From Candidatus Moraniibacteriota bacterium (GTDB lineage: Bacteria > Patescibacteriota > Minisyncoccia > JAHIHE01 > JAGLIN01): 42,777 nt of DNA. The notes under the pieces were generated by a model. The model was not told the DNA's origin and ran no database searches. It was given only the letters and a program-made list of their open reading frames with translations. This document shows, one piece after another, positions 1 through 42,777 of the stretch. How positions within the stretch are numbered: position 1 is the first letter of the stretch; each line of letters begins with the position of its first letter. The stretch lies in contig DAOWDS010000020.1 in the NCBI GenBank assembly GCA_030638895.1, positions 1-42,777 on the forward strand, given 5' to 3'. The position numbers were made by a program, and so were the translations under genes.

Positions 1-1
1 A

Positions 2-1621
2 CTTGGAAAATATCTTGAAGCAATTACGAAAGGGAAAACAAGCGAAGCAATAAAAAAACTGGCGGGACTTCAACCGAAAGAAGCAATCATTATTAAAAAT
101 GGCAAGGAAATAAAAGTTCCTATTCTAGAAGTTAGAGTTGATGATATTATCTTGGTAAAGCCTGGAGAGAAAATTCCTGTGGACGGAATTGTCATTAATG
201 GATATTCCGGAGTTGATCAGCAGGCAATTACTGGAGAGAGTATGCCTATTGAAAAGAAAAAAGGAGATACGGTTATCGGAGCAACAATAAACAAAACAGG
301 ATCTTTGGAATTTAAAGCTACAAAAGTTGGAAAAGATACGATGCTTTCACATATTATCAAAACGGTTGAAGAGTCTATGGGATCCAAGGCCCCAATTCAA
401 CTTTTAGCTGATAAAGTATCATTTTACTTTGTTCCGACTGTAATTGCTATTAGTATCATAGCTGCTTCTATCTGGCTCATTTTCGGGCAACCACCTGCTT
501 TTGCTTTATCAATTTTTGTCGCAGTTTTAATTGTTGCTTGTCCGTGCGCTCTCGGGCTTGCGACCCCGACAGCCGTTATGATGGGAACGGGACTTGCCGC
601 AAAGAATGGCATTTTAATTAAAAGCAGTAAAGCTCTTGAAATTGCTCAAAAGATAGATATGATTGTTTTTGATAAAACGGGAACATTAACCAAGGGAGAG
701 CCGGTTGTAACTAATGTTGTTGGAATAAAAGAATCAAAATCAAAAATTATTCAAATTGCTTCTTCCATTGAAAAACACTCTGAACATCCTTTGGCTCAGG
801 CAATAGTAAAAAATGCTGAGAAAAATAATTTAAAATTTTATGAAATTAATAATTTTCAGGCTATTCCGGGAAAAGGCGTAACTTGCAGGATTGAAAATAA
901 AAATATTTTATTAGGAACAAGAAAATTGCTTATTGATAATAAAATTAGTATAGATAACATAGAAGAAGAAATGAAAAAACTTGAAGATCAAGGAAAAACT
1001 GCGATGATATTAGCGCAAGACAGGGAAGTGATTGGTATAATTGCCGTGGCGGACACTTTGAAAGAAAATTCAATAGAAGCTATTGGTGTTTTGAAAAAAA
1101 TGGGGAAAAAGATTGCCATTATAACCGGAGACAATAAAAGAATCGGTGAAGCTATCGCAAGAGAGCTTGATATTGATTTCGTTCTTGCCGAAGTTCTTCC
1201 TCAAGAAAAATCTGATGAAATAAAAAAACTGCAAAAGAAAGGATTTTCAATTGCGATGGTAGGAGATGGAATTAATGACGCGCCGGCGCTTGCTCAGGCT
1301 GATCTTGGAATCGCGCTTGGATCGGGAACTGATATTGCCATGGAAACCGGAGAAATTGTTTTAATTAATAACGACTTAAGAAATGTCGTAACTGCTATTG
1401 ATTTAAGCAGCTATACGATGAAAAAAATCAAACAAAATCTTTTCTGGGCATTTTTCTATAACAGCACTGGCATTCCTATCGCCGCTGGCATTCTTTATCC
1501 TATAACTGGATGGCTTTTAAATCCGTCATTTGCCGCAGCGGCTATGGCCTTCTCTTCAGTTAGTGTTGTTTCTAATTCCCTTTTAATGAAAAGGTATAGG
1601 CCGAGAATTGAGAAAAAATAA
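2..1621 (+). CDS. copA: Heavy-metal (Cu+/Ag+ type) translocating P1B-type ATPase, 5' end cut by window edge
   Basis: Frame is open from nt 2 (LGKYLEAITKGKTSEAIKKLAGL...) upstream of the TTG at 152. Motifs TGES, CPC (ACPCALGLATP), DKTGTLT, SEHPL, GDGINDAPAL. Confidence 0.9.
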   Translation, partial: LGKYLEAITKGKTSEAIKKLAGLQPKEAIIIKNGKEIKVPILEVRVDDIILVKPGEKIPVDGIVINGYSGVDQQAITGESMPIEKKKGDTVIGATINKTGSLEFKATKVGKDTMLSHIIKTVEESMGSKAPIQLLADKVSFYFVPTVIAISIIAASIWLIFGQPPAFALSIFVAVLIVACPCALGLATPTAVMMGTGLAAKNGILIKSSKALEIAQKIDMIVFDKTGTLTKGEPVVTNVVGIKESKSKIIQIASSIEKHSEHPLAQAIVKNAEKNNLKFYEINNFQAIPGKGVTCRIENKNILLGTRKLLIDNKISIDNIEEEMKKLEDQGKTAMILAQDREVIGIIAVADTLKENSIEAIGVLKKMGKKIAIITGDNKRIGEAIARELDIDFVLAEVLPQEKSDEIKKLQKKGFSIAMVGDGINDAPALAQADLGIALGSGTDIAMETGEIVLINNDLRNVVTAIDLSSYTMKKIKQNLFWAFFYNSTGIPIAAGILYPITGWLLNPSFAAAAMAFSSVSVVSNSLLMKRYRPRIEKK

Positions 1622-1689
1622 ATTTTAAAATTTTGTCTATTTCGAAAATATAATATACAATAAATATTATGGAACATATAGTGGTACTA

Positions 1690-1825
1690 CTTTAAATTAC
1701 CCTGTCATCCTGAACTTGTTTCAGGATCTTTTGACTGCTACATCTAGCTTAAAATGAGTAAACATAACTTTTGTCATACGCAGATTCTGAACTAAATTCA
1801 GAATGACAAACCGGTAAATTTAAAG
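1690..1825 (+). repeat. Nested-palindrome MITE-like element, copy 1
   Basis: Head TGTCATCCTGAACTTGTTTCAGGATC and tail ATTCTGAACTAAATTCAGAATGACA. Outer inverted arms CTTTAAATTACC / GGTAAATTTAAAG. Same architecture as the copies at 23189, 24765 and 31008. Confidence 0.75.
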
Positions 1826-1864
1826 CAATATCATTATATAATTAAAAAATAGATAAATTTATAA

Positions 1865-3475
1865 ATGATAAAAAGATTAATAAACGGAAAGACTAAATCC
1901 ATAACCGCGGCCGCGCTGATACTGGCGGTGGCATCGCTTGCCAGTAAGCTATTAGGATTGTTTCGCGACAGAATTCTTGCCGGAAGCTTCGGACTTGGAA
2001 GCGAACTGGATATTTATTACGCTGCTTTTAGAATACCGGATTTTGTTTTTAATATCGTTGTTCTCGGCGCTCTTTCTGCCGGCTTTATACCGGTTTTTGC
2101 AAAGCTGGTTTCAGAAAAAAAAGAGGAAGAAGCTTTCAGAACAGCTAATGCGGTATTGAACTTAATTTTTGCAGCTCTTCTTTTTTTATGTCTGGTTGGA
2201 ATTATATTTACGCCGAATTTGATAAATTTTCTGGCCATAGGATTTGATGCGGAAAAAAAAGAAGCAACAGTAGCGCTTACGCGCATAATGTTTTTGAGTC
2301 CGATATTTTTACTTTTGAGCAGCATTACCGGAGGAATTCTCCAATCTTATAAAAGATTTTTTATCTACTCTCTTTCCCCTATTATGTATAATGTCGGAAT
2401 AATAATAGGAGCAATTTATTTTGCGCGCTGGTGGGGGCTTGTTGGTCTTGCTTGGGGAGTGGCTCTTGGATCTTTTCTGCATTTTGCGATTCAGTTTCCA
2501 ATAGTTAAAAGATTGGGGTTTAATTATCAGTGGATTATAGACTTCAAAGACAAAGGAGTGAGAAAAATAATAAAAATGATGATTCCGAGAACGCTTACTC
2601 TTGTCACAATACAAATTAATCTTGTTGTTATAACTATAATCGCTTCAACGCTTTCTGAAGGAAGTTTGGGTGTTTTTAATATTGCAAATAATTTACAGAG
2701 TTTTCCTCTCGGGCTTTTCGCTATTTCATTTGCAATTGCGTCTTTTCCAACATTATCCGCGCTAAGCAGTGAAGAAAATAGAAAAGAGTTTGCAGAAAAT
2801 TTGACAACAACAACAAAACAAATATTGTTTTTTATCATTCCTGTTAGCATTCTTTTTATTGTGCTTCGCGCCCAAATTGTTCGTGTCATATATGGAACGG
2901 GAAAAATCGGATGGGAAGAAACAATCTTGCTTTTTGAAGTTTTGGCGATTTTTTCAATAAGCTTATTTGCGCAAGGAATTATCCCTCTTATATCGCGCGC
3001 TTTTTGGGCTCTTCATAACGCTAAAACTCCATTTTTTACTTCACTTGCAAGCGTTATGATAAATATCATTCTTGCTTTTTCACTTTCAAAACAATATGGA
3101 ATTACTGGGCTTGTCGGAGCATTTTCAATTTCGTCAATAATAAACGCGCTGCTTCTGTATTATTTAATCAATAAAAAAATAGGCTTTATCTATCACAGAA
3201 AAATTTATAATCCACTTTTAAAAATATCCGCGTCTTCCATAATTGCTGGGTTTTTTTGTTACAAAACTTTATATTTAGTAGAACCATTTTTAAATACAAA
3301 TACAGGATTTGGACTTTTGACTCAGGGATTTTTTGCCGGACTTGTGGGACTTTTTACATACTGCATAATAAGCTGGAAGCTTGGAATAGAAGAATTTATG
3401 ATTTTTAAAAATTCAATCCAAAGAAGATTATTTAAGACGAAAATTGAAACTGCGGAAATTATAGCTAAGGAATAA
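1865..3475 (+). CDS. murJ: Lipid II flippase MurJ/MviN
   Basis: 536 aa polytopic membrane protein. N-terminus LGLFRDRILAGSFGLGSELDIYYAAFRIPDFVFNI is typical of MurJ. Confidence 0.9.
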   Translation: MIKRLINGKTKSITAAALILAVASLASKLLGLFRDRILAGSFGLGSELDIYYAAFRIPDFVFNIVVLGALSAGFIPVFAKLVSEKKEEEAFRTANAVLNLIFAALLFLCLVGIIFTPNLINFLAIGFDAEKKEATVALTRIMFLSPIFLLLSSITGGILQSYKRFFIYSLSPIMYNVGIIIGAIYFARWWGLVGLAWGVALGSFLHFAIQFPIVKRLGFNYQWIIDFKDKGVRKIIKMMIPRTLTLVTIQINLVVITIIASTLSEGSLGVFNIANNLQSFPLGLFAISFAIASFPTLSALSSEENRKEFAENLTTTTKQILFFIIPVSILFIVLRAQIVRVIYGTGKIGWEETILLFEVLAIFSISLFAQGIIPLISRAFWALHNAKTPFFTSLASVMINIILAFSLSKQYGITGLVGAFSISSIINALLLYYLINKKIGFIYHRKIYNPLLKISASSIIAGFFCYKTLYLVEPFLNTNTGFGLLTQGFFAGLVGLFTYCIISWKLGIEEFMIFKNSIQRRLFKTKIETAEIIAKE

Positions 3476-3560
3476 AACATAATTTATATAAGTTTATATT
3501 TGAATTTTGAATTTTTTTCTTGCGAAATAACAAAATTGTGCTATTCTATATAAGTATTTT

Positions 3561-3633
3561 GCGGATGTAGTTCAGTGGCTAGAACGTCTCCTTGCCAAGG
3601 AGAAGGTCGCCGGTTCGACTCCGGTCATCCGCT
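3561..3633 (+). tRNA. tRNA-Gly (GCC)
   Basis: Cloverleaf read by eye: acceptor GCGGATG/CATCCGC, anticodon loop TTGCCAA, T-loop TTCGACT. No encoded CCA. Confidence 0.9.
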
Positions 3634-3647
3634 CAGAATTAAAAAGT

Positions 3648-3672
3648 ACACTAGAATTACTAGTGTTTTTTT
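3648..3672 (+). terminator. Rho-independent terminator after tRNA-Gly
   Basis: Stem ACACTAG/CTAGTGT followed by a T7 run. Confidence 0.7.
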
Positions 3673-3769
3673 GTGATAAAATAAAAATTATGTTTATAGC
3701 GCAAAACTATTTATCATAAAAATAAAATTAAATATCCTGCAACTTTATTCATTTGTGTTGTTTTTATTA

Positions 3770-4564
3770 TTATACAGAGTCAGCTTCTTGATATATGATT
3801 GATCCGCAGTGCTTACAATGAGTCGCGTCAACATCATGTTGTCTTAGTCCGCATTTGTCACATATAATAAATCTTTTTCTGGATATAGAAAATATAATTT
3901 CTCGCACTAATAATGCTAATTGCCATGGAATTAAAGCAATACTTATTAAAATCATCAGAACAGTAACTTCTTTTCCGATATTTGTTATCGGAGTAATATC
4001 TCCATATCCAACAGTCGTAAGGGTAACAATAGAGAAATATACAGCGTCACCAAGATTATTAATTAAAGGATTAGTATTTTTTTCTACCTCATAAATAAAT
4101 GATGAAAAAACAAAAATGATTGTAGTAATTATAAATATAATTCTAACAATGCGAACTTGATGTAATCGAACGTCTTTAGATAAAAATGAATTGCTTTTTA
4201 TGTATCTCATAAACCGGAAAATTCTAAAAACTCTCAAAATTCTCACAAAACGCATATCAATAAAAGTAACCAATGTTGGTAATATTGCGATTAAATCAAT
4301 TAAGCTATATATATGAAGCATATGTTTAAATTTATTTTCAGCAGTCCATAGTCTTAGAATATATTCAATTATAAAAATTGAAACAGTTACTATTTCAATT
4401 TTCCAGAAAAGCGATGGATTAACGTTATAATAGTAACTTTCAATTATAAATACAATTACCGTAATAATATTTAATGATATGATAAAATACTCAATAAATT
4501 TACCGATACTTGTTTTGTCATCATTCAAATAATATCTAATGAACCCTTTTATTTTTCTAATCAT
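3770..4564 (-). CDS. Voltage-gated-type K+ channel (ion transport family) with C-terminal zinc ribbon
   Basis: Selectivity filter TTVGYGD, S4-like RFVRILRVFRIFRFMRY, C-terminal CDKCG...CKHCG. Confidence 0.85.
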   Translation of the reverse strand: MIRKIKGFIRYYLNDDKTSIGKFIEYFIISLNIITVIVFIIESYYYNVNPSLFWKIEIVTVSIFIIEYILRLWTAENKFKHMLHIYSLIDLIAILPTLVTFIDMRFVRILRVFRIFRFMRYIKSNSFLSKDVRLHQVRIVRIIFIITTIIFVFSSFIYEVEKNTNPLINNLGDAVYFSIVTLTTVGYGDITPITNIGKEVTVLMILISIALIPWQLALLVREIIFSISRKRFIICDKCGLRQHDVDATHCKHCGSIIYQEADSV

Positions 4565-4722
4565 ATAATAGTTGTTGTTACTTGATTAATATTTTTAGTA
4601 TATTAAAAAAAGCAAGAAATAAAAACTCCTATATTATGTTTGGCGTGTTTGTTATAATACATAAGTATTATAACAAAATAATGTTAAATAAAAAACTATG
4701 ACAAAAGTCAAAGTTTTATTTG

Positions 4723-4795
4723 TGCCGAGAGGCGGACTTGAACCGCCGACACAAGGATTTTCAGTCCTTTGCTCTACCAACTGAGCTACCTCGGC
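4723..4795 (-). tRNA. tRNA-Phe (GAA)
   Basis: Reverse complement GCCGAGGTAGCTCAGTTGGTAGAGC...; anticodon loop CTGAAAA; T-loop TTCAAGT. Confidence 0.9.
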
Positions 4796-4965
4796 GAAAA
4801 TCATATAAACATGTTAACATACTAACATTTTAACATATTTTAAATCACAGCAATAATATAAATTACAATACTTTAATATTTAATTTATTAAAAGCACTGA
4901 TATCAAATTTTAAAAAGACAAACAAAAGATCTTGTTAAAATGTTCATATGTTAAAATGAATATAG

Positions 4966-5039
4966 TGGGCGCTAAGGGATTCGAACCCCTGACCCTCTCG
5001 GTGTAAACGAGATGCTCTAGCCAACTGAGCTAAGCGCCC
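4966..5039 (-). tRNA. tRNA-Val (TAC)
   Basis: Reverse complement GGGCGCTTAGCTCAGTTGGCTAGAGC...; anticodon loop TTTACAC; T-loop TTCGAAT. Confidence 0.9.
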
Positions 5040-5097
5040 AAAACAACTTATAACTTATAACAAGGCGTTGTCGGTTATAGGTTATTAGTTAAGTTTG

Positions 5098-5181
5098 TGC
5101 CGAGAGAGGGACTTGAACCCTCACGCCCAAAATGAGCACAGGCCCTCAACCTGCCGCGTATACCAATTCCGCCACCTCGGC
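5098..5181 (-). tRNA. tRNA-Leu (GAG), long variable arm
   Basis: Reverse complement GCCGAGGTGGCGGAATTGGTA...; anticodon loop TTGAGGG; 84 nt class II tRNA. Confidence 0.85.
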
Positions 5182-5274
5182 AAATCATTTTAACATATAA
5201 ACATACTAACATTTTAACATGTCAAAATGAAAGATTTGTGTTTTTCAGTCAATTTTCCAATACCCGACACAAGT

Positions 5275-5853
5275 TTACTGTTGTTTGTCATCTTTCTTTT
5301 TTTCTTTCTCTTCTTTTAATTCTTCATCTTTATTTTCTTTTACATTTTTTTCTTTTTTTCCCACCCTTTCTTCTTTTACATTCTCTGTGTTTTCTGTCTT
5401 GCCTTCTTTTTTATCTTCCGTCTTTTCTTTAATTTTTTTCTCCGCATCTTTTTCCCCTTGCGGCTTATTGTCTTCTTTATTTACCAGCTCCCCTTTTGGT
5501 TTGGTTGCTTTACCTACTCTGTCTCTCATATAATTGAGCTTCGCGCGCCTTGTTTTTGTAATTTTAATAAGCTCTATTTTTTCTATAGTCGGAGCATTTA
5601 ATGGAAAAATTTTTTCAACTCCTATGCCTCCAGAAATCTTTCGCACTGTAATAGTCGAACTTATTCCTGTTCCGCCTTTTTTGCCAATAACAAGACCCTC
5701 AAAAACTTGAATTCTTTCTTTCGTTTCCTCTTTTTTCCCGACTCCTTTTGTTTCGACTATTTTTTGATAAACCTTAATAATATGGCCAGGTTTTATCTCG
5801 GGCAAATCTTTTCTGATATTGCTATGATTAAATTCTTGTAGTATTACTGTCAT
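5275..5853 (-). CDS. rplS: 50S ribosomal protein L19 with ~75 aa Lys/Glu-rich C-terminal extension
   Basis: The first ~115 aa match the L19 pattern (IRKDLPEIKPGHIIKVYQKI...RIQVFEGLVIGKKGGTGISSTITVRKIS...RRAKLNYMRDR), followed by a KE-rich tail. Confidence 0.9.
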   Translation of the reverse strand: MTVILQEFNHSNIRKDLPEIKPGHIIKVYQKIVETKGVGKKEETKERIQVFEGLVIGKKGGTGISSTITVRKISGGIGVEKIFPLNAPTIEKIELIKITKTRRAKLNYMRDRVGKATKPKGELVNKEDNKPQGEKDAEKKIKEKTEDKKEGKTENTENVKEERVGKKEKNVKENKDEELKEEKEKKKDDKQQ

Positions 5854-6080
5854 ATTTAATTGAATTATGAATTATGAATAACTTTTAATTATATTATAAA
5901 TTACTTTACGTATTTTATACTACTTTATAAACTTGAATTAGTCAAGAAGAAAGGGAAAAATATTATATTATGCCTATAGATACTGTTTTATTGTACAAGT
6001 TGCCAAATATTTTACTAGAAGCTTAAAATACTTCTGTTATTTTTTATTAAAATTGGTAAAAAACGATATTTTTTGATAGA

Positions 6081-6554
6081 ATGAAAACAATGAAAGAGAA
6101 GAACCAAGCTCTTCAATTTGCAATGAAACTTATAGGCCTCAGAAAAAGGTCGGTTTTTGAAGTTACAGAGAGATTAAAGAAAAAAGGATTTAAAGAAAAT
6201 ATTATAAAAGAAATTTTAAAAGAATTAAAAAATTACAAGTATCTTAACGATGAACAATTCGCGGAAAGTTATATTAATGACAGAATGAATTTTAGGCCGT
6301 GTGGCAGATTTTTAATTATGAAGGAATTAAGAGAAAGAGGTATTGTGAAAAATATTATAAATAAAAAAATAGAAGAGCTGCTAAGCGTGGAAATAGAAAT
6401 TGAATCGGCAAAAAGATTGGCGCGGAAAAAAATAAGAGCTGTAAGCTGCAAGACAGATAAAAACAAAATCAACCAGAAAACAAAATCATACCTGCAATCA
6501 AGGGGATATGCATTTGATATTATTAGTCAGGTGATTAACAATGAAATGAAATAA
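6081..6554 (+). CDS. recX: RecX family recombination regulator
   Basis: 157 aa helical-repeat protein; LKKKGFKENIIKEILKELKNYKYLNDEQFAESYINDRM is typical of RecX. Confidence 0.75.
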   Translation: MKTMKEKNQALQFAMKLIGLRKRSVFEVTERLKKKGFKENIIKEILKELKNYKYLNDEQFAESYINDRMNFRPCGRFLIMKELRERGIVKNIINKKIEELLSVEIEIESAKRLARKKIRAVSCKTDKNKINQKTKSYLQSRGYAFDIISQVINNEMK

Positions 6555-6643
6555 TTACAAATTAAATCTATTGTCGCATGCCAATAATATATGTCCTTAG
6601 TCAAAATAGATAGAAAGTAATCACAGTTTCTCAGCAGTAAATT

Positions 6644-8377
6644 ATGAAAAATAAATTTACCAGAAATAAAATAAAAAAAAGTAAAATTATATTATCAATT
6701 ATAATATTTTTAATTGTGATTACAATTGTAATCGCGGCTTATTTTTATTATAAAGAATATTCAGATAAAATTCTACCGAACACATTCATAAACGGAGAAA
6801 ATTATTCAAATCTAACAGAAGAAGAAGCAAAAAACAAGCTTGAAAATAAAATAAAAGATTTCAGAGAGAATGGAATTGATTTTGTTTATGAAAATAAAAC
6901 ATATAACGCGCAGCTTAAAGAGATGGGTATTGATATAAACACTGAAAAAATTATTTCAGACGCTTTCGGGCATGGACATAAAAATAGTATATTTGAAGAC
7001 TTAAAAGACTGGGTAAATTTATGGACAAACAATGTCAATATTTTAATTATCCCTGAAATTAACAAAGAAAAACTAGAAAATTATATTTTAGAAAATTTAT
7101 CAGAGATTGAAGACCAGCCTAAAAATTTTGGATATAAATATGAAAATGGTGAATTTGTTTCAGTTTTGGCAGAATCAGGAATAATTATAGATAGAAATAA
7201 ATTAATAAAAAACATATCAGAAAATATTTTTAATCTTAATAATAAAATAATAAATATAGAACTTGTTAAAAAAAATCCAGAAATAAATGAAGATAAAAAC
7301 GAAAATGCTCTTTTTTACGCTAGGAATCTGTTTCTAAAAAAAATTATATTAAAATATAATTCAAGTATTTGGGAAGTTCAAAAAGACGATTTTGCGATAT
7401 GGATTCAATTTAATGCTATAAACAGTCTTAACAATGACAATAATAAAGTTCTTGGCATCAATGCTGACAAAGACGAAATAAAAGATTATTTATTGACTCT
7501 TATTCCTCAAATAAATCGCGAGCCAGTCAATGCGCAACTTGAATTTAAGAAAGGAAAAATTGATTTATTTTCCTTAAGTCAAGAGGGTATCGCACTTCAA
7601 GTTGAAAAAAGCATAAATGAAATTGAAAAAGTTATTTTTAATACAGACAACTATCAAGACAATTCTGAAATCGAAATTGAAATACAGATGATTATGAATA
7701 AAGTTCAGCCGGAAATTACAACAGAAAGTATAGACAATATGGGAATAACCGCGCTTCTCGCGACTGGAAAATCTAATTTCTATGGTTCGCCTAAAAACAG
7801 AAAGCATAATATAGCGGTAGGCGCTAGCAAATTTCAGGGAATACTAATTGGACCGGAAGACGAATTTTCTTTTAATAAAGCTTTAGGAGCTGTTGGAACG
7901 AGAGAAGGATATCTTCCGGAGCTCGTAATTAAAAAAGGAGAAACTGTTCCAGAATATGGCGGAGGATTGTGTCAGGTTTCAACAACAGCCTTTAGGGCGG
8001 CAGTTCTTGCTGGTCTTGAAATTACTGAGAGAAAAAATCATGCATATCCCGTAAAATATTACGATCCGCAAGGGACAGACGCAACAATATATCCGCCACA
8101 TCCCGATTTAAGATTTAAAAACAATACGCCTGCCTATATTTTGATTCAGACAAGAATTGAAGGCAATTTATTATATTTTGATTTCTATGGATCTGATTAT
8201 AATCGAAATGTTGTTTTAAAAGGTCCTTATTTTTATGACAAAAAATCAGATGGTTCAATGAAAGCAATATGGACTCAGCAAGTTTACGATAAAGATGATA
8301 AGCTATTATTTGAAAAAAAATTCTATAGTATCTATAAATCTCCTAGTTTGTATCCGCATAAAAGTCCATTAGAGTAA
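6644..8377 (+). CDS. VanW family protein with N-terminal membrane anchor
   Basis: N-terminal TM helix. C-terminal VanW signature GGGLCQVSTTAFRAAVLAGLEITERKNHAYPVKYY...GTDATIY. Confidence 0.85.
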   Translation: MKNKFTRNKIKKSKIILSIIIFLIVITIVIAAYFYYKEYSDKILPNTFINGENYSNLTEEEAKNKLENKIKDFRENGIDFVYENKTYNAQLKEMGIDINTEKIISDAFGHGHKNSIFEDLKDWVNLWTNNVNILIIPEINKEKLENYILENLSEIEDQPKNFGYKYENGEFVSVLAESGIIIDRNKLIKNISENIFNLNNKIINIELVKKNPEINEDKNENALFYARNLFLKKIILKYNSSIWEVQKDDFAIWIQFNAINSLNNDNNKVLGINADKDEIKDYLLTLIPQINREPVNAQLEFKKGKIDLFSLSQEGIALQVEKSINEIEKVIFNTDNYQDNSEIEIEIQMIMNKVQPEITTESIDNMGITALLATGKSNFYGSPKNRKHNIAVGASKFQGILIGPEDEFSFNKALGAVGTREGYLPELVIKKGETVPEYGGGLCQVSTTAFRAAVLAGLEITERKNHAYPVKYYDPQGTDATIYPPHPDLRFKNNTPAYILIQTRIEGNLLYFDFYGSDYNRNVVLKGPYFYDKKSDGSMKAIWTQQVYDKDDKLLFEKKFYSIYKSPSLYPHKSPLE

Positions 8378-8441
8378 ATTAGTTTTAAATAACAATGAAA
8401 TAATATAACAATTTTATAATTATAACCTAAGAACTTAAATC

Positions 8442-9023
8442 ATGAAAAGAATAATTATACTTGCATCTAGATCACTTCAAAGAAAAAAACTTTTAGAAAC
8501 CATTGGCCTTAATTTTGAAATTGAAACAAGCAATTTCAAAGAAGATATGACTGAAAAATTACCAGTAAACAAACTTGCGCAAAAACTTGCGCTTGGCAAA
8601 GCTCAAGATGTTGCAAAAAAACACAAAAACGCAATTATAATAGGTGCTGATACTTTTGCAATTCTCGGAAAAGAACTTTTAGGAAGTCCGCGCACTCAGC
8701 AAGAAGCAAAAGAGATGATTAAAAAAATAAGCGGGAAAAAACACAAGATTATTACGGGGTTTGCAATAATTGATACAGGAAAAAATAAAACAATTACAGA
8801 TTATGATATTACCGATGTGTGGTTTAAAAAATTAACTCATAAAGAAATTAATAACTACATAAAATTGGATAAGTCTCTTGATAAAGCGGCTGGATATTCA
8901 ATACAAGAGATTGGCTCGCTTTTTATAGAAAAAATAAATGGAAATTATGCCAGTGTAGTTGGACTTCCGATAGGCAAAATATATAAGCATTTATTAAAAT
9001 TGGGAGTGAATATTTTAGCTTAA
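8442..9023 (+). CDS. maf: Maf-like nucleoside triphosphate pyrophosphatase
   Basis: 193 aa; ILASRSLQRKKLLETIGLNFEI...GADT...GKP pattern and YSIQE...GNYASVVGLPI tail typical of Maf. Confidence 0.85.
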   Translation: MKRIIILASRSLQRKKLLETIGLNFEIETSNFKEDMTEKLPVNKLAQKLALGKAQDVAKKHKNAIIIGADTFAILGKELLGSPRTQQEAKEMIKKISGKKHKIITGFAIIDTGKNKTITDYDITDVWFKKLTHKEINNYIKLDKSLDKAAGYSIQEIGSLFIEKINGNYASVVGLPIGKIYKHLLKLGVNILA

Positions 9024-9059
9024 CGCTAAATACATATAATAGTTTAGTGTAATAATTGT

Positions 9060-9118
9060 AGGGGTTGAATTCAGGGGTTGTATTAGGGCTTGACATGATT
9101 TTCTGCTTATGCTAAATT
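9060..9118 (+). promoter_or_regulatory. Three direct AGGGSTTG repeats abutting a sigma70-type promoter
   Basis: AGGGGTTG at 9060 and 9073, AGGGCTTG at 9085 (12-13 bp spacing). TTGACA 9090-9095, 17 bp spacer, TGC-TAAATT with -10 at 9113-9118. Confidence 0.55.
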
Positions 9119-9325
9119 GTCATATATAAGTTATAATTTTATAATTTTTAGACTTTTTGTTGATTAATCTTTATTACCTATTGGCAAGCCTGTTTATAGA
9201 AAGGTAGTCAGTGGTTTAGGTTTAGGTTAGCAGTTTTTGGAAAGAAAAGCGGATTATAAAACATAAAGTTTGAAGGAAAAAAAACAATTAGTATTCTAAT
9301 AAGCAATCTAGAAAATAATAGAAGA

Positions 9326-10516
9326 TTGGCTGAAGTTGCTCAAAAAAACAAAACAGGGCTTTTTTGTAAGCTTTTTTCTTATTTTAGGAGCTATGTTACT
9401 GTATTTACAGTGATTTTTTTATTGGTTGCGGTATCTGTAATAAACTCTGAATCTAAAAATAATTTTCAAAACGGAAATATTTTATTTTCTCAACTGGAAG
9501 AAATGGGAGGAAGCGACGATAGCAAAACTATAATTATAAAAAGTATAGCAGTAAAAGACATACAAGACGATGAGGACAAGCACATTCCTATAGCTAAAAT
9601 TGCCAGCGCAGATTCCAGCATTATGGGAGATCTAAATAATTTTTTAGAAGATGACGAGGAAATAAATAAATCAAGTACTGTCAATATTGAATTTGGACTC
9701 GCTTCCTGGACTCTTTATGGAGGAAGTTCTCTTTTAGCTCCTAGTGTGTATTATGACGAATCGCTTGCTGACGACCTTAAATATGGCATAACAGAATACA
9801 TAGTAAAATCTGGAGACACTCCCAGCTCTATTGCCACGTCTTTTGGAATTTCAACTTATACAGTTCTTTGGGCAAATAATTTAAAAGTCGGCGATTATAT
9901 AAAGCCAAATCAGAAATTGGAAATTTTGCCTGTTACGGGAGTAAAGCATATAGTAAAGCCGGGAGACGCTATAGAAGCTATTGCTAAAAAATACGAAGCT
10001 GATACTGAAGAAATAATAGTTTTTAACAATCTTAATGCTGATGGTATTTTTAAGGAAGGAACAGAAGGGAAAACGCTCATCATTCCGAATGGAGCAATTG
10101 AAGCGCCAGTAGTGATAAGAGTAGCTCCTACTCCGAGAACAACAAATGGTACAATCGTTTCTTCGTCAAAATATAAAACATCTGGATTTTATAATCCACT
10201 GAACAGTCATAGATTTGCTTATGGACATTGCACATATTATGTAGCTAGTAAAATATATATTCCATGGGGCGGACATGCCAAATCCTGGCTTGCAAATTCA
10301 AGAGCTTACGGATATAAAACAGGAAATACGCCTGTAGTAGGATCAATAGTTGTTACAACAGAACATAGGTGGTATGGACATGTAGGCTTAGTTGAAGCTG
10401 TAACCGGAAACAGCATTACTATTTCTGAAATGAATTATGTAGGTTGGAATAGAAAAAGCGTTAGAGTTATATCTACCAACAGCCCAGTCATAAGAGGATA
10501 TATTTACATAAAGTAA
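9326..10516 (+). CDS. Secreted/membrane-anchored peptidoglycan hydrolase, 2x LysM + C-terminal CHAP domain
   Basis: TTG start and N-terminal TM helix. LysM repeats (YIVKSGDTPSSIATSFGIS..., HIVKPGDAIEAIAKKYEAD...). CHAP-like YGHCTYYVA...GHVGLVEAV. Confidence 0.8.
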   Translation: MAEVAQKNKTGLFCKLFSYFRSYVTVFTVIFLLVAVSVINSESKNNFQNGNILFSQLEEMGGSDDSKTIIIKSIAVKDIQDDEDKHIPIAKIASADSSIMGDLNNFLEDDEEINKSSTVNIEFGLASWTLYGGSSLLAPSVYYDESLADDLKYGITEYIVKSGDTPSSIATSFGISTYTVLWANNLKVGDYIKPNQKLEILPVTGVKHIVKPGDAIEAIAKKYEADTEEIIVFNNLNADGIFKEGTEGKTLIIPNGAIEAPVVIRVAPTPRTTNGTIVSSSKYKTSGFYNPLNSHRFAYGHCTYYVASKIYIPWGGHAKSWLANSRAYGYKTGNTPVVGSIVVTTEHRWYGHVGLVEAVTGNSITISEMNYVGWNRKSVRVISTNSPVIRGYIYIK

Positions 10517-10736
10517 GCCAAAACATTAAAACATTTTTTAAAAGCAGTTCTTCTACAGCGCTGTTTTATTTTTATTTATTAGTGTCGTTATTAGCTTATC
10601 AAATATTTTCACAAATTAAATCGGTTTTATAATAATAGCCTTGAACATACTGCAACAACCTAACCGTCTTGCGTTTTCTTGAAATTTTTGTTATAAGTTA
10701 TATGTTATAAGTTATTAGTTGTCTAGGGCTCGTAGT

Positions 10737-10810
10737 GGGTGTATAGCTCAGTTGGTTAGAGCGCTACCTCGACACGGTAGAGGTCTCCTGTTCAAATCAG
10801 GATACACCCA
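10737..10810 (+). tRNA. tRNA-Val (GAC)
   Basis: GGGTGTATAGCTCAGTTGGTTAGAGC...; anticodon loop TCGACAC; T-loop TTCAAAT; acceptor GGGTGTA/TACACCC. Confidence 0.9.
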
Positions 10811-10907
10811 CCCAGAAGGAGCGGGATTGACACAGTAGAGGCTAGAAGTTCGAATTTTCTCTGGTCCACTTTTTTAAAACACTTCCAAAATGAATCGGAA
10901 TCTAAAA

Positions 10908-10933
10908 AAGCAGACACTTCGTGCCTGCTTTTT
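10908..10933. terminator. Bidirectional intrinsic terminator (tRNA-Val / GH15 gene)
   Basis: Stem GCAGACAC/GTGCCTGC, loop TTC, flanked by an A6 run upstream and a T5 run downstream. Confidence 0.6.
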
Positions 10934-11076
10934 AATTGGAGAATTAAATATGTCAGGACTTATATGTTTGCAGGTGTCCGACACCTTAAATACGGCAAAC
11001 GTGTAAGTCGTAATATAATTAATAAATACAATTAGTTGAGGAAAAAGGTTTAATAATTAATACTATATATCGCATA

Positions 11077-12144
11077 CTAAATATACCCCAGCTTTTTTGA
11101 GGCTATTACAAACATAGCATGTGACCAACAAAGAGGAGAAACAGCTATTTGTATTTTATTATTAAAAATCTGTTCAGGAATATATTTTTTATTTCCTAGA
11201 TCATTTAAAACTTTGTTGTAATACTCCAGCGCTTTCTTTTTGTTGTTTATTTCTAAATAATAAATAGTCATCCAGAAATTTAAAAGAGGCCAATATCCCG
11301 AGCCTTTTTTTCTATGTATATTTTTATTATACATCCATCCGTCATATATATCATTTTCGTATCTATACACCCTACCTTTCTTAACAATTTTTTCTTCAAT
11401 AAGTTTTACTGTTTTCTTCATCCTTTTATCATTCGCGCTTAATATTTTTGACGGCCAAGCAAGACCCAGCAATGAAGCATCCATTTTTTTATCATTTATT
11501 TTTCCAAAAGAACAATAAAAGTGATCTTTGAAATTTTTTAATAAAGTATTTTTCATCTCATTTGAAATTTTTAGCCATTTTTTATTTGGAATTAATTCAT
11601 TCGCGCAAGATAAGCCTTTATAGCAAATAGCAAGTGAATAGATAAAATTTTCTTTAAGATCTGGAAAACAAAATCTATCTTCCCATAAATTCTGAGTTAA
11701 TAAATTAAAATGATTTTTGTCCCATATTTTACATAAACCATTCGCCGATTTCTGAATAAGTTTTTCAAATTTTTTACAATCTTTTTTATTATTTTTATAA
11801 TAATGATATATTGCCATTAAAACGCTTCCAGTTTGATCGGGCTGAAAATGCTGCTGCAATTTTTTACCATTAATAAAATAATTTTGATAAAATAAGCCCG
11901 TTTTTTCCCAATCTTCAGCTTTCATGCACCATTTGAAAAATTTTTCTTGAATATCTATCCCAAGTATGCTTCCAGCGCTACAAATATACATAGCGTCTCT
12001 TGGCCAGACAAATTTATAATAATTTGCTTCTTTTGGAAAATATGGTTTAGTAGAATTTACGGCAACAATCGCGCCATTTGGAAATGAGCAGTCTTTTATA
12101 ACTTCTTCGCTAGCCTTTAATAATCTTAATATTTGTTTTTTCAT
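11077..12144 (-). CDS. Glycoside hydrolase family 15 (glucoamylase-related) protein
   Basis: 355 aa; FVWPRDAMYI and NLWEDRF motifs resemble the GH15 catalytic-domain signatures. Confidence 0.75.
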   Translation of the reverse strand: MKKQILRLLKASEEVIKDCSFPNGAIVAVNSTKPYFPKEANYYKFVWPRDAMYICSAGSILGIDIQEKFFKWCMKAEDWEKTGLFYQNYFINGKKLQQHFQPDQTGSVLMAIYHYYKNNKKDCKKFEKLIQKSANGLCKIWDKNHFNLLTQNLWEDRFCFPDLKENFIYSLAICYKGLSCANELIPNKKWLKISNEMKNTLLKNFKDHFYCSFGKINDKKMDASLLGLAWPSKILSANDKRMKKTVKLIEEKIVKKGRVYRYENDIYDGWMYNKNIHRKKGSGYWPLLNFWMTIYYLEINNKKKALEYYNKVLNDLGNKKYIPEQIFNNKIQIAVSPLCWSHAMFVIASKKLGYI

Positions 12145-12243
12145 AATATATTTGTAATAAATTTTAATATCCGCGAATAAAAAAAGTTTTTGAGAAAAAG
12201 TTAGTTAGTATTTGTTAGTCCAAAGTTAAAATATTAAAATGAT

Positions 12244-12996
12244 TTAATGCGCGTGTCCGAAAATATTTGTTAAAATAAAAATTACAGCAACTCCGGATAT
12301 CAAAGCCATAGATTGTATAATAATATTTTTTTTATTTGTCTCTTTGTGGATTTCTGGAATCAAATCAGCGGTAGCTATATATATAAATCCTCCTCCGGCA
12401 ATAGCAAGAATAAATGGAATTAAATTTTCTATGCTGTTTATAAAAAAGAAGGCTGCTATTACTCCCAATACCGCAAAAAGCGCTGAAATAAAATTAAATA
12501 ATAATGCTTTAGCTCTGCTAAATCCTCCGTGAATCAATATTGCAAAATCTCCAATTTCCTGCGGAATTTCATGGGCTGTGATTGCAAAAGTCGCGGTAAT
12601 GCCCAGCGGAACACTTACTGCAAAACTTGCCGCTATTAAGGCTCCATCAACAAAATTATGAATCGCGTCTCCTGCTAAATTCAAATATGTCATCGGGTGA
12701 TAATGTTTTTTACAATTGTCTTTATGGCAGTGGTGCCAATAAATATACCTTTCCATCATAAAAAATATCATAAGCCCAAGAAAAACATATGCAAATATAT
12801 TTTTTTCTCCATGCGCAATCGCTTCTGGCAGTATTTCAAAAAAAGCGGCTCCTAAAAGAGATCCAGCCGCGAAAGCGACAAGAATAAGTATAATTTTATC
12901 TAAAAATTTTTTCTTTAAAGAAATTGTAAAAAGTCCAACAAGTGAAATCGCGCTAACTGCGAGAACTGCCACAATGGCATAGATAAACTCATTCAT
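12244..12996 (-). CDS. ZIP family divalent metal (zinc) transporter
   Basis: 250 aa, about 8 TM; HEIPQEIGDFAILI signature and a His-rich loop (HHCHKDNCKKHYH). Confidence 0.85.
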   Translation of the reverse strand: MNEFIYAIVAVLAVSAISLVGLFTISLKKKFLDKIILILVAFAAGSLLGAAFFEILPEAIAHGEKNIFAYVFLGLMIFFMMERYIYWHHCHKDNCKKHYHPMTYLNLAGDAIHNFVDGALIAASFAVSVPLGITATFAITAHEIPQEIGDFAILIHGGFSRAKALLFNFISALFAVLGVIAAFFFINSIENLIPFILAIAGGGFIYIATADLIPEIHKETNKKNIIIQSMALISGVAVIFILTNIFGHAH

Positions 12997-13024
12997 TTTA
13001 TTTGTTTAATTATTAATAAATTAT

Positions 13025-14236
13025 TTACGCTTCAGATATGACATCAAACACTCCAGCTTTTGCACTTCCTGTAATTGTAAAAGCATATACTCTTTGTGCC
13101 ATGTTTTGCGAGATAATCTTTTTTGCTGTTTCATTAAGAGTTGATCCCGAACCAGTTACATCATCTATAAGTAAAATATTTTTATATTTCTGCTCGCTAG
13201 CCGCGATAATTGTTTTTTTGGCATTTAATATCCTGTCTTCTATTTTTTTTAAACTTTTTTGTTGAATAGGAATGAGAGTTTTTACTTTTGAAAAAGCAAT
13301 TTTATCACACGGAACTTGTAGTTGCTCCATAATAAATGTCATTAGTTGTGTTTTTCGCGCAACAGTTGGAGGAATAAATATCACACAATCAATATGATAT
13401 TGAGTAATAATGAAAGCTACACTTTTTTGTATTTTTTCGACAATTTTTTTCATTAATACTTGATTTGCATGGCCCGATTTTGCTGTTCGAACCATTTGAC
13501 TTAAGGCTGTTTTTCCAAAAACTGGCAAAGCATCAAAATCACGATGAAATAGTTTTTCTATATATACGCCATTGTTAAAAATATAATGTAATTTTTCTGT
13601 AGCATCAATCATTAGTACCCCTGTTTGATCATCATAATACTTTTTTCGCGTGTTGACGTATTCTTCTGCGAGATTTCCAATATCTTTTCTGCCAGATTTA
13701 TTCTTTGCCCAATATAAAAAACCTAGTATGCCTTTTAATAGTCGTCCTTCTGGAGTTGTATAAATATAATATTTCTCAATAATATTTTTTTGTTCTAGCG
13801 AAAAAATATTATTGTCTTTTTGTGACATGTATGTGTAGATAATCTTTTTTGGTGGCGATCCAAACTTATTAAGAATATCCTCATCAACAAATTTTTTCAC
13901 ATATTTTTTTGCTGAACTTATACCTACATCCCATACACGCGCTAAATCATTTATAGTTACTTGCTCAATATATTCGAAAAGAAAAGCCAACGCTTTATCA
14001 TTTATGGCAAGTTTGTATTTCACATTCGAGCCTTTTTTTGCAGTCTTTTTTAAAATATTATTATCAACGAGTTTACGCAGTATCTTTCCGATACCTTCAC
14101 GAGAAAGAGTACTGCTTTTATTAATATCAGAAATGGCAAATATACCAGTATTTACTAGTTTGTTAATAATTATTTTATGTTGTTTGTTTTTATCTTCCAT
14201 ATTATCCATTGTACTATAGAAAAAATTCTTTGTCAA
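13025..14236 (-). CDS. Winged-HTH domains fused to a ComF-family phosphoribosyltransferase domain
   Basis: C-terminal PRTase motif NILLIDDVTGSGSTLNE and ComF-like DCVIFIPP...R. N-terminal HTH-like repeats. The true start may be ATG 14209 or ATG 14200, because the TTG at 14236 is part of a TTGACA -35 box. Confidence 0.7.
   Translation of the reverse strand: MTKNFFYSTMDNMEDKNKQHKIIINKLVNTGIFAISDINKSSTLSREGIGKILRKLVDNNILKKTAKKGSNVKYKLAINDKALAFLFEYIEQVTINDLARVWDVGISSAKKYVKKFVDEDILNKFGSPPKKIIYTYMSQKDNNIFSLEQKNIIEKYYIYTTPEGRLLKGILGFLYWAKNKSGRKDIGNLAEEYVNTRKKYYDDQTGVLMIDATEKLHYIFNNGVYIEKLFHRDFDALPVFGKTALSQMVRTAKSGHANQVLMKKIVEKIQKSVAFIITQYHIDCVIFIPPTVARKTQLMTFIMEQLQVPCDKIAFSKVKTLIPIQQKSLKKIEDRILNAKKTIIAASEQKYKNILLIDDVTGSGSTLNETAKKIISQNMAQRVYAFTITGSAKAGVFDVISEA
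14208..14236 (-). promoter_or_regulatory. Near-consensus promoter for the wHTH-PRTase gene
   Basis: Minus strand: TTGACA (14236-14231), 17 bp spacer, TACAAT (14213-14208). ATG at 14200 lies 7 nt after the -10, so the mRNA may be leaderless. Confidence 0.55.
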
Positions 14237-14267
14237 TGCTTATTTTTGAGCTTGTTCTAGCGATATT

Positions 14268-14364
14268 CTATAGTACGCATTGTACTATAAGTAAAAATAA
14301 GCTAAAATTCTTACTTTTTAGTTTATTTGAGCAATAATCTATAGTATGTATTATGCTATAGATT
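14268..14364. promoter_or_regulatory. Palindromic CTATAGTAC operator-like sites
   Basis: CTATAGTAC-GCAT-TGTACTATA at 14268-14289; AATCTATAG-N11-CTATAGATT at 14336-14364. A further CTATAGTACA copy lies inside the promoter spacer/-10 (14211-14220). Confidence 0.5.
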
Positions 14365-14536
14365 ATTGTTATTATATGCTTTTACGTGAGCGAATTTACC
14401 CGCCCGTCTGGCAGGCAGGTAATCCGTTTCTTTTGTTTTTAAATCTTACAAATATTATTTGCTTGAGAAACATTAGAAATTGTTTGCAAAACAGTTCAAG
14501 CGAGAAATGGCAACGAAACAGCCAATTAGCTGCATT

Positions 14537-14842
14537 TTATTCAAATTCAGCTCTTAATTTTATGCCTTTTGTAATTTTTAAAAATAGTTTAAAAGGCAAA
14601 AAAGAGAATAATCCAAATAATAATCCCGTTAGCAGTGTTAATATCGGAGCAAAAAATATATTAACGACACCAGAAGATATTCCTGTTAATTGAATTGGTC
14701 CTAAATTTGTATATACATTACCGCCTAAAAGAGCTATAACGAACATGAGCAGTCCCATAGCTACGCCTAATCCAAAAGACATGCTACAAGACAATTTAAT
14801 ATAAGAACCAAATTTAATTTGTAAAAGGTTTTTTTCTTCCAT
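14537..14842 (-). CDS. Small hypothetical membrane protein (about 3 TM)
   Basis: 101 aa with hydrophobic segments; no recognised family. Confidence 0.5.
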   Translation of the reverse strand: MEEKNLLQIKFGSYIKLSCSMSFGLGVAMGLLMFVIALLGGNVYTNLGPIQLTGISSGVVNIFFAPILTLLTGLLFGLFSFLPFKLFLKITKGIKLRAEFE

Positions 14843-15073
14843 AATTTTTTAAATTAAAAAGTAATTTTTTTCAACAAACTGTTACTTAATTATTTTATCT
14901 AACAAGTTATATTCTATCCCAGTGATTCGACCCAATCACTAAGTTAAAAATTTTTATCTGCAAAATATAAAAAATAGCAAAAAATTTGTCTTAACACTTA
15001 TTTTATTATATTGTATATATAATACAGTTGATTGGCAAATAAAGAAGCAACCAGTTATGGTTGCAATAATTTA

Positions 15074-15256
15074 TTATTGTTTTGCTTTGACAATCATATT
15101 CGGTTGCTGTGAAGCGTCTATCTGAAGTTCAACTCCAGTAGAGCCCTTTTTTTCTATTACTGAAGCGCCTATGATTTTCACTTCAAAAAAAGAATTATTA
15201 GCGTCACCAGTTCCAATAATTGTTGCTTCAATTAAAACAGATTGTCCTTTTTTCAT
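15074..15256 (-). CDS. Small hypothetical protein (60 aa)
   Basis: Very strong SD AAAGGAGGAGGAGGAAATAGC before the ATG. A hairpin GCAACC...GGTTGC lies just downstream. Confidence 0.55.
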   Translation of the reverse strand: MKKGQSVLIEATIIGTGDANNSFFEVKIIGASVIEKKGSTGVELQIDASQQPNMIVKAKQ

Positions 15257-15326
15257 GCTATTTCCTCCTCCTCCTTTTTTAAGCTATACTTGTTAGTGTA
15301 AACAAATTTAATTTTTTGTCAATTTA

Positions 15327-16286
15327 ATGAATCCTAAAAAAATCAAAATAAACTCCGCTCAATCAAGCCAAAGGACAGATAAATTTTTGGCTGGTTTTTA
15401 TGTTAAAAAATCACGAGCGAGTTGGCAGAAAAAAATTAAAAGTGAAAAAGTTTTAATCAATAAGAAAAGAGTAAAGCCAGATTATATCTTAAAAGAAGGC
15501 GATGAAGTTGAAATTCTATCAATATCTCAACTGCCCATAGCCACTCCTTATCTAAAGATAGGAAAAATTGAAATTCCACAAATTGAAATTATTTATGAAG
15601 ATGATAATGTTATTGTGATAGACAAGCCGGCAGGAGTTTTGTCTCAAAACGCGGAATCCAGTGAAAGTCCGTCTGTTGCTGATTTTCTAGTTAAGTATCT
15701 TCCAAAAATAAGAGAGATTGGTCAAGATGAGCAAAGATTTGGCGCAGTTCATCGATTAGATAAAGATACTTCTGGCGTGATGGTCGTTGCAAAAAATAAT
15801 AATAGTTTTGAATTTTTAAAAGATCAATTCAAAAACAGAAAAACTCAAAAAACATATACAACATTAGTTTATGGAATTATCTCGCCGAAAGAAGGTATGA
15901 TAAATCTAAAAATTGGCAGATCTAAAACAAACCCGCTAATGCAAACCGTAATAAATACAAAAAAAAAGGAAGCTATAAAATCAAGAGAGGCTGTCACTGT
16001 CTATAAAACAATTAAAACCCTTAAAAATTATTCTTTGCTTGAGGGTTCTCCAAAAACAGGGCGAATGCATCAAATCAGAGTTCATCTGAAAGCCTTAGGA
16101 TATCCAGTGGTTGGTGATAAAAAATATTTTTTCAGAAAATATAGCAAGATTGAGCCAAAAATAAACAGACAATTCCTGCATGCCAGTAAACTTGAAATAT
16201 CATTGCCAAATAATACAAAAACTAATTTTAAGTCTAAGCTTCCCAAAGACCTTAAGAAATTTTTAGATAAAATAAGCATGCAATAA
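15327..16286 (+). CDS. rluD: RluA-family 23S rRNA pseudouridine synthase with N-terminal S4 domain
   Basis: Catalytic motif HRLDKDTSGVMVVAK; C-terminal TGRMHQIRVHL. Confidence 0.85.
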   Translation: MNPKKIKINSAQSSQRTDKFLAGFYVKKSRASWQKKIKSEKVLINKKRVKPDYILKEGDEVEILSISQLPIATPYLKIGKIEIPQIEIIYEDDNVIVIDKPAGVLSQNAESSESPSVADFLVKYLPKIREIGQDEQRFGAVHRLDKDTSGVMVVAKNNNSFEFLKDQFKNRKTQKTYTTLVYGIISPKEGMINLKIGRSKTNPLMQTVINTKKKEAIKSREAVTVYKTIKTLKNYSLLEGSPKTGRMHQIRVHLKALGYPVVGDKKYFFRKYSKIEPKINRQFLHASKLEISLPNNTKTNFKSKLPKDLKKFLDKISMQ

Positions 16287-16354
16287 TATTTTTTGACTTT
16301 TACGCCCTAAAAAGTTAAAATTATATTAAACTAACAATTTAGCAATATCATTAT

Positions 16355-19000
16355 ATGATAAATCCAAATAAATTTACAACAAAATCACAAGAAGCGATTG
16401 CTTCTGCTCATTCAATCGCATTAGATCGTAATCAACAACAGGTTGACGCTCTTCATCTTCTTCTCGCTCTTTTAACTCAAGAAGGAGGTGTTGTTTCATC
16501 AATTCTTAACAAACTTGATGTTCAAATAAATTTTATAGAATCAGAAGTTGAAGCAGAAATTAAGAGCATTCAAAAAATTCAATCACCTTCTCAAGCAACA
16601 GGACAGGTATACCTCACTCCATATCTTGGACAAGTTCTTGAAAATTCACAAAAAGAAGCAAATAAACTAAAAGACGATTTTATAAGCACGGAACATATAC
16701 TGCTTGCGATGACTGAGGTTAATGGTGTTATAAAAAATATTCTTGAAAAGTTCAATGTAAATTATGAAAATATTTTAAAAGTTCTTGTTGATGTAAGAGG
16801 TTCTCAAAGAGTATCTGATAGCGAGCCAGAAAGTAAATTTCAAGTTCTTAAAAAATACGCGCAAAATCTAACAAAGCTTGCCAAAGAAGAAAAGCTTGAT
16901 CCAGTAATTGGAAGAGATGAAGAAATCAGAAGAGTTATGCAGGTAATTTCAAGAAGAACAAAAAATAATCCTGTTTTAATCGGTGAAGCAGGAACGGGAA
17001 AAACTGCCATTGTCGAAGGACTTGCGCAACGAATTGTGACTGGAGATGTTCCAGAATCTTTAAAGAATAAAGACTTAGTTTCTCTTGATTTGGGCTCTTT
17101 GATCGCAGGTACAAAATTTCGCGGTGAGTTTGAGGAAAGGCTAAAAGCAGTATTAAAAGAAATTGAAAGCTCCATGGGGAAAACAATACTTTTTATTGAT
17201 GAACTGCATACACTTGTTGGAGCTGGCGCTTCAGAAGGTTCAATGGACGCTTCAAATATGCTTAAACCTCTTCTTGCAAGAGGAAAACTGCATACTATTG
17301 GAGCAACAACTCTCAAGGAATATCAGAAATATATTGAAAAAGACGCTGCGTTTGAAAGAAGATTCCAGCCTGTCTATGTTAAAGAACCAAGTATTGAAGA
17401 CACAATCTCAATTCTTAGAGGAATAAAAGAAAAATATGAAGTTCATCACGGAGTGAGAATTACGGACTCCGCGCTTGTCAGCGCCGCGAATTTATCATCT
17501 AAATATGTTTCTGACAGATTTCTTCCTGACAAGGCTGTTGATTTAATTGATGAAGCGGCATCGTCGCTTAGAATGGAAATTGACAGTATGCCGGCAGAAC
17601 TTGATAAAATGAAAAGAGAAACACGCAGGTTTGAAATTGAAAAAAAAGCTCTTAAAAAAGAAAAAGATAGGGAATCTCAAGAAAGATTAAAGGAATTAGA
17701 AAAAACAATCGCAGATTTAAAAGAAAAAAGTAAAGACATAGAAATTCAATGGAAAAATGAAAAAGAAATAATTTCAAAAATTAGAATCTCTACAAAAGAA
17801 ATAGATAAACTCAAGCAAGAAGCTGAAATTGCTGACAGGAACGCGGAATTACAAAAGGTAGCTGAAATCAGATATGGCAAAATTCCTAATCTTGAAAAAA
17901 ATATCAAGACAGAAAAAACAAGACTTTTAAAAATTCAAGGAGAAAGGCCGATTCTTAAAGAAGAAGTGGACGATGAAGATATTGCAAAAGTAGTTTCGCG
18001 CTGGACCGGCATACCAGCGAATAAAATGATGCAAGAAGAATCTCAAAAACTTTCTTATATGGAAGAAAGTCTATCTAAAAGAGTTATTGGGCAAAAAGAA
18101 GCTATAAAAGTTGTATCAAACGCTGTTAGAAGAAGCCGTGCCGGAATTTCTGAAGAAAATAAGCCTATCGGTTCATTTATTTTTATGGGGCCTACTGGAG
18201 TCGGCAAGACGGAACTTGCAAAAGCGCTGGCAGAATTTATGTTTGATAGTGAAGACGCGATTATCAGAATTGATATGAGCGAATATATGGAACGACACGC
18301 AGTCGCAAAAATGATTGGTTCTCCTCCTGGATATGTTGGATTTGAAGAAGGAGGTCAATTGACTGAACAAGTTCGCAGAAGGCCTTATAGTGTAATTCTT
18401 TTTGATGAAATTGAAAAAGCTCATCCGGAAGTTTTTAATATTTTCTTGCAAATCCTAGATAATGGAAGATTAACTGATGCGAAAGGAAGAGTTGTAAACT
18501 TTAAAAATTCAATAATCATTATGACCTCAAATATTGGAAATGAAGTCATTGAGAAATATTCATTATCTAGACTCATTAATCGTGATAGTAAAAAAACCGT
18601 AAAAGAGAAAGAATTTGAAAATAAAATTAAATCAGAGCTAAAAAATTATTTCAAGCCGGAATTTTTGAACCGTATTGATGAAACAGTAATTTTTCATTCT
18701 CTGTCTGAAAAAGAAATATCGAAAATTTTTGATCTTCAATTTAAAATTCTTTCAAACAGGCTTGCAAAACAAAATATAAAAATTAAAATTACCGATAAAG
18801 CAAAAAAATTAATATCAAAAAAAGGATACGAACCGTCTTTTGGCGCAAGGCCTCTTAAAAGAGCTATTCAAAACGAAATTCTTGATGAATTAGCGCTTCA
18901 AATTATTGAAGAGAGAATAAAAGAAGGCGATGTGATTGTTATTGATTCAATAAAAGATAAGATTATTTTAAATAGTAATAAAATGAATGAAAAAAAATAA
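16355..19000 (+). CDS. clpB: ATP-dependent chaperone ClpB
   Basis: 881 aa with two AAA+ modules ([18 protein letters not shown]), a Clp N-domain and a long coiled-coil middle domain. Confidence 0.95.
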
Positions 19001-19793
19001 TCTTATCATTTTAAAAATCGGAGGATCTGTAATTACCGACAAAGAACATAATAGAAAAAGAATAAACAAGAAAAATTTAAAAAGAATAGCAAAAGAGATT
19101 GCGCAGGCTAAAAATAAAAATGGTTTTTCTTTAATTATTGTTCATGGCGCGGGAACTTTTGGACATAAAATAGCAAAAAAATTTAATTTGCATCAAGGTT
19201 ATAAAAATAATCTTCAAATAAAAGCTATTTCTGATTTATGTTTAGATTTAAAAAAATTAAATATTGAAGTTATAAAATATTTGAAAAAAGAAGGTATTGA
19301 AGCAATAACCTTTAAGCAATCATCTGCATGGCAACTGTCCAATGGCAGATTAGAAAATTATAATTTAGAAATAATAAGAAATTATCTTAGCTTAAATTTA
19401 ACACCTGTTCTTTTTGGAGATATTCTTGTAGATAAAAAACTTAAGTTTAGTATTTTATCAGGAGATCAAATCATATATCGTCTTGCCAAAAAACTTACAG
19501 TAAATAAAGTGATAGTGGGAACAGATATAGATGGTATTTTTAATTGTAATCCTAAAACAAATAAAAGAGCTAAGTTAATCAAAAAAGTAAATGGTAAAAA
19601 TATAAACAACTTTCTAATAGAAAATTCAACATCAATAGACGTAACAAGAGGCATGAATGGGAAAGTATGCGAATTAATAAATCTTGCAAAATCAGGAACA
19701 GAATCAGAAATAATAAACATAACCAAATCAAACATATTGAAAAAAGCATTACTTGGACAAAATGGACTTGGGACAATTATAAAAACAAATTAG
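18987..19793 (+). CDS. Isopentenyl phosphate kinase (amino-acid kinase fold)
   Basis: [27 protein letters not shown] and SIDVTRGM match archaeal IPK motifs. Overlaps the clpB stop by 14 nt. Confidence 0.75.
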
Positions 19794-19805
19794 CTTATAA
19801 TAAGA

Positions 19806-20621
19806 ATGAAAATAAAAAAATATATAAAGTTTGTTGTTCCATCTCTCATTTTTTTTTCAATGATGGAATTTTTCTTTAAAAGCTTCGGTCTGTCATACGC
19901 CTCTCTAATTACCTTATTCTTAATCTCTATTTTAAGCGCTTTTTGGATTACAAAATATAAATTTTTACCGATTGTATTAATCACTCTTTTTACGGTAGGA
20001 AGCGTACTATTTCTGATAACATTGGACGAAAATTGGTTTCAGCAATTATATATAATGATCTCTTCGTTCATATTTACATTTGCGCTTATTGGCCTATATA
20101 GATTTTTTATCCAACAAGAAAAATGGTTTAAAAAAGAGGAAATAAAGCTAAAAGCGATAGACTCTGGTTTCAACTTAAATCAGGCTATAATTCTAATTTC
20201 TGTTTTTTTAATATCAAGTGGAATTTATAATCTATACATTGATTTTGATTTGCCGTTATGGGTTGTTATATTGATAATTTTTATAACTATATTTTTTTCA
20301 ACTATATATCTTACAAAAATAAATTTTTTAAAAAGCAAAGCGCATGAATTATATCTTGATTCTATAAAAAATAAGACTTTTAGCTTTTACTCTTTTCTCT
20401 TTGGACTCATTGTAGTAGAATTAATTTGGGCAATAAGTTTTTGGCCGGCGAATCATTTAACAGTAGGAGCAATTGTTTTGTCAATTTATTATTTTTGTTG
20501 GAACATACTAAAAAATTATCTTAGAAATAAACTTTCAAAAAAAAATGTAATTTTAAACTCCATTTTTTTTATAGCTTTTTTTTGTATAACCCTACTAACT
20601 GGAAATTGGAAAATTTCATAA
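19806..20621 (+). CDS. Hypothetical polytopic membrane protein
   Basis: 271 aa, about 7 hydrophobic helices; no recognised family. Confidence 0.6.
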   Translation: MKIKKYIKFVVPSLIFFSMMEFFFKSFGLSYASLITLFLISILSAFWITKYKFLPIVLITLFTVGSVLFLITLDENWFQQLYIMISSFIFTFALIGLYRFFIQQEKWFKKEEIKLKAIDSGFNLNQAIILISVFLISSGIYNLYIDFDLPLWVVILIIFITIFFSTIYLTKINFLKSKAHELYLDSIKNKTFSFYSFLFGLIVVELIWAISFWPANHLTVGAIVLSIYYFCWNILKNYLRNKLSKKNVILNSIFFIAFFCITLLTGNWKIS

Positions 20622-20647
20622 AATTAATAATATAAAAACAAATTGAT

Positions 20648-21592
20648 ATGAAAAATATATCCATAAAATCATTAAGAGACAAGCAGAAAGATAAAGTTGA
20701 AATCGCGAAAGATTTTTTTAAGAAACCAAAAAATGAAATTAATGAACTGACAGAACAGCCTTACAGGCCAAAGAAAATTAAATTTATTTTCAAAACCATT
20801 TTACTAATTCTTTTTATATTTATTATCGGCGGAATAGGCGGAATCACAATAGATAGATTCGCGCTTCCATATTTATTGTTTCAATATCCAGATTTGAATA
20901 ATTATGAATTTTTTAAAAAAGTTAATGAAGGAACAATGCTTGTAGAAGTTATAAAAGAAGTAAACATATCACAAGATGAAGCCATGATTGAGGCTATAAA
21001 AAAAGTTTCTCCGTCAGTAGTACAAATACTTGAGTTCCGAAATGACAGCGCTAGTTCAATCGTGAAAGGAACTGGAACAATTTTAACAAGCGACGGCTAT
21101 ATAATTACTTCGACTGAAAGCATAACTCCAACTGAAAATAAATCTGAAGAAGAAAATTCTGTTATCAAAATCAAACTTAAAAATGGAAAAATATATGAAA
21201 CAAAACTGCTTGAAATCGATTTATCCACCGGTCTTTCAATCATCAAAATAGAAGAGTTTGATCTCACCGTAGTTCCACTAATAGATTCTGATAATATCCA
21301 GCTCGGAGAAAAATTAATTATCATAGATGATTCAGTTGTTTCTGATATCGCTTCAAAGTTTATTGATGACTATATTTCTTTTGAAGATAAGCAGAAAGCA
21401 GAAAAAAATAACACAGTTGCAAAAACTCAAAAAAGAATACAAACTGTTAACTCATTAAAAAATTATTTTTACGGAGCGCCAGTTGTGAATCTCAAAGGTG
21501 AAATTGTCGGCATTAGCCAAGGTGGAGATTTATTTATTCCAAGAAACGAAATTGTAGGATTTATCAATATTGTAATGGATAAAAACAATTAG
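20648..21592 (+). CDS. Membrane-anchored trypsin-like (HtrA/S1C-like) domain protein, catalytic triad apparently lost
   Basis: GTGTILTSDGYIITSTESI and NLKGEIVGISQGG resemble S1C blocks. The expected His (TNNHV), Asp (TDLA) and Ser (GNSGGP) positions read TSTES, TGLS and FYGAP. Confidence 0.55.
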   Translation: MKNISIKSLRDKQKDKVEIAKDFFKKPKNEINELTEQPYRPKKIKFIFKTILLILFIFIIGGIGGITIDRFALPYLLFQYPDLNNYEFFKKVNEGTMLVEVIKEVNISQDEAMIEAIKKVSPSVVQILEFRNDSASSIVKGTGTILTSDGYIITSTESITPTENKSEEENSVIKIKLKNGKIYETKLLEIDLSTGLSIIKIEEFDLTVVPLIDSDNIQLGEKLIIIDDSVVSDIASKFIDDYISFEDKQKAEKNNTVAKTQKRIQTVNSLKNYFYGAPVVNLKGEIVGISQGGDLFIPRNEIVGFINIVMDKNN

Positions 21593-21688
21593 ATTAAATC
21601 TCTTGCCTTATAACTAAAGAAATTTAAGAAGGCGCGCCTTTTGATTTATTTTTCCAAATCAAGCAAATAATTTAGAGAAAGATTTGTC

Positions 21689-21716
21689 AAATTTCTAAAT
21701 TTGAGATTTAGAAATT
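21689..21716. repeat. Perfect 12 bp-arm palindrome
   Basis: AAATTTCTAAAT-TTGAG-ATTTAGAAATT in the 520 bp intergenic region. Confidence 0.6.
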
Positions 21717-21816
21717 CAATAAAATTCTATTTTCCTAATTTTGAAAGAGAATCTTTATTAGTTGCTCTTTATTTTCTTTCAATGAGAACAAGCTCGCGTT
21801 GAGCCTTTTGCGATTT

Positions 21817-21860
21817 TAAATTTCCTTTTCAGAAATTCAAAAGATAAATTTGAAAAAATG
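21817..21860 (+). repeat. Minimal copy of the MITE-like termini with almost no interior
   Basis: TAAATTTCCTTTTC-AGAAATTC-AAAAGATAAATTTGAAAAAATG resembles the 5' terminus AAATTTACCTTTTT joined almost directly to the 3' terminus AAAGATAAACTTGGAAAAAATGG. Confidence 0.45.
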
Positions 21861-22115
21861 TTGCTATTCTATGGTTATTTTTTTACAAATGGAATAGTTT
21901 ATTATAAATCAGCCTTATAAAAGCTTAGATAAAATATGTCTGTTGATTGTAATAATGTTGCAGCTTGATAATATCAATTGACAATAAAAATAACAGATGC
22001 TACTGTTAGTGTATTAAAAATAAGTGATACACAACCAAATAATAGACAAAATGGAATTGCTTATAAAAAGTTATAAGCAAAATGTTTCGTTCATTAACAT
22101 TGAGAGGTAAAAAAT

Positions 22116-23018
22116 ATGACATTGAATATAAAAAAATACAGCTTTATGCCGTCGTTGATCTCTGCTATATTGATTGGAATATATCATATAGGAGCAGAAT
22201 CTTTTATAAGGTTTTTTGGAGATCATCTGCTGATTATGGCAGTTGTAATAAATATAAGCGGTGGAATATTTTTGTTCATACTCATTCCAAATAAAAAAGA
22301 AATTATCAAAAAAATGCCTGGAAAAGATTTACTGTCATTATTTGTTGCAAGTTTTTTCGCATTTGGACTGGCCTATCTGTGTCTTTATAAATCCATAGAT
22401 TTAATTGGATCGATTAAAGTTTCATTTTTGATTCAAATTGAAGCTGTGTTTATAATTATTCTCGCAATATTATTTTTAAAGGAAAGATTTAAGCTAATAG
22501 AATTTTTTGGGTTGCTTGTTGTCTTACTGGGAATTTTATTGTTAAATTTTGCCAATTCTTTGTTATCTTTTTCTATCGGAGTTGGAGAAATTTACACACT
22601 ATTGGCTGCGCTTTCTTTTGCGATTGGAATCATAATCATATCAAAACTGGTTAAAAAGTATAGTCTTACTTATTTGACCAGCATTGAGATGATTTTTGGA
22701 GGAATTATTCTTTCTTTATTTTTGATTGCCGATCCTATTGCGATAAAACCACTCTTCATATTATTATTGCTGCCCATAGGCTTTATTTTAGCAATGGGAT
22801 GGCTAACGTATAATCTCGGGGTAAAATATGTGGGAGCTGCGAAAAATGCGATAATTTTTTCTTCGCAATCATTTTTCACGCTAGTATTCTCTTATTTTAT
22901 CTGCAATCTTATTCCCTCTTTGGGAATTACAATTCCGTCAAATATACCATTTGTTCTGCTTGGAGGCGCGATCATATTTGGAGCCATAGTAATTTTAGAA
23001 CTTAGCAAAACAAAATAA
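22116..23018 (+). CDS. EamA/DMT superfamily transporter
   Basis: 300 aa, 10 TM, two-repeat EamA-like organisation. RBS GAGAGG lies upstream of the ATG. Confidence 0.75.
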   Translation: MTLNIKKYSFMPSLISAILIGIYHIGAESFIRFFGDHLLIMAVVINISGGIFLFILIPNKKEIIKKMPGKDLLSLFVASFFAFGLAYLCLYKSIDLIGSIKVSFLIQIEAVFIIILAILFLKERFKLIEFFGLLVVLLGILLLNFANSLLSFSIGVGEIYTLLAALSFAIGIIIISKLVKKYSLTYLTSIEMIFGGIILSLFLIADPIAIKPLFILLLLPIGFILAMGWLTYNLGVKYVGAAKNAIIFSSQSFFTLVFSYFICNLIPSLGITIPSNIPFVLLGGAIIFGAIVILELSKTK

Positions 23019-23188
23019 ATTTTTAGTCCTAAAATTAGGGCTTTTTATTTTTATATTTTAAATATATGAATTTGATGAATTTTTTAGTTAGCTACCGTCT
23101 TCTGACTAAAGCCTTGTACAATTTTACTTCCGGATTTGTTAATTCAGGAGCCTATCCCGCGCTTAATTTTTATAGTGCTGAGTTTTTT

Positions 23189-23350
23189 TAAATCTACCTT
23201 TTTCTATTTTGTCATTCCGGACTTGATCCGGAATCTTTTATCTTGTTGGTAATACTTTGCTAGCTTCACAAAGTCTAATGTTTCTAACCGTAGATTCTGA
23301 TCCGCCAGCTGGCGGACAAAATGACATTTTTTTACAAAGATAAACTTGAA
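23189..23350 (+). repeat. Nested-palindrome MITE-like element, copy 2
   Basis: AAATCTACCTTTTT..TGTCATTCCGGACTTGATCCGGAATC...TTCACAAAG...TAACCGTAGATTCTGATCCGCCAGCTGGCGGACAAAATGACA...AAAGATAAACTTG. Confidence 0.8.
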
Positions 23351-23353
23351 AAT

Positions 23354-23381
23354 TTGACACAAAGATATAATTTGCTATACT
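23354..23381 (+). promoter_or_regulatory. Promoter for the abiE genes
   Basis: TTGACA 23354-23359, 16 bp spacer, TATACT 23376-23381, directly abutting the MITE 3' terminus. Confidence 0.5.
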
Positions 23382-23418
23382 AAATATAGTTCTCGAATAA
23401 TTAACATCAACATTAACT

Positions 23419-24105
23419 ATGCTAGAACAAAAAATAGTAAATAAATTGTCAAAAGAGCTGCAAATCGCTCCTGAATTTATTGTCAGAGAAACTTGGGAAA
23501 TTATTATTTTAAAAGAGCTATTCGCTAAAAAATGGTCCGAAAAACTTGTTTTTAAGGGCGGAACTGCTTTGCGGCTGGCATATCAATCACCGCGTTTTTC
23601 AGTAGATCTTGATTTTTCAGTTTTGGCAAAAATAAATCCCAAAGATTTTTTCAGTTTTTTAAGCGCCTTGGGAAAAAAATATTCAGAACTGGAAATCATA
23701 GACAAAAAAGACAAGTTTTATACTCTCTACGCTCAAATTAAAATTAAAGAGGCTTTTTTGAACAGACCGTTTTCTATTAAAATTGAAATTTCAAAAAGAA
23801 AAAATCAATTCAAAAAAAACGAACATCTGCCAAAAGTTTTGAAAACTCTTGTTTATCCTATTGAGGTTCTCTGTGATACCGCCACGCTGGAAAAAATATA
23901 TCGTGACAAAATCACCACTATTCAAAACCGGCAAGCGCCTCGCGATTTATTTGATCTCTGGTATCTTTCGGAAAAATTAAACAAGTCCTTCAGGCCACCA
24001 AGCACAAAATTGACAAAAAAAAATATTAAAAGCGAATTGCATAAATTTCTTCCTCTAAATTATCAAAAGTCGGTAAAATTTATTATTAGCCAAATTAATA
24101 AATAA
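23419..24105 (+). CDS. abiEii: AbiEii/AbiGii-family nucleotidyltransferase toxin (type IV TA)
   Basis: LVFKGGTALRLAYQSPRFSVDLDF N-terminal NTase motif; 228 aa. Confidence 0.8.
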   Translation: MLEQKIVNKLSKELQIAPEFIVRETWEIIILKELFAKKWSEKLVFKGGTALRLAYQSPRFSVDLDFSVLAKINPKDFFSFLSALGKKYSELEIIDKKDKFYTLYAQIKIKEAFLNRPFSIKIEISKRKNQFKKNEHLPKVLKTLVYPIEVLCDTATLEKIYRDKITTIQNRQAPRDLFDLWYLSEKLNKSFRPPSTKLTKKNIKSELHKFLPLNYQKSVKFIISQINK

Positions 24106-24109
24106 TTTT

Positions 24110-24715
24110 ATGCGAATAAAAATAAAGATAGACAAAATCAAAAATTACAATAAAACGTTTTTTACTTTAAACGATTTAACGAAAATTTTTAATGTTAAAG
24201 AAGAGTCTCTTAAGGTAACATTGAATAGGTGGGTAAAAAACGGAAGAATTATCAGGTTAAGAAAAAATGTTTATCAATTTCCAGATAAAATTTATGATGT
24301 CAAAAAAATCGCCTTTCAGCTTTATAAACCGTGCTATTTGTCTTTTGAATCCGTTTTAAATGAGTACGGCATATTAAGCCAAATTCCATACACCTTAACA
24401 TTTGCCACAATAAACAAATCAAAAAAGATAATTCTTAAATCGCAGAAAATTGAATTTCACCAAATTAAAGAAACTTTGTTTTTCGGTTATGAATTTCGAA
24501 ATGGAATATTTCTCGCTATGCCAGAAAAAGCTCTCGCGGATCAAATCTATTTTGTTTCCCGCGGCTTAGCTGTTCTAAATTTCAAAGAATTGGATTTGAA
24601 AAATGTTTCCTGGAAAAAATTCAATTCTTTTGTTAAGTGCTACCCAAAATCAACACAGCTTTTAGCCAAAGAAATTAAACTTTATTTCGGCAAAACAGCC
24701 ATTACGATTAAATAA
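24110..24715 (+). CDS. abiEi: AbiEi-family antitoxin (wHTH transcriptional regulator)
   Basis: N-terminal FFTLNDLTKIF...LKVTLNRWVKNGRIIRLRKNVYQF wHTH typical of AbiEi. Lies 4 nt after abiEii, so the gene order is toxin first. Confidence 0.7.
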   Translation: MRIKIKIDKIKNYNKTFFTLNDLTKIFNVKEESLKVTLNRWVKNGRIIRLRKNVYQFPDKIYDVKKIAFQLYKPCYLSFESVLNEYGILSQIPYTLTFATINKSKKIILKSQKIEFHQIKETLFFGYEFRNGIFLAMPEKALADQIYFVSRGLAVLNFKELDLKNVSWKKFNSFVKCYPKSTQLLAKEIKLYFGKTAITIK

Positions 24716-24764
24716 TTTTTTAAAGAACTTTTTTATAGTCTTGAACTTAGTTTGGGGCTTGTCT

Positions 24765-24955
24765 AAATTTACCTTTTTATTCTGTCATTCTGGATAGTTT
24801 CACCTGTCATTCCGGACTCGATCTGGAATCTTTTTCTTTTAGGTGACACTTTCTCAATTTCACAAAAATAGAAGTTACCAACCATAGATTCTGAATTAAG
24901 CCTGCCTACCAGCAGGCAGATTCAGGATGACAATTTTTAAAAAGATAAACTTGGA
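24765..24955 (+). repeat. Nested-palindrome MITE-like element, copy 3 (duplicated head)
   Basis: AAATTTACCTTTTTATTCTGTCATTCTGG...CTGTCATTCCGGACTCGATCTGGAATC...TTCACAAAA...AACCATAGATTCTGAATTAAGCCTGCCTACCAGCAGGCAGATTCAGGATGACA..AAAGATAAACTTGG. Confidence 0.8.
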
Positions 24956-24988
24956 AAAAATGGAAGAAGTTTAAGCAAAATCGGATAT

Positions 24989-25198
24989 TCAATCCTTCAA
25001 ATTTCTTCTCATGACTATTTCGTTTTCCTCTTTTGTGTTGGTATTCTTACCGCCACAATATGAACAAAACTCAAAATCTTGATCACACTGGAAAACGAAA
25101 TAACTTCCACATTTTTTGCATTTATAATTCACCTCAATATGTATAAATGCAAGTCCTAATTTCAGCAGAATATAATCTGCTATTGTTTTGTTCATCAT
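24989..25198 (-). CDS. Small zinc-ribbon protein (69 aa)
   Basis: CKKCG...CSYCGG. The ATG lies 7 nt after a GGAGG that overlaps the stop of the upstream ORF (translational coupling). Confidence 0.6.
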   Translation of the reverse strand: MMNKTIADYILLKLGLAFIHIEVNYKCKKCGSYFVFQCDQDFEFCSYCGGKNTNTKEENEIVMRRNLKD

Positions 25199-25201
25199 TT
25201 A

Positions 25202-25576
25202 TCACCTCCACATGAACATCCTAAAAAGAAATACGGTCATACCAATCGTACAATATACTGCGTATACTTGTGTTAATGTAGCGTTGGTTAAACTAGAATA
25301 ACCAATCCCTATCACCACACAACAAAGAAAAATGCTTGCTAGTATACCCAAAATTCTGTCTCCCTTTTTTTCTTCTGTATTAAAAAAACAGTAGAAAAGT
25401 CCAGAAAAGACTACAAACAACACAAATGCCCATACTAATAATCCAGCAACAAATGACGTTGCTAACTCAACTCCAAAAATTTTCAACACAAAGCTAACAG
25501 TATTTGTAATAATAAATACAACAAACAAAATTACAAATGTTGAAATTCCTGCAGCACCAGCTCCTCCTAAGGACAT
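25202..25576 (-). CDS. Small 4-TM membrane protein (124 aa)
   Basis: Four hydrophobic helices; AGGTGA RBS 5 nt before the ATG; ends in TGA. Confidence 0.6.
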   Translation of the reverse strand: MSLGGAGAAGISTFVILFVVFIITNTVSFVLKIFGVELATSFVAGLLVWAFVLFVVFSGLFYCFFNTEEKKGDRILGILASIFLCCVVIGIGYSSLTNATLTQVYAVYCTIGMTVFLFRMFMWR

Positions 25577-25996
25577 GTAATCACCTGTTCGCTCCCAAAT
25601 TTCATCAAAGCAGAATTACAAAACATTTCGTCTTGTAATCAAATCATATTGTGACGCTTCTCAATTTAAAGGAGCTATAAACTTGATGCCTGAACTATCG
25701 TTCAGGACTTAAAGTTGATTATAATAATTTACAATCAATTATAAGCCCTAAAGATTTTTGAGATATTTTGATTTCAAAGAACAATTTCCTTCCCAAATCA
25801 GGCAAACAGCTTGGAAAGAGATTTAATAGATTTTTAAATATACAATTTAAAAATATAATAAAATTCTGCCTACCTGATTTTGAAAGATAATATTTATTTG
25901 TTGGCTCCATACTCCGTGTAGAGCCTTTGTTATTGGTTCAATGTCTCTGATTTGAATCATAATTCATCAACTCTCAAATATATTCAAGAGCTTTTC

Positions 25997-26135
25997 TAAA
26001 TTTATCTTTTTGTTTCGGAGTCCTGACAAAAGTCAGGGTGAAGCTTCGTTAGGCGTTATTATAAAATAATATCTATTGAGACTTCACCTCCGACTTTCGT
26101 CGGAACTCCAAATTTTTATAAAAGATAAACTTGGA
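25997..26135 (+). repeat. MITE-like element, variant interior, copy 4
   Basis: Same termini (CTAAATTTATCTTTTT ... AAAGATAAACTTGGAAAAAATGG) but different internal hairpins (CCTGAC-AAAA-GTCAGG; TCCGAC-TTTC-GTCGGA). Confidence 0.7.
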
Positions 26136-26402
26136 AAAAATGGCGAAGAGAAAAAACGATTTTTATTTCGAATTTTCTCTCTAAGACTTTTTTCTGATCT
26201 ATATTTTCTTTAATTTCAGCTTCAGCTTTAAATTTTTTATCACCTTCAACAATCCCTGAAATTTCAGGTGTTGGGAGGTTTGTTTTATGATTCTTTGGAA
26301 CTGGCATTATTTCTGAGCTCATACATTTATCTTAATTACTTTATCTCTATTTTAGCCTATTTTTGAAAAAATTCAAAGGTTTTGTGAAATATTTACGTTT
26401 TT

Positions 26403-26434
26403 GGTGACGAGCACCTTTTTGGGTGCCCGTCACC
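26403..26434. other. GC-rich 13 bp-stem hairpin upstream of hypF
   Basis: GGTGACGAGCACC-TTTTTG-GGTGCCCGTCACC (one mismatch). No U-tract follows on either strand. Confidence 0.5.
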
Positions 26435-26496
26435 TCTATGTTTGTATAAAGTTTAACGACATTATATAATATAATAAGTAAATATAATTGTAATAG

Positions 26497-27849
26497 ATGA
26501 AAATTAATCAAAACATAATCATTCTCGCTCTTGGCGCTGAATCTTGCGGAAGATTTGCTGTTTATTCTAATGGTGAAATTTTTGTGTCGGAGAATTTTGG
26601 CGACCTTTTGCGGAAAGAAAATTTTAAAAAATATAAAAAATCGGTTTTAAAACAAATCAAAACCAAAAAACCAGATGTGATTTTAACAGATTTACATCCG
26701 CTTTATGTTTCAACAGTTTTAGGAGAAGAATTATCAGAAAAACATAAAATTTCACATATCAAAGTTCAACATCATATCGCCCATATATTCTCAGCAGTTG
26801 GAGATAAATTTTATTGCGAAGAGCAATGTCATAACAATTTTACTTCTTGTCATCCTGAGCTTGTCAAAGAATCTTTGCTTAATGGACTTGCAAGAAATTA
26901 TTTGACTGCTTCGCCAACTGACGAATCTGCTCAGTATAACAGAGTTAATTTTATAATAAATACTAAATACTTAATACTTAATACTTTCTATGGTATTGCT
27001 TCTGATGGAACAGGCTATGGTTTTGATGAAAATATTTGGGGTGGAGAAGTTTTTAAGTTCACTCAAATAGGTCCCACTGACAAAGCCTGTCCTGAGCGAA
27101 AGTCGAATGGAGGGGCTAGGGGGTTAGAAAACGGCCAAAGAACAGAGACTCTTCGACAGGCTCAGAGTGACAAGATTGAAAGAATTGGCTCACTTGAGGA
27201 ACAGATAATGATTGGCGGAGATTTGGCGGTAAAAGAGCCGGCGCGGATGCTTATCAGTATTTTAAATAAATTTTTATCAAAAGATAAAGTTTACAAAAAT
27301 GTAAAAGGATATTATACAAATAATGAATTTGAACTTTTATATAGCCAGCTTCAACAAAATTTCAACTGCCAAACAACAACAAGTACTGGAAGAATTCTAG
27401 ACGCCGTGTCAGTTTTGCTTGAATTCGCAAAAAATGAAAGAAGATCAAAACACGGAGCAATAAAACTTCTTGAAAAAAATTCGACTATTCCATATAAATT
27501 AACGCCAAAAATTAAGAATGATGAATCAAGAAAGATTATAGATACTACCTATTTATTTGAATATCTGCTGAAAAATATTTCAAAAGATAAAAAAAGATTA
27601 GCCGCCACAGCGCAGGAATATATAGCTAAAGGATTTGATGAAATTGTGAAAGAAAGATTAGTTTTAAACGAAAATATACTAAATATTAAATACCGCATAC
27701 TAAATATTTATTTCGCCGGAGGCATGGCAAACAATAAAATTATGTCTTCTTATCTTGAAAATAAAGGTATTTATATATCAAAAAAAATCTCTCGCGGTGA
27801 CGAAGGAATTGCGTTTGGACAGATTATGTATTATCTGTTAAATTTTTAA
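26497..27849 (+). CDS. hypF: HypF-like carbamoyltransferase, Kae1-like C-terminal domain only, with in-frame repeat insertions
   Basis: LALGAESCGRF...GDL, DLHPLY, VQHHIAHI, DGTGYG..WGGE and GGMANN...DEGIAFGQ match the HypF C-terminal domain. No acylphosphatase, Zn-finger or YrdC-like parts. Confidence 0.75.
   Translation: MKINQNIIILALGAESCGRFAVYSNGEIFVSENFGDLLRKENFKKYKKSVLKQIKTKKPDVILTDLHPLYVSTVLGEELSEKHKISHIKVQHHIAHIFSAVGDKFYCEEQCHNNFTSCHPELVKESLLNGLARNYLTASPTDESAQYNRVNFIINTKYLILNTFYGIASDGTGYGFDENIWGGEVFKFTQIGPTDKACPERKSNGGARGLENGQRTETLRQAQSDKIERIGSLEEQIMIGGDLAVKEPARMLISILNKFLSKDKVYKNVKGYYTNNEFELLYSQLQQNFNCQTTTSTGRILDAVSVLLEFAKNERRSKHGAIKLLEKNSTIPYKLTPKIKNDESRKIIDTTYLFEYLLKNISKDKKRLAATAQEYIAKGFDEIVKERLVLNENILNIKYRILNIYFAGGMANNKIMSSYLENKGIYISKKISRGDEGIAFGQIMYYLLNF
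26848..26943 (+). repeat. In-frame palindromic-element insertion 1 in hypF (96 bp)
   Basis: TGTCATCCTGAGCTTGTCAAAGAATCTT ... GAATCTGCTCAGTATAACAG, homologous to the copy-1 head and tail. Encodes CHPELVKESLLNGLARNYLTASPTDESAQYN. Confidence 0.65.
27088..27174 (+). repeat. In-frame palindromic-element insertion 2 in hypF (GC-rich)
   Basis: TGTCCTGAGCGAAAGTCGAATGG ... CTTCGACAGGCTCAGAGTGACA inverted arms. Encodes CPERKSNGGARGLENGQRTETLRQAQSD. Local GC is far above the flanking sequence. Confidence 0.65.
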
Positions 27850-27922
27850 ACTAATAAATGTTCATCTATGGAGTTCAAACGTTAGTCTGTAGTTTGTAAA
27901 TACAAATTAAAATCTGAATTAC

Positions 27923-27956
27923 AAAAAAAATTAAACCAGAAATTAATTTTCTGGTT
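27923..27956 (-). terminator. Intrinsic terminator of the hypCDE transcript (possibly bidirectional with hypF)
   Basis: 9 bp stem AACCAGAAA/TTTCTGGTT, followed on the minus strand by a T8 run. Confidence 0.75.
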
Positions 27957-28140
27957 ATTTATGTATTCCTCGCAAATCTCGTTTTTTGTCACCAATAATT
28001 TTTTTTGTTCTTTCTGATATATCAGAAAGTTTTTTTTTAAGATCATCGATATCTTGATCCGTTTGGTTTCCAGCTTTCAATCCATCATCTATTATTTCTT
28101 GCAGTAATTCTAATTGCTGCTCAATGTCTAAGCCTTGGAA
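27955..28140 (-). CDS. 61-codon open frame in frame with, and directly after, the TAA of the Cys-rich ORF
   Basis: FQGLDIEQQLELLQEIIDDGLKAGNQTDQDIDDLKKKLSDISERTKKIIGDKKRDLRGIHK. No ATG. It ends inside the terminator stem. Confidence 0.3.
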   Translation of the reverse strand, partial: FQGLDIEQQLELLQEIIDDGLKAGNQTDQDIDDLKKKLSDISERTKKIIGDKKRDLRGIHK

Positions 28141-28338
28141 TTATTTTTTTCTCCAACATTCAATCATCGGGTAAGGCTTCGTTGTTGTAATCTCTTTAAA
28201 TAGGTAACATTTCATGCATTGAGAATCAATGCATGTGATATGTATCCAAGAAAAATTTGGACATTGAAATCTATAATTTCCGTTTGGATTGAATGTTTGA
28301 GATTGTATTGTCCTTTTGCAAATATTTTTTTTATTCAT
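28141..28338 (-). CDS. Small Cys-rich protein downstream of hypE
   Basis: Start chosen at MNKKNICK, which has AAGGAG 10 nt upstream. Six Cys residues. The ORF track starts it 14 codons earlier, at 28380. Confidence 0.5.
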   Translation of the reverse strand: MNKKNICKRTIQSQTFNPNGNYRFQCPNFSWIHITCIDSQCMKCYLFKEITTTKPYPMIECWRKK

Positions 28339-28395
28339 CGTGTTTGTCTCCTTCGTGGCTATATTCTCTTTATGTATCATATTATTAAAAATTTG

Positions 28396-29397
28396 TCAAC
28401 ATATTCTGGGAATCAGCTTTCCTTGTGGCATTTCAATCGGTCGCAGTCCACCAATTGAAGTTCTTAAAAATACTCCTTTCCCCTTTTCAACTTCACCGAT
28501 AATTTGCGCTTCAGGATTAAATTTTTGAAGTTTTTTTACTACTTTGTCAGAATCCTTCGCCGGCACACTTGCGATAAATCTTCCTTCAGATGGAAAAGCG
28601 AAGAGATTAACTCCTAAAAGTTCGCTAATTGCCACCACATCTTTTTTAAAAGGCAAGTTTTTTTCATCAAGAATAATTTTCACTTTAGATTTTTCAGCAA
28701 TTTCATTTAAATTTTCTCCCAACCCCCCGCGAGTCGGGTCCTTGCAAACATTCAAAAATTTTGCAACGTTTTGAACCTCTCTGACCAGCGGCTGACAATC
28801 ACTTTTCAATTTTGTCTTATAATTAAACCTCTCGCTCAAAATCACCGCTCCATGCTCCCCAAGATTGCCGGAAGTAATGATTTTATCTCCAGGTTTTGCC
28901 CCGCTATTTTCAATTATACTTTTCGCAAGACCAACTCCAGACGTGGTTATCTCAATTTTATCAACTTTGCCTTTTTCAGTAACTTTTGTATCTCCCGTCA
29001 CAACTGGAATTTTTGTTTCGCGTGAAACTTTATCAATTGATTTAATGATTTTTTCAAGATCTTTTGTTGGAAATCCTTCTTCAATCACAAAACTAAGCGA
29101 TATTCCAATTGGAACTGCCCCCATCACCGATACGTCGTTTATAGTTCCGCACATCGCGATTTTTCCAATATCCCCGCCTTTAAAAAATAACGGATCAATA
29201 ATGAAGGCGTCAGTCGTAAAAGCAAGTTTTTGGTTTCCTAGGTCGTAAATCGCCGCGTCGTCGCCCGTATTTTTCCATTTTCCAGTATATTTTATTATTT
29301 TTCGCAAATCCTTGAAAAATTTCCATGAAGCTTTTCCGCCAGAACCAAGTTCAAGAGAGATTGATGAGTTTTTGTTGAATGATTTTGGTGTTGACAT
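28396..29397 (-). CDS. hypE: Hydrogenase maturation protein HypE
   Basis: AIR-synthase-like fold pattern and the diagnostic C-terminal PRIC motif. Confidence 0.9.
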   Translation of the reverse strand: MSTPKSFNKNSSISLELGSGGKASWKFFKDLRKIIKYTGKWKNTGDDAAIYDLGNQKLAFTTDAFIIDPLFFKGGDIGKIAMCGTINDVSVMGAVPIGISLSFVIEEGFPTKDLEKIIKSIDKVSRETKIPVVTGDTKVTEKGKVDKIEITTSGVGLAKSIIENSGAKPGDKIITSGNLGEHGAVILSERFNYKTKLKSDCQPLVREVQNVAKFLNVCKDPTRGGLGENLNEIAEKSKVKIILDEKNLPFKKDVVAISELLGVNLFAFPSEGRFIASVPAKDSDKVVKKLQKFNPEAQIIGEVEKGKGVFLRTSIGGLRPIEMPQGKLIPRIC

Positions 29398-29454
29398 AAT
29401 AATAATGTAAAATGTAAAAATTAAATATCAAAATTACAATTAAAAAAGATAAAA

Positions 29455-29826
29455 TTATTTTTTACCCTTTAAAGTTAAAATACTTGAAGCTATAATTTTT
29501 GATATTTCAATCAGTTCATCTAATAGCCATTTTATTTCTTCTTTATTACCTTTGTCGGTATCCCTTAAAAGTGTTAACCAAACCTTAGATTCGTTGGATG
29601 ATTTAAGAGAATAAGTAAAAAAGTTTATAAAGTCTTTTTTAGAACTGGCAGAATTTGCTTCTATGTAATTTGCTAAAATGCTTGTGCCGCTTCTTAGAAG
29701 TTGCTTTCCAATAACATTACATGTTGAATCTTTTGGCAGCTTATCAACAAACTTTATCATTCTTAAAGCCCAATTATAAAGTCTTTTTTTGAATTCATTT
29801 TTAAACTTTACATCGTCATTTTCCAT
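29455..29826 (-). CDS. Four-helix-bundle protein (23S rRNA intervening-sequence protein family)
   Basis: LRSGTSILANYIEANSASSKKDFINFFTYSLKSSNESKVWL matches the family pattern. Confidence 0.75.
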   Translation of the reverse strand: MENDDVKFKNEFKKRLYNWALRMIKFVDKLPKDSTCNVIGKQLLRSGTSILANYIEANSASSKKDFINFFTYSLKSSNESKVWLTLLRDTDKGNKEEIKWLLDELIEISKIIASSILTLKGKK

Positions 29827-29847
29827 TTTGATTTTTTAATTTTAAAT

Positions 29848-30981
29848 TTATATATATTTCGCCTCAATCCCGCAAGCACCCTCTGAAGAAACCATACACG
29901 CGCCAACCGGATTTTCAGGGGTGCATTTTTTATTAAATAATTTGCAATCTTTCGGTTGTTTAAGCCCGCGAAGAATTGTTCCGCAAAGACACTGTTTACT
30001 AATGTTATTCTGGAGTGAAACGATAGAATCCCGTAATTCAGCTCCTTGAGTTGTGGTATCGGGATTCTTCATTTCGCTATCGCTCCATTCAGAATGACAG
30101 TTTGATAAAATATTTTTATATTTAATCTTTGCATTATACTTTGAATATTTTTTTCTTATTTCTAAACCGGAATTTGGAATATTTCCAAGCCCTCTCCAAA
30201 AAGCGTTTCCTGTTTCAAAAACTTCATCAACGAGTTTCAACGCTGCTGGGTTTCCTTCGGGCCGAACAGATCTTGCATATTCGTTTTCAACTTCCGCTCT
30301 GCCTTCCGCGACTTGCCTTAAAATCATATAAATTGCAATAAGAACATCTTCTCCAGTAAAACCGGCGATAACTTGAGGTAATTTAAATTTTTTATAAGGA
30401 TCTATTCCGATTATTGTTGAAACATGTCCCGGATCTAAAAAACCGTCGATTTTTAACTGTGGAGTATCAATAATGGCTTGCATCGCGGGAACAAAAAGTT
30501 TATGAGACGAATATACGGTTAGACTTCTCTTAATCGCGCTTGCTGTCATTGGGGTCGTTGTATCAAACCCAACTCCAAAAAAAACTAGATCCTGGTTTTC
30601 TTTTTGTAATTTCAATGCGTCTTCCGTTGAATATACTTCATTAACATCCGCTCCAAGTTCGCGCGCTTTATTGAGGCTTAAACTTTGTTTTTCTTTGTCA
30701 GATTTTAAAACTAAATTTCCTGGAACGCGAAGAACATCTCCATAACAAGCAATTGGCACGCCATTTAGCGCCAGGGTTATTATCGCATCAACGTCTTTTT
30801 GGTCTGTAACACAAACCGGGCATCCAGGCCCAGAAAGAAGTTTCACGTTTTTCGGCAAAATTTTCTTAATGCCGTTTTTCGCAACTGCTTCCGTATGCGT
30901 TCCGCAAAGCTCCATAATCACAATATCGCGACTGATTTTTTTTGCGAGAGTTTCTATTTTTTTGATTATATTAAAAGTCAT
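29848..30981 (-). CDS. hypD: Hydrogenase maturation protein HypD with a 32-aa in-frame insertion
   Basis: MELCGTHTEA, GPGCPVCVT and C-terminal CTPENPVGACMVSSEGACG. Confidence 0.9.
   Translation of the reverse strand: MTFNIIKKIETLAKKISRDIVIMELCGTHTEAVAKNGIKKILPKNVKLLSGPGCPVCVTDQKDVDAIITLALNGVPIACYGDVLRVPGNLVLKSDKEKQSLSLNKARELGADVNEVYSTEDALKLQKENQDLVFFGVGFDTTTPMTASAIKRSLTVYSSHKLFVPAMQAIIDTPQLKIDGFLDPGHVSTIIGIDPYKKFKLPQVIAGFTGEDVLIAIYMILRQVAEGRAEVENEYARSVRPEGNPAALKLVDEVFETGNAFWRGLGNIPNSGLEIRKKYSKYNAKIKYKNILSNCHSEWSDSEMKNPDTTTQGAELRDSIVSLQNNISKQCLCGTILRGLKQPKDCKLFNKKCTPENPVGACMVSSEGACGIEAKYI
30003..30098 (-). repeat. In-frame palindromic-element insertion in hypD (96 bp)
   Basis: Inverted arms TGTTATTCTGGAGTGAAACGATAG / CTATCGCTCCATTCAGAATGACA with inner GAATCCCG/CGGGATTC. 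Encodes CHSEWSDSEMKNPDTTTQGAELRDSIVSLQNN. Confidence 0.7.
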
Positions 30982-31007
30982 ATATTTTTTAAATTAAATT
31001 CATTTTT

Positions 31008-31158
31008 TAAATCTACCTTTTTAATTTTGTCATTTCAGGCAACATCATCTGTCATTCCGGACTTGATCCGAAATCTTTTATCCCTTAGGTAATGCTCTGT
31101 TAATTTCACAAATCTTTTTATTACTAACCGAAGATTCTGAATTAAATTCAGAATGACA
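31008..31158 (+). repeat. Nested-palindrome MITE-like element, copy 5, in the hypC-hypD spacer
   Basis: AAATCTACCTTTTTAATTTTGTCATTTCAGG...CTGTCATTCCGGACTTGATCCGAAATC...TTCACAAATC...TAACCGAAGATTCTGAATTAAATTCAGAATGACA. Confidence 0.8.
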
Positions 31159-31171
31159 CATAAATATAATT

Positions 31172-31381
31172 TTATTTTTCCTTCAACAAATCAGAGATAT
31201 CTTTTGTATCCTTGCTCGTCAATTTCTGAATTGCAAAACCAGCATGAACAATCACATAATTACCCTTTTTCACATCAACCAGAGAAATGTTTACCTGTCT
31301 TTCTATTCCATCAAAATCAACCAATGCGATGTTGATTTTTTTGTCCACTGATTTAATTTTTCCAGGAATCGCCAAACACAT
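31172..31381 (-). CDS. hypC: Hydrogenase maturation chaperone HypC
   Basis: 69 aa starting MCLAIPGKI (essential Cys2). Confidence 0.9.
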   Translation of the reverse strand: MCLAIPGKIKSVDKKINIALVDFDGIERQVNISLVDVKKGNYVIVHAGFAIQKLTSKDTKDISDLLKEK

Positions 31382-31410
31382 TGTTGTAAAATTATGAATT
31401 AAAAATAATT

Positions 31411-31446
31411 ACCCCCTCCCCGATAAGGGATGGTTGGGGGTGGGTT
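31411..31446 (-). terminator. GC-rich hairpin between hypC and the upstream ORF
   Basis: ACCCCCTCCCC-GATAA-GGGATGGTTGGGGGTGGGT. On the minus strand it is followed by AT/T-rich sequence. Confidence 0.4.
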
Positions 31447-31495
31447 TAAAATTTTAACTAAATCTTTTATATTCTCTGAGTAAAATAGTGATTTA

Positions 31496-31765
31496 TCACA
31501 ATGCTACTTTCTTAAATATCTCCTCTGTTTTTTCCAGTTCTAATTTAATTATTTTATATTTATCCAGTAATGCTTGTGGAACAGACTTGCCTGTATTTTC
31601 TATCATGCTAATTTCTGATTGACAAATTGTAATTTGTTTTCTCAGCCATCTCACATATTTTTCTTTCGTCATCAATGATTTTTTTCGCATTAAATATTCC
31701 GGAGTTATTTTTTCTAACTCCCAATTAAAACCAAAAACTATATTTTTAATAAAATCTAGAATCAT
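31496..31765 (-). CDS. Hypothetical protein (89 aa)
   Basis: ORF only; helical and charged; no recognised family. Confidence 0.45.
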   Translation of the reverse strand: MILDFIKNIVFGFNWELEKITPEYLMRKKSLMTKEKYVRWLRKQITICQSEISMIENTGKSVPQALLDKYKIIKLELEKTEEIFKKVAL

Positions 31766-31786
31766 AATTTAATTTTAATTTTTTAT

Positions 31787-32425
31787 TTATCTCATTGCCC
31801 CTTCAAACCTCTCATTTACCTTTTTCCAATTCACAACTTTCCAAAAAGCCTCAATATATTTCTCGCGGTCGTTTTTGTAATCAATGTAATAAGCGTGTTC
31901 CCAAACATCAAGCACAAGCAGAATCTTGAAGCTAGGATAGACATTCACATTGTGTTTTTCAATCTGCATCAGGATCGGTCGGTTTGTGCATTTGCAATAT
32001 GCTAAAGCCGCCCAGCCAGATCCTTCAACGCTTAAAGCTGTCTGAGTGAATTCTTTTTGAAATCTTTCAAAACTTCCAAATTCATTATTTATCGCAAGTA
32101 AGATGTTCCCGTTTGGCTTTCCTTTTTCATCATTTGTCGGAGTAAGATTATTCCAAAAAAGAGAATGTAAAAGATATCCACCGAGATGAAAGGATTGATT
32201 TTTCAAAACTGATTTCATATCCAAATCAATATTTTTTTCTCTTGCTTTTTTAAGTTTTTCAAATGACGCATTAATACCAGCGACATATCCAGCATGATGT
32301 TTTTGATGATGAATTCTAAGCTGTTTTTCGGAAATGAACGGAACAAGCGCTCCATATTTATAAGGAAGTTCGGGCAAAGAATAAAATTTATTATTATTTT
32401 TTTCCATATTTATTATCTTATTCAT
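31787..32425 (-). CDS. Fe/Mn superoxide dismutase
   Basis: HHQKHHAGYV and DVWEHAYYIDY metal-ligand motifs. Confidence 0.9.
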   Translation of the reverse strand: MNKIINMEKNNNKFYSLPELPYKYGALVPFISEKQLRIHHQKHHAGYVAGINASFEKLKKAREKNIDLDMKSVLKNQSFHLGGYLLHSLFWNNLTPTNDEKGKPNGNILLAINNEFGSFERFQKEFTQTALSVEGSGWAALAYCKCTNRPILMQIEKHNVNVYPSFKILLVLDVWEHAYYIDYKNDREKYIEAFWKVVNWKKVNERFEGAMR

Positions 32426-32526
32426 TAATAAATAAATGTCATAAATGCACTATATGCTTATTTTTATATTTTATACTATAAATTACATTATGACAAAAAA
32501 ATAAACAATAAACGTACTTAATATTT

Positions 32527-32555
32527 TTGACAATAGCAGTGTTTTGTTGTATAAT
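32527..32555 (+). promoter_or_regulatory. Perfect consensus sigma70 promoter
   Basis: TTGACA (32527-32532), 17 bp spacer, TG-TATAAT (-10 at 32550-32555). Confidence 0.65.
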
Positions 32556-32652
32556 ATATTATTTATCTCTATTATAACATATTTTATGATTATTTTCAAG
32601 TCATTTAGGTAATGTGTACACACATATTGCACTTTTGCTAGAATAAGAGCAT

Positions 32653-32844
32653 ATGTCAAAAACTATGCCACAATCAACACAAGAGGAAAAGTATAGATGG
32701 ATAAAGCCAATATTAGATAGAGAAATAACAATTAATAATATGAGTAAGGTATGCCCTTTCTCAGAAAGGTCGATAAAGTGTTGGTTAGCTAACTTTAGAA
32801 AGTATGGAATAGAAGGATTAAAAAATTTGACTTTACTGTTCTAA
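32653..32844 (+). pseudogene. Truncated HTH fragment resembling the N-terminus of IS481/IS630-type transposases
   Basis: 63 aa: KYRWIKPILDREITINNMSKVCPFSERSIKCWLANFRKYGIEGL, then the ORF stops. No catalytic domain follows. Confidence 0.4.
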
Positions 32845-32874
32845 AACAGCCAACTATTCCAATACTAATATAAT

Positions 32875-32890
32875 TGTTTCACGTGAAACA
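32875..32890. promoter_or_regulatory. parS: parS centromere-like site A (perfect consensus)
   Basis: TGTTTCACGTGAAACA; extended palindrome AATTGTTTCACGTGAAACAATT at 32872-32893. Confidence 0.8.
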
Positions 32891-33164
32891 ATTGAGAATG
32901 TCGTTTTAAGCCTATTTATAAAAAATCATAACTTACACTATTAATACGTATTTATATATGAAAGAATAGAAAGTACTAAACTAAATTCAGCGCAACAATG
33001 GTTGTTGTCAAATTAGAATTCATAATAACATACTAACATAATCACGTAATAACATTTTAACATAACAATTATGCGTAGTAATTTTAATTGTTAAAATGCT
33101 ATTATTAGGACGCAGAAAAATACTTTTTATAGCTGTCTATAAATAATACTATACCAGAAATAAG

Positions 33165-33295
33165 AAAGGTTCAGGTTGGACTTGTTTAGTTTATAGATCT
33201 CGCAGTCGTTATCGCTCTTTCGAGATGACAAAAGTGTTCTTCTGCAGTCTAACCCGTATTAACACAATGCTTCGACAAGTTCAGGATGTCATTTA
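33165..33295. repeat. Degenerate MITE-like element
   Basis: Contains CGAGATGACAAAAG and GACAAGTTCAGGATGTCAT (the latter is the reverse complement of the copy-1 head) plus the inner inverted repeat ATCTCG/CGAGAT. Confidence 0.45.
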
Positions 33296-33383
33296 TACAT
33301 ATTATTTATCCAAACGAGTAAGTCCTATTAATGTAAATAGATATGTCAACGCATTGAAACATTATAACAAGACATTAAATTTG

Positions 33384-35030
33384 CTATTCTTGAGTGTTTC
33401 TTGAAATTGCCAGTATTAAGGCTAAAACTAACCAAAAGATTAAACGACCCTGTTGTAATGTCCAAAAATAATGATCAAATATTCCTATAAATAAAAATGA
33501 TATTAATATTGCGATTAAAAAATAGTTTAATTTCCTTATATCTAAAATTGTTTCACGTGAAACAATTTTTATTGATCCTAAAATAACATATATTATAAAA
33601 AGAAGGAAAATTAATAAGCCAACCAAGCCAATCTCAGAGGCAATTAAAAAATAGATATTATGAGCGGGCTGATATTGCCATGACTCAAGTTCTTGTTTGA
33701 TATTATTATTTTCAAGATAATTATTGATTTGAAAAATAGATGTTCCTATTCCAGAACCAAAAAGAAAATTGTTTGAAATTGTTTCACGTGAAACAATATT
33801 ATAAAATGTTCTATCAGAAAAAGCAGAATTATTAGACAAAGTATCGTTACTAAACAAAGCTCCGTCAATTCGCGCTTGAATTAAAGAAAAATTTGAAATA
33901 ATTAAAAATAAAGATAAAAAACAAACAATAATTAATTCTTTATAGCAAAAAAGTAATTTTAGTATTTTTTTATAATTATTAACTGGTTTTAATAAAATTG
34001 TTTCACGTGAAACAATTTTATGGTCATAAAGATAAAGCACGCTTATCACAAATAAAGACAACAAAAATCCTATCCAAGCAGTTCTCGAAAATGTAAAAAA
34101 TATCGCCGCAGTTTGAACAAATATAAGAGTTATCCATAATAAAGAATATAATATATCTTGACTTTGGATACTATTTATGTTATTATATTGAAATAATCTT
34201 AAAAATTTAATTGTTTTAATATACACAAATTTAAATATTTGTGTCAAACAAATGTAAATAAACATTTTCTTATTTTCTGAATATGCTCTAAAGTCTAATT
34301 GACTTGACAAACTACATCTTTTATGTTCTAAATATAAATAAATTGTAATTACTGTCGTAAAAATTAAAAAACCTCCAAGAATGTTTGGATGAGGAAAAGT
34401 TCCATAAGCTCTTATTATTTTTTCACCGTCCACTGCTATCTTTGCAACTCCCGGAATTTGCGGACCAATAACTGATTCTCCTGTAATTTTAGCCAAAATT
34501 GGAGAAGAAAAAACTGAATGTTGCGCAATAAACTGATAAATTGCGATAAGACTCTGTAAAAAGCCGGAGAAAACTATAATAAACAAGCTCGTAAACAATG
34601 TTTTACTGTTTTTAAAATTAAAATAAACAAAAATCACTAAAAGAGATAATTCTATTAATTTAACTGTTTGAAAAATGTTTATTTTTGGATAATTATTGTT
34701 AATTGCTAAATTTAGCGTTATCCAAATAAAAAAAACAAGTAAAAACAACCAGACTTTGGGCAGCTTAGCTCCCTTTTTAAATTTATTATATATAGATTTA
34801 GATACTTCACTTAAGTAGGAAAAATTTTTAAAAATAAAAAAGATCCAAAAAAATATAGCTAAGATCAAAAAAATATCAGACGCATAGACAAACAAGGTTG
34901 TCCATTCAGTAAATGCGTCACTATAGAATGAATAATCAGTCAAAAAAACCTTCCTCGTTTGAAAGGGGATTAAAAATAGAAATAAATAGAAAAAATAGAT
35001 GTGTAGATTGTTAAGTTTTATCAACTTCAT
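33384..35030 (-). CDS. O-antigen ligase/polymerase (Wzy_C) family membrane protein carrying three in-frame parS sites
   Basis: 548 aa polytopic protein; FTFSRTAWIGFLLSLFV and QPAHNIYFLIASEIGLVGL motifs; IVSRETI appears three times. Confidence 0.75.
   Translation of the reverse strand: MKLIKLNNLHIYFFYLFLFLIPFQTRKVFLTDYSFYSDAFTEWTTLFVYASDIFLILAIFFWIFFIFKNFSYLSEVSKSIYNKFKKGAKLPKVWLFLLVFFIWITLNLAINNNYPKINIFQTVKLIELSLLVIFVYFNFKNSKTLFTSLFIIVFSGFLQSLIAIYQFIAQHSVFSSPILAKITGESVIGPQIPGVAKIAVDGEKIIRAYGTFPHPNILGGFLIFTTVITIYLYLEHKRCSLSSQLDFRAYSENKKMFIYICLTQIFKFVYIKTIKFLRLFQYNNINSIQSQDILYSLLWITLIFVQTAAIFFTFSRTAWIGFLLSLFVISVLYLYDHKIVSRETILLKPVNNYKKILKLLFCYKELIIVCFLSLFLIISNFSLIQARIDGALFSNDTLSNNSAFSDRTFYNIVSRETISNNFLFGSGIGTSIFQINNYLENNNIKQELESWQYQPAHNIYFLIASEIGLVGLLIFLLFIIYVILGSIKIVSRETILDIRKLNYFLIAILISFLFIGIFDHYFWTLQQGRLIFWLVLALILAISRNTQE
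33549..33564. promoter_or_regulatory. parS: parS site B
   Basis: TGTTTCACGTGAAACA within the 26 bp palindrome AAAATTGTTTCACGTGAAACAATTTT (33544-33569). Confidence 0.8.
33780..33795. promoter_or_regulatory. parS: parS site C
   Basis: TGTTTCACGTGAAACA, preceded by a partial duplication AAAATTGTTTGAAATTGTTT. Confidence 0.8.
33999..34014. promoter_or_regulatory. parS: parS site D
   Basis: TGTTTCACGTGAAACA within AAAATTGTTTCACGTGAAACAATTTT (33994-34019). Confidence 0.8.
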
Positions 35031-35400
35031 TAAGATTAAATAAACTTCACGCGCTTGTTTTATTTTATATAAGGGGGATTAAAAGGGTTTTAAATATGAA
35101 GTTATAATTATAAAATTTCATATTATTTATAGACACGTAATTAATCACATCTCTACTAAATTCATTTTTAATTTACAGCTTTTTGATATTCCAAATTTCT
35201 CCCCAATCTTTCTTTTGTCATAGGAGTGGTTTGTGTCGAAATTCCTCAGTAATAAATTAGTTCCGAACATGGTTTCAGTTTAGCAAATGTTATCTTAAAT
35301 TACAAATATTTTATCAGAATGATAAAACCTAAATTAGATAAAAATTTTTAGAGTCAGAGATCTTTGTAAAATTTGGAATAGAATTTAATGGGGATAGGAG

Positions 35401-36315
35401 TTGACAAGAATTGCAAATGACTACCTAACTTGGTATGGAAAATATAAGAATGGATGGTGGGATCAATTTCTAGCCAAAGAGTCTATAAATAAACCAACCT
35501 CCACTTTAACAAAAGGATTCAGTTCAACTGAACTATGGTTTGTTAAGGGAGTAGACCAGCAATATTGGTTTACGGGAATGACATCTATCTCAAGTTCCGA
35601 TGATTCTCTGTCAAGTATCGTTTTGGTCGGTTCGCGCGATCAAAAGATATATGAATACGATATTAGTGGTCCAAATGAGCAGTCCATTATAAGCGCTGTC
35701 CAATCGGCAGTTTCAAACTATGACAACAGAGTAGCTGGCCCACCAATACCACATAATTATGGTGGAAAACTAACATATACAGTTCCAATTGACGCAGAAG
35801 ATGATCAGGGAAAGAGGATATTAATGGAAATTGCATTTGTAGATGCATCTTCATCAATGCCACATGTTGAGTATGCGACTACAAAAGCAGAAGCATTTAA
35901 TAATTTCAGAAAATATATGGGCGGAAAAGGATTTGAATTTACATTTTCATCTTCAAGTTCGTATCAAGAAATTATTGGATCTGTAAAACGATTCGCTGAC
36001 ATGTCTATAAACGGAAATTCTGTTTATAGAATCTGGCTGAATAATTCCGAGATAATTTTTGAAATTGTTCCCTTTATTAATCCAGAGGTAACAATTACTC
36101 AAGAAGGTGATATGGTTAAACTATTCTATGATGATAACACCGAAACCGTTGTTGTTGTCAGCAACTTTGATAACTTGGATATTGAAGCTAGGAAAGGACA
36201 GGACCAAAAAGAATTTAAAAAAGATAAAGAGGTGAGAGACAAAAAGAAAGAGGTATTAAGTGATATAGAAACTTTAGAAAGAGAACAAGATAAATTGAGA
36301 AATAGTCTCGATTAG
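35401..36315 (+). CDS. Hypothetical protein with charged coiled-coil C-terminus; start uncertain
   Basis: 304-codon ORF starting at TTG. The first in-frame ATG is about 60 codons in. No TM or signal peptide; no recognised family. Confidence 0.45.
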   Translation: MTRIANDYLTWYGKYKNGWWDQFLAKESINKPTSTLTKGFSSTELWFVKGVDQQYWFTGMTSISSSDDSLSSIVLVGSRDQKIYEYDISGPNEQSIISAVQSAVSNYDNRVAGPPIPHNYGGKLTYTVPIDAEDDQGKRILMEIAFVDASSSMPHVEYATTKAEAFNNFRKYMGGKGFEFTFSSSSSYQEIIGSVKRFADMSINGNSVYRIWLNNSEIIFEIVPFINPEVTITQEGDMVKLFYDDNTETVVVVSNFDNLDIEARKGQDQKEFKKDKEVRDKKKEVLSDIETLEREQDKLRNSLD

Positions 36316-36331
36316 ATCTTCAAATAAACTT

Positions 36332-36386
36332 GGAAGCAGAGTGCTCAGCAATGCTGAGATCATAACACTCTCCTTCCGTTTTTTTT
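36332..36386 (+). terminator. Compound intrinsic terminator
   Basis: Outer stem GGAAGCAGAGTG/CACTCTCCTTCC, inner stem CTCAGC/GCTGAG, then a T8 run. Confidence 0.7.
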
Positions 36387-36568
36387 ATGTCTTTTTTTAT
36401 TTATTGACAGAAAATATAAATAAGCCATCTGATAAGCAGACAGCTTTAATGTTTTGTAAGTTTTTTATTTTTATCTTTGTCATATTTTTTAATGCTTTTA
36501 TTTAGTTTAACAAATATATTATAAAAAACAAGTTGAATGAAGTATTATATCCAGTTAAGTGGATAAGG

Positions 36569-36597
36569 TTGACATGGTTAAAACTTTTTGTTACATT
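36569..36597 (+). promoter_or_regulatory. Promoter for the M24 peptidase gene
   Basis: TTGACA, 17 bp spacer, TGT-TACATT. Confidence 0.55.
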
Positions 36598-36677
36598 ATT
36601 GTATGGGCATAATTTGATAATAGGAAATGTCTATAATTGTTCTTTATAAAAAATATTGAAAACAGGAGAATAGAAAA

Positions 36678-37808
36678 ATGCCAGATACAAAAGAAATGAA
36701 AGAAGGAACAGCTAAATTAATTGTTGCCTCTAGCAAGAAAAATTCCAATATGTTTTACGCGACTAAATTTTTTACGCCAGATCCATTCATTTGGCTTAAA
36801 ACAAAAGATGGAACAAAAGTATACGTTAATTCTTTAGAGTTTGGAAGAGCTCAAAAAGAAGCTATTGTTGACGAAGTAGTGGATGATTTTGAATTCAATT
36901 CCGGAAATTCTTTTCCTGACAAACTTGTTGACATTTTACAAAACAATGGCATTGAAAAAGTTTTGGTTCCTAAAAATTTTGAGATACAGTATGCCAAAGC
37001 ATTGTTTGATAATGGAATTAAAATTGACATCAAGCCTGGAATCTTTTTTGAAGAAAGGGCAATTAAAACCCAAAAAGAGGTGCGGGAAATCAGAAAAGTT
37101 CAAAAAGTTGCTGAAAAAGCGATGAGCAAAGCGATCAATCTAATACAAAAATCAGAAAGAGGAGGATTAGACAAGCTTTTTTATTTGGGAGAACCATTAA
37201 CCTCGGAGATGGTTAGAGAAGCCATACACATTGAATTTTTGAAAAGAGGCTGTGGTTTTGAGCCAAGTATTGTAGCTTGCGGAAAGGACAGCGCTGATCC
37301 GCATCAGACGGGAGAAGGGCCATTGTTTGCCGACCAGCCGATTGTTATAGATATATTTCCAAGATCGCACAAAAGCGGATATTTTGCTGATATGACAAGA
37401 ACTGTTGTAAAAGGAGAAGCTTCTCCTGAAATTGAAAAAATGTATGCTGCAGTACTTGAAGCTCAAGAAGCAGCGATAAAAGCAATTAAGCCTGGAATAA
37501 GCGCCAGCGCGATTGACTTGATGATACGCGATCATTTTAAAAAATGCGGATTTAAGACAGAAAAGGTCGACGGAAAACATCAAGGCTTCATTCATGCCAC
37601 TGGTCATGGAGTTGGACTCGAGATGCACGAAGATCCGATAATATACAGGACAAACGAAAAAACCTTAGAACACGGAAATGTGTTTACGGTAGAGCCTGGA
37701 TTATATTATCCAGAGATTGGTGGAATAAGAATTGAAGACCTTGTCGTTGTTACCAAAAATGGGGTTAAAAATCTCACCCAGTTTTCAAAAGACAATCTGA
37801 TAATTTAA
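36678..37808 (+). CDS. M24-family Xaa-Pro peptidase
   Basis: Creatinase/prolidase-type N-domain. Metal ligands in DIFPR..YFADMTRT, HGVGLEMHE, EPGLY and IRIED. Confidence 0.85.
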   Translation: MPDTKEMKEGTAKLIVASSKKNSNMFYATKFFTPDPFIWLKTKDGTKVYVNSLEFGRAQKEAIVDEVVDDFEFNSGNSFPDKLVDILQNNGIEKVLVPKNFEIQYAKALFDNGIKIDIKPGIFFEERAIKTQKEVREIRKVQKVAEKAMSKAINLIQKSERGGLDKLFYLGEPLTSEMVREAIHIEFLKRGCGFEPSIVACGKDSADPHQTGEGPLFADQPIVIDIFPRSHKSGYFADMTRTVVKGEASPEIEKMYAAVLEAQEAAIKAIKPGISASAIDLMIRDHFKKCGFKTEKVDGKHQGFIHATGHGVGLEMHEDPIIYRTNEKTLEHGNVFTVEPGLYYPEIGGIRIEDLVVVTKNGVKNLTQFSKDNLII

Positions 37809-37828
37809 GACAGAAAACTGTCAAATAT

Positions 37829-37857
37829 AAGGGATGATGTATTTCAATCCCTTTTTT
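37829..37857 (+). terminator. Intrinsic terminator
   Basis: AAGGGAT...ATCCCTT stem followed by a T run. Confidence 0.6.
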
Positions 37858-37973
37858 ATTATTTTTTATGTTAATCTCATTTATAGCGCGGCTATTGACA
37901 TAAAATCATAAATATGATAGACTTTTTTGTAAAGTTCCTTTTAAAGGAATTTTTTAATTAGATAAAATATTTT

Positions 37974-38597
37974 ATGCGTAAATTTTTTATTGGCACGGAT
38001 TTTAAAGAATCGCCTCTTATTGCTGTGTCAATCTTGGCTATAATAAGCATAATTTTGCACTTAGCATTTCCACAGCATATTTTAGTCGTAAAAGCTGATA
38101 AATATATAGAATTTGACATAATGCAGGAGAATTCTTTTGGTTTTAAAAACCCAATTTTAATCGGTCCAGAAGATCAACCAGCAGATAAACTAGCAAAAAC
38201 TGAAGAGCAAGAAAAACAATCAGATAAGATTTTAGCCGTACAGGTAGAAAACAGAGATGTAAAGAAAAATTTAAAAGAGAACAGTAAAACAAATAAAACT
38301 GAAGAAATAAAAGTAAAAAACAAAAAACTAGTTACAGTAACAGCATATTCTTCAACGGTTGATCAATGCGATTCTACGCCGTTTATTACGGCAAGCGGAA
38401 CTCATGTTCATGATGGAACTATAGCCGCTAATTTTTTAAAATTTGGCACAAAAGTAAAATTCCCTTCTTTGTATGGAGATAAAATATTTATTGTTGAAGA
38501 TAGAATGAAAAGCAATTATAAAGTTGATATCTGGTTTCCAACAAGACAAGAGGCCATAAATTTTGGAGCCAAAAGAGTTGAAATAGAAATACTATAG
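37974..38597 (+). CDS. 3D-domain (MltA/RlpA-like double-psi beta-barrel) cell-wall protein with N-terminal anchor
   Basis: C-terminal VTVTAYSSTVDQCDSTPFITASGTHV...IAAN...GTKVKF...IFIVEDRM...VDIWF. Confidence 0.75.
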   Translation: MRKFFIGTDFKESPLIAVSILAIISIILHLAFPQHILVVKADKYIEFDIMQENSFGFKNPILIGPEDQPADKLAKTEEQEKQSDKILAVQVENRDVKKNLKENSKTNKTEEIKVKNKKLVTVTAYSSTVDQCDSTPFITASGTHVHDGTIAANFLKFGTKVKFPSLYGDKIFIVEDRMKSNYKVDIWFPTRQEAINFGAKRVEIEIL

Positions 38598-38604
38598 AAT
38601 ATAT

Positions 38605-38640
38605 AAAAAAACAGTCCTAAAAATTTGTGGCTGTTTTTTT
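38605..38640. terminator. Bidirectional terminator between convergent genes
   Basis: A6-ACAGTC...GGCTGT-T7. Confidence 0.6.
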
Positions 38641-38656
38641 ATTTTAAAGATAGAAT

Positions 38657-39727
38657 TTATTTTTTATAAATTATTTTCACTAAAAACCGATGTATTCTTA
38701 AAAGCGGTTTTGGCGTCTCTAAGCTAAAATGGTGCGATATTGTTTTTATCTCAAAATAAATTAAAGCCGCAAGTCCAAGCACAACAAGCGCAATATTTAT
38801 CGATCTGAATATTAAGCTAAATGCAAAGCCGCTACTTTTTCCAATGCCTAATAAATTAAAAATAAAAGTCAAAGATGCTTCAAAACTTCCTAATGAACCG
38901 GGAATAGGAATAAAATTGGCTAAGGTGAAAATAAAAAATATCGCTGTTGAAAAAACAAAATCAATTGTTGATCCTAGATATAAAATAATTATCCAAATCG
39001 TTACTAAATAAAGCAATATTTCAGCAGTAGCGAGAAAAAAAGCCTTCATAAATATTCCTGTTTCTTTTTTAAAAAATTGAGCAATAATTCTTTCCATTCT
39101 TTCTATGCTTTTTTCTTTTTTCTTGACAAATTGAATTTTGTCTAATTTAGTTGTTTTAATAATAAACATAAAAAAACCATGCCCATCTGAATTGTCATTT
39201 ATTATGCGAGAGTAAAACAGATAAAAGAAAAAAACCGCTGAAATAATTATGAACACAAAACCATAAAATATGCTAGTTGGCAAAGAAAAGTGATCTATCA
39301 AAAAGACAAAGCCGATAATCATAAAGAGAAACAAAACAAAAAAATAAATTGCTTGATCAATAATTACCGAAGCAAATGATTTTTCCCAGCCGTAATCAGA
39401 TTCTTCTTTGATCATGTAGGCTCTTATTGGTTCTCCTCCAACTAAAACGGAAGGAGTTATATAGCTTACCGCAAACCCTGCCAATTTTGCTCGCAAAACC
39501 TTCCAAACGCTGATTTTATGGCTATTTTGAGCTTCAATAATAATTTTCCACCGAAATGTGCCAATAACAAAAATTGCCGCAAAATTAATTAAAAAAACGG
39601 CTAAAATAGCTGACAAAGGAAATATTTTGACAGTTTTCACCACGTTATCAAATCCAGCCTGTTGTATTGTTCCCATAAAAAGAAACAATCCCAAAAGCAA
39701 AGATAACAAAAAAAGAAACATTTTCAT
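38657..39727 (-). CDS. Flippase-like / lysylphosphatidylglycerol-synthase TM-domain (UPF0104) membrane protein
   Basis: 356 aa polytopic protein; FRWKII...WKVLRAKLAGFAVSYITPSVLVGGEPIRAYM. Confidence 0.7.
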   Translation of the reverse strand: MKMFLFLLSLLLGLFLFMGTIQQAGFDNVVKTVKIFPLSAILAVFLINFAAIFVIGTFRWKIIIEAQNSHKISVWKVLRAKLAGFAVSYITPSVLVGGEPIRAYMIKEESDYGWEKSFASVIIDQAIYFFVLFLFMIIGFVFLIDHFSLPTSIFYGFVFIIISAVFFFYLFYSRIINDNSDGHGFFMFIIKTTKLDKIQFVKKKEKSIERMERIIAQFFKKETGIFMKAFFLATAEILLYLVTIWIIILYLGSTIDFVFSTAIFFIFTLANFIPIPGSLGSFEASLTFIFNLLGIGKSSGFAFSLIFRSINIALVVLGLAALIYFEIKTISHHFSLETPKPLLRIHRFLVKIIYKK

Positions 39728-39780
39728 TTTGTTTGTTTAGAGCTCAATATTGTTATTTTGATGTCTACAAAATTAAAATG

Positions 39781-39865
39781 TGCCGAGGGAGGGACTCGAA
39801 CCCTCACGAAGTATAAGTTCAACGGATTTTAAGTCCGTCGCGTCTACCAATTCCGCCACCCCGGC
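39781..39865 (-). tRNA. tRNA-Leu (TAA), long variable arm
   Basis: Reverse complement GCCGGGGTGGCGGAATTGGTAGACGC...; anticodon loop CTTAAAA; T-loop TTCGAGT. Confidence 0.85.
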
Positions 39866-39945
39866 TAATTTGTATCAAGTATATAGAATTAGGTATCAAG
39901 CAAAATTAATATCAAGCTTGATACTTAATACTATATACTATTCTG

Positions 39946-40016
39946 AGGCCTGGATCGGATTTGAACCGATGTACGCGATTTTGCAGACCGCTACCTAGCC
40001 GCTCGGTCACCAGGCC
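39946..40016 (-). tRNA. tRNA-Cys (GCA)
   Basis: Reverse complement GGCCTGGTGACCGAGCGGCTAGGT...; anticodon loop CTGCAAA; T-loop TTCAAAT; acceptor GGCCTGG/CCAGGCC. Confidence 0.8.
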
Positions 40017-40056
40017 GCACTTTATTTGAAACAACTTTAATATCTAAACATATTTA

Positions 40057-40085
40057 AAATTAGCATAAAATTTATTAAGGGTCAA
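40057..40085 (-). promoter_or_regulatory. Promoter for the tRNA-Cys / tRNA-Leu pair
   Basis: Minus strand: TTGACC, 17 bp spacer, TGC-TAATTT, about 40 nt upstream of tRNA-Cys. Confidence 0.5.
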
Positions 40086-40188
40086 ACAAAACAACAAGAT
40101 GTTTAACTCATAACGCATAGCGCGTAGTAAAATCGTTTAACATTTTTTGCTTTACGTTATGCGTTATATGTTATGTTATAAAACAAAC

Positions 40189-40800
40189 TTAAATTCCCAA
40201 TTTAATTTGCTCAGCTTTTCCTTCTTTTCCTTTTTTGTTATTAATTCTCTCTTCTTTTATAATTTCCAAAATTTTCGGTATTTTTTTAAAATCATTTTGC
40301 AAATCTTCAAGCAGTCCGTTTCTGTATAAAGCGGCTGCGGGATGATAAATTGGATAATATACTTGTCCATTTAATCTTTTAGGCTTGCCATGATCAATAG
40401 ATATTTTATGGTTTGGCAAAAACCTGTCCATGGAATGCCTTCCCAATAAAACCATTAGCTCGGGCTTTATTATTTTAATTTGTTTATCGAGCCACTCTCT
40501 GCAAAAATCAACTTCTTCCGGCAGTGGATCGCGATTTTGCGGAGGACGGCATTTTACAACATTTGCAATATAGACATCTTTTCTTTCGAGCCCGATCAGT
40601 CCAAGAAGCTTGTCTAATAATTTTCCAGCTGAGCCTACAAATGGCCTGCCAAGTTCATCTTCTTTTTTCCCTGGTCCTTCGCCAATAAACATAATATTAG
40701 ATTTTGAACTTCCTTCTCCGGGAACAACGTTTACGCGCGTTTTGCAAAGCGCGCATTTTTCACATTTTAGGATTTGATTATTTAATTCTTCTAATGTCAT
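40189..40800 (-). CDS. udg: Family 4 uracil-DNA glycosylase (4Fe-4S)
   Basis: CEKCALC...VVPGEGS...IMFIGEGPGKKEDELGRPFVGSAGKLLD...VKCRPPQNRDP. Confidence 0.9.
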   Translation of the reverse strand: MTLEELNNQILKCEKCALCKTRVNVVPGEGSSKSNIMFIGEGPGKKEDELGRPFVGSAGKLLDKLLGLIGLERKDVYIANVVKCRPPQNRDPLPEEVDFCREWLDKQIKIIKPELMVLLGRHSMDRFLPNHKISIDHGKPKRLNGQVYYPIYHPAAALYRNGLLEDLQNDFKKIPKILEIIKEERINNKKGKEGKAEQIKLGI

Positions 40801-40818
40801 ATCAAAAATTTATTTATT

Positions 40819-41103
40819 TTACTCAACTTTATACATTTTAGATATCTCAAGATATTCAGTAATATTAAAATCATATTCTTTTTTGTTTTCATCTTTGAGA
40901 TATTTCTTTTCAAGATATTTGAAAATTGAAGGCCTGTTAGACAATGCGTGCCAATCTCCAAGCCCTTCGCTTAAATAGACAGTTTTTAGATTGTTATCTT
41001 TTTTAAATTGAATCGCAACTTTGATAATTTCATCACATAAGATTTTCTCGTCAACTTCATAGAGAAAGCTTGAGTTTGGGTTTATTCCACGCAGTAAAAG
41101 AGA
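40819..41103 (-). CDS. Open frame (95 codons) continuing the upstream large ORF after an A8 tract; reached by a -1 shift
   Basis: SLLLRGINPNSSFLYEVDEKILCDEIIKVAIQFKKDNNLKTVYLSEGLGDWHALSNRPSIFKYLEKK...KMYKVE. No usable start codon of its own. Confidence 0.55.
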   Translation of the reverse strand, partial: SLLLRGINPNSSFLYEVDEKILCDEIIKVAIQFKKDNNLKTVYLSEGLGDWHALSNRPSIFKYLEKKYLKDENKKEYDFNITEYLEISKMYKVE

Positions 41104-42776
41104 TTTTTTTTGTCATCATCAATAATATAAGCTTGAATATTGCCCCTTATTATTTCATTGTTTTTCCCGATATCTTCAACTAAATTAATGTGGAAATGAT
41201 CTTTGCGATTAAAAAGATCCATATTGTCTGCGGTGCAGATCCCAGCTGAAGCTTTGGAGAAGAAAGATCCGATGTTTTTTGAAATATACGCTTTTAGAGC
41301 AATCTTTTCTTTTTTCATCCTACTCGTTCCTTCTTTTTGATATTTTTCTATAATCTTGTTCAATTCTTTGCTTATCTTTTCTCTTTCTGTCTTTATTATT
41401 TTGTTTTCAACAAAAGTTGATAATAATATGCTTATTTTTTCTATATCTAAATCTTCCCAATATTCATCAGTTAATATTTTGTTATCTTTTTTAAGTTCTT
41501 TTCTGATAGACTTGATAAATGCTTCTTTCTTGTTTTTGTCTTGCAATGTTTGTATTATTCTGTCTTTTATCTCAGGATTTTCATTTAAAAAATTTTCAAG
41601 CTCTTCTTTAAAATTATCTTTAAAAATAATTCCAAGGACTCCCTTTGTTTCAAATAGGTAATTATATAAATCATTTATATTATTTTTATCAAAATGTTTT
41701 TCTGACAAAGAGGAAATATTTTCATTTTTTATTATGCTTATTAAATATGATAAGTTATTGCTATCTAAGCTTGGAGAAGCTTTGGTAATTTTGTCTAAAA
41801 CTTTAGAAACTTTTTGATTATAATCCTCTTCTTTGTTTTTCTCAACTGATCTTTTTATTATCCTTGCTACATACTCTATGTTTTTAAAATTGATTTCTTT
41901 TCCTTTTCTAATAACTTTTTCTGTAGGAGCTACTATGTTAATTTCATATCCATCTTCTGGAAACTTGTATCTTGCTAAGTCTCCTGTTTTGTCTTGTAAT
42001 TCTTTAAGGTATTTCTTAACTTCATTAAAACTCATTCCAATGGGATTATACACGATGTAAATTAATTCTGCCATTTCATCAAAATTTCTTTTCATATCAA
42101 TTGGATTGTTTTTAAACATTCCTTTTTTATTTTCATTTATTTCATTTACATAAATATCTCTTTCTTTTGAATCAAACTTTTTATACTTTTCAAAGATAAT
42201 TGGAAATATGTTTCCAAACTTATCAAGCATATCAAAGATATCTTTATAATCTTTTTCTATATCTATATTCCCATTCTCGCTAATAGTTTCTAAAACATTA
42301 TTTGCGGTGTTACTGTATTGATTGAATAGTTTCTTTAGAAAGCTTATCTCTTGTTCGTTATGCTGTTCCATACTTATTGTTTGATTTAAACTATTTATTG
42401 ATTCATATCCTATTTTAGAAATATTGCTTTTGTTAATCATGTCGTTTTTGATAGTGTATTCAAGATTTTTTTCTTTTGCGTATTCTAAAATATATCTAAC
42501 ATTTTCATTTGCGCACATTTTCTCAAATTCTTGAGTAGTTTTAATCTGGTAAAGATTAACGACATATTTAAGATTTTTTTCTTTTGCGTATCTTAAAACG
42601 TCTTTAACATTTTCATTTGCGCACATTTTCTCAAATTCTTGAGTAGTTTTAATCTGGTAAAGATTAACGGCATGTTTAAGATTTTCTTCTTTTGCGTATT
42701 CTAAAATATATCTAACATTTTCATTTGCGCACATTTTCTCAAATTCTTGAGTAGTTTTAATCTGGTAAAGATTAAC
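41082..42776 (-). CDS. Large hypothetical protein with N-terminal 36-aa tandem repeats, 5' end beyond window, interrupted at an A8 tract
   Basis: The frame stays open to the window edge (VNLYQIKTTQEFEK upstream of the annotated Met). No recognised family. Confidence 0.6.
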   Translation of the reverse strand, partial: VNLYQIKTTQEFEKMCANENVRYILEYAKEENLKHAVNLYQIKTTQEFEKMCANENVKDVLRYAKEKNLKYVVNLYQIKTTQEFEKMCANENVRYILEYAKEKNLEYTIKNDMINKSNISKIGYESINSLNQTISMEQHNEQEISFLKKLFNQYSNTANNVLETISENGNIDIEKDYKDIFDMLDKFGNIFPIIFEKYKKFDSKERDIYVNEINENKKGMFKNNPIDMKRNFDEMAELIYIVYNPIGMSFNEVKKYLKELQDKTGDLARYKFPEDGYEINIVAPTEKVIRKGKEINFKNIEYVARIIKRSVEKNKEEDYNQKVSKVLDKITKASPSLDSNNLSYLISIIKNENISSLSEKHFDKNNINDLYNYLFETKGVLGIIFKDNFKEELENFLNENPEIKDRIIQTLQDKNKKEAFIKSIRKELKKDNKILTDEYWEDLDIEKISILLSTFVENKIIKTEREKISKELNKIIEKYQKEGTSRMKKEKIALKAYISKNIGSFFSKASAGICTADNMDLFNRKDHFHINLVEDIGKNNEIIRGNIQAYIIDDDKKNLFYCVE

Positions 42777-42777
42777 G
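42455..42777 (-). repeat. 108 bp tandem repeat (about 3 units, continuing past the window edge)
   Basis: GCGCACATTTTCTCAAATTCTTGAGTAGTTTTAATCTGGTAAAGATTAACG recurs at 42511, 42619 and 42727 (period exactly 108 bp = 36 codons). Confidence 0.85.

Follow-up and report, generated by a model that had tools for sequence, protein, structure and literature searches.

The window analyzed here, by which we mean the whole stretch of 42.8 kb, carries a hypF gene (26497..27849, forward strand, 450 aa; 32% GC in a genome of 31% GC) adjoined by intact hypC, hypD, and hypE genes. This hypF codes solely for the Kae1-like carbamoyltransferase half of HypF: PF17788 covers aa 9-102 of the product, the PF22521 match is broken into two stretches, and the TIGR00143 profile is matched at positions ~513-739 alone, scoring 182 bits where the cutoff is 466. 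Acylphosphatase, zinc-finger, and YrdC-like N-terminal domains were found neither in the ORF nor encoded upstream. The resulting two-domain architecture is common to all of the 120 best homologs listed (120/120), the HxxxH and DG(T/V)G motifs of the Kae1-like carbamoyltransferase are present and invariant in the alignment, and the closest structures by structural comparison are the HypF crystals 3VTH, 4G9I, and 3TSP. The product is intact at all 62 invariant columns of 38 aligned sequences, as it must be by definition. Given the missing canonical N-terminal half, the function of this HypF is not certain.

Within this ORF lie two in-frame palindromic segments, F1 and F2, which the preliminary description had located to within ~2 nt, except that F1 begins 21 nt earlier than it proposed. 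F1 (26827..26941, forward strand, 115 nt, aa 111-149) has its main head, TGTCATCCTGAGCTTGTCAAAGAATC, at 26848 (aa 118) and a degenerate, decayed tail, GCTCAGTATAACA, that ends at 26941 (aa 149), the head and tail arms of 13 nt being 85% complementary. An extra degenerate head 21 nt upstream, at 26827, corresponds to aa 111. F2 (27088..27172, forward strand, 85 nt, aa 198-226) has an intact tail, GCTCAGAGTGACA, and a head that lacks 3 nt between TGTC and CTGAGC; it folds with its termini paired, with a fold energy that is not unusual (z-score -1.2). Both segments are in frame and, as had been noted, are read in the same phase, codon position 1 being the first T of TGT. F2 had also been described as strongly GC-rich, and its GC content does exceed that of its 60-nt flanks (53% vs 40-42%), but the contrast is less stark than claimed.

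The hypD gene (29848..30981, reverse strand, 377 aa; PF01924, E = 2e-122) hosts a third in-frame element, beyond the two of the preliminary description. This element, D1 (30003..30099, reverse strand, 97 nt, aa 295-327, CHSEWSDSEMKNP...SLQNN), directly precedes the Fe-S cysteine motif at the C-terminus of HypD, holds three nested pairs of inverted-repeat arms, and has a DNA fold z-score of -3.1. Its 33-aa peptide has no match at E ≤0.001 among 1.8 billion representatives.

The motif TGTCAYYCYGR, which terminates F1 and F2, occurs 11 times in the window versus 0.07 expected, and also bounds four intergenic elements of ~105-150 nt, all on the forward strand. E1 (1703..1808) has one hairpin at its head and an inverted one at its tail, with a spacer in between, and a fold z-score of -4.0; E2 (23210..23326) lies upstream of an AbiEii gene; E3 (24783..24932) has two heads, at 24783 and 24805, and bears a nested GC hairpin within its tail; and E4 (31028..31158), between hypD and hypC, is likewise double-headed (31028 and 31050). 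The double head of F1 recalls these two. Together with F1, F2, and D1 this makes seven copies in 42.8 kb, with arms that pair. Each element is composed of two inverted terminal units and a variable spacer, for a total of ~85-150 nt, the terminal unit being TGTC followed by a short hairpin (ATYCYGR...YCRGRAT) and a C, so that the element ends are TGTC...GACA and each terminus forms its own hairpin, with head and tail inverted. A search of Rfam retrieved tRNAs only, and high GC was rejected as an element detector, since conserved coding stretches and tRNAs are often above 50% GC too. The terminal inverted repeats, small size, absence of coding capacity, and multiple copies are those by which MITEs are defined, and no direct repeats indicative of a target-site duplication are evident beside E1-E4. 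The lengths of F1, F2, and D1 are all 1 mod 3, as are those of 7/8 phase-0 in-ORF elements elsewhere; the motif-defined ends therefore cannot correspond to the whole inserted unit, and 2 extra bases are implied.

The affiliation of the in-gene segments emerges from comparison with other genomes. Using blastn against related genomes, the F1 head matches an intergenic copy at L004:14909 over 23/23 nt (E = 1.6e-6), the F2 tail one at L009:2348 over 21/22 nt (E = 0.001), and the F2 head one at L007:4599 over 22/24 nt (E = 0.016); D1 matches the intergenic L007:4936 over 28/30 nt (E = 5e-6). When the window was searched with a profile of 310 terminal units built exclusively from other genomes, the F1 head ranked first (E = 0.001), the F2 tail second (E = 0.004), and the D1 head fifth. 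An nhmmer profile of E1-E4 gave a single weak hit to the F1 head (E = 0.14), missing F2 and D1. Members of the "family" within the window thus have their terminal motif and architecture in common, but not the element as a whole. We accordingly rejected a strict assignment of F1, F2, and D1 to the same family as E1-E4 and kept them in the same superfamily, the four intergenic elements representing, as judged from these profiles, a different subfamily. The similarity to intergenic copies that had been put forward for F1 and F2 is therefore significant with respect to related genomes, but the copies of the window itself belong elsewhere. At the level of nucleotide sequence, all three in-gene segments belong to the repeat family.

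Compared to orthologs, the segments appear as additions. The spacer between HxxxH and DGTG measures 25-29 aa in 81/116 Patescibacteria orthologs and 73 aa here, and that between GGE and LEEQ has a median of 21 aa among orthologs and 48 aa here, both being the longest of the set. In solved structures of HypF, the two sites are occupied by 1-4 residues (in the T. kodakarensis HypF, 4G9I, 1 residue at the F1 site and 4 at the F2 site). The F1 site is empty in L004, L010, L012, and most orthologs, and F1 is maintained in frame in six divergent genomes. HypD orthologs without insertions are 340-355 aa long, D1 is missing or short in many of them, and it takes the place of 8 residues of 2Z1D. The extra lengths agree with the sizes of the elements (+45 vs 38 aa for F1, +27 vs 28 for F2, +28 vs 32 for D1). 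As aligned here, F1, F2, and D1 thus read as insertions relative to orthologs and solved structures, and the lineage-specific insertions suggested earlier for hypF are borne out by the short linkers of most orthologs and of the crystal structures. Structure prediction, proposed at the same time as a check for surface loops, agrees: in an otherwise confident AlphaFold model of the hypF product (pLDDT 80, pTM 0.81), the longest low-confidence regions are aa 111-149, i.e., F1, and aa 193-222, corresponding to F2, both with pLDDT <50, the only others being aa 156-158 and the six residues 395-400. F2 sits between two beta strands of this model. The loop position of D1 comes from the 2Z1D alignment alone, the HypD AlphaFold model being too poor for this use (pLDDT 53).

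That F1 and F2 are ordinary lineage-specific loop expansions or products of low-complexity drift, and their likeness to the termini a coincidence, is largely refuted and retains hardly any probability: hypF loops do differ in length in nearly all orthologs, AT-rich low-complexity peptides such as NTKYLILNT occur in them, F1 is decayed, and the in-window profile gives no more than E = 0.14, but the segments are palindromic at the nucleotide level, match intergenic copies of other genomes nearly base for base over 22-30 nt, come out at the top of the window with the external profile, and exist as canonical versions (CHPELVEGF...LRSAQND) at the same hypF sites in relatives.

The genomes of relatives carry other elements of the superfamily in the same and in other HypF and HypD loops, and in-phase termini were detected in 20 HypF ORFs and 4 HypD ORFs, so that insertion into these loops recurs across many genomes. 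Among 13 further ORFs that were flagged, a handful have an element-like context and the remainder resemble chance matches. In related loci totaling 1.14 Mb, long ORFs leave 17% of the sequence uncovered, and this fraction holds 53% of the termini. Heads within ORFs are read 22 times as TGT CAT, the frame in which F1, F2, and D1 are all read from the element head, 6 times as GTC ATT, and twice as TCA. The TGT CAT and GTC ATT frames are stop-free about equally (20/74 and 23/74 readings).

We consider it very probable that F1, F2, and D1 are in-frame insertions of repeat elements in hypF and hypD that are read as loops. They would be members of a superfamily of palindromic repeats, small and non-coding, that is chiefly intergenic in Patescibacteria genomes, and would in these instances have landed within genes. 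Survival of such copies would depend on a net length change that preserves the frame, on the lack of a stop codon in the frame read (TGT CAT ... GAC A), and on permissive loop sites between secondary-structure elements. They would then be transcribed and translated within the host protein and form disordered surface excursions of ~28-38 residues. Their translation is deduced from the intact ORF alone, and their retention in a working protein is likewise an expectation. Inteins, introns, and removal at the RNA level were rejected for segments of 28-38 codons that show no splicing signatures and match no RNA family.

One might argue that hypF and hypD are decaying pseudogenes, or were disabled by the insertions, the open frame being a leftover, as a HypF devoid of its acylphosphatase, zinc-finger, and YrdC-like parts and a faster evolution of F1 and F2 than of the hypF core could indicate. 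We find this very improbable, since an open frame of 450 codons is unlikely to last by chance at 31% GC, the 62 invariant columns are intact, including HxxxH and DGTG, the same short architecture is found in >100 orthologs, and F1 has stayed in frame in six divergent genomes, with hypC, hypD, and hypE intact alongside hypF.

The in-gene copies seem to differ in their evolution. Between lineages, nucleotide identity is 0.43-0.61 for F1 and F2 versus 0.72-0.78 for the hypF core; these two insertions are old and under relaxed, fast evolution. D1, in turn, uses the same codon as the L007 copy at 20/20 identical residues, versus 137/263 elsewhere in hypD (p = 5e-6); 10/32 residues differ, and the 12 nucleotide differences all fall in residue-changing codons. 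Calculated per 15 codons, its nucleotide conservation is 0.84-0.93, versus 0.74 overall, and equals that of the hypD catalytic core. Showing no synonymous divergence from the relative's copy, D1 behaves as a DNA element and not as a selected peptide, and its conservation is DNA-like.

These patterns bear on the idea that the in-gene copies have been co-opted, either as hairpins (in DNA or mRNA) or as peptides with a role, e.g., in translational pausing between subdomains or as a new interaction surface. A level of D1 conservation equal to that of the hypD catalytic core, the paired termini and high GC retained by F2, and the preference of in-ORF copies for one of two equally open frames would all fit such a role. 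Yet the D1-L007 differences are confined to residue-changing codons, so that the D1 peptide is not under purifying selection, F1 and F2 diverge fast, occupancy of the sites is sporadic among orthologs, and recent insertion or gene conversion from other copies explains the conservation of D1 equally well. Co-option thus seems improbable to us, if less so than gene decay, and we retain the reading of the segments as inserted repeat elements tolerated in loops.

As to how the elements would spread, longer relatives with the same ends code for a GIY-YIG nuclease, not a known transposase. Across 80 metagenome loci, the gene for a 94-aa GIY-YIG protein (PF01541) typically lies between these same termini in inverted orientation. 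Among the 65 evaluable GIY-YIG loci, an inward-reading terminus lies within 250 nt (≤250 nt) upstream of the gene in 41, downstream in 41, and on both sides in 27. The terminus nearest to the gene points inward by 34:12 upstream and 37:12 downstream, and the density of termini amounts to 6.96/kb within 150 nt of the gene, dropping to 0.19/kb beyond 600 nt. At locus L004, the GIY-YIG cassette and the adjacent 106-nt elements have both termini and sub-terminal sequence in common; of the longer cassettes between termini in ~80 hypF loci, it is the one that contains a GIY-YIG gene. The window harbors neither a GIY-YIG gene nor a transposase, no transposase was found near the elements examined, and no Y1/HUH (RAYT) gene was found in the window or in the loci examined. 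Based on these associations, the minimal 94-aa GIY-YIG nuclease is a candidate partner enzyme of the elements in a REPIN/RAYT-like arrangement, a proposal that we regard as slightly less likely than not. The elements themselves would be mobile at present or have been so in the past.

Alternatively, the elements could be moved in trans by an IS transposase or a Y1/HUH enzyme, the GIY-YIG genes being passengers or invading homing endonucleases. A GIY-YIG gene between termini fits an invasion of the element center as well as it fits a parent-derivative relation, and both its absence from the window and the lack of a recognizable DNA-binding domain in the 94-aa protein would be in line with this. 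On the other hand, the searches for transposases described above came back empty, the association between nuclease and termini is very tight and local, and the short elements of L004 share sub-terminal sequence with the cassette. We therefore hold a mover of this kind to be rather unlikely, though it is the most serious of the alternatives considered.

The architecture invites comparison with several known systems. The Rickettsia palindromic elements (RPE) are repeats of ~100-150 nt that are found between genes and inside unrelated genes, where copies are in frame and add extra peptide segments at fold-compatible positions (Ogata et al., 2000, 2002, as reviewed in PMC10969869 and PMC3184786). 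A multi-copy palindromic repeat with in-frame genic copies at fold-compatible sites is what we find as well, and the resemblance to RPE drawn in the preliminary description holds as a description of how the system works. We nevertheless do not file the elements as RPE, since the host belongs to Patescibacteria (by best hits) and not to Alphaproteobacteria. Further differences are the sequence family (TGTCAYYCYGR termini, each with its own hairpin), the fact that, in many genomes, several subfamilies strike identical loops within a single protein family, and the candidate GIY-YIG gene, none being named for RPE in the two reviews, PMC10969869 and PMC3184786. With REPIN-RAYT systems the elements share two inverted short hairpin repeats around a spacer and a single small nuclease-type gene flanked in inverted orientation (PMC3116915; PMC3337134), but the flanked gene is a GIY-YIG and not a Y1/HUH tyrosine transposase, the ends are TGTC...GACA without a GTAG or CGTC tag (PMC3733652), and REPINs are described as extragenic, whereas the elements here also occur in frame within genes. 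MITEs, too, are short non-coding elements that occur in multiple copies, have terminal inverted repeats, and occasionally fuse in frame to host ORFs, but neither an IS-type parent nor a target-site duplication was identified here, and the MITE fusions reported mostly lengthen genes at their ends or concern hypothetical proteins, unlike the internal loops of conserved enzymes occupied here. Finally, free-standing GIY-YIG homing endonuclease genes share the PF01541 domain and are small, selfish-looking, and located in variable intergenic spacers, but the present protein, at 94 aa and without a recognizable DNA-binding domain, is encoded between inverted, hairpin-forming repeats of which gene-less copies exist too.

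Our literature searches on GIY-YIG genes with REP, REPIN, or MITE elements and on palindromic or MITE elements of Patescibacteria returned nothing relevant, and searches by element DNA strings returned primers only. More tentatively than for the partner enzyme itself, we may be dealing with an undescribed mobile-DNA system, in which a minimal GIY-YIG gene lies between hairpin-forming inverted termini, and gene-less derivatives of ~100 nt have spread through Patescibacteria and repeatedly colonized surface loops of conserved enzymes in one preferred frame, some copies (such as D1) still evolving with the repeat population and not with the host protein. Such a system would be a functional analog of REPIN-RAYT, and the bracketed 94-aa gene offers a testable candidate where no mobilizing enzyme is otherwise known for the repeat family.

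In-frame "selfish" palindromes have so far mostly been viewed as a peculiarity of Rickettsia, and a 2024 review merely supposes their existence elsewhere (PMC10969869). The elements described here would represent a second, independent case that involves another repeat family and a bacterial radiation that is very large and very unlike Rickettsia, with repeated insertion in the same HypF and HypD loops of many genomes. These insertions provide a natural map of the tolerance of HypF and HypD to additions of 30 residues. Length variation and odd peptides in proteins of Patescibacteria (CHSERS...ARNDK) may be derived from such repeats, and can lead alignments, domain calls, and trees astray.

The hypF gene that carries the two in-frame palindromic elements F1 and F2 (ORF 26497-27849, 450 aa) encodes two Kae1-like HypF domains, with PF17788 covering aa 9-102 and a PF22521 match that is broken into two stretches. 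The GC content of the window is 31%, and its proteins have their best matches in Patescibacteria (candidate phyla radiation, CPR) from metagenome assemblies that bear the label Paceibacterota or Parcubacteria. Neither the gene nor the sequence upstream of it encodes an acylphosphatase, zinc-finger or YrdC-like part, and the same short two-domain architecture is common to all of the best 120 homologues listed (360-511 aa); the HypF of this clade consists of the Kae1-like half only, these three parts of canonical HypF being missing. After hypF, on the minus strand, lie hypE, a four-helix-bundle '23S rRNA intervening sequence (IVS) protein' gene (29455-29826), hypD (29848-30981) and hypC.

The preliminary description had proposed that F1 and F2 are lineage-specific insertions at loop positions, and both orthologue alignments and structure prediction bear this out. 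In an alignment to the T. kodakarensis HypF structure (4G9I), a single residue is the counterpart of residues 105-160 of the window HypF, and four residues are that of 187-224. Of 116 Patescibacteria orthologues, 81 have 25-29 aa between HxxxH and DGTG, and the median length of the GGE-to-LEEQ spacer is 21 aa; the window has the longest version of both spacers (73 and 48 aa). Both insertions are missing from three related Patescibacteria loci (L004, L010 and L012), and canonical versions occupy the two sites in the closest relatives (62-64% identity) (CHPELVEGFQSVETTRDSSTPLRSAQND; in nucleotides TGTCA...CTGAGC...GCTCAGAATGACA). An AlphaFold model of the window HypF (mean pLDDT 80, pTM 0.81), whose best PDB matches are the HypF structures 3VTH, 4G9I and 3TSP (E about 1e-20 or lower), places F1 between the HxxxH helix and the following strand and F2 between two strands, with pLDDT below 50 at residues 111-149 and 193-222, as well as at 156-158 and 395-400.

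The window contains 11 matches to the motif TGTCAYYCYGR (0.07 expected), eight of them falling in four intergenic elements and the remaining three in genes, at 26848 (F1 head), 27172 (F2 tail) and 30099 (a head in hypD). Heads and tails, the inverted terminal units, pair at the ends of E1 (1703-1808), E3 (24783-24932) and E4 (31028-31158), while E2 (23210-23326) has the head motif only and a degenerate tail; in E3 and E4 the main head is preceded, 22 nt upstream, by a second one, that of E3 being among the eight matches. Every terminus forms its own small hairpin (e.g., TGTC ATTCCGGA CTTGA TCCGGAAT C). Relative to shuffled controls, folding is better for E1-E3 (z-scores -3.4 to -4.4) and no better for E4 (-1.5). 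F1, with its decayed tail ending at 26941 and 13-nt arms that are 85% complementary, shares the double-head layout of E3 and E4 through a degenerate extra head at 26827, 21 nt upstream. F2 (27088-27172) has a 3-nt deletion in its head, termini that pair in the predicted fold, and a GC content of 53% versus about 41% in its flanks. A third in-frame element, D1, lies outside the region first described: a nested palindrome of 97 nt (30099 to 30003, minus strand) inside hypD, read as CHSEWSDSEMKNP...SLQNN. It takes the place of 8 residues of the HypD structure 2Z1D directly before the C-terminal cysteine motif. Distant HypD orthologues have nothing at this site, whereas some close ones have a short version (HSELVEES) there and others a full one; the predicted HypD model was too poor for use. 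As had been claimed for the two hypF copies, which are in frame and in the same phase, all three begin at codon position 1 (TGT CAT/CCT...). Their lengths are all 1 mod 3, which implies two additional bases per insertion. We infer the translation of the in-gene copies, the function of the short HypF, the mobility of the elements and their exact ends.

That these segments belong to the intergenic repeat family holds for the family as a whole, but not for the window's own copies. A profile built from E1-E4 and searched against the window detects only the F1 head among the in-gene copies (E 0.14), missing F2 and D1, which places the intergenic copies of the window in a different subfamily. With an external profile of 310 distinct terminal units, all from other genomes, the top hit in the whole window is the F1 head (E 0.001); the F2 tail follows in second place (0.004) and the D1 head in fifth (0.014), interleaved with E1-E4. 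The expected nucleotide similarity to intergenic copies was found by blastn in 1.14 Mb of related loci, with matches outside ORFs: the F1 head to an element next to hypD in L004 (23/23, E 1.6e-6), the D1 tail to a copy in L007 (28/30, E 5e-6), the F2 tail to L009:2348 (21/22, E 0.001) and the F2 head to L007:4599 (22/24, E 0.016).

HypF and HypD alignments contain further insertion hot spots with peptides of the same superfamily (CHSERSRSGVKNP...FARNDK, SVIASSPSADGERGNP...LLRRSDD, CHCEE...RATKQSQ). A scan of 81 sequences (1.14 Mb) for strictly defined head-tail pairs yielded 40, or 37 distinct elements after merging nested double heads; ten of the 40 lie within long ORFs, eight of them in the TGT CAT phase. 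Sequence outside long ORFs, which makes up 17% of the total, holds 81 of the 152 termini. Heads in ORFs are read as TGT CAT in 22 cases, GTC ATT in six and TCA in two, and 30 of 41 in-ORF tails end GAC A. The TCA frame usually runs into TGA; the other two are about equally free of stops over the whole element (20 and 23 of 74 readings), so stop avoidance alone does not explain the phase preference, which plausibly reflects a more loop-friendly peptide (C-H-P/S-E... versus V-I-L...). In-phase termini occur in 20 HypF, 4 HypD and 13 other ORFs, of which last only a handful have an element-like context, the rest looking like chance matches.

Between lineages, F1 and F2 have nucleotide identities of 0.43-0.61 versus 0.72-0.78 for the rest of hypF, and the window F1 is visibly decayed; this fits old insertions under relaxed constraint. 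When window and L007 are compared, hypD is 74% identical overall and D1 87.5%, the first 40 nt of D1 matching at 39. All 20 identical D1 residues use the same codon, versus 137 of 263 in the rest of hypD (Fisher p 5e-6), and the 12 nucleotide differences in D1 alter 10 residues, none being synonymous. D1 is therefore not conserved as a peptide; it may have arrived after the two host genes diverged, have been homogenised by other copies, or be under constraint at the DNA or RNA level. Its nucleotide conservation is at the level of the hypD catalytic core.

A candidate partner of the elements is suggested by L004, where the spacer from hypD to hypC holds three elements. The central one (15041-15444, about 400 nt) holds a 94-aa GIY-YIG ORF (PF01541), enclosed by a head and tail that match the flanking 106-nt elements. 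We fetched 80 metagenome loci with relatives of this protein (56-77% identity). Among the 65 in which the gene is flanked on each side by 250 nt or more, termini reading toward it occur upstream in 41, downstream in 41 and on both sides in 27, usually 30-100 nt from the ORF, and the nearest terminus points inward rather than outward by 34:12 upstream and 37:12 downstream. Termini reach a density of 6.96 per kb up to 150 nt from the gene, about 37 times background, then 1.27, 0.41 and 0.19 per kb farther out, and 0.05 inside it. The layout resembles that of RAYT genes (REP-associated tyrosine transposases) flanked by inverted REPs (repetitive extragenic palindromes), but with a different nuclease and without a GTAG or CGTC tag; a homing endonuclease invading existing elements would fit it equally well. 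The window itself contains no GIY-YIG or transposase gene, and we found no paper linking GIY-YIG genes to REP, REPIN or MITE-like repeats, nor any on such elements in Patescibacteria. Hyp spacers of relatives hold GIY-YIG or DUF559 endonuclease genes versus the IVS protein gene in the window, and the hyp cluster thus looks like a hot spot for small selfish genes.

The likeness to in-frame Rickettsia palindromic elements (RPE) in a different lineage, noted in the preliminary description, was confirmed for the mode of working, and the phenomenon also resembles the in-frame fusions that MITEs occasionally form in Coxiella, enterobacteria and pneumococci (PMC10969869, PMC3184786, PMC5896051). The window elements are set apart from RPE families by lineage, and lack two defining features of REPIN-RAYT systems.

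The window has several other repeats. Two copies of the conserved motif AAAAGATAAACTTGGAAAAAATGG are present in it (24934-24963, 26114-26143) and two in a related genome (L007:2979, L007:4639), one copy in each genome directly adjoining an element tail. The distance from a trypsin-like gene to hypF is about 4.9 kb (21593-26496) versus 170-320 nt in syntenic relatives; this region contains an EamA transporter gene, an AbiEii/AbiEi pair flanked by E2 and E3, small ORFs, and 114-nt direct repeats near both ends (21651-21764 and 25790-25903, 75% identical). Short AT-rich direct repeats (ATACTAAATA...) lie at 26953-26984, 27676-27707 and 11053-11084, the hypF copies encoding, in two additional variable loops, the peptides NTKYLILNT and NILNIKYRILNI; orthologues fill these loops with similar peptides (NTKYSILNT, DSRFQIPDS). 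At the window edge (42459-42777), a 108-nt unit is present in three tandem copies (93-98% identical), mostly within a 550-aa ORF without Pfam match (41082-42734, minus strand), the third extending past the ORF start. Runs of an 8-nt periodic motif (TAACATnn; 4798-4836, 5182-5228, 33017-33063) adjoin tRNA genes and occur in one other spacer. An in-frame palindrome of another, unrelated kind is TTGTTTCACGTGAAACAA, a perfect one of 18 nt with four copies versus 0 expected (32874-32891, 33548-33565, 33779-33796, 33998-34015), three of them inside an O-antigen-ligase-like ORF (33384-35030, minus strand), each in frame as IVSRETI. Downstream of this gene, 33216-33288 gives weak terminal-unit profile matches and includes a short ORF reading ...MLRQVQD; it is probably a decayed element.

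What the first reader, a model, noticed from the sequence alone, without database searches (positions are those of the whole stretch)
30003..30098. 96 bp palindromic element inserted in frame in hypD
Immediately before the conserved C-terminal CxC...CTPENPVGACMVSSEGACG region, hypD carries an exact 96 bp (32-codon) imperfect palindrome. Its arms are TGTTATTCTGGAGTGAAACGATAG / CTATCGCTCCATTCAGAATGACA and the inner stem is GAATCCCG/CGGGATTC. On the coding strand it reads TGT CAT TCT GAA = CHSE, the same phase as the hypF insertions and the same length as hypF insertion 1. Three in-frame hits in one functional gene set suggest either tolerance at loop sites or selection for frame-preserving insertions.
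Basis: partly seen in the sequence, partly recalled or inferred. Interest (0 to 1): 0.7.

Follow-up and report, generated by a model that had tools for sequence, protein, structure and literature searches.

The report
Palindromic repeat inserted in hypD
A 97-base palindromic DNA repeat from a family found in many bacterial phyla sits in frame in a flexible linker of the hydrogenase-maturation gene hypD of a Patescibacteria genome; it is a new example of a known phenomenon (as in Rickettsia), not a new kind of element.

Summary
hypD (29848-30981, minus strand) carries a palindromic segment at 30003-30099. It adds about 30 residues to the linker just before the Fe-S cysteine motif, the only poorly modelled part of an otherwise confident AlphaFold model.

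It is not private to hypD. The window holds at least seven elements with the same ends (TGTCATYCYGR...YCRGRATGACA; 10 termini against 0.07 expected). The same ends recur in elements from more than 15 phyla and in viral contigs.

Each end is a tagged stem-loop: TGTC, a stem starting with A-T, then C. This matches the published CGTC/TGTC-tagged REP superfamily, which includes Rickettsia RPE-4 and RPE-6 and Neisseria dRS3/NTS. Members are known to occur in frame inside genes. In other genomes the same units flank small GIY-YIG (Ssn-type) nuclease genes.

The shared reading phase is forced: only one of the element's six frames lacks a stop codon. Family lengths show no multiple-of-3 bias.

Patescibacteria HypD has three such insertion hotspots.

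Verdict: a new member of a known kind, of moderate interest.

The parts
30003..30099 (-). The element (E6): an inverted pair of TGTC-tagged stem-loop units around a 26-nt spacer. It is 97 nt end to end, and codons 295-326 of hypD (30004-30099) are read through it.
   Evidence: It is 100% identical in L001-L003.
30060..30099 (-). 5' unit on the coding strand: TGTC | ATTCT-(22 nt)-AGAAT | C, followed by CCG, which starts the inner stem.
   Evidence: It is 39/40 identical to the orthologous copy in L005. On its own it does not fold stably as ssDNA.
30003..30033 (+). The second unit, read on the + strand: TGTT | ATTCT-(13 nt)-AGAAT | C CCG. Its tag has degenerated from GTC to GTT.
30034..30059 (-). 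Spacer or central loop between the complementary ends CCCG and CGGG.
29848..30981 (-). The host gene hypD (377 aa). All invariant HypD residues and the four Fe-S cysteines are intact.
31050..31158 (+). E7: a family copy (109 nt) in the hypC-hypD spacer. Its 3' unit has a 9-bp stem.
26848..26941 (+). E4: a family copy in frame in hypF (CHPELVKESLLNG...).
27088..27172 (+). E5: a degenerate family copy in frame in hypF (ACPERKSNGG...LRQAQSD).
1703..1808 (+). E1: an intergenic copy with two textbook units (8-bp stem, 5-nt loop). It is nested in a larger palindrome (1676-1839).
23210..23326 (+). E2: an intergenic copy (117 nt).
24783..24932 (+). E3: an intergenic copy with a reiterated 5' terminus (TGTCATTCTGG at 24783 and TGTCATTCCGG at 24805).

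Best explanation
The segment is a gene-less, non-autonomous palindromic repeat. It is an inverted pair of TGTC-tagged stem-loop units from the CGTC/TGTC-tagged REP superfamily, also described as Ssn-related motifs. That superfamily includes Neisseria dRS3/NTS and Rickettsia RPE-4 and RPE-6.

A copy came to occupy the linker between HypD domain II and its Fe-S cluster domain. It is transcribed and translated with the gene and gives about 30 extra residues that form a flexible surface loop.

It persists for three reasons. The net length change keeps the frame. The one stop-free frame of the element is the one in use. The linker tolerates almost any sequence.

Shown here:
- the repeat family and its architecture
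- the in-frame insertion
- the loop location
- the stop-codon constraint on reading phase
- recurrent occupation of the same three HypD loops in relatives

Inferred: the units are (or were) ssDNA hairpin sites for a small single-domain GIY-YIG (Ssn-type) nuclease. Genes for such nucleases are flanked by the same units like a tiny insertion sequence, so the gene-less dimers would spread in trans.
For: Family and architecture:
- The window holds 10 exact TGTCATYCYGR termini against 0.07 expected, making seven elements.
- The same ends bound 261 distinct elements of 92-122 nt, from genomes of more than 15 phyla including cultured isolates, and from 106 viral stretches.
- Each terminus covaries with a segment inside its own arm (ATCCT>AGGAT in 55 of 59; ATTCT>AGAAT in 39 of 42). 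It covaries much less with the other terminus. So the unit is a tag plus a local hairpin, and the element is an inverted dimer of such units.

Literature match:
- Di Nocera 2013 describes a CGTC tag 'changed to TGTC' in many repeats, stems starting with A-T pairs, predominant dimers with 20-100 bp spacers, intragenic copies encoding 20-30 aa, and RPE-4/-6 and dRS3 as members.
- Chenal 2025 defines the NTS as CGTCATTCCC..GGGAATC. The three nt before the palindrome and the C after it are needed by the SsnA nuclease, and NTS-ssnA-NTS looks like an IS.
- In my own loci, six single-domain GIY-YIG ORFs (Pfam PF01541) are each flanked within 15-63 nt by these units.

Insertion in a tolerated loop:
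- PDB alignment.
- AlphaFold mean pLDDT of 92, with only residues 291-330 weak.
- Foldseek TM-score 0.81-0.84 to 2z1d and 3vyr.
- Three insertion hotspots across 94 orthologues.

Frame filter:
- One of six frames is open in E6.
- The intergenic copies E1 and E3 have none open.
- Family lengths show no modulo-3 bias.

DNA-like rather than protein-like evolution:
- In the insert, nt identity is 0.88, third-position identity 0.91 and aa identity 0.69.
- In the rest of the gene these are 0.74, 0.53 and 0.78.

In-frame copies elsewhere:
- Two copies in a LeuRS gene of an alphaproteobacterial MAG.
- One copy in a Parcubacteria NlpC/P60 protein.
Against: - No second copy of the exact E6 subtype was found in the data held. 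Its mobility is therefore inferred from family membership.
- E6's own units are eroded. The stems are 5 bp with 22- and 13-nt loops, one tag is GTT, and neither unit folds on its own as ssDNA (z about 0.3-0.5).
- The published degenerate SRM search sequence finds nothing in the window and matches only 4 of 261 elements.
- No Ssn/GIY-YIG gene occurs in the window or in 241 kb of Patescibacteria DNA held.
- Transposition by Ssn has not been shown by anyone. Di Nocera found no dedicated transposase for CGTC repeats.
- No truly empty site was found among close relatives, so the exact insertion boundaries and any target duplication are undetermined.
Confidence: 0.8

Rival explanations
1. The element is kept because its nucleotide sequence has a function. 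It could be a protein-binding or ssDNA-nuclease site that marks the hyp cassette, or an mRNA hairpin that stabilises the transcript or pauses ribosomes before the Fe-S domain. On this reading it is not merely tolerated junk.
For: - Third-codon-position identity to the L005 orthologue is 0.88-0.91 only across the element, against 0.31-0.69 elsewhere (29 of 32 against 0.53, p = 6e-6).
- The 5' unit is 39/40 identical.
- Six of the seven window copies lie within 23.2-31.2 kb around the hyp genes.
- In Neisseria, NTS units cluster around particular genes and modulate transformation.
Against: - Close orthologues carry quite different sequences at the same site: a solo unit, other repeat families, or short non-palindromic linkers.
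- The 3' arm has diverged without compensation.
- Gene conversion from other genomic copies, or recent re-insertion, would give the same identity pattern.
- The clustering statistic is post hoc.
Confidence: 0.13
2. It is a classical miniature inverted-repeat transposable element. On this reading it is an internally deleted insertion sequence, moved as double-stranded DNA by a DDE transposase that recognises the 11-nt terminal inverted repeats.
For: - It has clear terminal inverted repeats, a length of 90-150 bp, many copies, and both intergenic and genic locations.
Against: - No consistent target-site duplication flanks any of the seven copies.
- The termini covary with a segment inside their own arm rather than with each other.
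- Solo units exist (L004 hypD, and window 33196-33230).
- No terminus-ORF-terminus unit with a transposase was found in about 2 Mb of loci. Small GIY-YIG genes are what the units flank.
Confidence: 0.05
3. The 32 residues are a lineage-specific functional loop of HypD that is selected at the protein level. The palindromy would then be incidental.
For: - The frame is kept open in all orthologues that have an insert.
- The peptide motifs HSEWSDSEMKNP and RDS recur among the close relatives.
Against: - Amino-acid identity (0.69) is lower than nucleotide identity (0.88), and there is no third-position relaxation.
- The loop is the only low-confidence part of the model.
- Orthologues with 77-81% identity have 19-residue linkers or unrelated repeats.
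- The same termini occur in six other elements in the window, four of them non-coding.
Confidence: 0.03
4. The segment is removed or skipped before the protein is made, by an intron-like excision, intein splicing or translational bypass. The in-frame reading would then be irrelevant.
For: - The segment begins with Cys and forms a strong hairpin whose ends are brought together.
- GC-rich palindromic inserts in yeast mitochondrial genes are bypassed by ribosomes (my own knowledge).
Against: - At 32 residues it is far below intein size, and it has no intein motifs.
- No Rfam family matches.
- Every genic copy examined is stop-free and frame-neutral, which would be unnecessary if it were skipped.
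Confidence: 0.02

Closest known systems
CGTC-tagged REPs, including Rickettsia conorii RPE-4 and RPE-6 (Di Nocera, De Gregorio & Rocco 2013, BMC Genomics 14:522; Ogata et al. 2000, Science 290:347)
   Same: - They carry an unpaired CGTC or TGTC tag and a stem that begins with A-T pairs.
- They occur mostly as inverted dimers with 20-100 bp spacers, some with complementary spacer ends.
- They occur inside ORFs of conserved proteins, where dimers encode 20-30 aa.
- No dedicated transposase has been found.
- Other copies in this window (E1, E2, E7) have the textbook 8-9 bp stem and 3-5 nt loop.
   Different: - The host phylum, Patescibacteria, was not among the five phyla reported.
- E6's units have 5-bp stems and 13-22 nt loops.
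- The tail is C plus T-rich or CCG, not CCA.
- I made no direct sequence comparison with RPE-4 or RPE-6.
- NCBIfam RPE-type models do not hit the peptide.
Neisseria NTS/dRS3 and other Ssn-related motifs, with their GIY-YIG ssDNA nuclease Ssn (Chenal et al. 2025, Nat Commun 16:2388)
   Same: - The unit layout is the same: (C/T)GTC, ATTCC..GGAAT-type palindrome, then C.
- The motifs occur in hundreds of copies, cluster near particular genes, and span many phyla.
- The same kind of unit flanks single-domain GIY-YIG genes in my loci L018, L064, L100, L122, L211 and L223.
   Different: - The published degenerate SRM sequence does not match any unit in the window.
- No ssn gene is seen in the Patescibacteria DNA held.
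- That paper does not treat in-frame genic copies or spaced dimers.
REPINs / GTAG REPs with RAYT transposases (Bertels & Rainey 2011; Nunvar 2010)
   Same: - They are inverted doublets of tagged hairpin units separated by a spacer.
- Singlets occur as remnants.
- The single-copy enzyme gene is flanked by the units.
- The proposed chemistry is ssDNA-hairpin based.
   Different: - The tag is TGTC, not GTAG.
- The associated gene is a GIY-YIG nuclease, not an HUH/Y1 transposase.
- No RAYT is seen.
Rickettsia RPE-1 and other in-frame MITE insertions (review PMC10969869)
   Same: - They are palindromic repeats inserted in frame in unrelated housekeeping genes.
- The insertion positions are judged compatible with protein fold and function.
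   Different: - RPE-1 is about 150 bp and has its own conserved peptide domain.
- It has no sequence relation to E6.
Mobile GC-rich palindromic clusters and 'byp' elements in yeast mitochondrial genes (my own knowledge, not checked here)
   Same: - They are short GC-richer palindromes scattered in an AT-rich genome, including inside protein-coding genes.
   Different: - Byps are skipped by the ribosome and need not be in frame.
- Here every genic copy is frame-neutral and stop-free.

Membership tests
CGTC/TGTC-tagged REP superfamily (Di Nocera 2013) | An unpaired tetranucleotide tag, CGTC (often TGTC or CCTC), at one end of the stem-loop | tested here: met
   The E6 5' unit carries TGTC and the second unit carries TGTT (degenerate). 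All other window copies carry TGTC, and the L004 orthologue carries CGTC.
CGTC/TGTC-tagged REP superfamily (Di Nocera 2013) | A stem whose first two pairs are A-T and T-A | tested here: met
   Both E6 units read ATTCT...AGAAT. Across 261 elements the pattern is ATYCY...RGRAT, with within-arm covariation.
CGTC/TGTC-tagged REP superfamily (Di Nocera 2013) | Stem of 8-9 bp and loop of 4-5 nt (Table 1 of the paper) | tested here: not met
   The E6 units have 5-bp perfect stems with 22- and 13-nt loops and do not fold alone. Sister copies in the window do meet the criterion: both E1 units and the E2 5' unit are 8 bp/5 nt, and the E7 3' unit is 9 bp/3 nt. E6 is therefore an eroded or variant member.
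CGTC/TGTC-tagged REP superfamily (Di Nocera 2013) | Mostly organised as inverted dimers with spacers of 20-100 bp, which may fold as one large stem-loop | tested here: met
   E6 has two inverted units, a 26-nt spacer with complementary ends CCCG/CGGG, and a whole-element hairpin. Whether this corresponds to the paper's 'HH' or 'TT' class could not be decided from the text held.
CGTC/TGTC-tagged REP superfamily (Di Nocera 2013) | Multi-copy in the genome and not flanking a transposase gene | tested here: met
   The window holds seven elements plus a solo unit in 42.8 kb, or 10 termini against 0.07 expected. No transposase lies next to them. Only the window could be examined, not the genome.
Ssn-related motifs (SRM/NTS) with Ssn GIY-YIG nuclease (Chenal 2025) | A match to the published degenerate SRM search sequence HGTCWYN(0-2)YYVSBRHN(0-5)WNVSBRGN(0-2)RNCYNB | tested here: not met
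   There are 0 matches in the window, and 4 of 261 collected elements match at one or both ends. The regex does match the Neisseria NTS and the units around the L122 GIY-YIG gene.
Ssn-related motifs (SRM/NTS) with Ssn GIY-YIG nuclease (Chenal 2025) | GTC immediately 5' of the palindrome (needed for cleavage) and C immediately 3' (needed for binding) | tested here: met
   The E6 5' unit reads TGTC|ATTCT..AGAAT|C. The second unit has GTT|..|C.
Ssn-related motifs (SRM/NTS) with Ssn GIY-YIG nuclease (Chenal 2025) | A single-domain cd10448-type GIY-YIG gene in the same genome, typically flanked by the units | tested here: inconclusive
   None is present in the window or in 241 kb of Patescibacteria loci (tblastn), but the genome is not available. 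In other phyla, six such genes are flanked by the units, including the E6-like type TGTCATCCTGAGCGGAGCGAAGGAC in Hymenobacter glaciei.
Ssn-related motifs (SRM/NTS) with Ssn GIY-YIG nuclease (Chenal 2025) | Strand-specific binding and cleavage of the unit as ssDNA by the cognate Ssn | not testable with these tools
   This needs purified enzyme and oligonucleotides.
Rickettsia palindromic elements (RPE) | A palindromic repeat inserted in frame in conserved proteins at positions compatible with the fold | tested here: met
   Searches show this for HypD and for HypF.
Rickettsia palindromic elements (RPE) | Sequence relationship to the RPE families (RPE-1 peptide domain; RPE-4 and RPE-6 DNA) | tested here: inconclusive
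   NCBIfam gives no hit to the insert peptides at E <= 1.
GTAG REP / REPIN-RAYT | A GTAG tag and an associated RAYT (IS200/IS605-like Y1 transposase) gene | tested here: not met
   The tag is TGTC, and the flanked genes found are GIY-YIG, not Y1 transposases.
Classical TIR-MITE | Terminal inverted repeats plus a target-site duplication of fixed length | tested here: not met
   TIRs are present, but the flanks of the seven copies share no duplication. The termini covary within an arm, not between arms.

The most novel reading that the evidence does not exclude
The genic copies are not merely tolerated. The tagged units would be maintained at the nucleotide level as recognition sites for an Ssn-like ssDNA nuclease or another hairpin-binding factor. 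Together they would bracket the hyp gene cassette (six of the seven window copies lie around hypF-hypE-hypD-hypC) and so control its exchange or recombination as single-stranded DNA, as NTS units do for transformation in Neisseria. In a genome with almost no intergenic space, these sites would have to sit inside protein loops.
Probability: 0.1. Interest if true: 0.7.

Novelty: new member of a known kind. Interest (0 to 1): 0.38.

Why it matters
This case extends a known oddity, tagged palindromic repeats translated inside housekeeping proteins, to the Patescibacteria (candidate phyla radiation). I found no report of such repeats in that group.

It also ties three literatures to one sequence signature, TGTC/CGTC + A-T-start hairpin + C: Rickettsia RPEs, CGTC REPs, and Neisseria NTS with the Ssn nuclease.

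For annotation, it explains why HypD, HypF and other proteins of these genomes vary in length by tens of residues, and why they contain recurring peptides such as CHPE/CHSE...QND.

For protein science, the three insertion hotspots form a natural map of where HypD tolerates 20-45 extra residues.

For repeat biology, it offers in-frame copies whose nucleotide conservation exceeds that of the surrounding synonymous sites. That is a testable handle on whether such repeats are selected as DNA.

Tried and rejected
1. Link to the 23S-rRNA-IVS (four-helix-bundle) gene between hypD and hypE. phmmer with the window protein found no such ORF in 842 kb around 120 elements. Dropped.
2. Rfam at gathering thresholds found only tRNAs in the window.
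3. Searching for other proteins that carry the E6 peptide. The exhaustive search with 32 aa gave 0 hits at E <= 0.001. The query is too short, so this says nothing about absence.
4. blastn of a canonical element against PLSDB plasmids gave no match at E <= 0.001. The query was again too short to be informative.
5. Looking for an autonomous element (terminus, then 0.4-3.5 kb with an ORF, then terminus) in all loci found none. The later motif search found the much smaller GIY-YIG genes instead.
6. The metagenome scan for HypD loci returned only 9 loci. That is too few for statistics, so orthologue DNA was fetched gene by gene.
7. Full-text searches for the terminal DNA words and for the typical peptides found only unrelated primer hits.
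8. Caulobacter CIR repeats as a possible identity: the paper is not held, so this was left untested.
9. The published SRM regex used as a membership test fails for nearly all elements. I treat it as too narrow rather than as an exclusion, because units that flank GIY-YIG genes in my own loci also fail it.
10. Intein, intron and bypass readings were rejected on size, the absence of motifs, and the universal frame preservation.
Full report
**The observation**

The minus-strand ORF 29848-30981 (377 aa) is HypD (Pfam PF01924, E = 2e-122; TIGR00075). Its outer arms are at 30003-30026 and 30077-30099, and its inner stem AGAATCCCG/CGGGATTCT is at 30025-30033 and 30060-30068.

The coordinates are one base off. 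The first T of TGTCAT is at 30099, so the element is 97 nt end to end. The 32 in-frame codons are 30004-30099, encoding CHSEWSDSEMKNPDTTTQGAELRDSIVSLQNN (residues 295-326).

The fold is far better than chance:
- As RNA it gives -30.2 kcal/mol, z = -4.46, matched by 0 of 200 shuffles.
- As ssDNA it gives z = -2.9 and -4.7 on the two strands.

The same protein is encoded on contigs of three independent metagenome assemblies, and the 97 nt are identical in all three. An assembly artefact is excluded.

**It is an insertion in a linker**

Against T. kodakarensis HypD (PDB 2z1d), residues 3-289 align to 15-309 and 326-376 to 318-368. That is 36 residues here against 8 there, directly before the C-X14-C-X6-C-X16-C Fe-S motif, which is intact.

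An AlphaFold model built on 94 orthologues has mean pLDDT 92.3. Its only weak stretch is residues 291-330, where the 10-residue blocks score 75, 43, 65 and 68. The model superposes on 2z1d, 3vyr and 3vys with TM-scores of 0.81-0.84.

More distant Patescibacteria HypD carry a plain 17-residue linker, K.ILDKVDFS.S.KPTG|C.CG.

**It belongs to a repeat family in the window**

The terminal word TGTCATYCYGR occurs 10 times in the window, against 0.07 expected. With degenerate ends included, these termini pair up into seven elements of 85-150 nt:
- E1, 1703-1808
- E2, 23210-23326
- E3, 24783-24932
- E4, 26848-26941, in frame in hypF
- E5, 27088-27172, in frame in hypF
- E6, in hypD
- E7, 31050-31158, in the hypC-hypD spacer

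A solo unit lies at 33196-33230. The two hypF insertions are confirmed against PDB 4g9i, with gaps at query 105-160 and 187-224.

**The family is spread across Bacteria**

I scanned one genome per species for TGTCATYCYGR-N70-100-YCRGRATGACA. These came from:
- Alpha-, Beta-, Gamma- and Deltaproteobacteria
- Acidobacteriota, Chloroflexota, Bacteroidota, Planctomycetota and Nitrospirota
- Firmicutes, Actinobacteria, Verrucomicrobiota and Gemmatimonadota
- Melainabacteria, Elusimicrobiota, Chlorobi, Armatimonadota and Synergistota
- five Patescibacteria

Cultured isolates such as Hymenobacter, Pedobacter, Flavobacterium, Phenylobacterium, Ancylobacter and Bifidobacterium are among them. The viral collection gave 106 stretches.

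Covariation across the 261 distinct elements shows what the unit is. The terminal ATYCY pairs with an RGRAT inside the same arm (ATCCT>AGGAT in 55 of 59; ATTCT>AGAAT in 39 of 42; ATTCC>GGAAT in 30 of 34). It pairs only loosely with the opposite terminus (for ATCCT: 38 AGAAT against 39 AGGAT). So the unit is TGTC + a local hairpin + C, and an element is an inverted pair of such units around a spacer.

**The family is already described**

Di Nocera, De Gregorio and Rocco (2013) defined 'CGTC-tagged REPs'. Their description covers:
[quoted passage not shown] - dimers as the predominant form, with 20-100 bp spacers that may have complementary ends
- presence in five phyla
- no associated transposase
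- copies inside ORFs of known proteins, with dimers encoding 20-30 aa

They equate CGTC-1 and CGTC-4 of Rickettsia conorii with RPE-6 and RPE-4, and CGTC-1 of Neisseria with dRS3.

Chenal et al. (2025) extended dRS3 to the 28-nt NTS, CGTCATTCCCGCGMAVGCGGGAATCYRG. They showed that a small single-domain GIY-YIG protein, SsnA, binds and cuts it only as ssDNA. The three nucleotides before the palindrome matter for cleavage and the C after it matters for binding. Homologues with their own 'Ssn-related motifs' are widespread, and the NTS-ssnA-NTS arrangement resembles an insertion sequence.

My loci reproduce that association independently. Six single-domain GIY-YIG ORFs (Pfam PF01541, E = 1e-15 to 1e-18) are each flanked within 15-63 nt by TGTC/CGTC units, mostly inverted on both sides. 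One of them, in Hymenobacter glaciei, is flanked by the same 5-bp-stem, long-loop unit type as the hypD copies. The roughly 100-nt dimers are thus most simply gene-less derivatives of these tiny units.

**Limits on membership**

- Table 1 of the 2013 paper gives stems of 8-9 bp and loops of 4-5 nt. E1, E2 and E7 fit this (8-9 bp stems, 3-5 nt loops). E6 does not: its stems are 5 bp, its loops are 22 and 13 nt, one tag has decayed to GTT, and its units do not fold on their own.
- The degenerate SRM search sequence of the 2025 paper matches nothing in the window and only 4 of 261 elements. It also fails on units that flank GIY-YIG genes in my loci, so I read it as too narrow.
- No ssn-like gene is present in the window or in 241 kb of Patescibacteria DNA held.
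- Nobody has shown that Ssn moves these repeats.

The link from E6 to an Ssn-type enzyme is therefore an inference.

**Frame and phase**

They do not need to.

- E6 has stops in five of its six frames and is read in the sixth.
- E4 and E5 have two and one open frames respectively, and each is read in an open one.
- The intergenic E1 and E3 have none open.
- The conserved ends themselves close a phase (TG TCA TTC TGA at one end, A TGA CA at the other). Across 261 elements that phase is open 91 times, against about 200 for each of the other two.
- Lengths are uniform modulo 3 (86/92/83, p = 0.79).

Frame neutrality is therefore a property of the survivors, not of the element.

In-frame copies are not peculiar to this genome. 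An alphaproteobacterial LeuRS carries two, one between the catalytic and editing domains and one in the anticodon-binding domain. A Parcubacteria NlpC/P60 protein carries one.

**HypD as a landing pad**

Patescibacteria HypD orthologues range from 339 to 486 aa. Almost all of the length variation sits at three sites, near residues 98, 200 and 293.

The inserts there translate several repeat families:
- TGTCATYCTGAG-type (CHPE/CHSE...QND)
- TGTCATTGCGAG-type (CHCE... or VIARS...ARNDK)
- ...PNPLPEGEG...
- ...PPDKGGWGV...
- mini-repeats such as LNTKYQILNT

On a neighbour-joining tree the types are patchy, not clade-specific.

At site 293, DNA from seven orthologues shows that all full-length copies share the right junction CAGAATGACA|TAA...TGT. 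Their arm loops and spacers differ. The 354-aa proteins retain a solo unit, CGTCATTCTGAGCTTGTCGAAGAATC. The simplest reading is long occupation of the site with turnover, erosion and partial deletion. Repeated insertion at the same point cannot be excluded.

**An unexplained detail**

Between the window and its relative L005, the insert is 88% identical in DNA, with 91% identity at third codon positions, but only 69% identical in protein. The rest of hypD is 74%, 53% and 78% identical by the same measures.

The third-position spike is confined to the element (0.88 over residues 289-320, against 0.31-0.69 elsewhere; 29 of 32 against 0.53, p = 6e-6). The 5' unit is 39/40 identical, while the 3' arm has drifted without compensation.

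So the segment evolves as DNA, not as protein. It is either younger than the gene divergence (re-insertion, or conversion from other copies) or constrained at the nucleotide level. This is the basis of the minority reading that the units are functional sites.

**Verdict**

The element is a new member, in a new host phylum and a new host gene, of a known kind of repeat with a known habit of sitting in frame inside proteins. It is of moderate interest. Its value lies in the link between RPE, CGTC-REP and NTS/Ssn, in the HypD insertion-tolerance map, and in the nucleotide-level conservation, which could be tested.

Noticed in passing
window 33540-33567, 33771-33798, 33990-34017 (and intergenic 32866-32893): A different perfect palindrome, AATTGTTTCACGTGAAACAATT, occurs four times. 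Three copies lie in frame inside the Wzy_C-type ORF 33384-35030 and each is read as IVSRETI. In-frame palindromic repeats are therefore not limited to the hyp genes or to the TGTC family in this genome.
   Followed up: partly
window 26953-26984 and 27676-27707 (hypF); the HypD linkers of many orthologues: An AT-rich mini-repeat (ATACTAAATACTTAATACT-like) is translated as NTKYLILNT or LNIKYRILN inside HypF. It appears as NSLNTKYQILNT in the site-293 linker of many HypD orthologues.
   Followed up: partly
window 26497-27849 and upstream 24930-26500: The 'hypF' ORF encodes only the Kae1-like C-terminal half (Pfam HypF_C and HypF_C_2). No acylphosphatase, zinc-finger or YrdC part lies upstream, only small unrelated ORFs on the other strand. 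It may be a truncated HypF or a split gene.
   Followed up: partly
window 29455-29826 (-): A 23S-rRNA-intervening-sequence-protein family gene (PF05635) is wedged between hypD and hypE, with a 21-nt gap to hypD. It shows no link to the TGTC elements.
   Followed up: partly
L243 (P0029, GCA_040960625.1) hypD 3001-4461; also P0020 and P0067: A tiny GC-rich hairpin, GCCTGCCTACCGGACAGGCAGGC (peptide PAYRTGRQ or CLPDRQA), is nested in the loops of TGTC-tagged units and also occurs alone in HypD linkers. This suggests a second tier of mini-elements that land in hairpin loops. Window E2 and E3 carry similar nested hairpins in their 3' units.
   Followed up: no
window 1676-1839: Element E1 sits exactly in the centre of a larger 30-nt-arm inverted repeat (arms 1676-1705 and 1810-1839, 77% complementary). 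It looks as if it was inserted into the loop of a pre-existing hairpin. Di Nocera reports the same for Halothiobacillus CGTC-1 dimers.
   Followed up: no
window 24783-24815 and 31027-31060; L012, L052, L104, L111: Some copies have the terminal word TGTCATYCYGR reiterated two or three times, about 20 nt apart, at one end. This hints at insertion next to, or into, existing termini.
   Followed up: no
L087 215-1522 (Dehalococcoidia chromosome OZ253489.1): Six nearly identical 121-nt elements lie within 1.3 kb, forming a local array of the family.
   Followed up: no
window 42459-42777: Three tandem copies of a 108-nt unit (93-98% identical) run to the end of the window, overlapping the 5' part of ORF 41082-42734 on the minus strand.
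   Followed up: no
window 23419-24715: An AbiEii/AbiEi toxin-antitoxin pair lies between elements E2 and E3, next to the hyp region (Pfam marks).
   Followed up: no
L164 5334-5434, L198 7725-7825, L210 4935-5037 (IMG/VR contigs): Large orthologous proteins on viral contigs (about 900 aa, no Pfam hit) carry in-frame family copies. L164 and L198 have one at the same site, and L210 has one at a different site.
   Followed up: partly

Follow-up and report, generated by a model that had tools for sequence, protein, structure and literature searches.

A probable chromosomal parS centromere overprinted on a WaaL/Wzy_C-like membrane-protein gene in Patescibacteria

The four palindromes found on a contig of Candidatus Moraniibacteriota bacterium very probably constitute the parS centromere of the chromosome, with three of the sites overprinted on an intact gene for an O-antigen-ligase-like membrane protein, in what the comparison of homologous sequences indicates to be an old, vertically inherited arrangement that may owe its position to history and to the tolerance of the host protein. 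The stretch of DNA analysed, hereafter the window, comprises 42,777 nt, and the genome belongs to a Paceibacterota/Moranbacteria-related group. ParB and its parS sites form the most widespread chromosome-segregation system of bacteria, although, to our knowledge, next to nothing has been learned of how chromosomes are segregated in the candidate phyla radiation (CPR), a group that accounts for much of bacterial diversity. The locus described here appears to be DNA under dual selection, both for the protein it encodes and for the array of protein-binding sites it carries, a state maintained at orthologous codons throughout a deep radiation. The features concerned are collected in Table 1.

Table 1. 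Features of the parS array, its host gene and the neighbouring elements in the window
Feature	Coordinates	Strand	Description
Possible degenerate fifth parS, TGTTTCGCGTGAAACT	29014..29029	.	Two mismatches; within hypE-like gene, also read VSRET
parS copy A	32875..32890	.	Intergenic, 493 bp past the host-gene stop codon; 22-bp palindrome
parS copy B, slot 3	33549..33564	.	IVSRETI, residues 489-495; short cytoplasmic loop TM10-TM11; 26-bp palindrome
parS copy C, slot 2	33780..33795	.	IVSRETI, residues 412-418; outer-loop helix; 20-bp palindrome
parS copy D, slot 1	33999..34014	.	IVSRETI, residues 339-345; cytoplasmic loop after TM8; 30-bp palindrome
Host gene	33384..35030	-	Intact; predicted 548-aa, 12-helix WaaL/Wzy_C (O-antigen-ligase-like) membrane protein
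Conserved element upstream of host gene	35273..35313	-	About 35 nt; TTGTAA-17-TAAACT, TG before second hexamer

A motif scan of the window recovered the 16-bp word TGTTTCACGTGAAACA four times with zero mismatches (copies A to D), whereas shuffled versions of the window yielded 0.01 matches on average even with up to two mismatches allowed. This inverted repeat fits the parS consensus TGTTNCACGTGNAACA, which relatives realise as either TGTTTCACGTGAAACA or TGTTCCACGTGGAACA. Successive copies from A to D are separated by 674, 231 and 219 bp, the whole array covering 1.14 kb, and the last two spacings are both multiples of three, copies B, C and D occupying one shared reading frame. The initial annotation had placed consensus parS at these four positions, three of them within the host gene, each translated as IVSRETI and spaced 231 and 219 bp apart, and our rescan of the sites and of their coordinates agreed with it in all these respects. 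Its further claim that three copies share a 26-bp palindrome had to be corrected, since AAAATTGTTTCACGTGAAACAATTTT is common only to copies B and D, while the arms of copy C (GAAAT...ATATT) and of copy A (ATAAT...ATTGA) delimit palindromes of 20 and 22 bp, respectively. All four copies have the 20-mer ATTGTTTCACGTGAAACAAT in common, and the sequence shared among copies extends over 20-28 bp only. Across the 866-kb, 60-contig assembly, the sites with up to one mismatch are the four array copies and nothing else. Their confinement to one locus sets the motif apart from a generic repeat, a possibility that the initial annotation had proposed to check by counting, and the dispersal expected of a REP- or MITE-like element was not seen, as no copy lies outside the array. 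The sole two-mismatch match in the whole genome is the hypE-like site, located 3.9 kb from the array, whose sequence may be partly owed to the motif that precedes GDTKV in the hypE-like protein.

A search for the partner proteins, likewise proposed in the initial annotation, located a canonical parA-parB operon (268 and 293 aa) on contig C55, the array being on contig C60. The encoded ParB contains a ParB_N domain (E = 2e-29), scores 175 bits on the NCBIfam model parB_part (cut-off 58), matches the solved ParB/Spo0J structures 7bnk, 4umk, 1vz0 and 6t1f at E = 1e-40 to 1e-50 and carries the CTP-binding motif GERRLQAAK. It is the only ParB of the genome and adjoins ParA, as would be expected for the cognate protein of a chromosomal parS, and the presence of a canonical operon on a separate contig argues for the array being the chromosomal centromere. 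A role as SMC-loading site presupposes that SMC-ScpAB is encoded, which was not found in the assembly at hand. The SMC_hinge profile (PF06470) had no match in this genome and 30 relatives, in which control profiles did match, and none of the long ORFs of the assembly was SMC-like with a Walker A motif, although a divergent hinge, or a gene in the 13% of this genome that the assembly lacks, could have escaped detection. A literature search on condensin in Patescibacteria returned nothing relevant.

The gene that harbours copies B to D encodes a protein matching Pfam Wzy_C over residues 304-476 (59.7 bits, cut-off 31.7, E = 3.6e-16). Its AlphaFold2 model (pLDDT 85, pTM 0.88) had WaaL (7tpg_B) as the only significant PDB fold match in Foldseek (E = 3.3e-4, probability 1.00), at only 11% identity and TM-scores of 0.42/0.55, and its hydropathy profile agrees with a polytopic WaaL-like fold. 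The host protein is intact and is modelled in the WaaL fold, its 12 transmembrane helices accompanied by a large outer loop that bears conserved Arg and His residues. Orthologues are 32-64% identical to it, and in an alignment of 45 sequences 18 columns are invariant, R407 among them, with H457 nearly so. We regard the product as a putative WaaL/Wzy_C-like glycosyltransferase, which may act on an undecaprenyl-linked glycan as a ligase or polymerase; we know of no lipopolysaccharide described for CPR cells.

The association between the array and this gene extends far beyond the window. In-gene parS-like sites were present in 68 of 80 Patescibacteria loci, at two to 17 per gene, and over the 80 loci their density was 2.50 per kb inside the gene versus 0.055 per kb in the flanks. 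Among the matches listed, the perfect parS sites of each relative form a single array of two to nine sites on one contig. Each array examined in relatives sits in a gene that blastp confirmed as orthologous to the host gene; extra copies directly 3' of the gene also occur in relatives. Mapped onto a tree of the host proteins, the presence of parS within the gene required three changes, whereas shuffled states required 9.1 on average and none of 500 shuffles gave a number that low; the window falls in a clade of ten with 100% support, all ten members of which carry parS. Taken together, these comparisons indicate that the array has probably been in the host-gene orthologue since before the split of the window's family from Moranbacteria, and that it has been inherited vertically. 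The family genomes in which parS was not found (G003, G015, G019, G022), as well as the order-level genome G026, are assemblies from which the host gene is also absent. A different case is that of G014 (locus L022), where ParB is present, the three slots are decayed and the assembly contains no other recognisable parS, so that either the link between parS and the gene is not absolute or this assembly is incomplete.

Concerning the position on the chromosome, dnaA lies on contig C17 of this assembly and the array on C60. In all six relatives that have dnaA and the host gene on one contig (genomes of about 1 Mb), the two are 21-83 kb apart, with the host gene on the 5' side of dnaA. The genes that separate dnaA from the host gene in those relatives fall here mainly on contigs C17, C12, C40 and C60, with a few single genes elsewhere. 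This synteny is suggestive of where C60 would stand relative to dnaA, and proximity of the array to the origin is plausible. No DnaA-box cluster was detected at the array, the AT-rich gene having three one-mismatch boxes, a number matched at several other genomic places; contig C15 and the region upstream of dnaA on C17 offer better candidates.

It could be argued that the centromere has been kept in frame because its position works. Transertion of the polytopic host protein might tether ParB bound to parS, together with the surrounding origin region, at the membrane, or ParB might gate expression of the gene over the cell cycle and so couple an envelope enzyme to replication and segregation. 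We consider this unlikely, although several observations speak for it. The association with one gene has held across a deep clade despite the non-coding space alongside, with gaps of 493 and 370 bp beside the host gene, in which Rfam and tRNA scans revealed no known RNA (positions 31000-37000, E <= 1, one sub-threshold chance match only; no tRNA near the array). The conserved upstream element, the core of which is invariant in six genera, resembles a promoter pointing into the host gene. Moreover, a tether would matter in ultrasmall cells without apparent SMC, the hinge having gone undetected in 31 genomes of the class, or known polar anchors. Likewise, at loci L117 and L118 the parS sites are not in frame, yet lie 0.3-1.3 kb upstream of a Wzy_C homologue. 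On the other hand, the outgroup loci L115, L116 and L120 have their parS arrays between genes, immediately upstream of dnaA, with four to nine sites in 0.3-0.85 kb and no membrane-protein gene involved. These arrays are equally tight, which indicates that embedding in a gene is unnecessary for a working tight array and that the in-gene placement is specific to a lineage. Nor does the host gene run in a constant direction with respect to the presumed fork, being head-on in four and co-directional in two of the six relatives; this mixture is uninformative.

The initial annotation had interpreted the array as the repeated insertion or duplication of a centromere module. Read as a recent event, in which a mobile centromere module or a REP/MITE-like palindrome repeatedly entered an unrelated gene, this interpretation now seems very improbable and is largely refuted for this genome. 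The genome does contain a dispersed repeat, inserted between copy A and the host gene at 33136-33350 and with copies on at least 12 contigs, and in some relatives only (e.g. loci L004, L005 and L011) parS has been duplicated along with the adjoining coding sequence, within loops that have expanded. Alignment of the orthologues, suggested in order to see whether the IVSRETI segments are insertions, gave a divided answer. Slots 1 and 3 are indeed additions of about seven residues in cytoplasmic loops with respect to distant orthologues, the loop of slot 1, after TM8, being modelled at low confidence; these additions are ancient and common to relatives. Slot 2 involves no indel. Orthologues without parS read YLDQAKELIKNN or NNIAFSMIKEN at this place, and the unchanged length points to an origin by substitution, in a helix (residues 402-420) of the large outer loop that AlphaFold2 modelled with a pLDDT of about 97. 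The three slots are, furthermore, orthologous across genera whose host proteins are 45-64% identical. Such shared slots, the substitution at slot 2, the short sequence common to the window copies and their confinement to a single locus, with zero copies elsewhere in the genome, all tell against a recent insertion.

The use of codons and frames bears on whether the peptide or the DNA word is conserved. Every VSRET in the host gene is spelled by the exact parS 16-mer, and elsewhere in ORFs of at least 80 aa the peptide occurs only at the two-mismatch hypE site. Although 1152 codon combinations would give VSRET, no synonymous variation was found at the slots within the family. VSRET is the sole frame used in the family of the window, and in the 13 closest loci all 46 sites within the gene are read in it; frame 0 of the AT-rich parS variant found here contains TGA, which leaves two open frames only. 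In the relatives that use TGTTCCACGTGGAACA, the site has been placed in all three frames, yielding VPRGT, FHVE and CSTWN, and hence it is the DNA word that is conserved and not the peptide. In the distant loci L088 and L092, VSRET is kept with synonymous CGA or CGG codons that break the palindrome, so the peptide can persist for its own sake, and the best NCBIfam E-value of the ParB is that of the Noc model, at a score under the Noc cut-off; yet selection of IVSRETI as a protein motif with an incidental palindrome, or service of the sites to a DNA-binding protein other than ParB, is scarcely credible in view of the invariant codons, the three frames, the non-coding state of copy A and of many copies in relatives, and a canonical parS word in a genome whose only ParB adjoins ParA.

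A centromere placed by history and tolerance remains, in our opinion, the reading to be preferred. By what is established for ParABS systems, dimers of the single canonical ParB would nucleate on the four sites, be converted into CTP-dependent clamps and spread over the neighbourhood, and the adjacent ParA ATPase would move the resulting ParB-parS complex, segregating the sister chromosomes. A helix whose sequence was already near ...SRETI and two loops tolerant of extra residues could have hosted parS, and selection for a tight cluster might then have kept new copies inside that one gene or immediately 3' of it; copy A, being non-coding, counts toward selection at the level of DNA. We infer that this is the most economical account of the placement in the host gene, although it leaves unexplained the long stay of the array in a single gene that has intergenic gaps beside it.

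The locus provides a natural system in which to study how a centromere and a gene share one sequence, how RNA polymerase and ParB clamps occupy the same DNA, and whether it matters where a centromere stands with respect to a membrane-protein gene. There is also a practical side. Short-read assemblies are broken by these arrays, many of which lie at contig ends, so that they could serve as a landmark for the origin region of these metagenome-assembled genomes; by the same token, the host gene will often be missing from bins for technical reasons.

Clusters of parS sites are well known, as with parS1-4 of Pseudomonas aeruginosa or the cluster of more than 20 sites in Myxococcus xanthus, and single sites within coding sequences have also been described, including the one inside spo0J of Bacillus subtilis. 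A full-text search for parS combined with CPR taxa or with O-antigen ligase found no paper on a gene-embedded array of this sort; the site is of a known kind, and its conserved gene-embedded form was not found in the literature. In Corynebacterium glutamicum, ten 16-bp parS sites are spread over 35 kb, 73 kb from oriC, and one of the ten is coding (PMC7083940). The array of the window resembles such origin-proximal ParABS clusters in the 16-bp palindrome, the ParA/ParB pair, the clustering and, in relatives, the location on the origin side at 21-83 kb from dnaA, but it differs from that of C. glutamicum in being a centromere of about 1.1 kb that lies mostly in frame in one conserved membrane-protein gene, at orthologous positions. 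The host protein, for its part, is similar to WaaL (7TPG) and Wzy_C in its score above the gathering threshold, its 12 predicted transmembrane helices and its outer loop with invariant Arg and His, and unlike WaaL in that two of its cytoplasmic loops and one outer helix contain heptapeptides encoded by parS. The Rickettsia palindromic elements offer a further parallel, as palindromic DNA translated within an otherwise conserved protein and tolerated in loops; those elements, however, are dispersed, mobile and longer and have no known binding protein, whereas the parS copies are confined to one locus, measure 16-30 bp, occupy orthologous slots and represent a defined protein-binding site. The closest comparison within Patescibacteria is with the outgroup arrays L115, L116 and L120, built from the same 16-mer and just as tightly packed, which are non-coding and located at the presumed oriC, while in the lineage of the window the array resides in a Wzy_C gene, tens of kb from dnaA.

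A pattern search of the window found perfect copies of TGTTTCACGTGAAACA, the ParB-binding centromere site parS, at all four positions where the initial annotation had placed them (sites A to D), and dinucleotide-preserving shuffles of the window contained a mean of 0.01 matches, even with two mismatches allowed. The sites are spaced 674, 231 and 219 bp apart, the two shorter distances being those reported earlier, and B, C and D are indeed in frame in the ligase-like gene, each translated as IVSRETI. The 26-bp palindrome ascribed to three copies was recovered in B and D but not in a third, those of A and C being shorter. All four share ATTGTTTCACGTGAAACAAT, and no relatedness among them extends past ~28 bp. 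Throughout the fragmented metagenome-assembled genome (866 kb, 60 contigs, 87% complete, ~31% G+C) these are the only sites with no or one mismatch, so that the motif is not a generic repeat. The sole site with two mismatches, TGTTTCGCGTGAAACT, lies 3.9 kb off the array in a hypE-like gene and is also translated VSRET, directly before a conserved GDTKV motif; it may be a weak fifth parS, or a coincidence partly driven by the protein motif at this place.

Coordinates of the parS sites and associated features in the window, in other contigs of its assembly (C) and in loci of relatives (L)
Feature	Nucleotides	Host residues	Description
parS A	32875		22-bp palindrome
parS B (slot 3)	33549	489-495	26-bp palindrome common to B and D; short low-confidence loop directly after TM10
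parS C (slot 2)	33780	412-418	20-bp palindrome; inside confidently modelled helix 402-420 of the large TM9-TM10 outer loop
parS D (slot 1)	33999	339-345	palindrome extends to 30 bp; short low-confidence loop directly after TM8
Two-mismatch site	29014-29029		in hypE-like gene
Dispersed-repeat fragments	33136-33350		between parS A and host stop codon
Host gene	33384-35030 (minus strand)	1-548	Wzy_C match
Promoter-like core	35273-35313		upstream of host gene
DnaA-box cluster, C17	31999-32322		three boxes just upstream of dnaA
DnaA-box cluster, C15	2087-2258		two perfect boxes and one with one mismatch; 4-kb contig
L114 array	2702-3519		ORF-free region
L115 array	2786-3619		nine parS; ORF-free region directly upstream of dnaA (1048-2457)
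L116 array	1776-2031		four parS; ORF-free region directly upstream of dnaA
L117, L118 arrays			two parS, 0.3-1.3 kb upstream of Wzy_C homologue, beside TrmB-like gene
L120 array			upstream of dnaA; neighbouring gene same as in L115

The cognate proteins are encoded in the same genome. A profile search returned one ParB_N match, on contig C55, where parA (268 aa) and parB (293 aa) adjoin and are followed by a greA-like gene. This ParB carries GERRLQAAK, scores 175 bits on NCBIfam parB_part (cut-off 58) and aligned to solved ParB/Spo0J/Noc structures (E = 1e-40 to 1e-50), with 7bnk ranked first. By analogy, ParB would nucleate on the parS sites and spread as a CTP clamp, and ParA would drive segregation. 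In model bacteria parS is also the SMC-loading site. Neither the window's genome nor any of 30 relatives of its class, 28 being of high quality, yielded an SMC hinge (PF06470), while control genomes were detected, so this role is unsupported here; nor did the window's assembly contain a long SMC-like ORF bearing a Walker A motif. SMC condensin is thus possibly absent lineage-wide beside a conserved ParABS, though a divergent hinge is conceivable. One relative (G008; 99% complete, 1% contamination) encodes two canonical ParB genes and a pair of host-gene paralogues. Both paralogues contain an array (at least nine perfect parS in one; two perfect and two near-perfect in the other), so the genome could have two replicons, or its centromere system could have been duplicated.

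The identity of the host gene as O-antigen-ligase-like was upheld both by the Wzy_C match (Pfam, E = 3.6e-16) and by the AlphaFold2 model of its product (45-sequence alignment; pLDDT 85, pTM 0.88), whose only significant PDB neighbour was the WaaL O-antigen ligase 7tpg_B (E = 3.3e-4, probability 1.00). The protein is intact, with 12 transmembrane helices according to hydropathy and the model. Its large TM9-TM10 loop bears an invariant Arg and a nearly invariant His, and the counterpart of this loop in WaaL (7TPG) is periplasmic; the K/R-rich side, where the loops of slots 1 and 3 are found, would therefore be cytoplasmic.

Perfect parS sites occurred in 26 of 40 relatives, and those with sites listed had one array each, on one contig, of ~0.2-1.5 kb and 2-9 sites among those listed. 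All of the 14 arrays examined lay in a frame of 500-840 aa orthologous to the window's host protein by blastp (44-64% identity within the family, 32-33% at order level). A good number of them lie at the ends of contigs, a sign that parS repeats may break assemblies. Four parS-less family genomes (G003, G015, G019, G022) and one at order level (G026) lack the host gene as well in their assemblies, and most of them encode ParB; assembly dropout best explains this joint absence. In a wider scan of 80 loci with the host gene, 68 contained 1-17 in-gene parS-like sites (up to two mismatches), mostly two or more, at 2.50 per kb within the gene compared with 0.055 per kb across flanks of 6 kb, where most sites were directly 3' of the gene. 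The loci of relatives are labelled Candidatus Paceibacterota, Patescibacteria group, Candidatus Moraniibacteriota/Moranbacteria or Parcubacteria group, which places the window genome in the candidate phyla radiation (CPR).

A maximum-likelihood tree built from 45 host proteins requires only three changes of the in-gene parS state, compared with a mean of 9.1 in shuffles, none of 500 being as low; the window falls within a ten-member clade (support 100%) whose members all carry parS. The three slots are orthologously conserved, and selection acts on the DNA word. In higher-G+C lineages TGTTCCACGTGGAACA occurs in each of the three reading frames and is translated as VPRGT, FHVE or CSTWN. The window's AT-rich word contains TGA in one frame, and the VSRET frame serves all 46 in-gene sites of the 13 closest loci. 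An exception to the association is G014 (loci L022, L097), a family member with ParB. All three slots of its host gene carry decayed sites (VSNKII at slot 2, VSSEI at slot 3), and its assembly holds no other recognisable parS.

The IVSRETI segments had been proposed to be insertions. Orthologue alignment agrees for slots 1 and 3, which are additions of ~7 residues relative to parS-less orthologues, but not for slot 2, where length is unchanged and orthologues without parS have sequences such as YLDQAKELIKNN or NNIAFSMIKEN; some lineages retain VSRET, but a synonymous CGA or CGG codon disrupts their palindrome. Relatives with extra parS copies have them in these same two cytoplasmic loops, which are expanded in a lineage-specific way and in some cases hold duplicated flanking sequence as well. 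We infer that one helix already near ...SRETI and two addition-tolerant loops would have made this gene a parS host, in which selection for clustering would then have retained new copies.

Alternatively, the placement itself might be functional, through transertion tethering or ParB-gated expression of the host gene. The apparent absence of SMC speaks for this, as does a promoter-like element pointing into the host gene: a ~35-nt core, TTTAGTTTAGCAAATGTTATCTTAAATTACAAAT, invariant in six genera with proteins 45-64% identical, which on the host gene's strand reads TTGTAA-17-TAAACT with TG before the second hexamer. In sequence this core is promoter-like and may include an operator; 245 nt separate it from the ATG in the window, against 20-40 nt in L025 and L004. 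On the other side of the gene, the 493 bp that separate parS A from the stop codon hold dispersed-repeat fragments with copies on at least 12 other contigs (75-88% identity), whose insertion probably displaced parS A from the gene. Against a functional placement, Patescibacteria with a parS-less Wzy_C homologue have equally tight arrays elsewhere, some upstream of dnaA, so that a membrane-protein gene is unnecessary for an array. The tight array is thus the general feature and embedding the lineage-specific one, confined to the Moranbacteria-related clade and, separately, two Doudnabacteria entries (L061, L090). The ORF-free regions of L114, L115 and L116 (0.9-1.6 kb, 4-9 perfect parS each) are candidates for oriC or for remnants of a decayed host gene. 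Non-coding stretches of this length are unusual for genomes so compact.

As to the origin, dnaA is on C17 and the array on C60, the window's own contig. In six relatives with ~1-Mb genomes the host gene is 21, 50, 52, 53, 55 and 83 kb from dnaA, always on its 5' side, a range biased downward because only these six, on long contigs, carry both genes together. Genes between the two in four relatives map mostly to C17, C12, C40 and C60, and singly to C5, C29, C43 and C48, with local order rearranged; this synteny is consistent with an origin-side position of the array, without being a measurement of it. No DnaA-box cluster was found at the array. The clusters on C17 and C15, the best of the genome, are candidate pieces of oriC.

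Both tight clusters of parS and lone parS sites within genes have precedents. Our literature search found no paper on a parS array in frame in one conserved gene across a lineage, nor on parS in CPR bacteria. C. glutamicum has ten parS within 35 kb, 73 kb from oriC (PMC7083940); only one of those ten is coding, whereas three of the window's four lie in frame in a single gene.
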